From Trypanosoma brucei (taxonomy: Eukaryota): a DNA stretch of 64,000 bases. Numbering within the stretch: position 1 is the first letter of the stretch; each line of letters starts with the position of its first letter. Under the pieces are notes generated by a model. It was given only the letters and a program-made list of their open reading frames with translations, had not been told where the DNA came from and ran no database searches. Below are positions 1-64,000 of the stretch, piece by piece. The DNA is taken from positions 2,528,001 through 2,592,000 of the forward strand of contig CM000207.1 of assembly GCA_000002445.1 (NCBI GenBank). Reading direction: 5' to 3'. The position numbers and the translations under genes were made by a program.

Positions 1-22707: not shown

Positions 22708-22844
22708 TTTGTGATAGAAATGTAAAAATTCGAAAAATTATACTCAATTTTAACATCTTTGTGTAAAGTAAAATTGAGATATAGTACGGAGAATGAATGG
22801 TATTATGAAGTTTTATAGTTAGATTTATTTTCTTTATTTGTGAA

Positions 22845-23035
22845 AAGTAGTAATAATAATAGTAATATGAGAGTGTTGTAAGTGCGTGTGTAATAAATAA
22901 TAATAATTATAATAATGATAATTATAATAATAGAAGAGTGTTATGAGTGTGAGTATATACGAATATTATGATCAGAGCAGTAATAATAATAATAATAATG
23001 ATAATAATGATAGTGATATGAAAGTGGTGTTGTCT
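22845..23035 (+). repeat. 70-bp repeat block (about 2.5 units)
   Basis: It shows three cores: gagagtgttgtaagtgcgtgtg, gaagagtgttatgagtgtgagtatatacgaatattatgatcagag and gaaagtggtgttg. They are separated by AATAAT/AATGAT runs. Confidence 0.85.
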
Positions 23036-24728
23036 AAATTGTACCAAAAGTTTTGTAGACCGTAATAAAAAGACGTATACAACAATAACAATATTAGTGG
23101 TTCATAAAGTTATGATGGCGGAACGAACTTGATAATAGCGAAAGGTTATAGTTATCTATCACGAGATAGTGATAATATTATTAGCATATCTTCACCATCA
23201 GTGTAACTAACTACTGTAACCCCCATCACAAAGCATAAACACGAATAAACAATGAAAGAAACGGCGGAATTCAAGGACGGGGCACAGACTCATGTGGCTA
23301 ATTCTAACTTCTATGACAGAATCTATACCTGTATACTGAAATATAAGCTGATTATACTAAACAATCACGCTGTAAAAGATATATCACAACATTACAGATG
23401 CATTAATTATATAGCTAAACACCTTAGTGTCGCAACCGACTTTTCTTTGTAACGTTTTCGATGTCTTATTATAACCCTCGAAAATTTATTCGTGTATTAG
23501 AGAATAAAATTTTGTATCTTTTTAACTTTACTGCTGCTGTTGATACTACATTTAGTGTGTTAAGCTAAATATCTGAATAATAGGCCACAACGTGAAATAT
23601 AACAAAGAATAATACTAAGAAACCAAGAGTCTTTGTGGTTGCAGTTGAAACTCATGCAACTAAAAGATGGTGTGGGCTCATATTGAGTGCAAAACTAAGC
23701 AATGTTGAAATTATTACAATTGAAATGGGAGTTTTCTATATCCATGTTAAAAGGCCTAGATGGTTTATGGAAATTTTAGAGAAACAGAATGCAAGTGATG
23801 AGGATATTGTAATTCATTCGGATGGGTCTGATGTTATTGTTTCTGACGGAGAAAAATATGAAAATGCTGTGGAATCTTTATACATAATACTTCTTAAAAA
23901 GAATAGATGTTTGGTGAATAGGATATAGTAAAGGAGCATCTGGAGATATGTGCATAGTTTTTTAATGTTAGGCGAAGAAAGAAAGAGGATAAGAAGTTAC
24001 CTCATTTACTTGAATCGCCTCCTAGTGGAACACCCTATCTAAGTGTTGGAGGTTTTATAGCCAGAGTTTGGGCATTTAGAAAATTTGAATATGCTTTTGG
24101 AGAGTTACTAAAGGGAAGTAAGGAATGGCGACCAGATCAGAGTATTTACAAACCTTTACTAATTTGGAGTGTTTCAGAGGAAGAAGATATTGGGTGGATA
24201 TTTGTTTTCGGGAGTGGAATGATTGGGTCAGATGATAAGAAGAGAGACTCTTCTCCATACCAAATAGCGGAGGTTTGTAGAAGGTCTATTTATTCATTTT
24301 TCTGGACAACCAATTGCATGGGAGTAGAAAGCTGAAGTGATTGTGAAAAATATCTGTTGATGTAAAGAATTGGATGGAAGGCAACTTTGTATAAAAAACT
24401 TTGTTGGAATCAAAAATTATTTAATACATAGAGAGAAATTGGATTTTGTATATCGGGGGTGTTGAGGATATACGTTTACATAAGTGGATTTGTTCAAGGT
24501 TAAGAAAGTTTGAGATAACATATGCAGAGTATCCTGGAATTGGCCTTTTAAAAGGCTATAGAAACCTCCATACGTGCCCGTGTCAAACATAAAGCGACTT
24601 AATGTTAACTTTACGGGGCAAAATGTGTACTGTTGTTATTTTAAAAATAGAAGGAACTCTGATAACAACAACCATTGCTAAACCTTTTCTATCACGTTTC
24701 TTTGTGCCAAAGCTGAGGTAAAATAAAT

Positions 24729-26171
24729 ATGCATATTGTAGCACGTCTGGTTGCGCTTCTGCTCTGTTTATCTACAGTTGCCGACGCCAACGACAAAACT
24801 TCCCACGCATTCAAGGCACTTTGCCTAAACTTTAACGTTGCTAGAGCTACAGTCACAGATACAGATTACAACGGTGAACAGCAAACGGTAGCGGTTCCAC
24901 ACGACGTCCTTTACCTGTACATGAGCTCGATGAAATCCAAGGACTACCTAAACCAGACGTCAGCACTAGTGGACGACACAGAAGCTGGCTGGAAGACAAA
25001 GAAGGAGGCCCTAGAATCACTCAAAGACGCCGCCAGCAACCGTCTTTACCCATTTATACCAGATAGCACAACAAAACAGGCGGTGCACGACGCCTTGGAA
25101 AAGATTTTTAATGAGTCCACGGCGCTCGCCAATTCTATAGAACAAATAAAAGGTGAGATAATAACAGCGGCAAAAGAAGTAAGAGAGGCTTTATCTACAG
25201 CAGCTTACGGTGGTAAAGGCTTGACTGCCGTGCCACAGACCCAATTTGGAGGACGGAGCACGACATGTTCCGGCAACACTGCTTGCACAATGCCAGGCAT
25301 CTCGATTGCACACGACATGGTGTGCGTTTGCAGCGGCGGAACCGACGGCACCGGCATCTGCGGCAATGGGATAGGAACGACCACCTACGACGAGACCAAA
25401 ACAAGCTTAGACGCAGTGGAGATCCAGAAACTTTTCGCAGACATCAAAACTGCATGCAATAAGCAGCAGACAGCAAACAAAGCAACACCGGCGGCCATCC
25501 ATGCGGCGCTAGTGGCCTTCGAACGACAGTTAGGCAAAGAAGTCGCCGACGGCAGTGACGTGCAGCTAAAATTAGGAAACGGTGCAGCAGGCGATTGCAA
25601 CGGCGTCGGCAGCGCAACCACATGCGTAAATTATGGCGGCGTAGCAACTAACGGCAGCATTCTCAACATTAACTGGGTTTCTCAAATGGAAAAGGCAGCA
25701 AACAAGTTAGCAGAGGCAACAAGCAAGCGAGCGGCTCTAGAGGCTGCGAGAGTAGAAATGAGACAGAAGCAGACAGCAGCGTGGGCAGCAGCGGCATTGC
25801 TAAAATTAAAGCTTCTGGACATGCCAGAAACAGTACAAACGGTAACTAAGGCACAAACTTCAGAAACTGATTACAACAAACATACAAAAAGCGAGGACTG
25901 CAAAGACCCATGCAATTGGGAAGAGAATGCTACTGACAAAACTAACAAATGCTCATTAGACCCAGTAGAAGCAACATAGAAAACTAGACAAACATGGGCA
26001 GAAACAGGAGAGGGAAAGAAAGAAGAGAAGTGCAAGGGAAAGAAGCAAGGGGATTTTGAGGAGTTTACTGGCTGCAAATGCAAAACTGAAATATAAAAGG
26101 ATTCCACCTTTCTTGCAAGTAAAAAATTTACTCTTATTTCTGCTGTCTTTATTAGTTTGTCATCATTTTAG
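24729..26171 (+). pseudogene. VSG pseudogene. The ORF is 416 aa up to the TAG at 25979, and the C-terminal domain with GPI signal (FLASKKFTLISAVFISLSSF*) follows out of frame.
   Basis: The N-terminus has a signal peptide (LVALLLCLSTVADA, then FKALCLNFN). The residual C-domain (CKGKKQGDFEEFTGCKCK) and the NKKF-like motif sit in another frame. Confidence 0.75.
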
Positions 26172-26436
26172 TATTCTGGTAATTTAAGGGTTTTTATGAA
26201 ATTTGCTTTATAGAGAGAGTTTGCCATTTTATAAGAATTTGCTGATATTTACTATAATTTTATATTTTTTAATATTTTTGATGAAAATTTTAAACTTTTG
26301 AAGGTTTAAAATTTTTACCAAGCTGAGTATGATAGCGGCTTAATAGTGTAAAGTAATAGGTGGCAGGGTATGGAAAATAAGTTATATTATAATTTTCTTT
26401 ATTTTGTTTATTTTATGAATATTAATTAGAGCGATA

Positions 26437-26645
26437 ATACAAATAATAATGATGACAGCAATAAAATAGCTAAAAATCAATAACTAATAATAAATAAACA
26501 AATATAAAAATGAAACAACATGAATGCGGAAAAGAAATACGATAGAAAATATAAATATAATGATAATGATAATAATGATAGAAGAGTTTCGTTAGTGTGT
26601 ATATACTAATGTTATAGTAAGAGAGGTAACGATAATAATAAATGA
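26437..26645 (+). repeat. 70-bp repeat block
   Basis: It contains gataatgataataatgatagaagagtttcgttagtgtgtatatactaatgttatagtaagag plus upstream AAT/ATAATG runs. Confidence 0.8.
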
Positions 26646-28214
26646 ACCGCAAAAATAGAAGAGATTAAAACAATGGCGACTGTGTAATGGGAGTAAGTAA
26701 ATAAGGTGGAAAGTTAGTAAAAGAAATAGAAATATGGAAAGAAAAAGAGAGATGGAAAAGGATATGATATATGCGCGAGTCAATATACAAGGGGATGATG
26801 GGGTGAAGGATTAGATAAAAAAGTAAATACAGTGTGCAGGCCACATGGAGTTGCTACATCATCTGAAGAAGCAGTAAGCAAAACATTCGAAAAATACAGA
26901 ATGAAATGCCAGAATATGTGACAATAAAGTAGATGATAGTTGAATATTGTGCATAAATTTTCTATGTATAAATGCTAGTGAGAGATAGAGTCGATTATAG
27001 TTTTTATTCTGATGGTCGATCCCAACATCCATCTGTGAAAATGAAGAAGCATGGGGAATAAGAAGGAAGGTTTTGGATGAGTATGAGGCAAAATAAAAGT
27101 ATTCTTCTCATCAGATGTAGAAATAATTGCTAATATTTCTGTGAAAAAATGTAATATTTTTGAGAGGATATTTTTAAAGCTTTAACTACAGTTTAATTAC
27201 GGTGGATAGCGCATTAAAAACAAAGAAGCAGAAACTGCTTAAATTTAAGTGTATTTTACCTGTTTGAGGGGATTTATGCGTTGCAGAAAGTTTTTAATGA
27301 TACTCATTCCATTCCGTATTGTTATACACGCCAGAAACCAAGACCTTTAAAGGAACGAGCAATTCATATAATAGTTGTCGCAGAGGCGCAGATGACGGCA
27401 CGAATTACCAGAACAATAAAAAGGAGCCAGGTGCTTTTGGAGCCCAAAAATACCAGTTTCAACCTCCGTTTCCACAAAACAAAGTCAGATAGTCAAAATA
27501 AAAAACAATAAGCCAATCTTATTAACGAGAGGAAGCGACGGTTTTAAGTTATTTCGTGTTAAAAGGGAAGCATTGAAATTAGAAGATGATAGAAGGGAAG
27601 GAGAAACATAAATTTTAATTGGTTTACATATGGATACAAGTGGTATAGGTTAGATTTGATAAGAATGAGGCCCTTTGGTTAAGCGGTATGCTTTTTCACG
27701 AGCACGTCACAGCGAACGGAGCACCACCCACAAAGTCTGGCAAAAGGTAGCTGAAAGTAAATCAAGAAAAATTGCTCAATCACTAGTATAGTTTCAATAG
27801 ATTGGGAATTCACACATTCAGCTTAAAATAAAAGGGAGTAGACCGATAAAGCCTTTCGGTGAGGCAGTTTTCGTTACAGTGCACCCCTTGATTAGTAGTT
27901 ATAGAATATTTGCGGAAGGCAGAAGGTTAGAAACTGAAAAATCCATCGCAGTACGCGCGTGTCAACTGGGCGATATCACCTCTTCGTTTTTCTCACACTT
28001 TAGCGGAATCCGGCACCAAGACACAGGAAGCCAAATCAGCTAAGCATCTTACCCTGCTTCCCAATCCTACTTGCACTATATACACAGGTCACGGCAGCTA
28101 AGGAGAAAAAGCCAAAACTACAGCTTCACGGCGCAAGCTCCGTAAAGGATTTTAACACCGGAACTACGGTTCAAGAACGGCACCCTGACGACAGCGCAGC
28201 ATTTAGCCACAACA

Positions 28215-29608
28215 ATGCGCAAAGTAAACGCGGCTTTTACAGGAATAGCGCTGTTTCTGGCAGTAACAATACTCGCACGCAGAGCCGAGACGGAGTCGTC
28301 CAAGCAGTCGACAGCATGTAAGTCAGCTAACTACCTACAAAGCCTACAGAAAACAATTCGACAGCAACCATTGCTGTTCCTTAGAGAAATAAAAAACCTC
28401 CAAACGACACGGCAAATACTCGAATTAGCACGATCATAAACAATTGAAGCGACCGCGCGGGGCGCAGCTGCGCTTCTAGAAGCAGTAACCAAGCACACAG
28501 ACACACTACTTGACTAGGCGAAACAGTGCTCAGCAAAAGCACCCAAAGCGGCCGCGCTCCTCAGCACACAGGCTGAAAGGCACTGTGCTATAGCCAAAGC
28601 CGACAAGATAGCGGCAGCCACAAGCACTGGCGAGAGCCTCTCCGATGGTGGCGCCGCAACTGACAAGTACGCAGAGTTAACAGTAGAAAAAGCGGACGAC
28701 ACAACCTTCATGGAAATGCTAGCAAGTGAACTTAAAGTACAGGAAGCCAGCATAAACTTACAAGGTCTAGGGAACCTAAACTTCTTTGGCCTAGAACAAA
28801 CGGCAGATGGGGGCCACACGGACAGAAAAATATGCCACGGAGCTTGCACAAGCACGTGCAGCACGATAGGCAACTGGCAGCTCAAGATAGTAAGCAAACA
28901 GCTGCTGAAATAAAAGGCGGCAAAAAAACTCGAAGTGAGAGCAAAAGGAAAAACGCCTAATGAGGAGCCGACCAAAGACACGAAAAGCAAAACATCTCTG
29001 ACCCGGCACGACAACGACCTCGAATGGGGAATACATGAGTTTCTCAAGAACAAATACTGCGATTTCGATAAACTTGATTTTGGGAGGACCGCAGCGAGCA
29101 AAACCGACGACACAATCAGACGAATAATGCTAGCGGCAACTTAATGAGCGACAACCAAATATGACCCCGCAAACAGCGCCCAAAAAGCAGCAATTGACAG
29201 TTTGAAAAAACAAACATTTGGATATGACAAAAGTGCATTTGAAAACGTATTTTGGAAAACCATTAAAGACCATACGATAGACTTAACGATTGGCGGCAAA
29301 GAGCTGAAAAAAAGTTAGATAATCTCGCGACATCATACAGTCCACTGCCAGCAACAGCTTCAAGGCGATTTTAAGAAGCAAAAGCAAAAAGGTGCGACAA
29401 TATAGCCGCAGTCACAAAGTCTGACATAAAATGCGAGGGAAGCGAGAAAGCTAAGTGCGACAATAAAAAGTGTAAATTCAAAGACGGAAAAAACAAACTT
29501 AAAGAGTATTTGAAAATGGGGAATAAAGGAAAAACTGCAAACACCGCTGGGAGAAACTTTTTTGTCATTAAAAATGCGCCTCTTTGGCTTGCATTTTTGC
29601 TTATATAA
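28215..29608 (+). pseudogene. VSG pseudogene, heavily fragmented. It ends ...FFVIKNAPLWLAFLLI*.
   Basis: There is a signal-peptide ORF at 28215..28439 (AFTGIALFLAVTILA), VSG-like pieces at 28710..28913 and 28935..29144, the C-domain CDNKKCKFKDGKNK, and a short-type GPI signal. The 16-mer lies downstream. Confidence 0.7.
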
Positions 29609-29685
29609 TTAACTATCTCAAAGACGTTTTGCTCAATTGTATGAAATTTTCCATTTTGAGAGAATTTTGTTAAATTACTAAAAAT

Positions 29686-29701
29686 TAAAATATTTTAACA
29701 C
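29686..29701 (+). promoter_or_regulatory. VSG 3'UTR 16-mer variant (taaaatattttaacac)
   Basis: Motif match. Confidence 0.7.
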
Positions 29702-29874
29702 TTTATGATGAGAATGTACAATTTAATGAAGCAGTGAAAATATGAAGGAAATGAAATTTTTTCATGATAGAGGCCTATGGATTCACATTAGTATGTTGGT
29801 AGGGTATGCATAATGAGTGGTATTCTGATTATTTCTAATTTTGCCTAATTTTATGAATATTAGTTGAGATTATA

Positions 29875-29945
29875 ATACGGAGAATAATAGAAACAATAAT
29901 AATAATGGTAATTTGTTGTGAGTTTATTTATACTAATACTAAAAA
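29875..29945 (+). repeat. Degenerate 70-bp repeat (one unit)
   Basis: aataataataatggtaatttgttgtgagtttatttatactaatact. Confidence 0.6.
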
Positions 29946-31333
29946 ATTTTCGGAACGGAATGGCTGGTCGTAAAAAAATTGAACTATTGAGACAATTGAA
30001 AAGGAAAAGTGTGAATGAGTGAGATAGTGGGTAAGAGAATGAGATGAAGAGTAAGGAGGAGATAAAATATACAAAGTTTCAGTCATAATTATGACTATGG
30101 GTTTCATTCACATCGAGAAAAAGGAGCCAATAACTGAGAAATAGTCCATTCCACAGATGAAATGGAACCGCTCTAACTAACAAAAAGGAACGGTGGATGT
30201 GGAGGCACCTAACTGTACCATTGTCAACAAGCTCCAAAGAACTCATTGAAGAATGAATTATTTTCACTTAAGGCACTATGACGTATACACAGCGATCTTA
30301 CACAAAAATTCAGTTCACAAACAACGTCTGATTTGTCTGAAGATGCGTTTCTTACAAGAATTTAACCAATCATAGTAAGAAATGAAAAAACAGTCAGTTG
30401 ATTTTTGGAGTGAAACCTATAACAACAATGAAAAACTCCACTAAAGTTAGAAATACTAACAGCAAGCGGAAGAACACCTTAACACAAGAAACAAAAAGCA
30501 TAAATAAGTATAAAATTGCATCGAAAACTAGTGCAGAAACAGTGAGTTTTTAGTGGTCCCTGCACGTACTCTAATTGGCCAATATATTATGTAGAAGCAA
30601 GAACCTAGCTCTTTTTCAAGTGTGAAGCTTTTAAAGATTTGGAAAATGAGTTTAAGTGTCACCTTTAGAAGAAAAGAAGCGAGAAGACTTACAAGTGTGC
30701 AATTGGATCTATTTATAAAGGTGAAAAGCAAAAAAGCCAATTTTTAACAACATTTCAAATATCTTAAGCTTAGTCCATTGTTAACATTAGGAAAAACTAT
30801 AGGAAATTTTTTACTCCAAAGGATGCTTGTTTAAATACAAAATTTAAGGTGAATTTTACCTGTTTTAATGACCATGGAATTCTGTGGTGAAACTAGGGTT
30901 TTAGAAAGTTGAAAATGTTTACAACACTGCTATTCAGAATGATGATCTATATATTTAATCAAGCAGACACATATCTCAGTTTACAGAGAACAAAATCGGA
31001 TATGCTGTTACTTGAAATTTTTTTAGAACTCACCAATTTTATGTAAGTCACTTTACAAAAGTAACATTCAATTGAATAATATATATTTTTAAAACAGTGA
31101 AGAAGTGAGGAATGATTTTTGATGCAGGTAGTGTTACCTTTATTATTATTATTTTGTGATGATTTGTATGAAGAAACGCTAATTATATATTCTAAAGATA
31201 ATCAGATACTGACCTGTAGCACAGACAGGAACTGGAGGAAAAAACTCCTTTCCGCATTGTTGTGGCTTTTTCATTAAAACGATGACGATAAAGAAGGAAC
31301 AAACCAACGAATGTAAGCCTTTTCTGCGTTATT

Positions 31334-31498
31334 TTGGGGGCATCCGCACTAATCACGGCAATTTTTGCATACGGGACGGTAACCAAAGGAAAAAACGCAG
31401 AGGACTTTGCGGCACTGTGTGGCTTAGTACAATTTGCTAAATCAAAAGTAACGGACGCTACGAAGCCTCAGGAAATAGAGAAAGTCATCAACACGTTG
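31334..31498 (+). pseudogene. VSG N-terminal fragment (signal peptide plus about 40 aa) truncated by ingi B. It reads in frame into the ingi 5' region.
   Basis: ORF 31334..31837 begins MGASALITAIFAYGTVTKGKNAEDFAALCGLVQFAK..., which is a typical VSG N-terminus. From DAGHLNVVPGS onward it continues into ingi sequence. Confidence 0.65.
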
Positions 31499-34400
31499 GC
31501 TGCTATAAATTTCGCATTCCCTAGCGATGCCGGCCACCTCAACGTGGTGCCAGGGTCCATTACCCCGTATCATCGGGGGAAGCCAAGAGCCAGCAGAGTT
31601 CCTTTCATGGGGAACACTGCTGTGCTCCGGCTACGGCATCATACAGCACAGGGATCAGCAGCGTCTTGCTGGGACACCGTTTTTCATTTGTCGGTCCCTG
31701 GGCACGTGGCTAGCGTGCCATCAGCAGTATCATCCGCACTAAGATGCTGCTGTCCGGTGATGTGGAAGAGAATCCCGGCCCGTCGTTGCGCGGGATGCAG
31801 TGGAACTGCGCCGGGCTATCTCAAGGAAAGAGATTAGCACTCCACAAAACCCTTGTTGATGAGCGGATCGCCTTTTGTCTGTTGAGCGAGACAAGGATGA
31901 CGCTTGGAGAGGCGGCTTTCTTTAGCGTTGCTGACTACCAACATCATGGAATAGCTCGTAACTGCAAAGGAGGTGGTGTATCAATACTAGTGAGGGAGGA
32001 CTTACCAGTCGAGACCGGTATGGCCGTTATTGGTCGCATTGAACAAGTGCATGCAACAATTCACCTTGCACGTGGAACGGCGCTGACTGTCACGTCGGCA
32101 TACATCCCACCAAAACACACCTTCACGGCAACTGACCTAGATACGCTTCTGACAACTGACGGTGCCCAGCTCATCGGTGCAGACGCTAACGCACACGCGT
32201 TGGCATGGGATCGCGCGAGCCCACCAAATACCAAGGGTGAAACCCTCACACAGTGGTGCATTGACAACCAGTTTCTGGTATGTAACACTGGTGAGTGCAC
32301 CAGGTACACGCGCCACCACGGGGAGTCCACCCCTGATGTGACACTGTCAAGGAATTGCACAGTGTACACGTGGACATCGCTGTATTCTCCCGATAGCGAT
32401 CACCATCACATATTTTTCGACGATATCGTTGGAGACGACACAGATGCACTGAGTTGCCCGCGGCTTCGAAAGCCCATGTACGCATGGCTAAAAGCTAACT
32501 GGAGGAATTTCCGTCTCAAGGTTCACGAGCTCTGCAGGAAAATTGGTAGAGAGAAGAATGTCAACACTCTGGAACAGAAATTGAGCTCCGCCATCCGCAC
32601 TGCGACGAATGTCTCCGTCCCCCGTGGCTGCAGAGTAACGCCACCACATTGGACACCTGCGCTCGCGAAAATCGATGAAGAGATCGCTGGATGCGCACCC
32701 TCCCACCGAAGGGAAAAGTTGGTAGCCACGCGTAAGCAGATCCTGGACCGTACCACAAAGAAGAGATGGAGCACGCTATGCTCCAGACTTGCGGTGTCAG
32801 ACTGCTGCAGTTGGCACATTGTCAAGAAGGTATATGCGCCACGAACACTAACCACACCGGCTGTACTTGTTGATAACGCGGCCACCACGGACTACCATCA
32901 AGCTGAGAGGTTCAGTAAACTGTACTCGTCCCGTGCAAGAAGGCACCCCGACTCACACCCACCGGCACCAATAAAGACGATAGCGAGTGAGTTCAGTCCC
33001 ATCACGATGGCTGAACTACGGAGATCGATCAAACTGCTACAGAGTGGATCCGCAGCAGGACCTGATTGCTTATACAACGAGGCAATACAACATTTCGGTA
33101 GAACAGCGCTGAATGTTGTTCTGAGGCTATTCAATGAGAGCCTACGAATGGGAGTCGTGCCGCCTGCATGGAAGATTGGTGTTATCATCCCCATCCTGAA
33201 GGCCGGAAAAAAGGGCGGAGGACCTCGATTCTTACAGGACTGTAACACTCACGAGCTGTCTCTGCAAAGTCATGGAGCGCATAATTGCCGCGAGGCTTAG
33301 AGACACTGTTGAGTCCCAGCTGATGCTACAGCAATCAGGCTTTCGCCCCGGATGCTCAACGCTCGAACAACTCCTGCACGTCCGCGCTGCCCTCTGCCGC
33401 CCCACGCACCAATATCGTACGGGTGCTGTATTCGTTGACTACGAGAAGGCATTCGATACAGTAGACCACGACAAAATTGCGAGGGAAATGCACAGAATGA
33501 AGGTATCACCCCACATTGTGAAGTGGTGCGTATCATTTCTGAGTAACCGAACTGGCAGAGTGAGATTCAAGGAGAAGCTTTCCAGAAGCAGAACATTTGA
33601 GCGAGGAGTGCCACAAGGAACTGTCCTTGGCCCAATCATGTTCATTATTGTCATGAACTCGTTGAGCCAGCGCCTTGCAGAAGTGCCGTTACTGCAGCAC
33701 GGATTCTTTGCAGACGACCTGACGCTACTTGCGAGGCACACAGAGAGGGATGTCATCAACCACACACTGCAATGCGGCCTAAACGTGGTGTTACAGTGGT
33801 CAAAAGAGTACTTCATGTCTGTCAACGTAGCGAAAACAAAATGCACACTCTTCGGGTGTATAGAGCGCCACCCCCTTACATTACAACTGGACGGCGAAAG
33901 AATAGGAGCTGACAGGACACCGAAGCTTCTAGGAGTAACATTCCAGTGTCTGCAAGGGATGGCAACACATGCGGCCGAAACGAGACGCAAGATGGACTTC
34001 CGACTACTGCAGATAGTGTCCATCTCAGCTTCTACATGGGGGCCAAGACGACAAGTACTGAGAGCTTTTTATCTAGCACTCGTACAGGCACACACAATGT
34101 ATGGCATTGAGGTATGGTACTGGGACGCTTCGGAACGAAGTCGTGACCTCCTTGCAGCAGCACAACACAAAGCCAGTCGCATCATAGCCGGCATACCGCA
34201 TGGGACGCGCAAAGAGGACTCTCTGCTGGAAGCAAACCTCCTGCCACTCAAGACGGCCACTCTTGTGCGCAGCATGAAATTCATACTGATCTGTGAGTCA
34301 CGAGGCGGATGTTTGCGGCGCAGTGCTGAGGAAGTATACCGCAACAAACACCCAGTCAGAGCCCAACATTCCCGCATCATGCGGTCCTATCCACACCTCC

Positions 34401-36636
34401 GCATTGAGCCACGCGAGCACCCACTAGAGAAATCGACGCTCCGCCACAGCTGTCGACCGCTATTTCACACGCAGATAAAGCCTGTGTGCGCTGATGACCC
34501 TGACGATGTCAAAAGGGAGGCTTCCGAAAAGTGGATTGAACGGCATTTTTCACGGAGGGGGAAGGAGCTACCGCGGCGAGAGCACTACGAATTGTGGACT
34601 GATGGATCCGTGTCCCTCGGTGAGAAGTCCGGAGCAGCTGCCCTGCTCTATAGAAACAATACGCTTATTTGTGCACCCAAAACCGGAGCAGGGGAACTCT
34701 CATGCAGTTACAGAGCGGAATGCGTATCATTAGAGATAGGACTGCAACGGCTGCTGAAATGGCTTCCGGCATACAGAAGCACACCGAGCAAGTTGTCTAT
34801 CTTCTCTGACTCGCCGTCAATGTTAACAGCACTGCAGACAGGCCCCCTAGCCGTAACGGACCCAATTCTAAGACGACTATGGAGGCTTCTGCTTCAAGTT
34901 CAGAGAAGGAAGTTGCGTATCCGACTGCAATTTGTGTTCGGCCATTGTGGCGTGAAACGGAATGAGGTTTGTGATGAAATGGCCAAAAAGGCCGTAAATT
35001 TACCACAGTTGCGAGACACATAGATCCCCGACATCATTGCTTATGCGAAGCGAGTGCTTAGGTCGGAAGAAGTCCATGAGAACACTCATAGGTTTGGTAT
35101 CACGGGCAACAACTTTCCAACAAAGCATAAAGAAAAACTGACGAGGGAAGAAGAAACGGCACTGGCACGCTTTCGGGTTGGGTCTTCAAGACACTATGGA
35201 TGGATGTTGCGAAAGATCAACCCGAGTGTGCCTCCACAGTGCCGATGGTGCAACCCGCAAAATGCAGAGATAGGGCCAACAATACAAACAGCCCCAACTG
35301 TTGCGACACGCACTCTTCAGAGAACCTCCGAACCGACAAAATGTACGGAATGTGATGCCACATACCAATGCCGCTCGAGTGCTGTAACGCATATGGTAAA
35401 CAAACACGGCTTTGTGCGAGCTGATGCCCTCCGGAGGATCAAATACGGCGATGCAACACCTGCAGTGGATATCCCCCCGGAGCCCCCTCCAGTGGTGCCT
35501 ATCGTCCCTCTACCATCGAGCACACGAGTCCCGATGAGACCGCAGGTACTTCATTGTACCATCTGTGCCTCCAAATTCGCAGTGCCAGGCCGACTATTAC
35601 ACCACCTTAGAACAATACATGGTATAGGCAGCGGTAGTTGCCGCGTGAAAAGGGGGCGAGAGAACGAGGACTCAGTGCAAGGAGATGGTAGAGCCCCAGC
35701 AGCGCCAGTCTCTCAGGATACACGGAAGCTGCCGTTTCAATGTGACCTGTGCGAGGCGAGCTTCGGTACACGCTCTTCCCTGTCACTACACAAGAAATTC
35801 AAACATAAGAGCATAGTGACGGAGGACGGTACCGTAGTGGTGGTGCAATTCCCTCGTAAGCTTGCCCGTGAGGAAAATGTTGACGTCCCGGGGAAAGGCG
35901 AGGTGCAGTGTGGTGTGTGTCAAAAAGTGCTCAGTTGCAGGGACTCCCTCATCCGACACTGTAAGGCTTTCCACAAAGGTGAGGGAGTCGAGCTTAAATG
36001 CAGCAAAAGCACAAAATTGTGTGCCACTGATTCCCCGCATACAAACACATCCATGTTGGTGTGCCCGACATGCGGAAGGCAGTGTGCTAGCAAAACTGGC
36101 CTCACCCTACATCAAAAGAAGATGCACGGTATGAAGGTAGAGCGCGCTGTTACCATCCAACGCGGCGACTTCGAAGAAACGTCGCTGCACTTGATGAGCT
36201 GCCCCTGTTTGAAGGAGTTACGTGTCAGGTTTGCGGTAGAAGGTGAGTGTGTGCAGGATGTATGTTTTTCTAAAAGGCTGGCGCAGTTTCTCATTGCGGT
36301 TGAACGGAACCTGCCGCAGGTGAAGTCCTCACCTAAGGTAACAGTCATACAACCCACTCTCCCTTCTGCAACTTCCCCCCTTATTGCCGAGTGTGGAGCT
36401 AGCAGGAAAAGCACCGGACGCAGGAATAGTCCATACACCCTCAGAGACAGAGAGGGTATGCAGTCAACAAGCAACAGGAACAGAAAGAGGGGGAGAGAAT
36501 AATAAACGAATAACAAAAATCAAAACAAAAGGATTGCTAATTGACATCTTTTGGAGAGTCCGGGTTGGGTGGCTTCTCGCCCCATCTGCTGTATTCCGTT
36601 CAACTGCGGAGCTACAACAAAAATTATAGAGAGTGT
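31499..36636 (+). mobile_element. ingi retrotransposon, degenerate copy. It is 3'-truncated by about 130 bp and joined directly to a 70-bp repeat.
   Basis: Its 5' end (ccctagcgatgccggccacctcaacgtggtgccagg) is homologous to copies A and D. The ORF is split into 31744..33300, 33272..35023 and 35054..36502. The last ingi-homologous bases (ctacaacaaaaattatagag) run straight into gagtgtgttgtgagtgtgcatatacgaatattataataagag. Confidence 0.9.
31744..36502 (+). pseudogene. ingi polyprotein pseudogene. It has a +1 frameshift in a G-run near 33205 and a TGG-to-TAG nonsense change at 35021-35023. The MLLSGDVEENPGP 2A-like start is retained.
   Basis: Alignment by eye against copies A and D: B reads aaaaaagggcggagg where D reads aaaaaaggcggagg, and B reads gacacatagatcc where D reads gacacatggatcc. 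Confidence 0.85.
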
Positions 36637-36790
36637 GTTGTGAGTGTGCATATACGAATATTATAATAAGAGCTGTAATAATAGTAATAATAATAATAAT
36701 GATAATGATAGATAATAATAATAATAAGAAAGTGTTGTGAGTGTGTGTATACGAATATTATAATAAGACAAGTAATAAAAAACATAATAA
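36637..36790 (+). repeat. 70-bp repeat block (2 units)
   Basis: Two near-perfect cores are present: gagtgtgttgtgagtgtgcatatacgaatattataataagag and gaaagtgttgtgagtgtgtgtatacgaatattataataagac. Confidence 0.9.
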
Positions 36791-37683
36791 GAAAAGCAAT
36801 GATAAAAACGAAGGCAGAAGGGGTTTGACAACGGCTATGAACAGGTAACAGAACAAGAAAACCACCGGACGGTAAGTGACAGCGTCCATAGACCAAGTCA
36901 GATCCAGATTACAACCGGCAGTAACAGCAGCCAGCCGACCCGAAGCCACCACCTCAAGCGCTAGAACAGGCAGGACAAGCAATGCCTAAAGCGTCAAACA
37001 TTCGACTCTGACATAAACTCGCAGTGACAAACCAACAGCTGCGGAGCCAAAGGCGGCGGTAGCGCTACCAGATCACAAGAGAACAGCAAAAGGATGAACA
37101 AATAAAGACAAACCGACACCGGCCTACAACCAAAAACCAAAACCGCCACCAAGTACAGGCATCGGTATAAAAACTGTTTTTACACCAGCTTTAATGCAGA
37201 ACGACCGCAGAAAACGGCGCACACGGCCTTAGAAATGAGCACTCTAACCCAGCTTAAACCAATAACGCCACAGCGCCTGCAAGAACAAAAAAAAGGGAAA
37301 ACAGCGGCTTTTAAACTGCTGCTAAAGTCTAATAAATTTAACTAGAAGTTGAAACAGCACACAATGAGTGGCAATATCTGATAACGAAAACGCAGCAAAA
37401 GCAGGCGGCAGCGTCAGCAAAGCACTAAATACAACACTGAAACCGAACGACGCAAAACCAAAGCAGCAAGAGTCACCGCAGCATCAGCAAACGAGACCAA
37501 CAAACTTACGGAAAAGAATCAGGACACAATTGGCCTAAACCCTAAGCCACAGCAACGGCACTTTCTCAGAGATGTGCAAAGAAACCAGATTTTACGCTTT
37601 TACAAAGACGCCACAAACGCCAAATCTCCTAAATCTCCGCAGTCCAAACACCTACGAAACCAAACAGCAAGAGAAAAGCAAAT

Positions 37684-39050
37684 GTGGAGACTAAAAGCGT
37701 TAGCAATGCTAATAGCAACAATACCAAGCTCAGCTGCAGCAGCGAAGCAAGAAGCAAACAGACCCCAGTGCGGCAATCCGTGCGGTTGCATGGTGCGCAT
37801 CGACGTGCTGTTGGAAAGGCTGGAAAAAGCGGCAAGCACAGGGGTAGCGAAAATTTCAGGAAACGCAGAAGCAATGCAGCAGCTAGCACTAGGAGCGGCA
37901 AGCACAGACGACAAGGTAGCACGGCTTCTAGCACCATTGCTAGCCGTAGCAACGCACGTAAACGCAGAAGCGACGGCAAAGCTCTCAGCAGCACCGGACA
38001 CGATCGCAAGGGCAACGGCGCTACTAAATAAAAAGAAAGCAGTGCAAGAAGCTAAAAAACGGCTGTACGGTAGCTATGAGGCGGCAATTTTAACGAGAGC
38101 CAGCCACTTCGGCGACGCCACGTACGCGCCGAAGACGCACAAGCAAGCACCGCGGACAGCGTGCGGAGAATTCCAGGACGATGCCTATTTTTCTCTGGAC
38201 GAGCTTAATTTTGACCATGATGCCGGACTAGGCGACTCAAACCTAGGACTAAACGTCAAACAGGCTTGCTACAAAAGCAACCCGGGCTCACCGTGCGACG
38301 CAAGCGGCAGCACCGACAAACTAAGCACAGCAATAACTATAGCGCCCGCGGCAACGGCCACTGCGTCAGGACCACTTGCAGGCGGCAATGAAAAGATCAC
38401 AACGAAGGCAACAATAACACTGGCCAATGAAACTGACGATGAAAAGACGGTACTCAAAGCGGCGCAGACGGCCGAAAAACACCTAACATCAGTGCCAGAC
38501 CTATCAAAGCTAAGCACGTACACGGACAGCACAGCATTCAAATTACTAGTAAACCGATTAGTGATGGGGACAGCAGCAGACAGCCCAATACAAGGAAAGA
38601 TGGCTGAAGAAACGGCCAACTTTATAACCAAAAATTACGGCAAAGACGACGAAGAGTTTACAAAAAACATATGGGAAAAAATAAAAACAGCCACGACAAT
38701 ATACTACGAAGATAAGGCAAAAAACAAAAAAGATCAAAGACCTAACCGAAACCGAACAAGTCACCGCGCTAACACCTGCATTTTTAAAGGCGGACAAAGA
38801 AACGCCAGCAACGATAAAAGAGACAACACCAGCAGGAACAGGAGAAAAACCAGATACAGAAGACAAAACAGAAAAGAAAAACGTGGATAAAAAGGACGAG
38901 GTTTGCACAGGCGCTGAAGAAGGTAAATGTGACAAGACAAAATGCGATTGGAACGCAGAGAAAAAACAGTGCAAAGTTAAAGAGGGGGCAGTTACTATTT
39001 CAGCTGTAATTAAAGCCCCTCTTTTGCTTGCATTTTTGGTTCTAGCTTAA
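37684..39050 (+). pseudogene. VSG pseudogene. It is frameshifted near 38720 and ends ...CDKTKCDWNAEKKQCKVKEGAVTISAVIKAPLLLAFLVLA*.
   Basis: ORF 37574..38890 contains the signal peptide MWRLKALAMLIATIPSSAAAA. Its C-terminal domain and GPI signal lie in another frame. It is a close paralogue of the C-terminus of the 21081 VSG. Confidence 0.75.
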
Positions 39051-39109
39051 CACTTTTAAGAATTATTAGTAAAAGCTTTTTGCTTGATTTTATGAAATTT
39101 ATGAAAATT

Positions 39110-39125
39110 TGATATATTTTAACAC
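39110..39125 (+). promoter_or_regulatory. VSG 3'UTR canonical 16-mer (tgatatattttaacac)
   Basis: Exact match. Confidence 0.85.
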
Positions 39126-39302
39126 TATTCGAAAAACAATGCGAAAATTAGTGAAAATTTGGAAATTTTGACTTTTATTTAAATGTATGTGACTGTGGTT
39201 CATGGGTATAAAGTAGTAGTCTAATAGGATATGATAATAGAGTGTCATTCAATTTTGTATTATTATGCTTATCATATGAATATTATTAGTAATTTAGTGT
39301 TT

Positions 39303-39533
39303 TAATAATGATAATGATAATAATAGAAGAGTGTTGTGAGAGCGTGTACATACGAATATTATATTAAGAGCAGTAATAATAATAATAATAATGATAATAA
39401 TGATAGGAAAGTGTTGTGAGAGTGCGTATATACGAATATAATAATGAGAGCAGTAATGATAATAATAATGATAATGATAGGAGATTGTTGTGAGTGTGTA
39501 TATACTAATATTATAATGAGAACAGCAATAATG
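39303..39533 (+). repeat. 70-bp repeat block (3 units)
   Basis: Three cores are present: agaagagtgttgtgagagcgtgtacatacgaatattatattaagag, ggaaagtgttgtgagagtgcgtatatacgaatataataatgagag and ggagattgttgtgagtgtgtatatactaatattataatgag. Confidence 0.9.
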
Positions 39534-41285
39534 CTAAAGATAGTAAATCAAAATAGAAGAACTTTAAGCATTAAAAGTTTTTATTATAAGGAAGTAAGTG
39601 AGAGTAATGAAGTACGCGCAATTTTAAACAAAAACATGAAGAAGGGTATTATCATTAACAGGTAGATGATGAATACAATACTGAGAGTGGGACACAATCC
39701 AGTGTTCAAGCCGAATGGGATCGCTACTTTACCTGGGAAAACAGAAACAATGGATTCAAAATAAGGATAAAAAATACCAAAGAAAGCCATAAAATTCTCA
39801 ACATCATCGCGCAGAAGAAAAAGGAACAGGACAATGTTGTAGAGTCGTCTTTCTCACAAAAACGAATAGATGCAGTGGAGATTGTGGAAGGTGCTATTTT
39901 TAGAACGACAACAGCTCATAATCAATGGCTGTGAAAAACCAGGGGCAGACTTATGAAGGCTGAGGCGGGTAATTGTAAGCTAATATCGAACTCTTCTTCT
40001 AATTGGCTATATTCACAATAGCAAATTTTGTGGTTAACAGTATAATATTATCCAGAGTAAAATTTTAAAACTAGGAGTACCAATAGATTATCGTGGTAAG
40101 CAAAAAAAGAATTAAAGCTCGAAAGGAATTTACAATAGCGCACGTACCAGACAACTGATAAACTTTGTGTGATGTAACGGCCGTTTCAAATAACGCTTCT
40201 CCCGCGCTCTAGTTGTGTAAGGAGCAAATCTAAAAGCCAGTTAACGAACATATAATGCACAGAAAGCTTGCCAACAGCAAACAGCTGGCAGCGTATATTT
40301 AAAAAACAGAAGTGGTGGCGAAGCAACGCTAAGCCACCACATTAGCAGGTGTTGGCCGCTAGTATGTGGCTAAAGATAGGCTATGAAAACACAGGCAGCA
40401 GCCGAGCCGTTTTCTGACTGGCCGCTTGTCTTACTTCGTGGAAGCACTGACTTGGAAAAGAGGTGAAGTTGTAGCAAATTGAAGCGGCTAACAAATAAAA
40501 TGGTTGACATTTTACATATAGAGAGAGTTATCCTGTAGTTTAGCAGATACAAGGCTGAGATTCCTGGAACATTTAGATTAAAACAATAGATACGCAATGA
40601 TAGGTATTAAAATAGCTATAGCAACAAGATAATTAAAACTATTAATCCAAAATAATTGGTGAGCCAACGTGAGTTTTTTTACCGAACTTCCCAAACCGAT
40701 CAAACGACTAACAGACACGCACAAGTCATGGAAACTCGAACTAAAAGCAGCAAAAATAGGGGTAGAAAATTGAGAGGTTACATGAATCATTGAGGAAGCG
40801 AAGCACACGCGGCTTAAAAAGGGCCAGCAAAAATATTTATGTGGAGAATTTTGTTTTTATGGCAACGACGTATGTAATGAATGGATGCGCGCCTTAACGG
40901 TCCTACAGCTGAGACTCCAATGTTAGCCAAAGGTAAAGACAACCTTGGTAAATTTTACACTATATTCCGCCTAAGAATAAGGAATTAATTCCGAAGTATA
41001 TTGTAAAGTTGTTGCACGCAGATGCGGCACGCTAAACGAAACAATCAGCGGCTCAAAAAGGCGAACACTCAAACTTTAAAATAACCGTTGATGGCCGCTA
41101 AGAGACCACACACAGCTTTATTTCATTAAATTAAGTAAGGGGACACGCCACATGCAGGACGTTCCCTCAGCAGAACAAACTAAACCAAAAGCCATTCGTT
41201 AAAAAACAGAGAATACATAAGTCCTTGTTTTTGAGCCATACCAACGCATTGGCACAAAATTTTCTAGGACGAGGGCGGCAAGATC

Positions 41286-42797
41286 ATGATATCATGGCTA
41301 GCGAGGACCGCAATTTTTCTGAGGCTTACGGTGCCAGCGATGCATGCGGCCACAAACCCAGGTGATAACGCCGCAGAGTTCAAGGCGCTTTGCGCAGTCA
41401 TAAAACTAGCGAAAATACAGCCGAGTGACCTGCAGCCTGGGACCGAAGCCGAGAAAGCTCTCAAAGAAATTGAAGTGTTAAACATGTCGGTAGCTGACGA
41501 GAAGTGGCAAAAACAATATGGCGATGGAACAGAAAAGTTTGCTTGGTCAACTTTCGAATCAAAATTAGGAGACACCGACCCCAAAAAACACTGGAAAGAG
41601 AACTGGCAAAACTGGCTTGACACAAAAAAAAGACTGGAAGCCGCAAAAAAAACTGACGAATGGAAACACACCCACCCTGCGCCAGCAAGCTCCGAGGCAA
41701 GGCAAGTAGCATCAAAGCAAATAGCAGCTCTAACAGCGGCAGCGACCAAACTGTACCAAGATTTCAAGACAAAAGCGGACAACCTGAACACAGCTGACAG
41801 AGAGGCAGTAACCTCGGAACTAGCCAAGGCGCTGCACGGAGCAGACAAGGTTACAGCGGAAGGCCAAGTCACACCGCACAAGACGCCCGACGGAGTACGA
41901 AGCGGCACCAGCTGCAACGCCGCAGCTAGCGGCCAGCGCCTGTTAACGGACCTCATGTGCATCTGTGCAGGACAAACACAACTGACAAGCAAAGCGTGCA
42001 CCACGACACCACTCTCAACGGGGTGGACAGGCGGCTTTGGAAACGCTGCCACACAACAAGCGGAACTGGAGGCAAAGTGCGGCACAGGATATCCAGCAGA
42101 TCTAACAGCGGAAAATATAGAGAACGCTGTACATGGCCTCGAAATCTTGGTCGGGCGGCATAGCGGCACCAACAACAAGGGCGGCTACCTCGGCAAAGAC
42201 GCAGGCGCAAATTGCGATGGCACTGACGGCAACATCTGCGCCGACTATACCAACTACTTCAAAGATGCGGCAAACACAGCCGACGCAGAACTACCGTGGG
42301 CGAAACACACGCGACTAGCAGCAACCGCCTTGATAAACAGGGCTAAAAACTTCAGGGCGGCCGAAGGGCTAGCGGAGCGCATTGAAACGATAAAAATACA
42401 GACAGAATCCACTTTCCAACTAACGCAGTTCACATTTCCGACGCAAAAAGCGGAGGCGGCAGAAGAAGAGCTCACCACAAGCAAAAATAAAGACTGCAAT
42501 AATCACAAAACAAACTCAACCTGCACAGAAAATAAATGCAAATGGGAAGGAACAAGTGAAACAGTTGGGGAATGCAAACCTAAAGATGGGGAGAATAAGA
42601 CAAACGCAGCAGGGACAGAAGGAGCTGCAGGAGCAACAAACTCCGAAGCCAAAAAGTGCTCTGAAAAGAAAAAGCAAGAAGACTGCAAAGATGGCTGTAA
42701 GTGGGAGGGAACAGAGTGCAAAGATTCCTCTATTCTAGAAAACAAACAATTTGCCCTGAGTATGGTTTCTTCTGCATTTGTTTCCTTGATTTTCTGA
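41286..42797 (+). CDS. VSG, intact (503 aa). It has a signal peptide and the canonical long GPI signal ...CKDSSILENKQFALSMVSSAFVSLIF*.
   Basis: It is a full ORF. The N-terminus is AIFLRLTVPAMHAATNPGDNAAEFKALCAVIKLAK, and the C-domain carries the CKWEGTSETVGECKPK and CKDGCKWEGTEC motifs. Confidence 0.85.
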   Translation: MISWLARTAIFLRLTVPAMHAATNPGDNAAEFKALCAVIKLAKIQPSDLQPGTEAEKALKEIEVLNMSVADEKWQKQYGDGTEKFAWSTFESKLGDTDPKKHWKENWQNWLDTKKRLEAAKKTDEWKHTHPAPASSEARQVASKQIAALTAAATKLYQDFKTKADNLNTADREAVTSELAKALHGADKVTAEGQVTPHKTPDGVRSGTSCNAAASGQRLLTDLMCICAGQTQLTSKACTTTPLSTGWTGGFGNAATQQAELEAKCGTGYPADLTAENIENAVHGLEILVGRHSGTNNKGGYLGKDAGANCDGTDGNICADYTNYFKDAANTADAELPWAKHTRLAATALINRAKNFRAAEGLAERIETIKIQTESTFQLTQFTFPTQKAEAAEEELTTSKNKDCNNHKTNSTCTENKCKWEGTSETVGECKPKDGENKTNAAGTEGAAGATNSEAKKCSEKKKQEDCKDGCKWEGTECKDSSILENKQFALSMVSSAFVSLIF

Positions 42798-42833
42798 ATT
42801 TTCCACCGCCTTCCTTTAAGAAATTTTGCTATT

Positions 42834-42849
42834 TGATATATTTTGACAC
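42834..42849 (+). promoter_or_regulatory. VSG 3'UTR 16-mer variant (tgatatattttgacac)
   Basis: Motif match, with 1 mismatch. Confidence 0.75.
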
Positions 42850-43440
42850 CTAAAATTTTCCCTGGAAATTTTTTTGTTGGCTGTAAAAAATCTGATTCTG
42901 TGATTTTTTTCTGGAAACTAAAAGAATTTTTTTCAACTATTTTTCTTGAATTTTTTAGGGCTATGTCTTAGTTTTTTTTAATTTCCGTTTCCGCGTTTAG
43001 CGGTTTTTTTGACATTTCTATTTTCGCAACAGCAGTGCCTCAATTTTTTACCCCACTTTCGACTTTCTTTCAATTTTTTGTGTCTTTAGTTTTTTTTAAT
43101 TTTTTTATCTTCACTTTTTTAATTTTTTTTATTTTACATGCCGACAGCAATTTTTTTCGGCAACGAACTTTTTTTTTTTTTGCAGCGGTGGTGTTTCGGG
43201 TTAAGGTGTTGAGGGTTAGGGTTAATTTTCCTCTTCCTGCTAATTATTTTTTTACCCCACAGCTCCGTTCTGTATTGCTCCGCTTTTTTTTAATTTTTAT
43301 TCTTTTAGTGACTCAGCGGCTATTTTTTATTTGCAGCAGCAGTGTCAACTCGATTTATTATGTTTTTTTAATTTTTTAAATTTTCTTAATTTTTTTATTC
43401 GTTTTTTTAATTTTTTTCTTAAACAGTGGCGCATGACCTA
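42850..43440 (+). repeat. T-rich block with a repeated ttttttaatttttttt motif and degenerate telomeric hexamers (gggttaaggtgttgagggttagggttaatttt). It is homologous to 54210-54520.
   Basis: TTAGGG-like units sit at about 43196-43232. The motif ggttagggttaattttcctct is shared with 54375-54398. The 3'UTR start is also shared (tgatatatttt[g/a]acacctaaaat). Confidence 0.7.
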
Positions 43441-43799
43441 TGGCGCTGCGAGCCGTTTTCTTTTTACACTGGCACGGGGAGTTTTGGTGCTCGAAACGAT
43501 TTGCTTTTTAAGAGACGGTAACGAAAAAATCTTAATATTTGGAAGTGGCAGAATATGGAGTTCGGAAGATAAAGCCAGCCGACATGGCAGCCTGGACTGG
43601 TTGCGGCACGCCACAACAACCTGGCCAAAGCAATCGGATGCGGCGAGCAGTTAACTTGTGCGTCAGCAGGCCAATGCGTGCACATTGCCATGCCGCAACA
43701 AATCCGGCAGCAGATGTAAAGCACCTTAATGCAGGGCTCCATAATCACCACGGGTATAAATTCACCGCAAAAACCAAGCAACAAGCCAACAGTAGAGGA

Positions 43800-44190
43800 A
43801 CAGAATAAATGTAAAACTCCAGCAAACAAAACAGCAGACGGGTGTGCGGCTATTGAATATGACTATGACTATGATGAAACTTACAAAGAATGCAAACCTA
43901 AATCAGGAAAAGAAAACACATCAACAGGAACAGGGGAGACAAGTACCGGGGTAGACTGCAGTAAACACCAAACCAAGCAAGCCTGTGAAGCTGAAAACAA
44001 GGATGTAAAACCTGGTCAGAAAGCAGTATCTGGATGTATTGAAGATAAGTGTAAAGATTTATTTTTTCTCGTCAGTAAGAATTTTGCTCTGATGGCTGCT
44101 TCTTTTGTGAGCTTGGTACTATTCAAGGATTTTGAATTTTTAAATTTGTTATTTAGAGAGAATTTGATATATTTCAACACCTCTAGATGA
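43800..44190 (+). pseudogene. VSG C-terminal-domain-only fragment (...CKPKSGKENTSTGTGETSTGVDCSKHQTKQACEAENKD...CIEDKCKDLFFLVSKNFALMAASFVSLVLF). The stop is lost, giving a read-through extension.
   Basis: ORF 43729..44190. There is no N-terminal domain or signal peptide, and no 70-bp repeat upstream. The 16-mer follows. Confidence 0.7.
44165..44180 (+). promoter_or_regulatory. VSG 3'UTR 16-mer variant (tgatatatttcaacac)
   Basis: Motif match. Confidence 0.7.
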
Positions 44191-44329
44191 TGATGTGCAA
44201 ATTTTAAAAACACAAAATTATAAAATTATGGTTTCAAATTGGTCCATGGTCGTATCGTACTAATTTTATAAGAATATTAAAAGATTTATAGTGTAATTTG
44301 CTTTATTTTTCTTATTTTATGAACGTTAG

Positions 44330-44412
44330 TTAGGGTTATAATGGTGAGAGTAATAATGATAAAGATAGAGAGTGTTTTAAGTGTGTAAATACGAATATTA
44401 TAATAAAAGTGG
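44330..44412 (+). repeat. 70-bp repeat (one unit)
   Basis: gataaagatagagagtgttttaagtgtgtaaatacgaatattataataaaag. Confidence 0.8.
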
Positions 44413-46177
44413 TGGTGAAGAATAAATGAACAGAAGAAGTGAACCTCCTCAAAAATGGCAAAGGTACAATAAAAGTAAGTGAATTGATGTGAGGGTGAGA
44501 AAGAGAGAAAAACTGGAAAGAGAAAACAAGGAGTTTTATTAAAAGAATGGGGAGCGAAAGAGATAAATGAGGAAGTGAGGAAAGGGAAAAAGAACGATGG
44601 AATATACTGAGTTTTAAACACAATCATATTGATTGGCATGATTATACAAAGGGGTATGGAAAGTGAAATGAGGGAGAGAGTATGTGTACCGTGGAGAAAA
44701 CAAATATAGTTTCTACGTTATATGCAGGAACAGTGAGAGAAGAGAAAATATAAGAAAAGAAGATGAGGAGTGAAAGAACTGGAGGAGCTGTAGAGTAGCA
44801 CAGAGGTTAATAATACAAGAATATGTTGCGCTCCTCATTCCCAGACAAATATGGGCTGGTGCTGCTGTGCATATGGTTAAGATTGTAGTTTGTCATCTGA
44901 TTTCAGATCCTAATGTCTACCTATCAATAACAAATAGGTGAAAGGGATTGGATAAATGTGATGTAATGTTAAAGTTTTCTTATCATTTTTACTAGTAAAA
45001 GCCAACATTAGAGTCAGAAACAATATGGTATTTTTCGGAGGAAGATTTTAATACTGAGATTACAAATCTATTTCTGTGGAAAGCAAAAGAATTATTAAAA
45101 TCGGTAAATGTTTAAAAAAGTATGTATGAATCAACCGGGATGCTTTATTGAAGTGAAGAGAATTAATAGTGATACTCTTTCATTTCCATATTGATGTGCT
45201 TTTCAGACATGGAGACTTCTCAAAGAGAAAATAATTAGTATAAAAGTGGTCTCTGAGCAAAACTAACGGGTTGTATTGACGATTATAAGGCAGCGATGAA
45301 GTTACATTCGGGAAGAAAAGCACTGACTATTAAGCATCTGACAGAGTTATTTACGCAAAAAGCGTGGCTAAAACACAAAGCCAATCTTATTCACGAACAA
45401 CAAAAACGCCTCCTTGTTATAGCACCACCATTTAATGGAAGATTTCCGACAGTAGCGTGTGACAAAAAACATAAGATTCAAATTTTTAGGCATAGAGATG
45501 TGTGAAGTTTTCTTACTTGTAACAGAGGCTCAGACTCGCGGCGGCACAGAGTATATTCAATATATATATATATAGGGAACGATGAAGACGATCAAGACGG
45601 AAATATCAGACTTCCTTGTGAAAAAATAGGAAATCAAAACTATAACGGTGTTTGTATTTACAAATTTTTATAAACGTCAAAAACACTCGCAACACGATTG
45701 AAAAAGCGGAGGTGGGAAGCCGGAAAGATTAATTTAAATAAACTGAACGCAGGGCTAGAACCATCGATTCAAGCGCTCACGACAGACAAAATCTCAATAG
45801 AAAAATTTGCGGTTACTTAGCACCATGCCGCCGTGAGCAGATGAACCGTTCCTAATTTACGAGTGTAGCCTTGCCACCGCCGAACAGATCGCAGTAGGAA
45901 ATAAGCGGTAGACAGTCACAGCGCAGGCGGGACCAACGCCAACCCAGGCGATATTTAATCGCAAGGTTAGGCAAACACACACCCTGCAAGTCAACAAAAC
46001 TCCTCATATTTGTCATCTCTTCGTGAATTTTACTGATTACTTTTGTAAATGAGCGGCAAAGATTTTGTTGTAAAAACTAAGCTGCTTTAGGCAGGGTTCC
46101 TGCAATAGCACAGGGAACTGAAGAGATTTATAAGATTATAGCGGTTACAGAAACGCGATACACAAATTAATCAACCC

Positions 46178-47727
46178 ATGTCCGCCGGAACCGTCGTTTT
46201 AATCTACATACTTCTAATAACTGCGTCACAAACGCGAACGACGTCAGCTGCAGAAAGCATCGGTCTGAAAAACACGGTGCGGCAACCCATTTGCAAGCTA
46301 TCAGAAGAACTAGCAACTCTTCCAGGGTTTGCACTTGACCAAGCGGTGCAGGCGCTCAAAGCTGCACAAACCTTCGACGTGGCTTCAAAGCGGGCGGCCA
46401 TAGACGCAGCGATCAACATAGGGACACCTATAGCCGAAAAGACGACCCTTTTAAAAGATTATTACGCCAGGCTAGCGGAAAGGGCATATAGCAAACTGCT
46501 AGCAACAGGCGTAAAAACGCAATTCACAGCCGCGGCGAAAACAGCTTACCTGAAAGGAAGACTGGACGACTATCTAGCGCTGCTTGCGCAGTCGACGGCA
46601 ACATCAAACAATGCTTGCTTACTGCCCGGCACAACCAACAGCGACGCAGCCACTTACACACACGGGAAAACAATTGGGGAAGCCGCGTGCAAGCTAACGG
46701 CGCCAGATCTAGCCACAAAAACCAGCACGACAACAGAGCTAACAAAGGACGGATACAAAAACCTAATTGAGGGAGCGCCGGCAGGCGACAAGCACCAACC
46801 GGTCGCTGGCGGCAACGGCAACAAGTGCAAACTGCTAAGCGGGACCACCAGCGGCTATGCAAATGGAATCAGTCTAGCAGGCCAGCCGAAAGTTATGGCC
46901 GGTTATATCACGATACCAACCACGGCAACAGGGATAACGCTAGAAACACAAACGACACTCAAGGACTCAAACAGTGCCGCCACCGCACCGTGGTATGAAG
47001 CCTTCGAAGCAACAAACGCATTAACCACAGCGACCGCCGTAGAATTCCGCAACGAGACTGGTGACTTACACAGCAAAACGGCGCTTAAGGAAACTGTAAA
47101 AGCGCTCTTTCTAGCAGACCCCAAAGCAACTGACACTGACATAACAACGGCGATAGCCAAGATATTTGGTGATAAAAGCGACGACAAGTGCACAGAACTT
47201 GAAAATGCGATAGACAACACATAAATCCCAGGGACAGTAACGAAACAATAAGATACGACGAGACTCAGCTCTATAACAAGCGTGGCAACGCTAAGCGGTA
47301 TTCTTAGTCATTACGACCTAAAAATATCCCAAAACCTGGCAGACATAAGAAAAAAATTGGCGATCCTAAACAAAAAGAAACAAGAAAAAAAACGGCAGAC
47401 TGCGAACAGATAGAAAAAGTAGCGGAATGCAAAGGAAAGAAACCACTATGCAAATGGACTAAAGAAACTGAGGAAACAGGAAAACGCTGCAAATTGAATA
47501 AAACCAAAGTAGAACAAGAAATTCCAGAAGGAACTGGAGCTCAAACTGGTAAAAAGTGCTTTGATCACACAAAAAAAAAGGATTGTGAAGCTGAGAATAC
47601 GGGACTGACCATAGGTTCTCATAATAAATGTGGCTGTATCAGAGGCAAGTGAAAGTATTCCAGTTTCCTGATCAACAAGCAATTCGCCCTGATGGCTGCT
47701 GCTTTTATGAGTTTGGTAATTTTTTGA
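46178..47727 (+). pseudogene. VSG pseudogene. The ORF is 348 aa up to the stop at 47224. The C-terminal domain is frameshifted and contains internal stops. The GPI signal ...FLINKQFALMAAAFMSLVIF* is retained.
   Basis: The signal peptide is VVLIYILLITASQT. The C-domain reads CKGKKPLCKWTKETEETGKRCKLNK, with stop codons around 47400-47650. Confidence 0.75.
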
Positions 47728-47815
47728 AGATTTCTTGCTCAACTTTATTATGTCTCATGAATTTTTTCCTCTTAAGAGAGAGTATTTGTAAGAATTTTCT
47801 GAAGTTTATGAAATG

Positions 47816-47831
47816 TGATATACTTTAACAC
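47816..47831 (+). promoter_or_regulatory. VSG 3'UTR 16-mer variant (tgatatactttaacac)
   Basis: Motif match. Confidence 0.75.
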
Positions 47832-47934
47832 TTTTCAATTGAAATATAAAAATTAGTTAAAAAATGAAAAATATGAAAACTTGGTATGTCTATGATCTAT
47901 AGGTGTGACGTATTATGGTGACAAGGTATAGACC

Positions 47935-48075
47935 GTGAGTGCACTTATAATATGGTTGACTGTGTTAGTTCTATAGGTATTAGTTATGGTTATAATAGTA
48001 AAAACATTGATAGTTGCAATGATAGTACTGATATTAGGGTGCTATCAGTCTGTATCTACTAATATTGTAATAACA
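47935..48075 (+). repeat. Possible highly degenerate 70-bp-repeat remnant
   Basis: It has TAT/GTT-rich units (tataatatggttgactgtgttagttctataggtattagttatggttataatag...ctgtatctactaatattgtaataacag) in the expected cassette position. The match to the consensus is weak. Confidence 0.35.
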
Positions 48076-49062
48076 GTTTGGATGAAGACTAAATGAAAAG
48101 CGGAATAAAAGCACTTAACCCCATTGTAATGGTTGTATGTAGTGAGTAAGTGAGAGAGAATGGCTGGGAGTCACGATAAATAATATTGTGAAACAAATGG
48201 AAAAGGGGGAGCAGATTATAAGCAATCTCAAGCACAGAAGTGAGTAATGGCACTTACATTGCAGAATAAGGAGGTTGCATTCATTCACAGACATAATACA
48301 GCGACTGCAACATATGTATCTTTACTTATGAACATGGCGATAACAAAAGGAGATGTTTCTGTCTAAAGAAAAAGGGAAAAAAGCACGAAAAGAAAAAGAA
48401 ACTGCACATATGAACTCATGGAGGATCTTTGATAAGTAAAGGGAACCAATGGAAAAACGCTGAAAATTCGGTATTGGCATACTGGAGATACCCTAAGACC
48501 TTCTAAGGAACGAGCAGTCGATATGATAGCGGTTTATAAAATGCAGGCAACAACGCGTATTAACCAAGAAAGAGGTTACAAGGAGGTCAATTTTGGGAGC
48601 CCAGATGTACAACTCTTATGTGGAAGCTCCACAAACAGAAACACGAGGGTCGAAATCACAAACCAAAAGTTAATCACATATAGGATAAGTAGAAGATTAA
48701 CCTGGTCATTCCAGGCCAAACTGACACTTCCAAAATGTCAGATGACAGAGAGCAATGACGACAAAAGAGTTCAAAGTTTTATATATAAAAGATAATAACC
48801 TGTTATTGTCTGTGTGGAAACTGCATCTTAACTAAATGTTTTTTACGCCACTGTTTAGCAGATACGATGAATTAAAATTTTCCCTTTTCCCCACTACACA
48901 TTGCATTAATAAACAAGAAAAAACAGACACACATAACTGTAAATCGTGTGGCCGTTGTCTCTGCAGCGTCTGTTGCTAATATAAAAAGAAAACAACCAAA
49001 AATAGGTGGATAAGTTCAGCCAATAGTTCATGGTTCCAATATAAAAAATATCCACTCGAACC

Positions 49063-50793
49063 GTGGTGACGTCGGAGTACTGTGGCTATCAATATGTGAC
49101 TATGGAAGCTAAGATAAACTTTGTTGAAATTCAACACCGTTTCCTGCCGCTTCAGCTAATACTTAAACAACAAATGCTTCTTGTCCAAAATAATTTAGCT
49201 AAACAGCGAACCGACTGGTACAATGACAATGAAGGACGGGAAAGCCTAAGGACGCGATACACAATAGGGATGCTGTGTGCTTCGGCATTACTTTACAGCA
49301 GACACGTGGAAGCAGCTGCAGGAGATGCGGTGAAGCACGACAACGTGAAGGCGATATGCGACGTAGCTGCCGATGGGCAGAAACTAATGGCGACGCTGCT
49401 GAAAAACATGCAAGACCTCGGGAGAGAAGCCAGAATTGCGCAGCTGCGGTCACTGCGGCTGCAGGTGTACGACGCTGCAACGAATCAAGGGCAAACGCCA
49501 AAGCACACCACGGCGGTATGGTCCATGCTAACTGAACAGATCGAACGAGCGAGCACCATAGTAGCTGGAACAGCAGCTGCAACGGCAATTAAAGGAGCAA
49601 GGGATGTCGGCCGACTCCAAGGAGCGATCACAGAGTTCCTGGAGACCCAAGCTGACGCATCCGCCGCTACCAAAGGATGCTTACAGGCGTCGAATGGTGG
49701 AACAAACATCATCAACGATAAAACACAGCTGTACTCAACGTACGCAAACTGTAAACTCGACTTGGCGGAACCGACGGCAGGAGCCACAGCTCTGACGGTG
49801 ATCACTAAAACAGGGATACAAGGCAAACTCAGAAACGGCCTTAGCCACGGCGCCACAACAGACTCTAGCGCGAATACGGACTGCGACGCTGGAATGGGAA
49901 CAGGAACGTACAAACTCACCTATGGCACCACAGGGCACAGCGTAACGGGTCATGTTCCAAAGCTAGCAGGTGGCCTATTGACAGTAGACACCAACGGGTT
50001 CACGGTGCCGGAGCTCGCCACAAAAGTAGCCGCATCAACTGCGACCGAGTATCTAGGGGCAGCGGTGACAGCGGCAGAGAACCTAACTCCGTTCATCGAA
50101 AGCGCAGACATAAACACAATAGGAACTCTGAAATACGCGGCCATATTCAAAGACAGCGCACGCCACTATTTCCTAAACAAAAGCAAGACAGAAGCACAAG
50201 AGGACAACAGTCTGCCCAGCCTAATAGAAGCAGCCTTCGACGATGACGCTGGGGTTAAGAAAGACATGTACGAAACCGCCAGTAACTACCCAATCCCTGA
50301 GGAACTGAGACCTAGTGTTGCAGAAGACTAACTCGGGAAGATAAACGATGCCCACAACCTTATGCGGCTGTACTTTCACTTCAAGAACAGCAACACTAAA
50401 ACTCTGCTGGACAAGATTAAAAAACTGCAGGATGCAGAAAATTTAAAAAAAGAAACCCCAAATCAGAATAAAACAAGAAATAATGTAATACCAAGGGGAA
50501 GGACAAAAAAGAAGATTGTGAAAAACTAGCTGAAGAAGGATGCGTTTTTAACCCAAAATGCGAAAAGGAAAAAAGTGCACATTGAGTGAAGAATGCAAAC
50601 AGAAAGTACAAAAAGAGGAGCCTCAGCTGCTACAACAGAGAAATGCAAAGGAAAATTGAAAACCGACTGCACCAAGGCCCCTGGTCGCAAAAAGGGAAGG
50701 AAAATATGAAAAAAACTCCGTTTCGTCAATAAGAAATTGGCTCTAATGGTTTCTTTTTCTCTAGTTTTTTATTTTAAGGATTATAAAATTTAA
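49063..50793 (+). pseudogene. VSG pseudogene. ORF 49063..50331 has a plausible true start near 49270 (MLCASALLYSRHVEAAAGDAVKHDNVKAICDV). The C-terminal domain carries frameshifts and stops, and the GPI-signal region is degenerate (FVNKKLALMVSFSLVFYF).
   Basis: The N-domain is VSG-like, and there is a degraded C-domain (EKCKGKLKTDCTKAP). The 16-mer lies downstream. Confidence 0.7.
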
Positions 50794-50837
50794 AAGGTTT
50801 TTTCTCCATTTATAAAATTATAGAATTTACTAAAATT

Positions 50838-50853
50838 TTATATATTTTAACAC
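50838..50853 (+). promoter_or_regulatory. VSG 3'UTR 16-mer variant (ttttatatattttaacac)
   Basis: Motif match. Confidence 0.7.
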
Positions 50854-51016
50854 TATTATAAGACTTTTGAGAAATCTGTAATTTTTGAAAAATATAAAAA
50901 CATGAAAAATTTTGTATGAAAGCGGGATAATGGTGTAAAATATTATATGGATTTTTATTAAAAAACTAGTGGTATTATGAAAATTCTAGATTTTGTTTAT
51001 TTAATTTGATATAATA

Positions 51017-51098
51017 GTAATTTCAATAATAATAATAAAAATGAAATGAGAGTGTTATGAGTGTGCATATACTAATATTAAAATAAGAGTAGTGTACC
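51017..51098 (+). repeat. 70-bp repeat (one unit)
   Basis: aataataataataaaaatgaaatgagagtgttatgagtgtgcatatactaatattaaaataagag. Confidence 0.8.
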
Positions 51099-52726
51099 TT
51101 TATCACAGTAAATGCAAAAGAGTAGAAATTAAACGAACTGCAACTGAGGAGTGAGTGCGTGGAAGTAAGTGGGAGAGAACTAGAAATATTGTTAAAGGAA
51201 AAGTATAGAGGGGGCGAAATATGTACATGCTCAAAAAAAACATAACTATGGGTGCCATCATACACAAGGAGGTGATAAATGGGAAAGTGTAGAAAAGTAA
51301 AGAGTCAAGTGGACAGGCCAAAGGTGTTACCGAAGAAAATACAAAGGAGGAGTGAAAGTTGGAACTGGCTAAAACCACCATCGCCAAAATGTTTTTAAAA
51401 ACTATTTGAATAATACATTTTTTTCGCTCAAAGCACTGTTATGAATAAAAAGCAATCTAATATAGAGAATGCAGCCGACTACAGCTGTAGGAGCGATCTA
51501 AAAGTACTTCACTCATAAAAAGTAAAAAATTGGATATTCAGCAATAAGGAAAGCGGCTGATGAGTGAGGAAACTTTCTAAAGCGATAATAGTAGCATCAA
51601 ATTTAGAGAGAGTAGCAGAAACCGGAAGCACGCATCGGAATCAAAAAAGACAGAACTGAAACTGTTATTACATCACAAGATAGTGTAGGACTAGACAGCA
51701 TTAGCAGCCCCTATACCCATATAAATTGTAAAACTTATTAAGAGAAGACAATGTTTTCGATGCTTTTTGGATATAAGCATGTAAATATTTTTTAAAACCT
51801 CAAAGGGTAAATTTAAAAGATTATGTACGAATTTACTAACAGCAGTATAATTGAATCTAAATTAAAAAACATATACAAACAAATAGCTGACACTTTGCAT
51901 AAACATTTACTCAAATTAAAGCTTTCTGTATTGTCATGTTTAAGAGAGAACAATGGTAGTGAAGGGAATGGAACTGAGAGAAGCGTCTAGGATGTGCTTG
52001 AAATCCACTGGGCGCAGTAAAAGAGTTACCGAAACTTATTATTTAACATAAAACTGCCGATATTTTTAGTTGAAAGAGCAGCAAGGCAAGCATCTATGTT
52101 CGCCCTGAATTTGTAGGAGAGTTCAAAAAGGGATATAGCATGAGAAGTCAAAAGAAGACAAAGAAAAACTTCCGATCATGCCAGCAAACAACCTAAATAT
52201 TATCCAACTCAAAACAAATGAGCCAGAGCAGCTCGTAACCAAACCAATGCTAGGAGACACAATTACAAAGCTCGTTCATTGAGGCCAGAAAAAGCATTAC
52301 AGTGGAAACCCCGGAGTAAGCATGGGATATTCTGACATGGTCAAACAATTCGAAGCGCACAAACTACTACAACCTGCAGCGTCATCCTTAACGATCCAAT
52401 TGGCTTCGTGGAAATGTCATGCAAGCAGATTTCCTGGTAGGACCGGACGTAAGCAGCGTGTAAAACAATGTCATATTTAGCATAACCAGGTATAACATCC
52501 GATGCAGTCTATTATAAGCAGTTTTTAAAAAAAATGTTTGTAGTGGAAAGTCTATAAAATCCCCGAAAAAAATGCACAATTATGTATAACACCAGAGCGC
52601 AGGCCACCATCGAACGCCCACTGTCAACAGCTGTATAGACAGCTGTTCCGCAAGCCAACCCCAACAGAAAACCCGTACAGTGACGCCACATGAAACTTAT
52701 TGTATACGAACTAGCAAAAAATAGGA

Positions 52727-54150
52727 ATGAAGATCGTACATGTATGCATACATCTTCTACTCGCAACAGCCATAAGCGCTCAAGGATCAATCCATGACGC
52801 AACAGACACCCCTAAAACAGCCTGCCAAGCGAAGGCACAGCTCAAAGCCATGGCTACAAAGTTGGAAGGAGCAGTCAAGACACAAGCTGACCAGATCGCT
52901 GCGGCTTTGCCAAAGTTTTTGCAGCTCTATGCAGCAGCCAGCACCGAAGTACTAACTGGAACCCAGAAACTCATGCTACTGCTGCCAGCCGCCGCAGCAA
53001 ATTTACAAGCAGCTTCAAACAATCTACAGCAATCCCAGACGACGATTCTAGAAGCATCTAGAGCCCTAACAGAACTGGCAGGAGTGCAACAAATGGTAGC
53101 CGAGGCAGGCGCAAGGGAAATAAACGGAAAAAACGCGGCCGTGGCAGCAACTTGGATAGGCGCCGCCGGTATGCAAATAAAGCTGAAAGATCTCAGCGGA
53201 AAACATCCGGAGTGCACTGAGCCATCTCCAAGCACATCAGGTCCCAAGCAGCCGAAAACACTAGTACACAGCACCTATCCAATAACGGTTATACACCTAG
53301 CAGCGGCAGACGACATACAGGCAGGCCAAAACGGTAACGGGCCACGAATCTGCGGACACTCAAGCACAACCCCGGCTCTACAGTGTCAGCTTGACGCACA
53401 AACCAACACAGGCAACCTTCTGCTAACGCCAGGCAAGCTGACAAAGCCATTACAAGCAAACTACCAGCCAGCATCACCGTCAGAAAAGGCGTACAAAGCA
53501 GCGCCAGCAAGAGCAGCCGGCCTGATGCCTCCGCAAAAAACAGTAGAGGAATTGCTAGCCACCCTGCACACAGCAGAAGCTGCAGCAGCGACGCTAACAT
53601 TTAAAGCAAGCGATATTGACCCAGCGCAACTCATTAACGACGCGGAGACGGATCAAGCCCTACTTCAAATACTAAAACCCGGCGAAAAACGGAGCAAAAT
53701 AGGAGACTACACATAGCAAATAAACGAACTCAAAAAAAACTATACGCAACCGACCAAAGTGACAACGCTGAAAAACTCAATAAGGCTTTAGAGTTGACAA
53801 AGACGACGGCGGAAAGCAGTAGCGAGCACAAAACTGAGGCCTTAAATGCTGTAACAGACTTCACTCAACTGGCCGCCTCAACAACACACAATATGTTGGC
53901 CGCAACGAAAAAAAACGCAGCAAGCGAAAAAAGTACACCAAAGAAGAACGAGTATAGCTGCGATGAAAAAGAAAAGGACAAATGCGAAGGCGATTGTCAA
54001 TGGGATAAAAAAGAGGGAAAGTGCAAACCCAAAAGTGGAGAAGAGGAAGTGAAAGCAGGGGATGATGGAAAAACAAACACAAACACCACAGAAAGCAATT
54101 CGTTTCTTATTACCAAGGACCATCTATTGCTTGCATTTTTGCTTTTCTAA
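52727..54150 (+). pseudogene. VSG pseudogene. The ORF is 329 aa up to the TAG at 53716, and the C-terminal domain plus GPI signal (CEGDCQWDKKEGKCKPK...SFLITKDHLLLAFLLF*) lie in another frame.
   Basis: The signal peptide is VCIHLLLATAISAQG. The C-domain ORF is 53794..54150. Confidence 0.75.
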
Positions 54151-54193
54151 ACAAATTTTCCCCCTCAACTTTCTTAAAGAATTATTGCTACTG

Positions 54194-54209
54194 TGATATA
54201 TTTTAACAC
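54194..54209 (+). promoter_or_regulatory. VSG 3'UTR canonical 16-mer (tgatatattttaacac)
   Basis: Exact match. Confidence 0.85.
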
Positions 54210-54520
54210 CTAAAATCGACCGAGAAATTGTTATTGTTGGCTTCCTGCGCGTGTAAATTTTTTTGTTTCTAAATATTTTTCTCTTTTTTTCTGTTTTTTG
54301 TCTAGCAAAAAAAAGGTAAGAAGGAGGTTATGGAGGGTTTTCCTTGCTCAGAATCAGTCTTAGGGGTATGGTTATTTGGGCTAGGGTTAATTTTCCTCTA
54401 ACTGTTTTTTTTATTTTTTTATTTTTTTATTTAATTGTTTTTTGTTTTTTCTTTTTTTCACTTTTTTTTACAATACGTTGCTAATTTTTTAATTTTTTAA
54501 AAGTGATGCGTACGTCGTTT
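54210..54520 (+). repeat. T-rich block with degenerate telomeric hexamers (cttaggggtatggttatttgggctagggttaattttcctct), homologous to 42850-43440
   Basis: It shares the motifs ttttttatttttttatttttttatttaatt and agggttaattttcctct with the other block. Confidence 0.7.
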
Positions 54521-55054
54521 ATCTCCATTTATATGAAATCAATTGAAAATAGCGTTATTTGTTATTTTCTAACAAGTCAATATTTTGTTTTTTGCATTTG
54601 TTTCAGGAAGATTCAAAAAACCTAACATTGTAAAATGTACCATAAAAAACGAAAGTGAAATAAAACGCATTATGCTTCTGAGTTTGATCTTATTACAAAT
54701 TTTGGGTATTCATTGTACATTTTTTAATTACATCACAAACTTGTTGAAAAATAAAATTTAAGCTGCCATATCTATCGGTTACTAAACGTTTCTGTGGTTT
54801 TCAAACACCTTCGTCACAACTTGCATATATGGCTTCCATAAAACTGTGATGATTTAAGTCTACTGAGAAACTGTATAGAAGAATCACCGGTAAATCTATG
54901 ATCTAAGCAGCGCTCAGTAGCTGTTCGTAACATTAAAGATAACAATTAATCTGTTTCCGATTGTACACAAAAAGGTCAAGAACAGGCAAAACATGGTATC
55001 AGCGGCTGTAGTAGCTTTTTTTAACGCTTCCGACAGCCAGATCAGTGAACACTA

Positions 55055-56431
55055 ATGCTCGGGCCTTTTCAGTTTTTTTTCGAAACCTACAGGATTACTT
55101 TGAAACAAGTAACAAAAGAGGTGTTCAGCGATCTACCGCAAAAGCCTTTAACAGAAGAACTAAACGACTTGCAAATGGTAACTTTACAGGGCAAAAATTT
55201 CACAAACGCAACGCACGGCGAGTTCTCAACACCAATTGCCTGGGCCAAGAAAAAAAGCGAACTCTTAAGAGCAAAACCTGGCACACCCACACACAAACAG
55301 CTAAAACGTTACAGCGAAACGAAGCTAACAGCGGTCATAAACGACAGGATTATGCCCCTACAACAAGAAGCCAAAACAGTATCAGACAAATATGACAAGG
55401 CCAACAGCGACGTAAACCAAGCAGTGATCGATGCCAACACGTTCCTGAAAGCAGCCCGCAACGGCGCAAACGATACAGCAGACGACGCACAAGCCGCATT
55501 CGACACGAGGGACAAAGCATGCGCAACGGCAGACGGCAGCTCAGCGGGCAAATCGATAGTGTCGGACGTAGCATGCCCCTGCAGCGGAACCGGTGCATCA
55601 AACCTATGCTACAACGGCAACAGCAATACAGACTACGCCAGCGGTGCTACGGCAGCAGAGGCGCTAACAGCATGGTGTGCAGTAAAAGCGACATGCAAAG
55701 CGCAGGGGCAACAGCAGGTCCCAACGGGCGCCCAAATCACCGCAACTATTTCGGCACTCGAAAGACACCTTGGAGCGGACGCCACGGGCGTCGATGCCAC
55801 GACAATACTCGGAGGCGGGACTTCAGCTAACTGCAACGGTGGAACGGGCGTGGCAAACGCGTGCGTCGACTACAAGAAACGGATGTCAGGGCACGGCATA
55901 GCTGGGATCCCATGGGTTCAGAATTTGCTGCAAGCAGCGCAAGCCTTACAAAGAGGCAGACAAGCGACTGCAGAGTTGAAAGAAAGTGCAGCCGCTATGA
56001 AATCGATCACAGCAAGTGCATGGAGACTACACGATATGCTAGCAGCCAACGAGATGATAAACACTGAAGCCAAGCAAGGAGAACAAAAAGTAAGTGATAA
56101 AAAAGTAGACGAGTGCATTTCAGCAGGAGACGACACCGCTAAATGCAATTCGGCCAAAGGAAAGGGATGTACTTTTAACGAAAAAGGAGAAGAGGGAGAA
56201 AAGTGTGAGTTGAAAAAGGAAGTAATAGAATCTCTAAAAGAAGAAAACCAAGAAGGCAAAGATGGGAAGAAAGAGGAGAAATGTGCAGGGAAGGAGCAAG
56301 GAGACTGCGAGAAAGCTACTTGCTGCAAATGTAAAAATAATGCTTGTAAAAATTCCAGTATTCTTGTAAATAATAAATTTACATTGAGTGATGCTGCCTA
56401 TATGGGTTTGGTGGCATTTTTAGAATTCTAA
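55055..56431 (+). CDS. VSG (458-aa ORF) with a canonical GPI-signal C-terminus (SILVNNKFTLSDAAYMGLVAFLEF*). The N-terminus lacks a recognisable signal peptide, so it is probably 5'-degenerate.
   Basis: The C-domain (CKCKNNACKNSS) and N-domain body (ACPCSGTGASNLCYNGN) are VSG-like. The ORF begins MLGPFQFFFETYRITLKQV, which is not hydrophobic. A short hydrophobic ORF (MVSAAVVAFFNAS) lies out of frame just upstream, at about 54993. No 70-bp repeat lies upstream. Confidence 0.6.
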   Translation: MLGPFQFFFETYRITLKQVTKEVFSDLPQKPLTEELNDLQMVTLQGKNFTNATHGEFSTPIAWAKKKSELLRAKPGTPTHKQLKRYSETKLTAVINDRIMPLQQEAKTVSDKYDKANSDVNQAVIDANTFLKAARNGANDTADDAQAAFDTRDKACATADGSSAGKSIVSDVACPCSGTGASNLCYNGNSNTDYASGATAAEALTAWCAVKATCKAQGQQQVPTGAQITATISALERHLGADATGVDATTILGGGTSANCNGGTGVANACVDYKKRMSGHGIAGIPWVQNLLQAAQALQRGRQATAELKESAAAMKSITASAWRLHDMLAANEMINTEAKQGEQKVSDKKVDECISAGDDTAKCNSAKGKGCTFNEKGEEGEKCELKKEVIESLKEENQEGKDGKKEEKCAGKEQGDCEKATCCKCKNNACKNSSILVNNKFTLSDAAYMGLVAFLEF

Positions 56432-56514
56432 AGAGTGTTGCACAGTCTTATAAAATTTATGAGCATTTACTATTTTTAGAAAAATTTCAAAAATTGCTAA
56501 ATCTTGCTATAATT

Positions 56515-56530
56515 TGATATATTTTAACTC
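56515..56530 (+). promoter_or_regulatory. VSG 3'UTR 16-mer variant (tgatatattttaactc)
   Basis: Motif match. Confidence 0.7.
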
Positions 56531-56709
56531 TTTTTGATGAGAATATGCAATTCAGTGAAATTTCGAGAATTTTAAAATGTATATATATATTAGGAAAATT
56601 TGTACGAAAGGAGCACATAGGGGTAACGTAATATAGTGATAGGGTACGAAATTTTTACTATTTTAAAATTATCTGTATTTTTTATTTTTTATGAATTTTA
56701 GGGGTTATA

Positions 56710-56805
56710 GTCGTGATAATAATAACAAAACAAAAACAATCATAGTAATATGGTAATTTTAATAATTATTATGGAATTGTGTTTTGGGTGTGTATCACTA
56801 TTGTG
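56710..56805 (+). repeat. Degenerate 70-bp repeat
   Basis: gtgataataataacaaaacaaaaacaatcatagtaatatggtaattttaataattattatggaattgtgttttgggtgtgtatcactattgtggag. Confidence 0.5.
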
Positions 56806-57650
56806 GAGACAGTGATTGAGAAGCAGGAGTAGCAGGTACTATGTGGGTAAAAGAAGCGGTTAAATTTTATTTGAACACTACTAGACGTATACAAAAAGTT
56901 GCAGATATTAACTCTGGATTAGCAGGAGCAGAAAAATTATCCACAGCTGAACGGAAGAGTAAACACTGATAAATTTATGAAGGTAATTAAGCTGCTTGAT
57001 TGTATCCGCCATACCTCAGTGGCTTTCGAGAAGAAGCCTAGTAGTGGCGCAGATTTAGCGACAAGCTTTTAATTGTAACCAAACATATGTAAGGAAAACA
57101 ACTCAACAATTAACTGAGCTGATTCTCAGAGACATGATTCTTTACCACTCATAGTTGCCAAATGCTGATGCATTCGCCATGACCAAAGGGGGAAAAAAGC
57201 TCGACATGCTTATGGCGATAAAGATGTAATGAAGCCACATTCAATAGGGAGGTATAGAATGACCAGCCTATTGTGGTGATTGATTTTTGAACTAATGGAT
57301 AAAATTTATAGTCACACTCCCAAAAAGGTTAGTTGAAGTAATCTACTTACTAATCATAGAAGGATGTATGTTAAGTATTCTAGTTACTAAAGGCTTTAAA
57401 ATAAATAACCCAACGGCACCAAAGAAAACAGTGGACTATCAGCAGGAAATAAACCACTCAACAAACACCAACGACTCAGGGTGACCAGTGTGCACTACCA
57501 CAGGACAGGCATTCGCATGACTAATATTGCTGCTGCGAAATTTGCAAAGAAGCGACACAATAGTGGCAACTAAGTCACGCAGTTTAACTTTCAAAAATAC
57601 ACCCCCTGACATGACCATAAGCAATAGAACAAGGCAAGAAAGAACCATAC

Positions 57651-59030
57651 ATGCTTAATAAAGGTCGCTACCTCCTTATCTATCTTTTGGCCGCTGTGTC
57701 GTTGGCCAACTCCGCAAACGCAGCAGCAGGAGACGCCATAAAGAAGCAATACTGGACGAGCTTCTGCGATGTCGCAGTTGAAGCTGAGACAATACCGTCT
57801 CAAGCGATAACCAGCCTAGAGGCGGCGGCAACGGAGGGCCTAAACAAGTTCAAATTCCTACTAAAGGCGCAAATATACGCCGAAGGAAACTTGACAAGGC
57901 CGACGGCTCCCGAAGAAAGAATGCTATGGACGTTTGGCGCGCATGAAACAGAAAAGGCGTTCAATTACTATACCAGCGCTGCTCCAGGCCAGATAATAAC
58001 GGCGGTTAGGGATGCAGGACGACTGCAAGGAGCAATAGGTGAATGGATAAACCTGATGGCAGAAGGTTCAGACGGCACAGACGGATGTCTCAGCAACAAC
58101 GACGGTGGTGGCAACCCAATAAGCGGGAGAAACGCGCTGACTGGAGACATGTAAAAATGTAAACTGAAATGGGAACCGGTACACAAAGGACAGGTACAAG
58201 GTACTTTGCTTGGACCAACAGGCCTTACGGGTAGTTTCTCAACGGGCGTAGCCCACGGAAGCTTAGTCAACGGAAACAAAAAATGCGGCATAAATTCGCC
58301 AAACACAGGCTTCCTGTTAAACGACGCGGATACAAGCGGCAGCGGCAACGGCGCAAATGTAGCGGGCCACACTCCAAAGATGGCTGCTGGACTACTAACC
58401 ATAGACAACACAGGCCTAATAATCGAGGTGTTAGCTGACACAGAAACTAAGCAGGCAACACACCCTTACCTGCATTACGCAGTAAAAGCCAAAACGAACG
58501 TTCAGCAGATGTTCAACTCCGATATGCCGCAAACTTTAGAGACAGCAAAGACATCTGAGCAACTAAAGCGGGCAGCAAGAAGGCAACTACTAGGCAAAAA
58601 AGACAGTGAAACTTCCGAAGACAACCAGATACCCGACAAAATCAAAAGTGTATTCACGACCAACGACAAATACCTAGCGATCCTACACAAAAACATAGAC
58701 GCCATGCCTACACCCAAAGAGCTGACAGATGATAAGCAGGAAACCACCCTAGGCGAAATCAACGACGTGGACCTCCTAATTCGTCTGTATTTTTACTATG
58801 TGGATGCCAACAAGAGAAAACTGCAAAACACATTAGACGAGCTACGAAATGTAAATAAAAAGCAAGAACCAAAATCAGCAGAAGACAAGGAAAAAGAGTG
58901 CAATACCAAAGGCAATGATAAGCAAGAAGAGTGTGAAAAACTAGAGAGTCAAGGGTGTATTTTTAACAAGGAGGGCAAGAAGTGGAAAAAGTGCACATTG
59001 AGCGAGGAAGGCAAAAAAGGAAGGAGCTAA
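57651..59030 (+). pseudogene. VSG pseudogene with an internal frameshift near 58155-58205. The C-terminus is truncated, with no GPI signal, by the ingi C 3' end.
   Basis: The signal peptide is LLIYLLAAVSLANSANA. VSG-like ORFs 57651..58154 and 58206..59030 end ...CIFNKEGKKWKKCTLSEEGKKGRS*. The ingi 3' terminus begins at about 59062. Confidence 0.7.
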
Positions 59031-59061
59031 ACAACAATCAGAAAAAGAAGGAGGGAAAGAT

Positions 59062-60133
59062 GAGAATTTTAATTTTAATTTTCTTCGTGCCTTCGTGGGA
59101 GTTTCCCCCCACTGGCGCGGCCATCAGCCATCACCGTAGAGCCCTGAGATGCTATCGGTCTGGCGACTGTGGCAGAGTCTCCCTTTTTTTATTCATCCTA
59201 ATACACCCTCTATAATTTTTGTTGTAGCTCCGCAGTTGAACGGAATACAGCAGATGGGGCGAAAAGCCTCCCACTCCGGACTCTCCAAAAGATGTCAATT
59301 AGCAATCCTTTTGTTTTGATTTTTGTTATTCGTTTATTATTCTCTCCCCCTCTTTCTGTTCCTGTTGCTTGTTGACTGCATACCCCCTCTGTCTCTGAGG
59401 GTGTATGGACTATTCCTGCGTCCGGTGCTTTTCCTGCTAGCTCCACACTCGGCAATAAGGGGGGAAGTTGCAGAAAGGAAAGTGGGTTGTATAACTGTTA
59501 CCTTAGGTGAGGACTTCACCTGCAGCCGGCTCCGTTCAACCGCAATGAGAAACTGCGCCAGCCTTTTAGAGAAACATACATCCTGCACACACACACACAC
59601 ACACACCTTCCACCGCAAACCTGACACGTAACTCCTTCAAACTGGGACAGCTCATCAAGTGCAGCGACGTTTCTTCGAAGTCGCCGCGTTGGATGGTAAC
59701 AGCGCGCTCTACCTTCATACCGTGCATCTTCTTTTGATGTAGGGTGAGGCCAGTTTTGCTAGCACACTGCCTTCCGCATGTCGGGCACACCAACATGGAT
59801 GTGTTTGTATGCGGGGAATCAGTGGCACACAATTTTGTGCTTTTGCTGCATTTAAGCTCGACTCCCTCACCTTTGTGGAAAGCCTTACAGTGTCGGATGA
59901 GGGAGTCCCTGCAACTGAGCACTTTTTGACACACACCACACTGCACCTCGCCTTTCCCCGGGACGTCAACATTTCCCCCACGGGCACGCTTACGAGGGAA
60001 TTGCAACACCACTACGGTACCGTCCTCCGTCACTATGCTCTTATGTTTGAATTTCTTGTGTAGTGACAGGGAAGAACGTGTACCGAAGCTCGCCTCGCAC
60101 AGGTCACATTGAAACGGCAGCTTCCGTGTATCC
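59062..60133 (-). mobile_element. ingi 3' fragment, about 1.07 kb, covering the C-terminal zinc-finger region and the 3' end with its A-rich tail
   Basis: It is homologous to 11385-12432 of copy A. ORF 59566..60189 (-) encodes ...DTRKLPFQCDLCEASFGTRSSLSLHKKFKHKS... The 3' end has ttcgtgccttcgtgggagtttcccccc, preceded by ttttaattttaatttt. Confidence 0.85.
59588..59606. repeat. (CA)9 microsatellite inside ingi C. It is expanded relative to copies A and B.
   Basis: This copy reads cacacacacacacacacac, where copy A reads cacacacactcacc at 11888. Confidence 0.9.
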
Positions 60134-63100
60134 TCCCTGGTGATGCTGGTCACATCAACGTGGTGCCAGGATCCAGTACCCCGTATCATCGGGTGAAGCC
60201 AAGAGCCAGCAGCGTTCCTTTCATGGGGAACACTGCTGTGCTCTGGCTACGGCATCATACAGCACAGGGATCAGCAGCGTCTTGCTGGGACACCGTTTTT
60301 CATTTGTCGGTCCCTGGGCACGTGGCTAGCGTGCCATCAGCAGTATCATCCGCACTAAGATGCTGCTGTCCGGTGATGTGGAAGAGAATCCCGGCCCGTC
60401 GTTGCGCGGGATGCAGTGGAACTGCGCCGGGCTATCTCAAGGAAAGAGATTAGCACTCCACAAAACCCTTGTTGATGAGCGGATCGCCTTTTGTCTGTTG
60501 AGCGAGACAAGGATGACGCCTGGAGAGGCGGCTTTCTTTAGCGTTGCTGGCTACCAACATCACGGAATAGCTCGTAACTGCAAAGGAGGTGGTGTATCAA
60601 TACTAATGAGGGAGGACCTACCAGTCGAGACCGGTATGGCCGTTGTTGGTCGCATTGAACGAGTGCATGCAACAATTCACCCTGCACGTGGAACGGCGCT
60701 GACTGTCACGTCGGCATACATCCCACCAAAACACACCTTCACGGCAACTGACCTAGATACGCTTCTGACAACTGACGGTGCCCAGCTCATCGGTGCAGAC
60801 GCTAACGCACACGCGTTGGCATGGGATCGCGCGAGCCCACCAAATACCAAGGGTGAAACCCTCACACAGTGGTGCATTGACAACCAGTTTCTGGTATGTA
60901 ACACTGGTGAGTGCACCAGGTACACGCGCCACCACGGGGAGTCCACCCCTGATGTGACACTGTCAAGGAATTTCACAGTGTACACGTGGACATCGCTGTA
61001 TTCTCCCGATAGCGATCACCATAACATATTTTTCGACGTTATCGTTGGAGACGACACAGATGCACTGAGTTGCCCGCGGCTTCGAAAGCCCATGTACGCA
61101 TGGCTAAAAGCTAACTGGAGGAATTTCCGTCTCAAGGTTGACGAGCTCTGCAGGAAAATTGGTAGAGAGAAGAATGTCAACACTCTGGAACAGAAATTGA
61201 GCTCCGCCATCCGCACTGCGACGAATGTCTCCGTCCCCCGTGGCTGCAGAGCAACGCCACCACATTGGACACCTGCGCTCGCGAAAATCGATGAAGAGAT
61301 CGCTGGATGCGCACCCTCCCACCGAAGGGAAAAGTTGGTAGCCACGCGTAAGCAGATCCTGGACCGTACCACAAAGAAGAGATGGAGCACGCTATGCTCC
61401 AGACTTGCGGTGTCAGACTGCTGCAGTTGGCACATTGTCAAGAAGGTATATGCGCCACGACCACTAACCACACTGGCTGTACTTGTTGATAACGCGGCCA
61501 TCACGGACTACCATCAAGCTGAGAGGTTCAGTAAACTGTACTCGTCCCGTGCAAGAAGGCACCCCGACTCACACCCACCGGCACCAATAAAGACGATAGC
61601 GAGTGAGTTCAGCCCCATCACGATGGCTGAACTATGGAGATCGATCAAACTGCTTCCGACCGGATCCGCAGCAGGACCTGATTGCTTATACAACGAGGCA
61701 ATACAACATCTCGGTAGAACAGCGCTGAATGTTGTTCTGAGGCTATTCAATGAGAGCCTACGAACGGGAGTCGTGCCGCGTGCATGGAAGACTGGTGTTA
61801 TCATCCCCATCCTGAAGGCCGGAAAAAAGGCGGAGGACCTCGATTCTTACAGGACTGTGACGCTCACGAGCTGTCTCTGCAAAGTCATGGAACGCATAAT
61901 TGCCGCGAGGCTTAGAGACACTGTTGAGTCCCAGCTGACGCCGCAGCAATCAGGCTTTCGCCCCGGATGCTCAACGCTCGAACAACTCCTGCACGTCCGC
62001 GCTGCCCTCTGCCGCCCTACGCACCAATATCGTACGGGTGCTGTATTCGTTGACTACGAGAAGGCATTCGATACAGTAGACCACGACAAAATTGCGAGGG
62101 GAATGCACAGAATGAAGGTATCACCCCACATTGTGAAGTGGTGCGTATCATTTCTGAGTAACCGAACTGGCAGAGTGAGATTCAAGGAGAAGCTTTCCAG
62201 AAGCAGAACATTTGAGCGAGGAGTGCCACAAGGAACTGTCCTTGGCCCAATCATGTTCATTATTGTCATGAACTCGTTGAGCCAACGCCTTGCAGAAGTG
62301 CCGTTACTGCAGCACGGATTCTTTGCAGACGACCTGACGCTACTTGCGAGGCACACAGAGAGGGATGTCATCAACCACGCACTACAATGCGGCCTCAACG
62401 TGGTGTTACAGTGGTCAAAAGAGTACTTCATGTCTGTCAACGTAGCGAAAACGAAGTGCACACTCTTCGGGTGTATAGAGCGCCACCCCCTTACATTGCA
62501 ACTGGACGGCGAAAGAATAGGAGCTGACAGGATACCGAAGCTTCTAGGAGTAACATTCCAGTGTCAGCAGGGGATGGCAACACATGCGGCCGAAACGAGA
62601 CGCAAGATGGACTTCCGACTACTGCAGATAGTGTCCATCTCAGCTTCTACATGGGGGCCAAGACGACAAGTGCTGAGAGCTTTTTATCTAGCACTCGTAC
62701 AGGCACACACCATGTATGGCATTAAGGTATGGTACTGGGACGCTTCGGAACGAAGTCGTGACCTCCTTGCATCAGCACAACACAAAGCCAGTCGCATCAT
62801 AGCCGGCATACCGCATGGGACGCGCAAAGAGGACTCTCTGCTGGAAGCAAACCTCCTGCCACTCAAGACGGCCACTCTTGTGCACAGCATGAAATTCATG
62901 CTGATGTGTGAGTCACGAGGCGGATGCTTGCGGCGCAGTGCTGAAGAAGCATACCACAGCAAACACCCAGTCAGAGCCCAACATTCCCGCATCATGCGGT
63001 CCTATCCACACCTCCGCATTGAGCCACGCGAGCACCCACTAGAGACACCGACGCTCCGCCACAGCTGCCGACCGCTATTTCACACGCAGATAAAGCCTGT

Positions 63101-64000
63101 GTGCGCTGATGACCCTGACGATGTCAAAAGGGAGGCTTCCGAAAAGTGGATTGAACGGCATTTTTCACGGAGGGGGAAGGAGCTACCGCGGCGAGAGCAC
63201 TACGAATTGTGGACTGATGGATCCGTGTCCCTCGGTGAGAAGTCCGGAGCAGCTGCCCTGCTCTATAGAAACAATACGCTTATTTGTGCACCTAAAACCG
63301 GAGCAGGGGAACTCTCATGCAGTTACAGAGCGGAATGCGTAGCATTAGAGATAGAACTGCAACGGCTGCTGAAATGGCTTCCGGCATACAGAAGCACACC
63401 TAGCAGGTTGTCCATCTTCTCTGACTCGCTGTCAATGTTAACAGCACTGCGGACAGGCCCCCTAGCCGTAACGGACCCAATTCTAAGACGACTATGGAGG
63501 CTTCTGCTTCAAGTTCAGAGAAGGAAGATACGTATCCGACTTCAATTTGTGTTTGGCCATTGTGGCGTGAAACGGAATGAAGTTTGTGATGAGATGGCCA
63601 AAAAGGCCGCTGATTTACCACAGTTGCGAGACACATGGATCCCCGACATCATTGCTTATGCGAAGCGAGTGCTTAAGTCGGAAGAAGTCCATGAGAACAC
63701 TCATAGGTTTGGTATCACGGGCAACCACTTTCCAACAAAGCATAAAGAAGAACTGACGAGGGAAGAAGAAACGGCACTGGCACGCTTTCGGGTTGGGTCT
63801 TCAAGGCACTATGGATGGATGTTGCGAAAGATTAACCCGAGTGTGCCTCCACAGTGCCGATGGTGTAACCCGCAACATGCAGCGATAGGACCAACAATAC
63901 AAACAGCCCCAACTGTTGCGACACGCACTCTTCAAAGAACCTCCGAACCGACCAAATGTACGGAATGTGATGCCACATACCAATGCCGCTCGAGTACTGT
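60134..64000 (+). mobile_element. ingi retrotransposon. Its 5' end begins exactly at the breakpoint in ingi C and it continues past the window end.
   Basis: The 5' sequence ccctggtgatgctggtcacatcaacgtggtgccagg is shared with copy A. The junction at 60133|60134 joins antisense ingi C sequence (…cttccgtgtatcct) to the sense-strand ingi 5' end. Confidence 0.9.
60360..64000 (+). CDS. ingi polyprotein ORF. It starts MLLSGDVEENPGP and runs 1213 codons to the window end with no stop found on hand translation (3'-partial).
   Basis: It is absent from the ORF track only because it runs off the window edge. Manual translation follows the copy A protein throughout. Confidence 0.75.
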   Translation, partial: MLLSGDVEENPGPSLRGMQWNCAGLSQGKRLALHKTLVDERIAFCLLSETRMTPGEAAFFSVAGYQHHGIARNCKGGGVSILMREDLPVETGMAVVGRIERVHATIHPARGTALTVTSAYIPPKHTFTATDLDTLLTTDGAQLIGADANAHALAWDRASPPNTKGETLTQWCIDNQFLVCNTGECTRYTRHHGESTPDVTLSRNFTVYTWTSLYSPDSDHHNIFFDVIVGDDTDALSCPRLRKPMYAWLKANWRNFRLKVDELCRKIGREKNVNTLEQKLSSAIRTATNVSVPRGCRATPPHWTPALAKIDEEIAGCAPSHRREKLVATRKQILDRTTKKRWSTLCSRLAVSDCCSWHIVKKVYAPRPLTTLAVLVDNAAITDYHQAERFSKLYSSRARRHPDSHPPAPIKTIASEFSPITMAELWRSIKLLPTGSAAGPDCLYNEAIQHLGRTALNVVLRLFNESLRTGVVPRAWKTGVIIPILKAGKKAEDLDSYRTVTLTSCLCKVMERIIAARLRDTVESQLTPQQSGFRPGCSTLEQLLHVRAALCRPTHQYRTGAVFVDYEKAFDTVDHDKIARGMHRMKVSPHIVKWCVSFLSNRTGRVRFKEKLSRSRTFERGVPQGTVLGPIMFIIVMNSLSQRLAEVPLLQHGFFADDLTLLARHTERDVINHALQCGLNVVLQWSKEYFMSVNVAKTKCTLFGCIERHPLTLQLDGERIGADRIPKLLGVTFQCQQGMATHAAETRRKMDFRLLQIVSISASTWGPRRQVLRAFYLALVQAHTMYGIKVWYWDASERSRDLLASAQHKASRIIAGIPHGTRKEDSLLEANLLPLKTATLVHSMKFMLMCESRGGCLRRSAEEAYHSKHPVRAQHSRIMRSYPHLRIEPREHPLETPTLRHSCRPLFHTQIKPVCADDPDDVKREASEKWIERHFSRRGKELPRREHYELWTDGSVSLGEKSGAAALLYRNNTLICAPKTGAGELSCSYRAECVALEIELQRLLKWLPAYRSTPSRLSIFSDSLSMLTALRTGPLAVTDPILRRLWRLLLQVQRRKIRIRLQFVFGHCGVKRNEVCDEMAKKAADLPQLRDTWIPDIIAYAKRVLKSEEVHENTHRFGITGNHFPTKHKEELTREEETALARFRVGSSRHYGWMLRKINPSVPPQCRWCNPQHAAIGPTIQTAPTVATRTLQRTSEPTKCTECDATYQCRSST

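What the first reader, a model, noticed from the sequence alone, without database searches (positions are those of the whole stretch)
36600..36680. ingi B 3' end fused directly to a 70-bp repeat through shared short homology
Copy B ends at …ctacaacaaaaattatagag and runs without any A-tail into gagtgtgttgtgagtgtgcatatacgaatattataataagag, a near-consensus 70-bp unit. At the corresponding point copy A continues …tatagagggtgtattaggatg…. The ingi sequence atagagGGTGT resembles the 70-bp atagGAGAGTGTTGT. This suggests a microhomology-mediated deletion or recombination between the retroelement tail and the VSG-switching repeat. The 70-bp repeats are the known homology used for VSG gene conversion, so their joining to mobile elements may help shuffle cassettes.
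Basis: seen in the sequence. Interest (0 to 1): 0.6.

Follow-up and report, generated by a model that had tools for sequence, protein, structure and literature searches.

The report
Truncated ingi retroelement joined to VSG repeat
In a Trypanosoma brucei surface-antigen gene array, a retrotransposon that had landed inside one antigen gene lost its tail and the rest of that gene in a deletion, and the break was rejoined to the next gene's 70-bp repeat through a short stretch of similar sequence; this is an ordinary repair scar, not a new mechanism.

Summary
The window is T. b. brucei TREU927 chromosome 9. ingi copy B (31518-36631, + strand) has a complete 5' end. It lacks the last 137 nt, the A-tail and the 12-bp target-site duplication, and it runs straight into a 70-bp repeat unit. 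A public table of TREU927 ingi elements already lists this copy as 3'-truncated.

- ingi B sits inside a VSG gene. The 61 codons before it match the VSG_B N-terminal domain, and the remaining ~1.3 kb of that gene is missing.
- The 70-bp unit at the junction is a published natural variant carrying an extra GT. The ingi tail and this unit match at 20 of 25 aligned positions, and a crossover inside GAG (36629-36631) reproduces the observed sequence exactly.

A random ingi/70-bp junction would fall in register on so good a match with a probability of about 0.0007-0.006.

The best explanation is a deletion of at least ~1.8 kb after insertion, repaired by microhomology-mediated end joining, the only end-joining route found in T. 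brucei. The idea that such fusions help shuffle VSG cassettes has no support here. This is a single, ordinary scar of a known kind, of low interest.

The parts
29880..29945 (+). Degenerate 70-bp repeat marking the 5' boundary of the cassette of the interrupted VSG ('VSG X'). It lies ~200 bp after the 3'-UTR 16-mer of the preceding VSG (29686-29701).
   Evidence: weak BLAST matches to the 70-bp units at 36677-36763 and 39455-39516.
31334..31517 (+). N-terminal fragment (61 codons) of a B-type VSG ('VSG X'), cut off by the 5' end of ingi B.
   Evidence: Pfam VSG_B PF13206, profile positions 5-58 of 352, E 1.4e-10, 41.4 bits against a cut-off of 25.
31518..36631 (+). ingi copy B. The 5' end is complete. 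The coding region is degenerate, split into three ORF fragments with endonuclease, RT, RNase H and C2H2 zinc-finger domains. The 3' end is truncated by 137 nt plus the A-tail.
   Evidence: Listed as NC_007282:2559519-2564639, element 1-5122, '5' ok / 3' tr', in PMC4660242 supplementary file 1.
36615..36639 (+). Patch of similarity that contains the crossover: ingi AACAAAAATTATA-GAGGGTGTATT against 70-bp AATAATAATAATAGGAGAGTGTGTT. The ambiguous crossover bases are GAG at 36629-36631.
36632..36783 (+). 70-bp repeats of the next cassette. The first unit lacks its TAA tract and starts at the GT-rich core (the GAGAGTGTGTTGTGAG variant). A TAA/TGA tract and a second core at 36732 follow.
   Evidence: The first unit is identical in form to published BES units and to the 77-bp consensus oligo of PMC4858185.
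37682..39050 (+). VSG-Y, the gene served by the fused 70-bp repeats. It has a signal peptide at 37682, a frameshift near 38890, and a C-terminal domain plus GPI signal in another frame (38883-39050). The 3'-UTR 16-mer is at 39110-39125.
11368..11512 (-). Intact 3' tail of ingi copy A, the sequence missing from B, ending in a run of nine A.
59063..59207 (-). Intact 3' tail of ingi fragment C', a second reference for the sequence missing from B.

Best explanation
ingi B retrotransposed in full length into codon ~61 of a B-type VSG gene in the chromosome 9 array. Later a DNA break occurred downstream of the element, plausibly in or near the fragile 70-bp repeat of the next cassette. The break was resected and repaired by microhomology-mediated end joining. 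A ~25-nt patch of the ingi tail (AACAAAAATTATAGAGGGTGTATT) paired with the similar start of a 70-bp unit (AATAATAATAATAGGAGAGTGTGTT), and the strands were joined inside the shared GAG. This deleted the last 137 nt of ingi, its A-tail, the 12-bp target-site duplication, the remaining ~1.3 kb of the VSG with its 3' UTR, and the TAA tract of the repeat, at least ~1.8 kb in total.

Shown: the truncation, the in-register similarity, the absence of the duplication and of the VSG remainder, and the VSG identity of the 5' flank.

Inferred: the order of events, the position of the break, the repair pathway, and that only one cassette's worth of DNA was lost.
For: - B is colinear with A and C from ingi nt 1 up to ATAGAG, then switches to 70-bp sequence.
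- The tail occurs only in A and C'.
- The 5'-flank 12-mer TAAATTTCGCAT has no direct copy downstream.
- The 5' flank is a VSG_B N-terminal domain. No VSG remnant lies between the repeat and VSG-Y.
- The unit at the junction equals the published GT-insertion variant of the 70-bp repeat.
- The junction lies in register on the third or fourth best ingi/70-bp local alignment. The chance of this is 7e-4 to 6e-3.
- T. brucei end joining is exclusively MMEJ, with 5-20 bp microhomologies that tolerate mismatches, and natural examples occur in expression sites (PMC3045614).
- RPA and repair proteins are enriched on 70-bp repeats (PMC12975129).
- About a dozen other ingi copies in TREU927 have an intact 5' end and a truncated 3' end.
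Against: - No ancestral allele is available, so the deletion is inferred from one haplotype of one strain.
- The left part of the parental 70-bp unit is reconstructed from published units, not observed. With only the units of this window as models, the perfect microhomology is just 3 nt (P about 0.05).
- Induced MMEJ deletions in T. brucei were 81-948 bp, smaller than the 1.8 kb or more needed here.
- The same junction would result from ectopic recombination or one-sided gene conversion.
Confidence: 0.62

Rival explanations
1. One-sided MMEJ gene conversion or ectopic recombination. A break downstream of ingi B was repaired by copying a VSG-Y cassette (70-bp repeat to the VSG 3' end) from another locus. 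Homologous recombination acted at the downstream end, and microhomology annealing to the ingi tail acted at the upstream end. The segment from 36632 onward would then be imported rather than originally adjacent.
For: Glover et al. observed exactly this class of event, with HR at one end and MMEJ at the other (PMC3045614). 70-bp repeats are the usual 5' limit of copied VSG cassettes (PMC4858185). The junction similarity fits this model as well as it fits a deletion. The 70-bp-to-ATG distance of cassette Y is ~0.9 kb, shorter than the ~1.3-1.8 kb of its neighbours.
Against: There is no second copy of VSG-Y or its upstream region in the window. There is no close paralogue in the protein database, although pseudogenes are not represented there. 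This model needs more steps than a simple deletion.
Confidence: 0.17
2. Insertion-coupled origin. During target-primed reverse transcription, a nicked bottom strand inside the 70-bp repeat annealed to the internal similar patch of the ingi RNA instead of the poly(A) tail. The element was therefore born 3'-truncated, and the 5' end was joined ~1.8 kb away with a target-site deletion.
For: The primer/RNA complementarity is the same patch of similarity. ingi A in the same window also has intact ends but no target-site duplication, and its flanks are not contiguous. So insertion-associated or insertion-linked rearrangements may be common here.
Against: There is no 12-bp target-site duplication, although its conserved size is characteristic of ingi/RIME insertions (PMC3820030). 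RIME and ingi share the 3' end, which suggests (my inference) that the reverse transcriptase needs it. Internal priming combined with a large target deletion requires two rare events.
Confidence: 0.08
3. Assembly or cloning artefact joining two unrelated places.
For: The region is highly repetitive, and no reads could be inspected. Protein look-ups gave no independent assembly of this locus.
Against: The sequence shared at the junction is far too short and imperfect to mislead an assembler. B differs from A and C by 2-3% along its whole length, so it is a distinct copy. The missing tail is not nearby. A chimeric clone would not be expected to join in register on a rare patch of similarity.
Confidence: 0.04

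Closest known systems
MMEJ-based deletions in T. brucei (Glover, Jun & Horn 2011, PMC3045614), including three putative natural microhomology deletions in VSG expression sites
   Same: The imperfect microhomology lies in the 5-20 bp range with mismatches tolerated. All intervening DNA is lost, there are no filler bases, and the context is subtelomeric VSG DNA.
   Different: This is a natural scar in a silent chromosome-internal array, between a retroelement tail and a 70-bp repeat. The inferred deletion of 1.8 kb or more exceeds the induced ones (81-948 bp).
ingi element next to 70-bp repeats in Lister 427 expression site BES2 (Hertz-Fowler et al. 2008, PMC2567434)
   Same: An ingi and a 70-bp repeat tract are immediate neighbours upstream of a VSG.
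   Different: In BES2 the ingi lies 3' of the repeat array, between the repeats and the VSG. Here it lies 5' of the repeats and is fused to them with loss of its tail. No junction analysis is reported for BES2.
Other 3'-truncated ingi copies in TREU927 (Khan et al. 2015 dataset, PMC4660242)
   Same: This very copy is listed there (element 1-5122, 3' 'tr'), alongside about a dozen other copies with an intact 5' end and a truncated 3' end.
   Different: The table gives no 3' flanks or mechanism. No other entry ends at ingi nt 5119-5124.
Post-insertion, recombination-associated deletions at mammalian L1 elements (recalled from memory, not checked here)
   Same: A LINE-type element loses its 3' part together with flanking host DNA through repair guided by homology or microhomology.
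   Different: The organism and repair repertoire differ, since T. brucei has no classical NHEJ. The partner here is a specialised recombination repeat rather than another LINE.

Membership tests
Tbingi (ingi/RIME non-LTR retrotransposon) | Conserved 5' end (CCCTGG..., the 77-79-nt signature) present from element nt 1 | tested here: met
   B starts CCCTAGCGATGCCGGCCACCTCAACGT, aligned with A and C; the dataset lists element start 1, '5' ok'.
Tbingi (ingi/RIME non-LTR retrotransposon) | Coding capacity for AP-endonuclease, reverse transcriptase, RNase H and C2H2 zinc finger | tested here: met
   PF14529/PF03372, PF00078, PF00075 and PF13894. In B these are split over three ORF fragments, so the copy is degenerate.
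Tbingi (ingi/RIME non-LTR retrotransposon) | 3' end (RIME-B half) ending in a poly(A) tail | tested here: not met
   the last 137 nt and the A-tail are absent from B and present in A and C'. B is a truncated member, not a different family.
Tbingi (ingi/RIME non-LTR retrotransposon) | 12-bp target-site duplication | tested here: not met
   TAAATTTCGCAT occurs once, and there is no direct copy downstream. The 12-bp rule is from PMC3820030.
T. brucei 70-bp repeat | GT-rich core followed by ...ATATACGAATATTATAATAAGAGCAGTAATA and a TAA/TGA triplet tract, with a unit of ~76 bp | tested here: met
   The junction unit has the form of the published BES variant GAGAGTGTGTTGTGAGTGTG..CATATACGAATATTATAATAAGAGC. 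The two cores are 97 bp apart, so the triplet tract is longer than average.
T. brucei 70-bp repeat | Location upstream of a VSG gene in the same orientation | tested here: met
   ~0.9 kb upstream of the VSG-Y start at 37682. The literature gives about 1.5 kb as the usual distance.
MMEJ deletion scar | Microhomology (5-20 bp, mismatches allowed) shared by both parental sequences at the junction, with no filler bases | tested here: met
   20 of 25 positions with one gap, perfect GAG at the crossover, in register, P about 1e-3. The 70-bp parent is reconstructed from published units.
MMEJ deletion scar | Demonstrated loss of the DNA between the two microhomologies, relative to a parental allele | not testable with these tools
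   No other T. brucei assembly or reads were reachable. The loss is inferred from the missing ingi tail, target-site duplication and VSG remainder.
MMEJ deletion scar | Independence from RAD51, and dependence on MMEJ factors | not testable with these tools
   This requires genetics.

The most novel reading that the evidence does not exclude
The ~25-nt similarity between the ingi tail and the start of the 70-bp unit could be a recurrent recombination site. The two other patches of similarity, near ingi nt 4720 and 4966, could serve the same way. Repeated ingi/70-bp fusions would then give VSG cassettes a 5-kb, multi-copy upstream homology arm. That arm could move or activate archive VSGs whose own 70-bp tract is too short.
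Probability: 0.04. Interest if true: 0.6.

Novelty: new member of a known kind. Interest (0 to 1): 0.2.

Why it matters
This is a clean natural example of how the silent VSG archive decays and is remodelled. A retroelement kills one VSG, and error-prone repair guided by microhomology then removes the remains and brings the element up against the next cassette's recombination repeat. The case adds a natural junction, and a larger deletion, to the experimentally defined MMEJ spectrum of T. brucei. It also shows that the ingi tail carries a patch resembling the 70-bp repeat. As a single event, it changes nothing in the understanding of antigenic variation.

Tried and rejected
- **Orthologous loci in other strains.** Four exact-protein look-ups returned nothing, even for the TREU927 protein itself. 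No ancestral allele or independent assembly could be examined.
- **Homologue searches.** The search with the neighbouring intact VSG identified the source (TREU927, 100%), but the next best hit was only 34% identical. The search with VSG-Y found only itself. There is therefore no evidence for a donor copy.
- **VSG remnants downstream.** tblastn of all VSG ORFs of the window against 36790-37680 found nothing, and BLAST of that region against the window found nothing either. VSG X does not continue after the repeat.
- **Target-site duplication.** The search gave only chance-level hits. One 11-of-12 match at 39139-39150 lies on the wrong strand.
- **ingi insertion-site consensus.** It is shown only in figures of the papers held, so the 5' flank could not be scored against it.
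- **Marcello & Barry 2007 archive paper.** It is not held.
- **Rfam.** There were no hits in the window.
- **First null model for microhomology.** It used only the divergent 70-bp units of this window and gave weak significance. It was superseded once published units showed what the parental form probably was.

Full report
**Source and layout**

The window is a silent VSG array of Trypanosoma brucei brucei TREU927. The intact VSG at 41286-42797 is 100% identical to a TREU927 protein carried on a 3,057,547-bp record. The 5' flanks of the three ingi copies match entries for NC_007282 (chromosome 9) in a published table (PMC4660242 supplementary file 1). This places the window at about 2,528,002-2,592,001.

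VSG genes, their 3'-UTR 16-mers and the 70-bp repeat cores are all on the + strand. Self-BLAST shows four ingi pieces:
- A: 11368-16627, minus strand, 5260 nt, complete.
- B: 31518-36639 as aligned by BLAST, + strand.
- C: from 60134, + strand, running off the window.
- C': 59063-60134, minus strand, the last 1072 nt of an ingi.

**The observation**

B is colinear with A and C from element nt 1 up to ...AAATTATAGAG at 36631. A and C' then continue GGTGTATTAGGATGAATAAAAAAAGGGAG... for 137 nt to an A-rich tail. B instead continues AGTGTGTTGTGAGTGTGCATATACGAATATTATAATAAGAGCTGTAATAATA, then a TAA/TGA tract, then a second core at 36732.

The missing tail is found only in A and C'. The public table lists this copy as element 1-5122, '5' ok, 3' tr'. 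The truncation is therefore already recorded, although its 3' partner is not. No other element in that table ends at nt 5119-5124. About a dozen other copies with an intact 5' end are truncated at other points.

**What surrounds it**

The 61 codons immediately before ingi B (31334-31517) match the start of the VSG_B N-terminal domain: Pfam PF13206, profile positions 5-58 of 352, E 1.4e-10. About 1.35 kb upstream lies a degenerate 70-bp repeat (29880-29945), which itself follows the 3'-UTR 16-mer of the previous VSG at 29686. ingi B therefore inserted into the coding region of a VSG, called VSG X here, within a normal cassette.

Nothing of VSG X follows the element:
- The 12-mer before the 5' end, TAAATTTCGCAT, has no direct copy downstream.
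- No VSG-like coding sequence lies between the 70-bp repeats and the next gene.

That next gene, VSG-Y, has its own signal peptide at 37682, a C-terminal domain with a GPI signal, and a perfect 16-mer at 39110. The 70-bp repeats at the junction are thus the 5' boundary of the next cassette.

The simplest reconstruction is a loss of:
- the ingi tail (137 nt), A-tail and target-site duplication;
- about 1.3 kb of VSG X with its 3' UTR;
- the ~220 bp that normally separate a VSG 3' end from the next repeat (spacings);
- the TAA tract of the first unit.

This totals at least about 1.8 kb.

**The breakpoint**

Published 70-bp units read ...AATAATAGGAGAGTGTTGTGAGTGTG.... A natural variant, also used as the 77-bp consensus oligo by Hovel-Miner et al., has an extra GT...ATAGGAGAGTGTGTTGTGAGTGTGTGCATATACGAATATT... 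(PMC4858185 supplements). B's unit is this variant.

Aligning the ingi tail with it gives AACAAAAATTATA-GAGGGTGTATT against AATAATAATAATAGGAGAGTGTGTT, 20 of 25 positions with one gap. A switch from ingi to repeat inside the shared GAG (36629-36631) reproduces B exactly.

This patch ties for third best among local similarities between the whole 5260-nt ingi and the repeat unit. The two better ones are at ingi nt ~4966 and ~4721. I scored every possible ingi x repeat junction by the best local alignment that passes through it in register. The observed score of 12 is reached by 7e-4 of junctions over the whole element, 3.6e-3 over the last 1 kb and 5.8e-3 over the last 300 nt.

An earlier, cruder null used only the divergent repeat units of this window. 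It gave P about 0.05 for the 3-nt perfect match and 0.0045 for 8 nt with one mismatch.

The caveat is that the left part of the parental unit is reconstructed, not observed.

**Mechanism**

In T. brucei, chromosomal end joining was found to be exclusively microhomology-mediated. The microhomologies were 5-20 bp with mismatches tolerated. Putative natural examples occur in expression sites, and some events combine homologous recombination at one end with MMEJ at the other (PMC3045614). 70-bp repeats are enriched for RPA and repair factors (PMC12975129).

I therefore favour, with confidence about 0.6, a break downstream of ingi B followed by resection and annealing of the two similar patches. 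The break was perhaps in the triplet tract of the next repeat. The order of events, the break site and the pathway are inferred.

The same junction could come from other routes:
- One-sided gene conversion importing the VSG-Y cassette (about 0.17). No donor copy was seen in the window or in the protein database, but the genome could not be searched.
- Internal priming of reverse transcription on a nicked repeat, combined with a target deletion (about 0.08). The missing 12-bp duplication, which is otherwise characteristic of ingi insertions (PMC3820030), counts against it.
- An assembly or cloning artefact (about 0.04). This is unlikely because the shared sequence is too short to mislead an assembler, yet lies in register on a rare patch of similarity.

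**Comparison with what is known, and novelty**

An ingi beside 70-bp repeats is known from BES2 of Lister 427, where it lies on the other side of the repeats (PMC2567434). MMEJ scars in VSG loci are known, and 3'-truncated ingis are common. This junction is a new, well-resolved example of a known kind.

The event removed a VSG, is unique in the TREU927 table, and left VSG-Y with only about 1.5 repeat units. Short tracts of this kind were defective in selecting archive donors in experiments. The idea cannot be excluded as a rare route, and a genome-wide survey of the 3' flanks of truncated ingis would settle it.

**Verdict**

- Observation: confirmed.
- Functional speculation: unsupported.
- Interest: low (0.2).

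Noticed in passing
window 10783-17704 (ingi A 11368-16627, minus strand): ingi A has both ends intact and a run of nine A at its tail, but no 12-bp target-site duplication (5' flank ...GTATATTGTAGT, 3' flank TCTGCTGAACTA). One flank is ordinary DNA 585 bp downstream of a 70-bp repeat. The other flank (16628-17704) encodes internal and C-terminal VSG sequence. The 5' half of that VSG is therefore missing. The cause could be ingi-ingi recombination or an insertion with a target-site deletion.
   Followed up: partly
window 57651-64000 (C' 59063-60134 minus strand; C from 60134 plus strand): A 5'-truncated ingi fragment (the last 1072 nt, with an AAAATT-repeat tail rather than a pure A run) abuts head-to-head the exact 5' end of the full-length ingi C. 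The fragment's 3' end lies 33 bp after a frameshifted VSG (57651-59030) that lacks its C-terminal end. This looks like a nested insertion into an older ingi that had itself interrupted a VSG. All three ingi loci in the window thus sit in damaged VSG genes, and none has a target-site duplication.
   Followed up: partly
window 37682-38890: The N-terminal domain of VSG-Y matches no Pfam VSG family at E <= 0.1. Its only database hit at E <= 1e-10 is itself, whereas the neighbouring VSG at 41286 has many relatives at 30-34% identity. VSG-Y is recognisable as a VSG only by its signal peptide, C-terminal domain, GPI signal and 3'-UTR 16-mer.
   Followed up: partly
window 36243-36254 and 36487-36520 (equivalents in A near 11906 and 11660): Two other parts of the ingi 3' region resemble the 70-bp unit at least as well as the breakpoint patch does. 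One is a GT-rich stretch whose (GT)n length differs among copies A, B and C'. The other is an AAGAG...AATAATAA stretch. These would be candidate sites for similar fusions elsewhere.
   Followed up: no
window 29880-29945: The 70-bp repeat of the VSG X cassette is strongly degenerate (core TTTGTTGTGAGTTTATTTATACTAATAC) and was missed by the core-motif search. Motif counts of repeats in arrays are therefore underestimates.
   Followed up: no
window, whole (ingi 5' ends at 16627, 31518, 60134): No Rfam family reaches its gathering score anywhere in the window, even though the 5' ends of L1Tc/ingi-clade elements are described as carrying HDV-like ribozymes (title and abstract of PMC4035085).
   Followed up: no
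PMC4660242 supplementary file 1 (external): The published ingi table reports many elements twice, at two coordinates with identical 5' flanks (for example NC_007282 94646 and 2544576). Counts taken from it are approximate.
   Followed up: no

What the first reader, a model, noticed from the sequence alone, without database searches (positions are those of the whole stretch)
42834..43440. Two homologous T-rich blocks with degenerate TTAGGG repeats immediately 3' of VSGs, possible footprints of former telomeric positions
Downstream of the intact VSG 41286-42797, and again downstream of the 52727-54150 VSG, the 3'UTR 16-mer is followed by the same unusual flank. It contains reiterated ttttttaattttttt motifs and a cluster of telomere-like hexamers (gggttaaggtgttgagggttagggttaattttcctct, also cttaggggtatggttatttgggctagggttaattttcctct). 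No other cassette in the window has this. Telomere-adjacent VSGs in expression sites and minichromosomes are followed by sequence that decays into TTAGGG repeats. These two cassettes may therefore have been copied from telomeric donors into the array, or they mark ancient chromosome-healing events.
Basis: partly seen in the sequence, partly recalled or inferred. Interest (0 to 1): 0.65.

Follow-up and report, generated by a model that had tools for sequence, protein, structure and literature searches.

The report
Telomere-type VSG downstream flanks inside an array
Two surface-antigen (VSG) gene cassettes inside a Trypanosoma brucei gene array are followed by the T-rich, telomere-repeat-like spacer that normally lies between a chromosome-end VSG and the telomere; this is a modest clue to how these arrays are built from former chromosome ends.

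Summary
The window is a T. brucei TREU927 VSG array. Only two of about ten cassettes lack the usual 70-bp repeats after the 3'UTR 16-mer. They have a T-rich block instead: A at 42850-43440 and B at 54210-54500. Each block holds a G-strand TTAGGG-like island that exceeds every composition-matched shuffle, and both share the 18-mer TAGGGTTAATTTTCCTCT.

"Homologous" overstates the A/B relation. Only about 45 nt after the 16-mer and the island align. The rest matches no better than shuffled T-rich DNA.

The blocks do belong to a real family:
- A aligns strongly (z=13) with a 1.1-kb flank in a T. b. equiperdum array, behind an unrelated VSG.
- A also aligns (z=4.3) with a T. equiperdum contig that starts in 70-bp repeats and ends in TTAGGG-like repeats.

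Papers report TTAGGG-like repeats 3' of telomere-proximal VSGs, and a T2AG3-like tract behind VSG221 that seeds new telomeres.

The islands are internal, conserved parts of the flank, not decayed terminal repeats. In the two cases where the next VSG can be read clearly (A and the equiperdum locus), the flank abuts a 5'-truncated VSG. After B the next VSG simply has no 70-bp repeats upstream.

Best reading: these are interstitial telomere-type VSG flanks marking junctions of a once-telomeric cassette. I could not compare them directly with expression-site or minichromosome sequences. It is a new member of a known kind, of modest interest.

The parts
41286..42797 (+). VSG A: intact B-type VSG of 503 aa, the gene that carries flank A
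   Evidence: Pfam VSG_B 4e-78 and Trypan_glycop_C 2e-24. It is 100% identical to T. b. brucei TREU927 XP_827743.1.
42834..42849 (+). 3'UTR 16-mer of VSG A (TGATATATTTTGACAC)
   Evidence: Pattern search, one mismatch to the consensus.
42850..43440 (+). Flank A: T-rich block of telomere type
   Evidence: T fraction 0.48-0.54 and AT skew down to -0.52. Smith-Waterman score 84 against the L002 flank, versus 30 +/- 4 for shuffles (z = 13), and z = 4.3 against the L001 tail. Blastn gives two collinear blocks with L002, E = 1e-26 and 2e-31.
42850..42975 (+). Proximal module shared by A, B, L001 and L002 (CTAAAAT...TGTAAAAAATCTGATTCTGTGATTTTTTTCTGGAAACTAAAAG...), ending in a single TTAGGG at 42955-42960
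   Evidence: Four-way alignment; TTAGGG search.
43092..43135 (+). Short tandem array of T6-8AA units (the 'ttttttaattttttt' motif)
   Evidence: Tandem Repeats Finder, periods 8-9 and 23; direct repeats D1, D2, D4.
43195..43224 (+). T2AG3-like island of flank A (TTCGGGTTAAGGTGTTGAGGGTTAGGGTTA), G-strand orientation, 346 nt after the 16-mer
   Evidence: Local alignment to (TTAGGG)12 scores 19, against a shuffle maximum of 12. It aligns with L002 16311-16342 and with the window B island.
43217..43234 (+). 18-mer TAGGGTTAATTTTCCTCT, identical in flank B
   Evidence: L002 has GGGTTATTTTTCCTCT at the aligned position.
43363..43422 (+). Second array of T6-8AA units at the distal end of flank A
   Evidence: Tandem Repeats Finder.
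43441..44190 (+). 5'-truncated VSG abutting flank A. The ORF 43729-44190 holds a complete VSG C-terminal domain. Its own 16-mer is at 44165-44180 and 70-bp repeats follow at 44366-44404.
   Evidence: Pfam Trypan_glycop_C 7.5e-15, profile positions 1-104 of 104. 16-mer. 70-bp repeat map shows none between 39517 and 44366.
52727..54150 (+). VSG B: frameshifted VSG pseudogene carrying flank B. The N-terminal ORF is not recognised by Pfam.
   Evidence: ORFs 52727-53716 and 53794-54150. No Pfam VSG hit. The C-terminus ends in a VSG-type GPI signal.
54194..54209 (+). 3'UTR 16-mer of VSG B (TGATATATTTTAACAC)
   Evidence: Exact match.
54210..54500 (+). Flank B: shorter, more divergent T-rich block
   Evidence: T fraction 0.52-0.58. 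It shares the proximal ~45 nt and the island with A, L001 and L002. Its overall score against A or L002 is not above shuffles (z = 0.6 and 1.9).
54326..54389 (+). T2AG3-like island of flank B (GGTTATGGAGGGTT...TTAGGGGTATGGTTATTTGGGCTAGGGTTA), 117 nt after the 16-mer. The 18-mer TAGGGTTAATTTTCCTCT lies at 54382-54399.
   Evidence: Local alignment to (TTAGGG)12 scores 21, against a shuffle maximum of 14. 17-mer search.
54501..56431 (+). About 0.5 kb of unassigned AT-rich DNA, then a VSG pseudogene (ORF 55055-56431). No 70-bp repeats lie upstream of it.
   Evidence: Pfam VSG_B matches only profile positions 95-351, plus the C-terminal domain. No 70-bp repeat between 51084 and about 56700. No similarity to any other part of the window.

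Best explanation
Both blocks are interstitial copies of the telomere-type VSG 3' flank. This is a non-coding, T-rich spacer with short G-strand T2AG3-like islands. At chromosome ends it lies between the VSG poly(A) region and the terminal (TTAGGG)n tract.

Shown:
- The blocks replace the 16-mer-to-70-bp-repeat spacer of ordinary array cassettes.
- They belong to a flank family found behind unrelated VSGs in three genomes.
- One family member runs into TTAGGG-like repeats at a contig end.
- The hexamer islands exceed chance and sit at conserved positions inside the flank.
- Flank A, and the equiperdum flank L002, end abruptly at a 5'-truncated VSG. After flank B comes about 0.5 kb of unassigned DNA and a VSG pseudogene. 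In all three cases there are no 70-bp repeats in between.

Inferred:
- A cassette that was once next to a telomere (70-bp repeats, VSG, T-rich flank) became joined at a non-homologous point to a broken VSG unit. One route is that a chromosome end lost its terminal repeats, eroded into the flank, and was extended by break-induced copying or capture of distal array DNA. The other is that a break in the array was repaired by copying from a telomeric donor through its flank, and the repair ended by end joining.
- At a telomere, the islands act as reserve seeds for de novo telomere addition, as shown experimentally behind VSG221. The T tracts probably provide the downstream pyrimidine signal for VSG mRNA 3'-end formation.
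- In the array the blocks are probably relics with no current function.
For: - Only these two cassettes lack downstream 70-bp repeats and are T-rich.
- Hexamer enrichment and (TTAGGG)n alignment scores exceed all or nearly all shuffles, in G-strand orientation only.
- Flank A against the T. b. equiperdum L002 flank: blastn E = 1e-26 and 2e-31, Smith-Waterman z = 13. Against the T. equiperdum L001 tail: z = 4.3.
- L001 starts in a 70-bp repeat and ends in TAGGGGGGTAGGTTAGTTAGGTTAGT.
- Islands lie at +106 to +132 in all four sequences. A second island, followed by TTTTCCTCT, is present in A, B and L002.
- The VSGs carrying these flanks are unrelated, so the flank goes with the site, not the gene.
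- A VSG 3' fragment follows the flank in A and in L002, at non-homologous junctions. In B the next VSG lacks its 70-bp repeats.
[quoted passage not shown] VSG-to-telomere distance is 200-1590 nt (PMC2567434). The T2AG3-like tract behind VSG221 is the site of de novo telomere seeding (PMC1807955; PMC3610638).
Against: - No direct comparison with a verified telomeric flank (BES TAR clones, AJ271641, minichromosome reads) was possible.
- L001 is only inferred to be telomeric, from its contig end.
- In the small sample available, the flank is not rare in arrays: 2 of about 10 cassettes in the window and 1 of 3-4 in L002. It could therefore be an ordinary array spacer class.
- No terminal-repeat remnant lies at either distal junction.
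- Flank B is only weakly tied to the family (z = 0.6-1.9).
- The perfect repeat content is tiny: at most AGGGTTAGGGTTA, about 2.2 units.
- The L002 flank also holds C-strand hexamers, which the simple model does not explain.
Confidence: 0.6

Rival explanations
1. Array-native spacer class. T-rich flanks with GGGTTA-like islands are simply a second, old type of intergenic spacer that spreads within arrays by segmental duplication. They have no telomeric history, and the resemblance to telomere repeats is a conserved motif with some other role or none.
For: Three of about 14 array cassettes sampled carry the flank. A and L002 are only about 66% identical, so they are old paralogues. The islands are internal and conserved, not terminal. 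No terminal repeats lie at the junctions.
Against: Hexamers in the window are strictly in the G-strand orientation pointing away from the VSG, as at a telomere. The L001 family member is bounded by 70-bp repeats and TTAGGG-like repeats at a contig end. Published work places such repeats 3' of telomere-proximal VSGs. No 70-bp repeats follow any of the flanks, and the next VSG is truncated after A and L002. This looks like a rearrangement junction, not a regular spacer.
Confidence: 0.2
2. In-situ healed break. The hexamer islands are remnants of telomere repeats that telomerase added at a break right here, and they later decayed.
For: T2AG3-like DNA seeds and marks de novo telomeres in T. brucei.
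Against: The islands sit 346 nt (A) and 117 nt (B) into the flank and are followed by 215 and 110 nt of further T-rich flank. The same island, with the same TTTTCCTCT continuation, is present in the paralogous L002 flank. It was therefore inherited as part of the flank, not added at this locus. There are at most about 2 perfect units.
Confidence: 0.07
3. Chance. Low-complexity T-rich DNA happens to contain a few GGGTTA words.
For: A and B are not alignable overall beyond composition (z = 0.6). TTAGGG is not enriched in the window as a whole: 18 found against 24.9 expected.
Against: Local hexamer counts and (TTAGGG)12 alignment scores exceed composition-matched shuffles. The shared 18-mer exceeds shuffles. 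There is strong homology to flanks in two other genomes.
Confidence: 0.03

Closest known systems
'TTAGGG-like' repeat region 3' of telomere-proximal VSG genes (Aline & Stuart 1989, Exp Parasitol 68:57, as cited by Hall et al. 2013, PMC3708902)
   Same: It starts right after the VSG 3'UTR, contains degenerate TTAGGG-like units in the G-strand orientation, and has a length within the 200-1590 nt VSG-to-telomere range reported for expression sites (PMC2567434).
   Different: Here it is interstitial. It is followed by VSG sequence and more array instead of the terminal repeat tract. I could not read the 1989 paper, so the conserved organisation it describes could not be compared element by element.
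T2AG3-like tract downstream of VSG221 in expression site BES1 (AJ271641 nt 211-322; Glover et al. 2007 PMC1807955 and 2013 PMC3610638)
   Same: It is a degenerate T2AG3-type tract a few hundred nt behind a VSG. In the window the islands lie 117 and 346 nt after the 16-mer.
   Different: The VSG221 tract is 106 bp (46 bp of T1-2AG1-6 plus 10.5 degenerate repeats) and is proven to seed telomeres. The window islands are 30 and 64 nt with about 2 perfect units, and are untested. Sequence identity to AJ271641 could not be checked.
Canonical array VSG cassette (70-bp repeats, VSG, 3'UTR 16-mer, next 70-bp repeats)
   Same: The upstream half of both cassettes is canonical: 70-bp repeats at 39327-39517 and 51047-51084, about 1.6-1.8 kb of upstream region, the VSG, then the 3'UTR with its 16-mer.
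   Different: The downstream half is replaced by the T-rich block. The next VSG-coding sequence follows with no 70-bp repeats, and after flank A it is 5'-truncated.
Interstitial telomeric sequences left by chromosome fusion or healing in other eukaryotes
   Same: It is telomere-like sequence at an internal position, and it probably marks a past rearrangement of a chromosome end.
   Different: There is no tract of perfect repeats and no head-to-head arrangement. The hexamers are part of a subtelomeric spacer, not residual terminal repeats.

Membership tests
Telomere-type VSG 3' flank (TTAGGG-like / T2AG3-like region behind telomere-proximal VSGs) | Lies immediately 3' of the VSG 3'UTR 16-mer, in place of 70-bp repeats | tested here: met
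   16-mers at 42834-42849 and 54194-54209 are followed directly by the blocks. There are no 70-bp repeats until 44366 and about 56700.
Telomere-type VSG 3' flank (TTAGGG-like / T2AG3-like region behind telomere-proximal VSGs) | Contains degenerate TTAGGG-like repeats, G-strand reading away from the VSG, beyond chance | tested here: met
   A has 10 hexamer positions (0 of 500 shuffles reach it); B has 5 (p = 0.026). Smith-Waterman scores against (TTAGGG)12 are 19 and 21, against shuffle maxima of 12 and 14. No C-strand hexamers.
Telomere-type VSG 3' flank (TTAGGG-like / T2AG3-like region behind telomere-proximal VSGs) | Sequence similarity to the flank of a verified telomere-proximal VSG | tested here: inconclusive
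   A and L002 are homologous to the tail of L001 (z = 4.3 and 6.2). L001 ends in TTAGGG-like repeats at a contig end, but it is not a verified telomere. B against L001 gives z = 1.4.
Telomere-type VSG 3' flank (TTAGGG-like / T2AG3-like region behind telomere-proximal VSGs) | Continues into the terminal (TTAGGG)n tract | tested here: not met
   Flank A ends at a VSG 3' fragment (43441-44190). Flank B ends at 0.5 kb of AT-rich DNA followed by a VSG pseudogene. The array continues to the end of the window. This is the feature whose absence makes the copies interstitial relics, not working telomeric flanks.
Telomere-type VSG 3' flank (TTAGGG-like / T2AG3-like region behind telomere-proximal VSGs) | Length compatible with the VSG-to-telomere spacing of 200-1590 nt | tested here: met
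   From the stop codon the flanks measure about 640 nt (A) and about 350 nt (B). L002 is about 1200 nt. The range comes from PMC2567434.
Telomere-type VSG 3' flank (TTAGGG-like / T2AG3-like region behind telomere-proximal VSGs) | The island can seed de novo telomere addition | not testable with these tools
   This is known only for the VSG221 tract. Testing it needs an induced break distal to the island.
Canonical array cassette spacer | 70-bp repeat(s) within about 150-250 bp downstream of the 16-mer | tested here: not met
   The 70-bp core map and the flank listing show this for eight other cassettes but not for these two.
Interstitial telomeric sequence from fusion or in-situ healing | A tract of terminal-type repeats located at the rearrangement junction | tested here: not met
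   The islands are internal to the flank and inherited with it. There are at most about 2.2 perfect units, and none lie at the distal junctions.

The most novel reading that the evidence does not exclude
Telomere-type flanks are kept in arrays because they are useful. An array VSG that carries one, such as the intact VSG at 41286-42797, would have expression-site-like homology on both sides (70-bp repeats upstream, T-rich/T2AG3-like flank downstream) and so be a privileged donor. Alternatively, a break distal to the island could be healed by telomerase at the island, turning an internal VSG into a ready-made telomere-proximal VSG in one step. The islands would then be latent telomere seeds that shape which archive genes are activated early.
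Probability: 0.12. Interest if true: 0.6.

Novelty: new member of a known kind. Interest (0 to 1): 0.33.

Why it matters
If the reading is right, these blocks are datable scars. They would show that VSG arrays grow or are repaired by incorporating cassettes that once sat next to a telomere. They also give a simple sequence marker (16-mer, then CTAAAAT..., a T-rich spacer and GGGTTA(A/T)TTTTCCTCT) for finding such events genome-wide. That would help reconstruct traffic between telomeric and internal VSG pools. It would also allow a test of whether array genes with this flank are activated differently. The flank itself and its telomere-seeding island are already known from telomeric sites, so the gain is incremental.

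Tried and rejected
- Exact-protein look-ups of VSG A in the contig collection found nothing (window translation and P0001). P0010 also gave nothing.
- A protein search with the C-terminal domain alone returned no hits.
- A profile search with 19 VSGs added only one usable locus, L002.
- A metagenome scan for GGGTTAWTTTTCCTCT returned more than 120 loci. None carries the VSG 16-mer, so these are chance matches to a 16-mer in a huge collection.
- A scan of prokaryote genome contigs for the 16-mer plus CTAAAA found nothing.
- An Rfam scan of 42000-55500 found nothing.
- The global MAFFT alignment of A and B misplaced the shared island and was discarded in favour of local alignments.
- A regular expression for tandem T1-2AG1-6 units was too strict and not specific, so I dropped it.
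- I tested whether the DNA after each flank is homologous between the window and L002, or to other parts of the window. It is not, so the junctions are independent.
- I tested whether the L002 cassette is an orthologue of VSG A. It is not.
- The TTAGGG at 44330 is part of the conserved lead-in to the 70-bp repeats and is not telomere-related.
- Marcello & Barry 2007 could not be retrieved under the two ids I tried (DOI 10.1101/gr.6421207, and PMC1950903 recalled from memory). I did not try to retrieve Aline & Stuart 1989 or the 2005 genome paper. I therefore cannot say whether interstitial copies of this flank have already been described.

Full report
**What the window is.** The window is a subtelomeric VSG array of Trypanosoma brucei brucei TREU927. 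The ORF 41286-42797 carries the Pfam VSG_B and VSG C-terminal domains. It is 100% identical to the annotated TREU927 protein XP_827743.1 on a 3.06-Mb record. Other ORFs are A- or B-type VSGs and pseudogenes, plus ingi-type retroposons. Ten copies of the VSG 3'UTR 16-mer lie on the + strand, against 0.29 expected by chance.

**Checking the observation.**
- I listed 700 nt after each 16-mer and mapped the 70-bp repeat cores. Ordinary cassettes run from the 16-mer into (TAA)n-rich 70-bp repeats within about 150-250 bp.
- Two cassettes are different. After the 16-mers at 42834-42849 and 54194-54209 come T-rich blocks (T fraction 0.5-0.58, AT skew -0.35 to -0.52). These are the only such stretches in the 64 kb.
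- The quoted hexamer strings are present.
- TTAGGG is not enriched in the window as a whole: 18 found against 24.9 expected. It is strongly enriched locally.
- Block A has 10 positions matching a permutation of TTAGGG on the + strand. The mean for 500 dinucleotide-preserving shuffles is 0.73 and none reaches 10. Block B has 5, against a mean of 1.14 (p = 0.026).
- The best local alignments to (TTAGGG)12 score 19 and 21, against shuffle maxima of 12 and 14. Neither block has a C-strand hexamer.
- The T6-8AA motif forms short tandem arrays.

After the 16-mer, A and B as wholes are no more similar than shuffled T-rich DNA: Smith-Waterman score 30 against 28 +/- 3.4 (z = 0.6). What they demonstrably share is about 45 nt directly after the 16-mer (CTAAAAT...TTGTTGGCT) and the hexamer island with its continuation. 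That continuation includes an identical 18-mer, TAGGGTTAATTTTCCTCT, against a shuffle maximum of 15. Also, the '52727-54150 VSG' is a frameshifted pseudogene. Its N-terminal ORF is not recognised by the Pfam VSG models or by BLASTP against neighbouring VSGs.

**Related sequences from elsewhere.** No trypanosome DNA collection can be searched with these tools. Two homologues of VSG A could be traced to contigs.

L001 is a 3.9-kb T. equiperdum contig.
- It begins inside a 70-bp repeat and carries an intact VSG with its 16-mer.
- It continues CTAAAAATTCGG...CTGATTGTCTAGAAATTTTTTCTGGAAAGTAAAG... and breaks off in TAGGGGGGTAGGTTAGTTAGGTTAGT about 150 nt after the 16-mer.
- A telomere-proximal cassette in a short-read assembly would be expected to look like this.

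L002 is 20.8 kb of an array on a 2.44-Mb T. b. equiperdum chromosome, about 235 kb from its end.
- One of its three 16-mer-bearing cassettes has a 1.1-kb T-rich flank.
- Flank A aligns to this flank in two collinear blocks, with blastn E = 1e-26 and 2e-31 at about 66% identity. The Smith-Waterman score is 84 against 30 +/- 4 for shuffles (z = 13).
- The L001 tail aligns to L002 (z = 6.2) and to A (z = 4.3).

The VSGs in front of these flanks are unrelated. The flank is therefore a property of the site, not of the gene.

**Anatomy of the family.**
- A four-way alignment shows a shared proximal module. It ends about 106-132 nt after the 16-mer in a first TTAGGG-like island: a single TTAGGG in A, TTAGGGTTAGG in L002, the contig-terminal repeats in L001, and GGTTATGGAGGGTT in B.
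- A second island of about three GGGTTA-like units is followed by (A/T)TTTTCCTCT. It lies at +346 in A, +686 in L002, and next to the first island in B.
- In A and L002 the alignment continues past this island (TGCTAATTATTTTT...CCGTTCTG.ATTG...CAGCGGCTATTTT).
- The hexamers are therefore internal, inherited parts of the flank. They are not a terminal tract that decayed in place, and more T-rich flank follows them.

**The distal junctions.**
- Flank A ends at 43440. It is followed by a 5'-truncated VSG, whose ORF 43729-44190 holds a complete C-terminal domain. That fragment has its own 16-mer, and only then do 70-bp repeats appear.
- Flank B is followed by 0.5 kb of unassigned AT-rich DNA and a VSG pseudogene. 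There are no 70-bp repeats upstream of it.
- The L002 flank also ends at a VSG 3' fragment.
- The junction regions are not homologous to one another, so these are independent events of one kind.
- None of the junctions carries hexamers.

**What is known.**
- Hall et al. [quoted passage not shown]
- Hertz-Fowler et al. 2008 measured 200-1590 nt between the VSG and the telomere repeats in 17 expression-site clones (PMC2567434).
- Glover et al. 2007 describe a 106-bp T2AG3-like tract behind VSG221. After the telomere was cut off, all mapped healing events occurred in that tract (PMC1807955). This was confirmed in 2013 (PMC3610638).
- These papers supply the identity of the element and an experimentally supported function in its telomeric setting.

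**Best explanation and how it works.** The blocks are interstitial copies of the telomere-type VSG 3' flank.
- The anatomy, the family membership and the rearrangement-type junctions are shown.
- The history is inferred: a cassette once next to a telomere became joined, without homology, to a broken VSG unit. One route is erosion of a chromosome end into the flank, followed by extension through break-induced copying or capture of array DNA. This would explain the variable flank lengths of about 300, 600 and 1100 nt and the absence of terminal repeats. The other route is repair of an array break by copying a telomeric donor through its flank. I cannot separate these two routes.
- The function is also inferred from established knowledge. 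At a telomere the islands are reserve telomere seeds, and the T tracts probably supply the downstream pyrimidine signal that trypanosome polyadenylation depends on. In the array they are probably relics.
- Confidence is about 0.6. The main weakness is that no verified telomeric flank could be aligned. The flank is also not rare in the few array cassettes sampled (3 of about 14), which keeps an array-native spacer class alive as a rival (about 0.2).
- In-situ healing (0.07) and chance (0.03) are disfavoured.

**Novelty and verdict.** The element type and its seeding role are known from telomeric sites. These are additional copies at internal positions. In the open-access library I found no description of such interstitial copies. 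The key archive paper (Marcello & Barry 2007) could not be retrieved under the two ids I tried. I did not try to retrieve Aline & Stuart 1989 or the 2005 genome paper. I rate it a new member of a known kind, interest about 0.33.

The most novel reading not excluded is that such flanks make certain array VSGs privileged donors or latent telomere-seeding sites (probability about 0.12).

Noticed in passing
window 44315-44340 (also about 56690, 47980, 29850, 26410): A conserved lead-in to the 70-bp repeats of ordinary cassettes, TATGAA..TTAGTTAGGGTTATAAT, contains a TTAGGG. It accounts for several + strand TTAGGG hits about 150-200 nt after 16-mers. It is unrelated to the T-rich flanks.
   Followed up: partly
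Only the downstream ORF 53794-54150 looks VSG-like (GPI signal SNSFLITKDHLLLAFLLF). It may be a very divergent or atypical VSG-like gene.
   Followed up: partly
L002 15980-15995, 16447-16460, 16633-16645: The T. b. equiperdum flank carries C-strand hexamers (CCCTAACCCT, CCTTAACCCTT, AACCCTAACC) embedded in the same T-rich strand as its G-strand islands: 14 positions against a shuffle mean of 1.3. The simple telomere-flank model does not explain them.
   Followed up: no
window 41286-42797: VSG A (XP_827743.1) has a cluster mate at 90% identity or more in strain Lister 427, 'VSG 475' (AGH61039.1). The gene is therefore conserved between strains, and its flank could be compared there.
   Followed up: no
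window 42866-42928: An imperfect inverted repeat (27-nt arms, 74% complementary, 9-nt gap) lies within the proximal module conserved in A, L001 and L002. Its significance is unknown.
   Followed up: no
window 11821-16401 (-), 31744-36502 (+), 59566-60189 (-): ingi-type non-LTR retroposons (endonuclease, reverse transcriptase, RNase H and C2H2 zinc-finger ORFs) are interspersed in the array. An ingi-like zinc-finger ORF also lies right after the VSG fragment that follows the L002 flank (L002 17530-18117, - strand).
   Followed up: no
window 54501-54992: About 0.5 kb of AT-rich sequence between flank B and the next VSG pseudogene has no similarity to anything else in the window. It contains one CCTAAC word at 54621. 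Its origin is unknown.
   Followed up: partly

What the first reader, a model, noticed from the sequence alone, without database searches (positions are those of the whole stretch)
54210..56431. Both telomere-like blocks are followed by 5'-truncated VSGs lacking an upstream 70-bp repeat
After the first block comes a C-terminal-domain-only VSG fragment (43800-44190). After the second comes a VSG whose body and GPI signal are intact but whose signal peptide is missing or out of frame (55055-56431). Neither has a 70-bp repeat upstream, unlike every other cassette. The recurring order is VSG, then the telomere-like tract, then a headless VSG. This is consistent with break-induced joining of a telomere-proximal end onto the interior of another VSG.
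Basis: inference. Interest (0 to 1): 0.55.

Follow-up and report, generated by a model that had tools for sequence, protein, structure and literature searches.

The report
Telomere-type VSG flanks inside an array
In this trypanosome coat-gene (VSG) array, two genes carry the downstream sequence normally found next to chromosome ends, and each is joined straight onto a damaged neighbouring gene cassette that has lost its usual upstream repeat; this looks like a scar of past recombination, and the second "headless" gene in fact has its head, broken only by two one-base frameshifts.

Summary
The window is a Trypanosoma brucei brucei TREU927 subtelomeric VSG array.

Confirmed:
- Two T-rich blocks (42850-43420 and 54210-54504) directly follow a VSG 3'UTR.
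- They are homologous to each other.
- They replace the usual spacer plus 70-bp repeat.
- No 70-bp repeat, even a weak one, lies upstream of the next VSG in either case.
- The first block is followed by a C-terminal-domain-only fragment.

Wrong: the VSG at 55055 is not 5'-truncated. Its start codon (54993) and signal peptide are present. Deleting one T from each of two T-runs restores a 478-aa ORF. It is an ordinary full-length frameshift pseudogene, and only its cassette's 5' flank is cut short (489 bp left).

The blocks match the known "TTAGGG-like" 3' flank of telomere-proximal VSGs. The same flank occurs on a T. equiperdum contig that ends in TTAGG-like repeats. A third case of VSG, then block, then CTD-only fragment without a 70-bp repeat occurs in T. 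b. equiperdum.

Best reading: these are relics of telomere-proximal cassettes joined illegitimately to arbitrary points of other cassettes. The exact route is inferred, not shown. Interest is modest.

The parts
39305..39529 (+). Three 70-bp repeats at the head of the cassette that carries block 1
   Evidence: TRF period 80, 3 copies; nhmmer E about 1e-16 to 1e-17
41286..42797 (+). Intact type-B VSG (503 aa), 100% identical to a TREU927 VSG
   Evidence: Pfam VSG_B 4e-78 plus Trypan_glycop_C 2e-24; P0006 100% identity, TREU927, 3,057,547-bp record
42835..42849 (+). VSG 3'UTR 16-mer core (GATATATTTTGACAC)
42850..43420 (+). Block 1: telomere-type VSG 3' flank, 52% T. It has a TTAGGG-like cluster at 43183-43226, the 22-nt motif at 43213-43234 and TTTTTTTAA repeats at 43064-43129 and 43363-43417.
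   Evidence: collinear homology with the L001 block (43213-43330 ~ L001 16331-16444, 78%, E=2e-13)
43421..43790 (.). Unexplained 370-bp spacer (50% GC) between block 1 and the CTD fragment. It has no recognisable VSG N-terminal domain and no match elsewhere in the window, in L001 or in L002.
43729..44190 (+). CTD-only VSG fragment. The Pfam CTD match starts about 43810. It has an internal deletion relative to its relatives, and the normal stop is lost, so the ORF runs into the 3'UTR.
   Evidence: Pfam Trypan_glycop_C 7.5e-15 only; alignment to P0004
44166..44416 (+). The fragment's own array-type flank: 16-mer at 44166-44180, then a 70-bp repeat at 44347-44416
51026..51094 (+). 70-bp repeat at the head of the cassette that carries block 2
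   Evidence: nhmmer E=2.7e-15
52727..54150 (+). VSG pseudogene (in-frame stop at 53714-53716, then a frame change; C-terminal domain and GPI signal end at 54150) whose 3'UTR runs into block 2
   Evidence: sequence read
54195..54209 (+). VSG 3'UTR 16-mer core (exact GATATATTTTAACAC)
54210..54504 (+). Block 2: telomere-type VSG 3' flank, 52% T. It has a degenerate TTAGGG-like cluster at 54314-54391, the 22-nt motif at 54378-54399 and a (TTTTTTTA)n tract at 54400-54504.
54505..54992 (+). Residual 5' flank of the next VSG (488 bp). It has no 70-bp repeat and no similarity to other cassettes. It is shorter than any other distance from a 70-bp repeat to a start codon in the window (0.8-3 kb).
54993..56431 (+). 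Full-length type-B VSG pseudogene (counterpart of 'VSG 773'). The start codon is at 54993. +1 frameshifts lie in the T-runs 55016-55022 and 55073-55080. The annotated 458-aa ORF starts at 55055.
56516..56795 (+). This VSG's own array-type flank: 16-mer at 56516-56530, then only a degenerate 70-bp remnant at 56761-56795
   Evidence: nhmmer E=7.7

Best explanation
The interval is a junction between two VSG cassettes in a T. b. brucei subtelomeric array. It is not a single element.

What the parts are:
- 54210-54504 is the 3' flank of the upstream VSG pseudogene (52727-54150). It is of the 'telomere-type': T-rich, with degenerate TTAGGG-like motifs in the G-strand orientation. This flank normally lies between a telomere-proximal VSG and the telomere repeats.
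- In this array it takes the place of the usual roughly 200-bp spacer plus 70-bp repeat.
- It is joined at about 54505 to the shortened 5' flank of a full-length, frameshifted type-B VSG pseudogene (54993-56431).
- Block 1 (42850-43420) is a second, independent case, joined to a spacer and a CTD-only fragment.

Most likely history (inferred):
1. A cassette of telomeric origin (70-bp repeat, VSG, telomere-type flank) was copied into, or came to lie in, the array.
2. Its upstream side was resolved by homology, at the 70-bp repeats.
4. That removed the other cassette's 70-bp repeat and a variable amount of its 5' part.

The remnants are inert archive material. The T-rich tract probably served originally as the polypyrimidine signal for 3'-end formation of a VSG that has no downstream gene (inference only).
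For: Shown:
- Identity of the locus: Pfam VSG_B and CTD hits; 100% match to a TREU927 VSG; the ORF at 55055 is 457/458 identical to 'VSG 773'.
- Two flank classes exist. In array-type flanks the 70-bp repeat begins 155-245 bp after the 16-mer. The two blocks instead start CACCTAAAAT and have no 70-bp repeat.
- The blocks form a conserved family. Block 1 matches block 2. Block 1 is collinear with the L001 block at three anchor points.
- The post-16-mer flank of T. equiperdum contig L002 has its best matches at the same relative position in L001 (E=2e-7) and in block 1 (E=6e-4), and not in any array-type flank. That contig ends in GGTAGGTTAGTTAGGTTAGT about 150 bp after an intact VSG.
[quoted passage not shown] The distance from VSG to telomere repeats is 200-1590 nt in expression sites, and cassettes can be copied into another cassette instead of replacing it (PMC2567434).
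- The junctions are independent: sequences distal to the blocks are unrelated to each other and to L001 and L002.
- All VSGs keep one orientation.
- A third instance, with a CTD-only remnant, is in L001.
Against: - The TTAGGG-like motif density is not by itself above chance, and there is no canonical (TTAGGG)n tract.
- I could not compare the blocks with a bona fide expression-site or minichromosome flank. L002 ending at a telomere is an inference from a contig end.
- The parental sequences are unknown, so no junction microhomology can be read.
- One-step aberrant conversion cannot be told apart from a fossil chromosome end that was later extended.
- Only three instances were examined, and the genome-wide frequency is unknown.
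- The 370-bp spacer at 43421-43790 is unexplained.
Confidence: 0.65

Rival explanations
1. Fossil chromosome ends. Each block marks a former chromosome end (a VSG plus its subtelomeric flank) that lost its telomere repeats. The end was then extended distally, either by break-induced replication into another array or by capture of an acentric array fragment. On this view arrays grew by serial terminal additions.
For: It gives the same anatomy as the best explanation: the flank type, all VSGs in one orientation, independent junctions at arbitrary cassette positions, and recurrence at an unrelated locus. Break-induced replication to telomere-adjacent VSGs is documented for breaks in the active site (PMC12137147).
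Against: It needs two events: creation of the end, then loss of all repeats plus capture. None of the three blocks ends in canonical TTAGGG repeats; all end in the T-rich part. The data here cannot separate it from one-step aberrant conversion.
Confidence: 0.25
2. One reading: both blocks are joined to the interior of a VSG coding sequence, leaving two headless (5'-truncated) VSGs.
For: This holds for block 1 (CTD-only fragment) and for the L001 instance.
Against: For 55055 the start codon, the signal peptide and 488 bp of 5' flank are present. Two single-T deletions restore a 478-aa ORF. The Pfam match begins at profile position 95 for ORF residue 62 only because the N-terminus of this subfamily is divergent. 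The reconstructed protein gives residue 83 against the same position 95.
Confidence: 0.05
3. The blocks are simply an alternative, native inter-cassette spacer of VSG arrays with no telomeric ancestry, and the TTAGGG-like motifs are a coincidence of composition.
For: Hexamer density is within the range of simulated sequence. There is no canonical repeat tract.
Against: The same flank on L002 runs into TTAGG-like repeats at a contig end. The literature describes TTAGGG-like repeats 3' of telomere-proximal VSGs. The motif orientation matches the telomeric G-strand. In all three internal cases the blocks are followed by broken cassettes and never by a normal 70-bp repeat.
Confidence: 0.12
4. An assembly artefact: telomeric reads were mis-joined into the array, or homopolymer errors created the frameshifts.
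For: Both frameshifts lie in T7 and T8 homopolymers, which are typical error sites. Apparent frameshifts in a T. brucei assembly have been reported as artefacts (title of PMC8445201).
Against: An independently deposited protein ('VSG 773', M4SVA3, 1 aa different) starts at the same internal ATG (MLGPFQ...), so at least the second frameshift was seen independently. The same architecture exists in a T. b. equiperdum chromosome-scale assembly.
Confidence: 0.03

Closest known systems
3' flank of telomere-proximal VSG genes with 'TTAGGG-like' repeats (Aline & Stuart 1989, Exp Parasitol 68:57, as cited in Hall et al. 2013, PMC3708902)
   Same: It lies directly after the VSG 3'UTR, is T-rich, and carries degenerate TTAGGG-like motifs in the G-strand orientation. 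Its length (about 300-1100 bp) falls within the 200-1590 nt reported between VSG and telomere repeats (PMC2567434). It is homologous to a flank that ends in TTAGG-like repeats at a contig end (L002).
   Different: Here it is internal to an array and is followed by another VSG cassette, not by telomere repeats. I could not read the 1989 sequences, so the equivalence is by description, not by alignment.
VSG archive pseudogene classes (Berriman 2005 and Marcello & Barry 2007, as summarised in PMC5814966: 7% functional, 9% atypical, 18% fragments, 66% full-length pseudogenes)
   Same: 43729-44190 is a typical gene fragment (CTD only). 54993-56431 is a typical full-length pseudogene with frameshifts.
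   Different: Both lack the upstream 70-bp repeat that every other cassette in the window has, because a telomere-type flank abuts them.
Interstitial telomere-like sequences as scars of chromosome rearrangement (general eukaryotic phenomenon; own knowledge)
   Same: Short, degenerate telomere-like motifs sit at an internal site that marks a junction between unrelated segments.
   Different: There is no canonical repeat tract and no head-to-head (TTAGGG)n(CCCTAA)n fusion signature in the window. The motifs are embedded in a conserved subtelomeric flank and were not added by telomerase at a break.
[quoted passage not shown] 2008, PMC2567434), and microhomology-mediated joining in T. brucei (PMC2377438)
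   Same: The order is an incoming cassette followed by the remnant of a resident cassette in the same orientation. The upstream boundary is at 70-bp repeats and the downstream boundary is non-homologous.
   Different: That case was described for expression sites. Here the recipient is a silent array and the incoming cassette carries a telomere-type flank. The mechanism is inferred, not observed.

Membership tests
VSG, N-terminal type B plus C-terminal domain | Pfam PF13206 (VSG_B) and PF10659 (Trypan_glycop_C) above the gathering score; GPI-signal-like C-terminus | tested here: met
   55055-56431: VSG_B 5.8e-34, CTD 1.8e-14; ends ...SDAAYMGLVAFLEF
Full-length VSG pseudogene (frameshift class) | Start codon and signal peptide are present at the DNA level, and the reading frame is interrupted only by small lesions | tested here: met
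   tblastn with VSG-1799 covers residues 1-290 in three successive frames from 54993. Deleting one T in each of two T-runs gives an open 478-aa ORF.
5'-truncated VSG / gene fragment | The N-terminal coding sequence is absent upstream of the retained part | tested here: not met
   Not met for 55055-56431. Met for 43729-44190: only the CTD is detectable in any frame. Also met for the L001 fragment at about 16900-17205.
Array-type VSG cassette | At least one 70-bp repeat 0.8-3 kb upstream of the start codon | tested here: not met
   nhmmer --max at E<=100 finds nothing in 41407-44260 or in 51094-56761. Other cassettes score E from 1e-5 to 1e-17.
Telomere-proximal VSG 3' flank ('TTAGGG-like' type) | Follows the 3'UTR 16-mer directly, is T-rich, and has TTAGGG-like motifs in the G-strand orientation | tested here: met
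   Motif density alone is not above chance.
Telomere-proximal VSG 3' flank ('TTAGGG-like' type) | Homologous flanks elsewhere run into genuine telomere repeats | tested here: inconclusive
   The L002 flank is homologous, and its contig ends in GGTAGGTTAGTTAGGTTAGT. A contig end is not proof of a telomere, and no expression-site or minichromosome sequence was available.
Canonical telomere tract | Tandem perfect TTAGGG repeats | tested here: not met
   The best stretches are GGGTTAGGGTTA (block 1) and CTAGGGTTA (block 2). TTAGGGTTAGGG with <=2 mismatches is not enriched (8 found against 3.2 expected; 4 of 100 shuffles reach 8).
Telomere-telomere fusion scar | Head-to-head (TTAGGG)n(CCCTAA)n with inverted flanking genes | tested here: not met
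   All VSGs are on the + strand. No CCCTAA-oriented cluster lies in the window blocks. The L001 block does contain isolated CCCTAA-oriented bits.

The most novel reading that the evidence does not exclude
Internal telomere-type flanks are fossil chromosome ends. On this reading, VSG arrays grew distally by repeated loss of a telomere followed by capture of another array segment. A genome-wide map of these blocks and their junctions would then give a layered record of array growth, and would identify which archive genes descend from telomeric (expression-site or minichromosomal) copies.
Probability: 0.25. Interest if true: 0.5.

Novelty: new member of a known kind. Interest (0 to 1): 0.3.

Why it matters
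If the reading holds, these blocks are cheap sequence markers for traffic between telomeres and the silent VSG archive. They also mark non-homologous junctions in a genome that repairs mostly by homology and microhomology. That bears on how the antigen archive is built and remodelled. It does not point to a new element or mechanism: the flank type, the pseudogene classes and cassette-into-cassette errors are all described. In practice it corrects one annotation-level point: 'VSG 773' is a full-length gene with two T-run frameshifts, not a truncated one.

Tried and rejected
- The look-up of encoding contigs returned nothing for the window's VSGs or for P0001, P0002 and P0006, so TREU927 and Lister 427 DNA is not in that index. 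The paralogue's upstream flank and the genome-wide frequency therefore could not be examined.
- I searched for shared breakpoint features between the two junctions. Local alignment of 43400-43800 against 54470-55000 gives only T-runs, within the shuffle range.
- I searched for VSG N-terminal-domain remnants in 43421-43790, by hmmscan of three frames and by tblastn with 44 VSGs. Only sub-significant hits appeared. A 'HAATNP' match to the N-terminus of the neighbouring VSG (E=0.17) was not supported at the DNA level and I rejected it as chance.
- Blastn of 54505-54992 and of 43421-43800 against the window, L001 and L002 gave no matches.
- An Rfam scan of the whole window found nothing.
- A global MAFFT alignment of the two blocks mis-anchored the motif and was not used for coordinates.
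- Literature searches for 'telomere-like' or interstitial repeats in VSG arrays found no description of this arrangement. Marcello & Barry 2007 and Cross et al. 2014 are not held, so prior description cannot be excluded.
Full report
WHAT THE WINDOW IS

Pfam scans of the large ORFs give VSG_B, Trypan_glycop (type A) and Trypan_glycop_C domains, and ingi-like retroelement ORFs (reverse transcriptase, endonuclease, RNase H, zinc fingers). The intact VSG at 41286-42797 is 100% identical to a T. brucei brucei TREU927 VSG on a 3,057,547-bp record. The ORF 55055-56431 is 457/458 identical to UniProt M4SVA3, 'Variant surface glycoprotein 773'. The window is therefore a TREU927 subtelomeric VSG array, with all VSGs on the + strand.

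CASSETTE MAP

I combined three data sets: the 3'UTR 16-mer search, a core-motif scan for the 70-bp repeat and an nhmmer profile built from eleven in-window 70-bp copies. Ordinary cassettes read: 70-bp repeat, then 0.8-3 kb, then the VSG, then the 16-mer, then 155-245 bp, then the next 70-bp repeat.

There are two exceptions. After the 16-mers at 42835 and 54195 the sequence continues CACCTAAAAT... into T-rich blocks (42850-43420 and 54210-54504, both 52% T). No 70-bp repeat follows. Even at E<=100 with all filters off, the profile finds nothing in 41407-44260 or in 51094-56761. The statement 'unlike every other cassette' is nearly correct, because the cassette after 56431 has only a degenerate remnant (56761-56795, E=7.7).

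ARE THE BLOCKS REAL AND TELOMERE-LIKE?

The TTAGGG-like content alone is weak:
- The best stretches are GGGTTAGGGTTA (block 1) and CTAGGGTTA (block 2).
- A doubled-hexamer search is not enriched.
- The peak density of near-hexamers (4 per 60 bp) is within the range of Markov-simulated sequence.

What is significant is the combination of other features:
- The two blocks hold the four most T-rich 150-bp windows of the 64 kb.
- They are homologous to each other. The 3'UTR-proximal 90 bp are 79% identical, a 22-nt motif GGGTTAGGGTTAATTTTCCTCT is 95% identical, and both have TTTTTTTAA-type repeats.
- They belong to a family found elsewhere.

In a 20.8-kb T. b. equiperdum locus (L001, CM010680.1), a VSG pseudogene is followed by a 1.1-kb block of the same kind. 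That block is collinear with block 1 at three anchors (42906-42931 ~ 15688-15712; 43213-43330 ~ 16331-16444 at 78%, E=2e-13; 43367-43415 ~ 16526-16573).

On a 3.9-kb T. equiperdum contig (L002), an intact VSG with an upstream 70-bp repeat is followed by the same flank, and the contig ends in GGTAGGTTAGTTAGGTTAGT. The post-16-mer part of that flank finds its best matches at the corresponding position of the L001 block (E=2e-7) and of block 1 (E=6e-4). It does not match any array-type flank.

Hall et al. [quoted passage not shown] Hertz-Fowler et al. 2008 give 200-1590 nt between VSG and telomere repeats in expression sites (PMC2567434). The motif orientation (TTAGGG on the VSG sense strand) is that of a real telomere distal to a VSG (established knowledge). 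I therefore call the blocks telomere-type VSG 3' flanks. I could not align them with a bona fide expression-site flank.

WHAT FOLLOWS BLOCK 1

ORF 43729-44190 matches only the C-terminal-domain model. Its closest database relatives align only from the hinge and CTD region onward, and they show that the fragment carries an internal deletion. The 370 bp between the block and the fragment (43421-43790, 50% GC) contain no recognisable VSG N-terminal domain in any frame and match nothing in the window, L001 or L002. A weak 'HAATNP' resemblance to a VSG N-terminus was not supported at the DNA level. The spacer is unexplained.

WHAT FOLLOWS BLOCK 2

The paralogue VSG-1799 (P0002, 77% identical) has an intact N-terminus, MLLAALVPFFLTLPTARSANANAQAFSVLCAAYRITL. 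tblastn places its residues as follows:
- residues 1-10 at 54993-55022
- residues 10-28 at 55018-55074 (84% identity, E=3e-7)
- residues 26-290 at 55067-55861 (78%)

These segments lie in three successive reading frames. The frame changes fall in a T7 run (55016-55022) and a T8 run (55073-55080). Deleting one T from each gives a single open 478-aa ORF from 54993 to 56431 that begins MVSAAVVAFLTLPTARSVNTNARAFSVFFETYRITL.

The apparent absence of the first 94 profile positions in the Pfam hit reflects subfamily divergence and not truncation. The reconstructed protein aligns residue 83 to the same profile position 95. The Cys of the N-terminal FxALC motif, which is in the A2 consensus and is FSVLCAAY in VSG-1799, reads FSVFFETY here, so the gene is probably dead even with the frames restored.

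This VSG belongs to the common class of full-length frameshift pseudogenes, not to the fragment class (66% against 18% of the archive; PMC5814966). What is truncated is the cassette. Only 488 bp of 5' flank remain between the block and the start codon, less than any other distance from a 70-bp repeat to a start codon in the window (0.8-3 kb).

IS THE ORDER RECURRENT?

Yes, within the small sample. Window block 1, window block 2 and the L001 block are each followed by a 5'-incomplete cassette in the same orientation with no 70-bp repeat. In L001 the remnant is again CTD-only (about 16900-17205, ending ...CHDSSILVKTRIALMADAFLSLMPL*), and an ingi element follows it immediately.

The three upstream VSGs, the three remnants and the sequences just distal to the blocks are mutually unrelated, so these are independent events and not copies of one event.

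Part of the regularity is automatic, however. In arrays the 70-bp repeat sits about 200 bp downstream of the preceding VSG. A flank that lacks the repeat, joined anywhere inside another cassette, necessarily leaves a remnant without a 70-bp repeat.

MECHANISM

Shown: a telomere-type flank abuts unrelated cassette interiors at independent points, with orientation preserved.

Inferred: the block-bearing cassettes descend from telomere-proximal copies. Their upstream ends were resolved by homology at the 70-bp repeats. T. brucei repairs chromosomal breaks by homology and microhomology (PMC2377438). Copying one cassette into another instead of replacing it has been noted for expression sites (PMC2567434).

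The main alternative gives the same anatomy: a former chromosome end that lost its repeats and was extended by break-induced replication or by capture of a distal array segment. It cannot be excluded. The absence of canonical repeats at the distal end of all three blocks fits either copy-tract termination inside the flank or a terminal deletion into it.

An end-to-end telomere fusion is not supported, because it would invert the distal genes. An assembly artefact is unlikely, because the independently deposited VSG-773 protein starts at the same internal ATG and the same architecture occurs in a different assembly.

COMPARISON AND NOVELTY

Every component is of a known kind: the telomere-proximal VSG flank with TTAGGG-like repeats, CTD fragments, frameshifted full-length pseudogenes, and illegitimate cassette junctions. 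I found no paper in the searchable library that describes telomere-type flanks inside arrays followed by cassettes without a 70-bp repeat. The two most relevant archive papers are not held, so I cannot claim this is undescribed. I rate it a new member of a known kind, of modest interest. It could serve as a marker of telomere-to-array traffic if a genome-wide scan bears it out.

Noticed in passing
window 55055-56431: The frameshifted pseudogene ORF differs by a single residue (K146Q) from UniProt M4SVA3, 'VSG 773'. To my knowledge that entry comes from the Lister 427 VSGnome, while the window matches TREU927. If so, this dead gene, including its internal-ATG ORF start, is almost unchanged between two strains whose VSG repertoires otherwise differ.
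   Followed up: partly
window 21081-22598 and 37574-38890: Two long ORFs sit in canonical cassette positions, with a 70-bp repeat upstream and a 16-mer downstream. The first has a signal peptide and a VSG-like C-terminal domain and GPI signal. Neither hits any Pfam VSG model at E<=0.01, so they are probably divergent A-type N-terminal domains that the models miss.
   Followed up: no
window 43421-43790: A 370-bp, 50% GC stretch lies between block 1 and the CTD fragment. It matches nothing in the window, L001 or L002 and has no recognisable protein homology. A 121-aa ORF on the minus strand (43464-43829) overlaps it.
   Followed up: partly
L001 15980-16000, 16435-16450, 16630-16645: The T. b. 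equiperdum block contains isolated CCCTAA-oriented motifs (CAGACCCTAACCCTCC, ACCTTAACCCTT, CAAACCCTAACC) interspersed with the TTAGGG-oriented ones. It also has a recurring ...CAGCGGCTATTTT... submotif that is present in window block 1 as well (43313-43330), which suggests a modular sub-repeat of about 200-300 bp within these flanks.
   Followed up: no
window 11370-16900 (-), 31744-36502 (+), 59077-end (-); L001 17258-20777 (-): Ingi-type retroelements interrupt the array. One copy (11821-16401) has a single 1526-aa ORF, while another is split into three ORFs. In both the window (59077) and L001 (17258) an ingi end abuts a VSG 3' region within about 50-100 bp of the GPI-signal end.
   Followed up: no
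window, all array-type cassettes: The distance from the 3'UTR 16-mer to the start of the next 70-bp repeat is tightly constrained (155-245 bp in 8 window cassettes and 2 L001 cassettes). The distance from the 70-bp repeat to the VSG start varies from 0.8 to 3 kb. This fits cassette boundaries being set at the 70-bp repeats.
   Followed up: partly

What the first reader, a model, noticed from the sequence alone, without database searches (positions are those of the whole stretch)
59062..60400. Head-to-tail inverted ingi junction: the copy D 5' end begins inside antisense copy C
At 60133|60134 the minus-strand ingi C sequence (equivalent to position 12419 of copy A, within the zinc-finger region) switches without any spacer to the plus-strand ingi 5' terminus ccctggtgatgctgg…. 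This is either a nested retrotransposition of D into C at an internal site, or an inversion or recombination between two copies. The same ingi C fragment also truncates the C-terminus of the 57651 VSG, so three events are stacked within 1.1 kb.
Basis: seen in the sequence. Interest (0 to 1): 0.5.

Follow-up and report, generated by a model that had tools for sequence, protein, structure and literature searches.

The report
Inverted ingi retrotransposon junction in VSG
Two pieces of the trypanosome retrotransposon ingi lie head to head inside a broken surface-antigen (VSG) pseudogene; they are real and most simply explained by one insertion that flipped part of itself ("twin priming"), but the sequence that would prove this lies just outside the window, and either way it is ordinary repeat-element wear and tear.

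Summary
The last 1,050 bp of an ingi element, with its A-rich tail, lie on the minus strand at 59077-60134 (copy C). They abut nucleotide +1 of a plus-strand ingi at 60135 (copy D), with no spacer and no microhomology. Three details need correcting. The junction is 60134|60135. It corresponds to copy A position 12431, not 12419. The arrangement is head-to-head (two 5' ends meet), not head-to-tail.

The window is a Trypanosoma brucei Lister 427 VSG array. The tail of C cuts off the 3' end of an already frameshifted A-type VSG pseudogene.

A junction exactly at ingi +1 points to an RNA run-off end, so it comes from retrotransposition. Homologous recombination or inversion between copies cannot produce it.

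Two models remain:
- **Twin priming (about 0.5):** one insertion event gives C, D and the VSG truncation together.
- **Nested insertion (about 0.3):** a full-length D inserted into an older antisense C.

In-window tests are compatible with one source element but not decisive. The target-site signature scores 5/10, and C and D have equal private divergence (1.74% and 1.73%).

The deciding sequence is 270-1,400 bp beyond the window end, and I could not retrieve it. Interest is low to moderate.

The parts
57651..59064 (+). A-type VSG pseudogene. It has an internal frame break between 58154 and 58206 and a premature stop at 59028-59030. Its 3' end is missing: the rest of the C-terminal domain, the GPI signal and the 3' UTR.
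   Evidence: PF00913 hits on both ORF halves. The paralogue at 50439-50900 continues into a hydrophobic GPI-signal-like tail (frame translation ...FVNKKLALMVS...) and a 16-mer-like element (TATATATTTTAACAC) that are missing here.
59053..59064 (.). GGGAAAGATGAG: the 12 nt of target DNA next to the tail of C. This is the presumed 3' copy of the 12-bp target-site duplication. Its partner should lie beyond the window.
   Evidence: Position read. The 12-bp TSD rule for Tbingi is from PMC3820030. The only other match in the window at up to 1 mismatch is at 10578 and is not next to an ingi end.
59065..59082 (-). A-rich tail of copy C, (AAAATT)3 when read on the minus strand. The last unit overlaps the AAATT end of ingi itself.
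   Evidence: Copy A ends ...AAATTCC(A)9 at the same position.
59077..60134 (-). Copy C: ingi positions 4196-5245. It holds the C2H2 zinc-finger part of the ORF, the 3' UTR and the 3' end, and is 5'-truncated at 60134.
   Evidence: 96.2% identity to copy A 11382-12431 and 96.6% to copy B. Zinc-finger Pfam hits.
59586..59605 (.). (CA)10 microsatellite inside C. It is 10 nt longer than in six of the seven other ingi copies aligned (copy A has +2) and shifts the frame of the last ~80 codons of the ingi ORF.
   Evidence: Multiple alignment and C-terminal translations.
60134..60135 (.). Inversion junction: ingi 4196 (antisense) joined directly to ingi +1 (sense). No filler and no microhomology.
   Evidence: alignment. 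Register fixed.
60135..64000 (+). Copy D: ingi positions 1-3866, running off the window end. The ORF is open from 60330 to 64000, with the ATG at 60360.
   Evidence: 97.2% and 97.4% identity to copies A and B. A single open frame of 3,671 nt. Exo_endo_phos, RVT_1 and RNase_H domains.
60135..60211 (+). The 5' hallmark of ingi (Pr77, the first 77 nt), intact from nucleotide +1 (CCCTGGTGATGC...).
   Evidence: Alignment with the 5' ends of A and B. [quoted passage not shown] No Rfam family matched.

Best explanation
C and D are the two arms of one ingi retrotransposition event that underwent twin priming when it inserted into the C-terminal coding region of a VSG pseudogene.

Inferred steps:
1. 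The ingi endonuclease nicks the window's plus strand after ...GGGAAAGATGAG (59064).
2. That 3'-OH primes reverse transcription on the A-rich tail of an ingi RNA. The result is the plus-strand antisense cDNA 5245->4196, which is C.
3. The second nick, 12 bp away on the minus strand, frees a 3' end (...CTCATCTTTCCC-3') that anneals inside the same RNA near position 4130-4200.
4. This second primer directs a second cDNA that runs to the RNA's 5' end at nucleotide +1. On the plus strand this reads as sense ingi 1->Y, which is D.
5. The first cDNA stops where the second primer sits.
6. The two cDNA 3' ends (positions 4196 and 1) are joined, probably by template jumping of the reverse transcriptase, because there is no microhomology.

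What is shown: the two arms, their orientation, the tail, the exact +1 end and the spacer-free join. What is inferred: that D stops near position 4196 and that a 12-bp duplication flanks the whole composite. Both lie outside the window.
For: 1. The geometry is that of a 5'-inverted LINE insertion. The non-inverted 3' arm carries the tail next to target DNA. The other arm is inverted, and the two 5'-proximal ends meet at the junction. The definition of twin priming is in PMC2912911.
2. The arms do not overlap and are complementary in content (1-3866+ and 4196-5245), so together they can make up exactly one element.
3. The junction falls exactly on ingi +1, as expected for a cDNA that ran off the RNA 5' end.
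4. A join without microhomology is what full-length (template-jump) ends show in L1.
5. C and D look like one lineage. Private substitutions are 16/922 = 1.74% for C and 67/3866 = 1.73% for D. Both are closest to B and then A. Both carry similar fractions of A/B-type alleles, 5/11 for C and 29/51 for D.
6. One event explains the VSG truncation, C and D together.
7. Ingi makes a staggered 12-bp double nick, which is the substrate geometry that twin priming needs.
Against: - The two defining tests cannot be done in the window: that D ends close to position 4196, and that the composite is flanked by a TSD.
- Twin priming has not been reported for ingi/L1Tc elements. No paper in the searchable library contains both terms.
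- None of the 12 other ingi copies examined (A, B and 10 in L001-L008) shows an inverted arm.
- The lineage-similarity evidence is weak. There are only 16 private sites and 11 informative sites in C, and all Lister 427 copies may resemble each other through concerted evolution.
- The 5' flank of D inside C scores 5/10 on the ingi4 target signature. That is neither a clear target nor clearly random.
Confidence: 0.5

Rival explanations
1. Nested insertion in two events. An antisense ingi (C, originally longer or full length) first inserted into the VSG. Later a full-length ingi (D) retrotransposed into C between positions 4195 and 4196, in the opposite orientation. The remaining 4.2 kb of C would lie beyond the 3' end of D.
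For: - D begins exactly at +1 like an ordinary full-length insertion.
- Its ORF is open for at least 1,224 codons, as in a young element.
- The 34 nt upstream of D match the ingi4 signature at 5/10, including the near-invariant A(-34) and GG(-19/-18). Only 10% of random positions reach that score.
- Subtelomeric arrays are rich in ingi: four copies in this 64-kb window.
Against: - Eight of 10 full-length ingi flanks score 7 or more, one scores 6 and one scores 3. D's site lacks G(-22) and T(-11), each present in 8 of the 9 flanks scoring 6 or more.
- The antisense strand of ingi offers 31 sites scoring 7 or more that were not used.
- A position-weighted likelihood ratio I worked out by hand from those flank alignments is only about 1.5, so this test does not really discriminate.
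- This model needs two events, and it needs C to be older than D. Yet C carries no more private substitutions than D (1.74% against 1.73%).
Confidence: 0.3
2. DNA-level rearrangement: a break and non-homologous or microhomology-mediated end-joining, a deletion, or a replication template switch fused an antisense ingi to a neighbouring sense ingi.
For: Flank exchange has clearly happened to other ingi copies in this array. Copy A has a good 5' target signature but no matching 12-bp repeat at its tail. Copy B lacks its last ~126 bp and is fused to 70-bp-repeat-like sequence.
Against: - A random breakpoint would have to fall exactly on nucleotide +1 of a 5.2-kb element.
- There is no microhomology at the join. 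From my own knowledge, end-joining in T. brucei is largely microhomology-dependent.
- Homologous recombination between copies cannot create a non-colinear junction.
Confidence: 0.1
3. Two independent neighbouring insertions. Either a 5'-truncated C landed against the 5' end of an existing D, or D landed exactly at the truncated end of an existing C.
For: Ingi insertions cluster in these arrays, and truncated copies exist (copy B).
Against: - C after D is excluded by the sequence. A C insertion would leave a 12-bp target duplication between C's 5' end and D. There is no spacer, and D's first 12 nt (reverse complement GCATCACCAGGG) are not repeated after C's tail, which is followed by CTCATCTTTCCC.
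- D after C requires the second-strand cut to fall exactly on C's end, at a site scoring only 5/10.
Confidence: 0.03
4. Assembly artefact: a chimeric long read or a misjoin in a repeat-rich subtelomere.
For: The region is highly repetitive. I could not inspect reads.
Against: - Misjoins in repeats occur through shared colinear sequence, and the two sides of this junction share none.
- The arms are not a palindrome (1-3866 against 4196-5245), so this is not a hairpin-read artefact.
- The break coincides with a biologically meaningful nucleotide, ingi +1.
Confidence: 0.05

Closest known systems
Twin-primed (5'-inverted) LINE-1 insertions (Ostertag & Kazazian 2001; surveyed in PMC2912911)
   Same: - A tailed, 5'-truncated 3' arm in one orientation.
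- An inverted arm from further 5' in the same element.
- The two 5'-proximal ends joined at an inversion junction.
- An endonuclease that makes a staggered double nick giving a TSD.
   Different: - Here the inverted arm reaches nucleotide +1 and is about 4 kb long. L1 inverted arms are usually themselves truncated.
- There is no microhomology at the junction.
- The element is a trypanosomatid ingi-clade retroposon, for which the mechanism has not been described.
- The far end and the TSD are unseen.
Canonical full-length Tbingi insertions (ingi4 subclade; Bringaud et al. 2004, as summarised in PMC3820030)
   Same: D has the CCCTGG 5' hallmark. It encodes endonuclease, reverse transcriptase and RNase H, and is 97% identical to copies A and B. 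C has the zinc-finger region and an A-rich tail.
   Different: D's upstream flank is antisense ingi rather than a target scoring 7 or more on the 5'-AxxxxxxxTxxxGTxGGxTxxx^xTxTxxTxxxxx signature. C is 5'-truncated at position 4196.
Nested LINE-in-LINE insertions
   Same: One element's terminus lies inside the body of another.
   Different: Nesting predicts the host element resumes after the guest, with a duplicated host 12-mer. This is not visible here, and the site is a mediocre target.

Membership tests
Tbingi (ingi4 subclade non-LTR retrotransposon) | High nucleotide identity to full-length ingi across the segment | tested here: met
   C is 96.2-96.6% and D 97.2-97.4% identical to copies A and B. 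They are 95-97% identical to T. b. equiperdum copies.
Tbingi (ingi4 subclade non-LTR retrotransposon) | Conserved 5' hallmark starting CCCTGG at +1 | tested here: met
   D 60135- aligns from +1 with A and B. The same 36-mer is found at the 5' ends of 8 copies in 6 loci.
Tbingi (ingi4 subclade non-LTR retrotransposon) | [quoted passage not shown] | tested here: met
   D has Exo_endo_phos, RVT_1 and RNase_H. C has zf-C2H2.
Tbingi (ingi4 subclade non-LTR retrotransposon) | 12-bp target-site duplication | not testable with these tools
   Only one flank of the C/D pair is in the window. Copies A and B also show no intact TSD in the window.
Tbingi (ingi4 subclade non-LTR retrotransposon) | Conserved signature upstream of the 5' end (AxxxxxxxTxxxGTxGGxTxxx^xTxTxxTxxxxx) | tested here: inconclusive
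   D's flank scores 5/10. Ten other full-length copies score 9, 8, 8, 8, 7, 7, 7, 7, 6 and 3. Random positions reach 5 or more in 10% of cases.
Twin-primed 5'-inverted LINE insertion | Two segments of one element in opposite orientation, the 3' one carrying the tail next to target DNA | tested here: met
   C (minus strand, 4196-5245 plus tail at 59065-59082) and D (plus strand, 1-3866).
Twin-primed 5'-inverted LINE insertion | At the inversion junction the 5'-most base of the inverted arm meets the 5'-truncation point of the tailed arm | tested here: met
   Ingi +1 is joined to ingi 4196 at 60135|60134.
Twin-primed 5'-inverted LINE insertion | The inverted arm ends (its 3'-most element position) close to the truncation point of the tailed arm, with only a small deletion or duplication | not testable with these tools
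   D runs off the window at element position 3866. The predicted end (~4130-4200) is 270-330 bp beyond 64000. No collection I could query held this assembly.
Twin-primed 5'-inverted LINE insertion | One target-site duplication flanks the whole composite | not testable with these tools
   The left copy would be GGGAAAGATGAG at 59053-59064. The right copy would be outside the window.
Twin-primed 5'-inverted LINE insertion | Microhomology at the inversion junction (frequent, not obligatory) | tested here: not met
   0 nt of overlap. In L1 a minority of inversion junctions, and full-length ends in general, lack it.
Nested insertion of one ingi in another | The host element resumes after the guest, with a duplicated host 12-mer (TCCGTGTATCCT) | not testable with these tools
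   This would lie at about window 65380 or later, outside the window.
A-type VSG (pseudogene) | VSG N-terminal domain, C-terminal domain, GPI signal and conserved 3'-UTR 16-mer | tested here: not met
   The N-terminal domain is present but split over two frames. The C-terminal domain is cut at 59064. No GPI signal or 16-mer follows. In the window, exact matches to the 16-mer core were found only at 39111 and 54195, and a one-mismatch copy follows the paralogue near 50860.

The most novel reading that the evidence does not exclude
This is a twin-primed ingi insertion: the first documented 5'-inverted insertion in the trypanosomatid ingi/L1Tc clade. Its inverted arm was copied all the way to nucleotide +1. 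That would show that the ingi endonuclease cuts the second strand before first-strand synthesis is finished, and that both cDNAs are joined without microhomology in an organism generally thought (from my own knowledge) to rely on microhomology-mediated end-joining.
Probability: 0.5. Interest if true: 0.4.

Novelty: new member of a known kind. Interest (0 to 1): 0.27.

Why it matters
If it is twin priming, it gives a small mechanistic insight into ingi retrotransposition. It bears on the order of the two strand cuts, the high processivity of the enzyme and template jumping at the RNA 5' end. It would also extend a mechanism defined in mammalian L1 to a very distant LINE clade.

It is also a caution for annotating VSG arrays. 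What looks like three stacked events may be one, and a 5'-truncated ingi next to a 'full-length' one may be a single element. If it is a nested insertion, it is routine. Either way it does not change understanding of antigenic variation, because the VSG affected was already a pseudogene.

Tried and rejected
**Retrieving sequence beyond the window**
- Exact-protein look-ups of four window ORFs all returned nothing: the junction-spanning ORF, both VSG halves and VSG-773.
- VSG-773 is known only from the Lister 427 VSGnome protein entry, so the Lister 427 assembly is not in the contig collection.
- Exact scans for the 26-nt junction found nothing in metagenome or prokaryote genome collections.

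**Homology search with the junction ORF**
- It returned nothing, although ingi zinc-finger proteins exist in the database. This is a limit of the tool's sensitivity, not a biological result.

**Target-site signature as a discriminator**
- I first read D's 5/10 score as evidence against nested insertion.
- After calibrating on 10 real flanks and on random sequence, the likelihood at a score of 5 is about equal under both models. I withdrew that argument.

**ORF intactness of C as a sign of youth**
- Rejected. A (CA)n expansion frameshifts its tail.

**Survey for other inverted ingi junctions**
- I examined 8 loci with 10 copies from T. b. equiperdum and T. b. gambiense and found none. The sample is too small to estimate a rate.

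**Rfam search for the 5' ribozyme**
- No family matched. The only hit was a sub-threshold chance match to a miRNA family.

**TSD partners within the window**
- None found for A, B or C.

**C inserting next to a pre-existing D**
- Rejected from the sequence: there is no TSD spacer.
Full report
**What the window is**

The ORF at 55055-56431 is 100% identical to 'Variant surface glycoprotein 773' of Trypanosoma brucei from the Lister 427 VSGnome. The window is therefore a subtelomeric VSG array of that strain. It carries four ingi segments (self-BLAST):
- **Copy A:** minus strand, 11382-16626, 5,245 bp, with an ORF of 1,526 codons.
- **Copy B:** plus strand, 31519-36636, lacking its last ~126 bp.
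- **Copy C:** minus strand, 59077-60134.
- **Copy D:** plus strand, 60135 to the window end.

**Checking the observation**

C matches A 11382-12431 at 96.2% over 1,058 nt. D matches A and B from their 5' ends at 97.2% and 97.4% over 3,867 nt.

At base level, the C homology runs through ...CTTCCGTGTATCCT (60134). A and B then continue GAGAGACTGG, while the window continues CCCTGGTGATGCTGG, the ingi 5' terminus.

The element starts at CCCTGG and not at the preceding T. This is shown by copy A, whose upstream 34 nt fit the published Tbingi insertion signature at 8 of 10 specified positions in that register and only 3 of 10 one base over.

So the junction is 60134|60135, with no filler and no shared bases. 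It joins ingi position 4196 (antisense) to ingi position 1 (sense). The arrangement is head-to-head, because the truncated 5' end of C meets the 5' end of D.

The junction lies just upstream of the first C2H2 finger.

C ends in an (AAAATT)n tail at 59065-59082, which abuts VSG sequence.

**The VSG**

ORFs 57651-58154 and 58206-59030 are two halves of an A-type VSG N-terminal domain in different frames. There is a further stop at 59028-59030, 34 nt before the ingi tail. The gene was therefore a pseudogene in any case.

A 75%-identical paralogue at 50439-50900 continues for about 140 nt of coding sequence, including a GPI-signal-like hydrophobic tail. About 100 nt of 3' UTR with the conserved 16-mer-like element follow. 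None of this follows 59064. The VSG 3' end has been displaced by the ingi material.

**What can be excluded from the sequence**

- **Recombination or inversion between copies.** Homologous recombination or inversion between ingi copies keeps elements colinear and cannot join position 1 to position 4196. A break that falls exactly on nucleotide +1 of a 5.2-kb element indicates an end made by reverse transcription running off the RNA 5' end. [quoted passage not shown] Rfam has no matching model.
- **C inserting beside an existing D.** This would leave a 12-bp target duplication between them. There is none, and D's first 12 nt are not repeated after C's tail.
- **A palindromic read artefact.** The arms do not overlap in element coordinates, so this is excluded.

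**The two serious models**

*Twin priming.* Twin priming is a variant of target-primed reverse transcription. The second nicked target strand anneals inside the same RNA and primes a second cDNA. This gives a tailed 3' arm and an inverted 5' arm whose 5'-proximal ends are joined. About 30% of recent human and chimpanzee L1 insertions have this form.

Mapped onto this locus:
1. The plus-strand 3'-OH after GGGAAAGATGAG primes the antisense cDNA 5245->4196, which is C.
2. The minus-strand 3' end (...CTCATCTTTCCC) primes internally.
3. It is extended to +1, which is D.
4. The two cDNA ends are joined.

The absence of microhomology fits a template jump from the RNA 5' end, as inferred for full-length L1 ends. 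This single event would also account for the VSG truncation.

*Nested insertion.* Nested insertion of a full-length D into an older antisense C predicts the same in-window picture.

**Attempts to discriminate inside the window**

*Target signature.* The Tbingi signature is 5'-AxxxxxxxTxxxGTxGGxTxxx^xTxTxxTxxxxx. Ten full-length flanks were scored:

| Copy | Score (of 10) |
|---|---|
| A | 8 |
| B | 8 (with two extra nt) |
| L001 | 8 |
| L002 (two copies) | 3 and 6 |
| L003 | 7 |
| L004 | 7 |
| L005 | 7 |
| L008 (two copies) | 9 and 7 |

D's flank inside C scores 5. Random window positions reach 5 or more in 10% of cases, and the antisense strand of ingi has 31 positions scoring 7 or more. A score of 5 is about equally likely under 'real but poor target' and 'not a target'. 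A position-weighted ratio I worked out by hand from these flanks is about 1.5. The test is therefore inconclusive.

*Lineage.* In three-way comparisons with A and B, D has 67 private substitutions in 3,866 sites (1.73%) and C has 16 in 922 (1.74%).

Against seven full-length references, both are closest to B and then A (D 2.56% and 2.79%; C 2.39% and 3.05%).

I then took sites where A and B agree with each other but differ from the T. b. equiperdum copies. D carries the A/B allele at 29 of 51 such sites and C at 5 of 11.

C and D therefore behave like parts of one element. The numbers for C are small, and all four copies come from one strain.

*Coding state.* D's ORF is open for at least 1,224 codons. 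C's ORF is open through the zinc fingers, but a (CA)10 expansion frameshifts the last ~80 codons. Such an expansion can arise quickly, so it says little.

**Attempts to see beyond the window**

Exact-protein look-ups for four window ORFs failed. The junction 26-mer is absent from the two large DNA collections. The Lister 427 assembly is evidently not held.

I fetched eight loci from T. b. equiperdum and T. b. gambiense through ingi proteins. They supplied 10 further copies for calibration. None has an inverted arm.

**Literature**

No paper in the searchable library mentions twin priming together with ingi. The three papers that mention twin priming and trypanosomes are about L1 or RTE-related elements by title, and I did not read them.

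**Verdict**

The feature is real and was produced by retrotransposition.

| Explanation | Probability |
|---|---|
| Single twin-priming event | ~0.5 |
| Nested insertion | ~0.3 |
| DNA-level rearrangement | ~0.1 |
| Assembly artefact | ~0.05 |
| Coincidental adjacent insertions | ~0.03 |

The deciding observation is simple and lies 270-1,400 bp beyond the window. Either D stops near element position 4130-4200 and is followed by GGGAAAGATGAG plus the VSG 3' end, or it runs to 5245 and is followed by TCCGTGTATCCT and the rest of C.

Interest is low to moderate. At best this is a first example of a known LINE mechanism in a new clade. At worst it is a routine nested repeat.

Noticed in passing
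window 36560-36800: Copy B of ingi stops at 36636, about 126 bp short of the normal 3' end and without a tail. It is fused directly to AT-rich repeats (GTGTTGTGAGTGTGCATATACGAATATTATAATAAGA... TAATAATAA...) that look like VSG-upstream 70-bp repeats. This suggests a deletion or recombination event at that end.
   Followed up: partly
window 11290-11381 and 16627-16660: Copy A has a strong insertion signature upstream (8/10, implied TSD GTATATTGTAGT), but the 12-mer is not repeated after its poly(A) tail. The only other near-match in the window is at 38693. The two flanks of A therefore do not belong to one insertion event, which indicates flank exchange between ingi copies.
   Followed up: partly
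window 31485-31518: Copy B fits the insertion signature (8/10) only if two extra nucleotides (TT) lie between the duplicated target and nucleotide +1. These are either untemplated bases or a 14-bp stagger.
   Followed up: partly
window 59586-59605 (and the equivalent site in copy A near 11850): A (CA)n/(GT)n microsatellite near the end of the ingi ORF varies in length. C has +10 nt and A +2 nt relative to B and five T. b. equiperdum copies. Each expansion shifts the frame of the last ~80 codons, so this is a recurrent way of truncating the ingi protein's C-terminus.
   Followed up: partly
window 58154-58206 and 59028-59030: The VSG at 57651 is a pseudogene independently of the ingi. Its N-terminal domain is split between two frames, and there is a stop 34 nt before the ingi tail.
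   Followed up: partly
L006 9790-9830 (T. b. equiperdum QSBY01000015.1): This ingi copy has an altered 5' end. About 20 nt of the conserved hallmark (GGCCACCTCAACGTGGTGCC) are deleted between short direct repeats, and the first bases differ, so its promoter/ribozyme region is probably dead.
   Followed up: no
L002 9950-9992 (T. b. equiperdum CM010672.1): A full-length ingi encoding an intact 1,656-aa protein sits behind a flank that matches the insertion signature at only 3/10. Not every intact copy is at a canonical site, or else its flank has been exchanged.
   Followed up: no
window 59566-60189 (minus strand): A 207-codon ORF spans the junction. Its first 18 codons are antisense to the 5' hallmark of D and the rest is the ingi zinc-finger region. 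It is almost certainly a by-product of the junction and not a gene. A homology search with it returned nothing, even though ingi zinc-finger proteins are in the database.
   Followed up: partly
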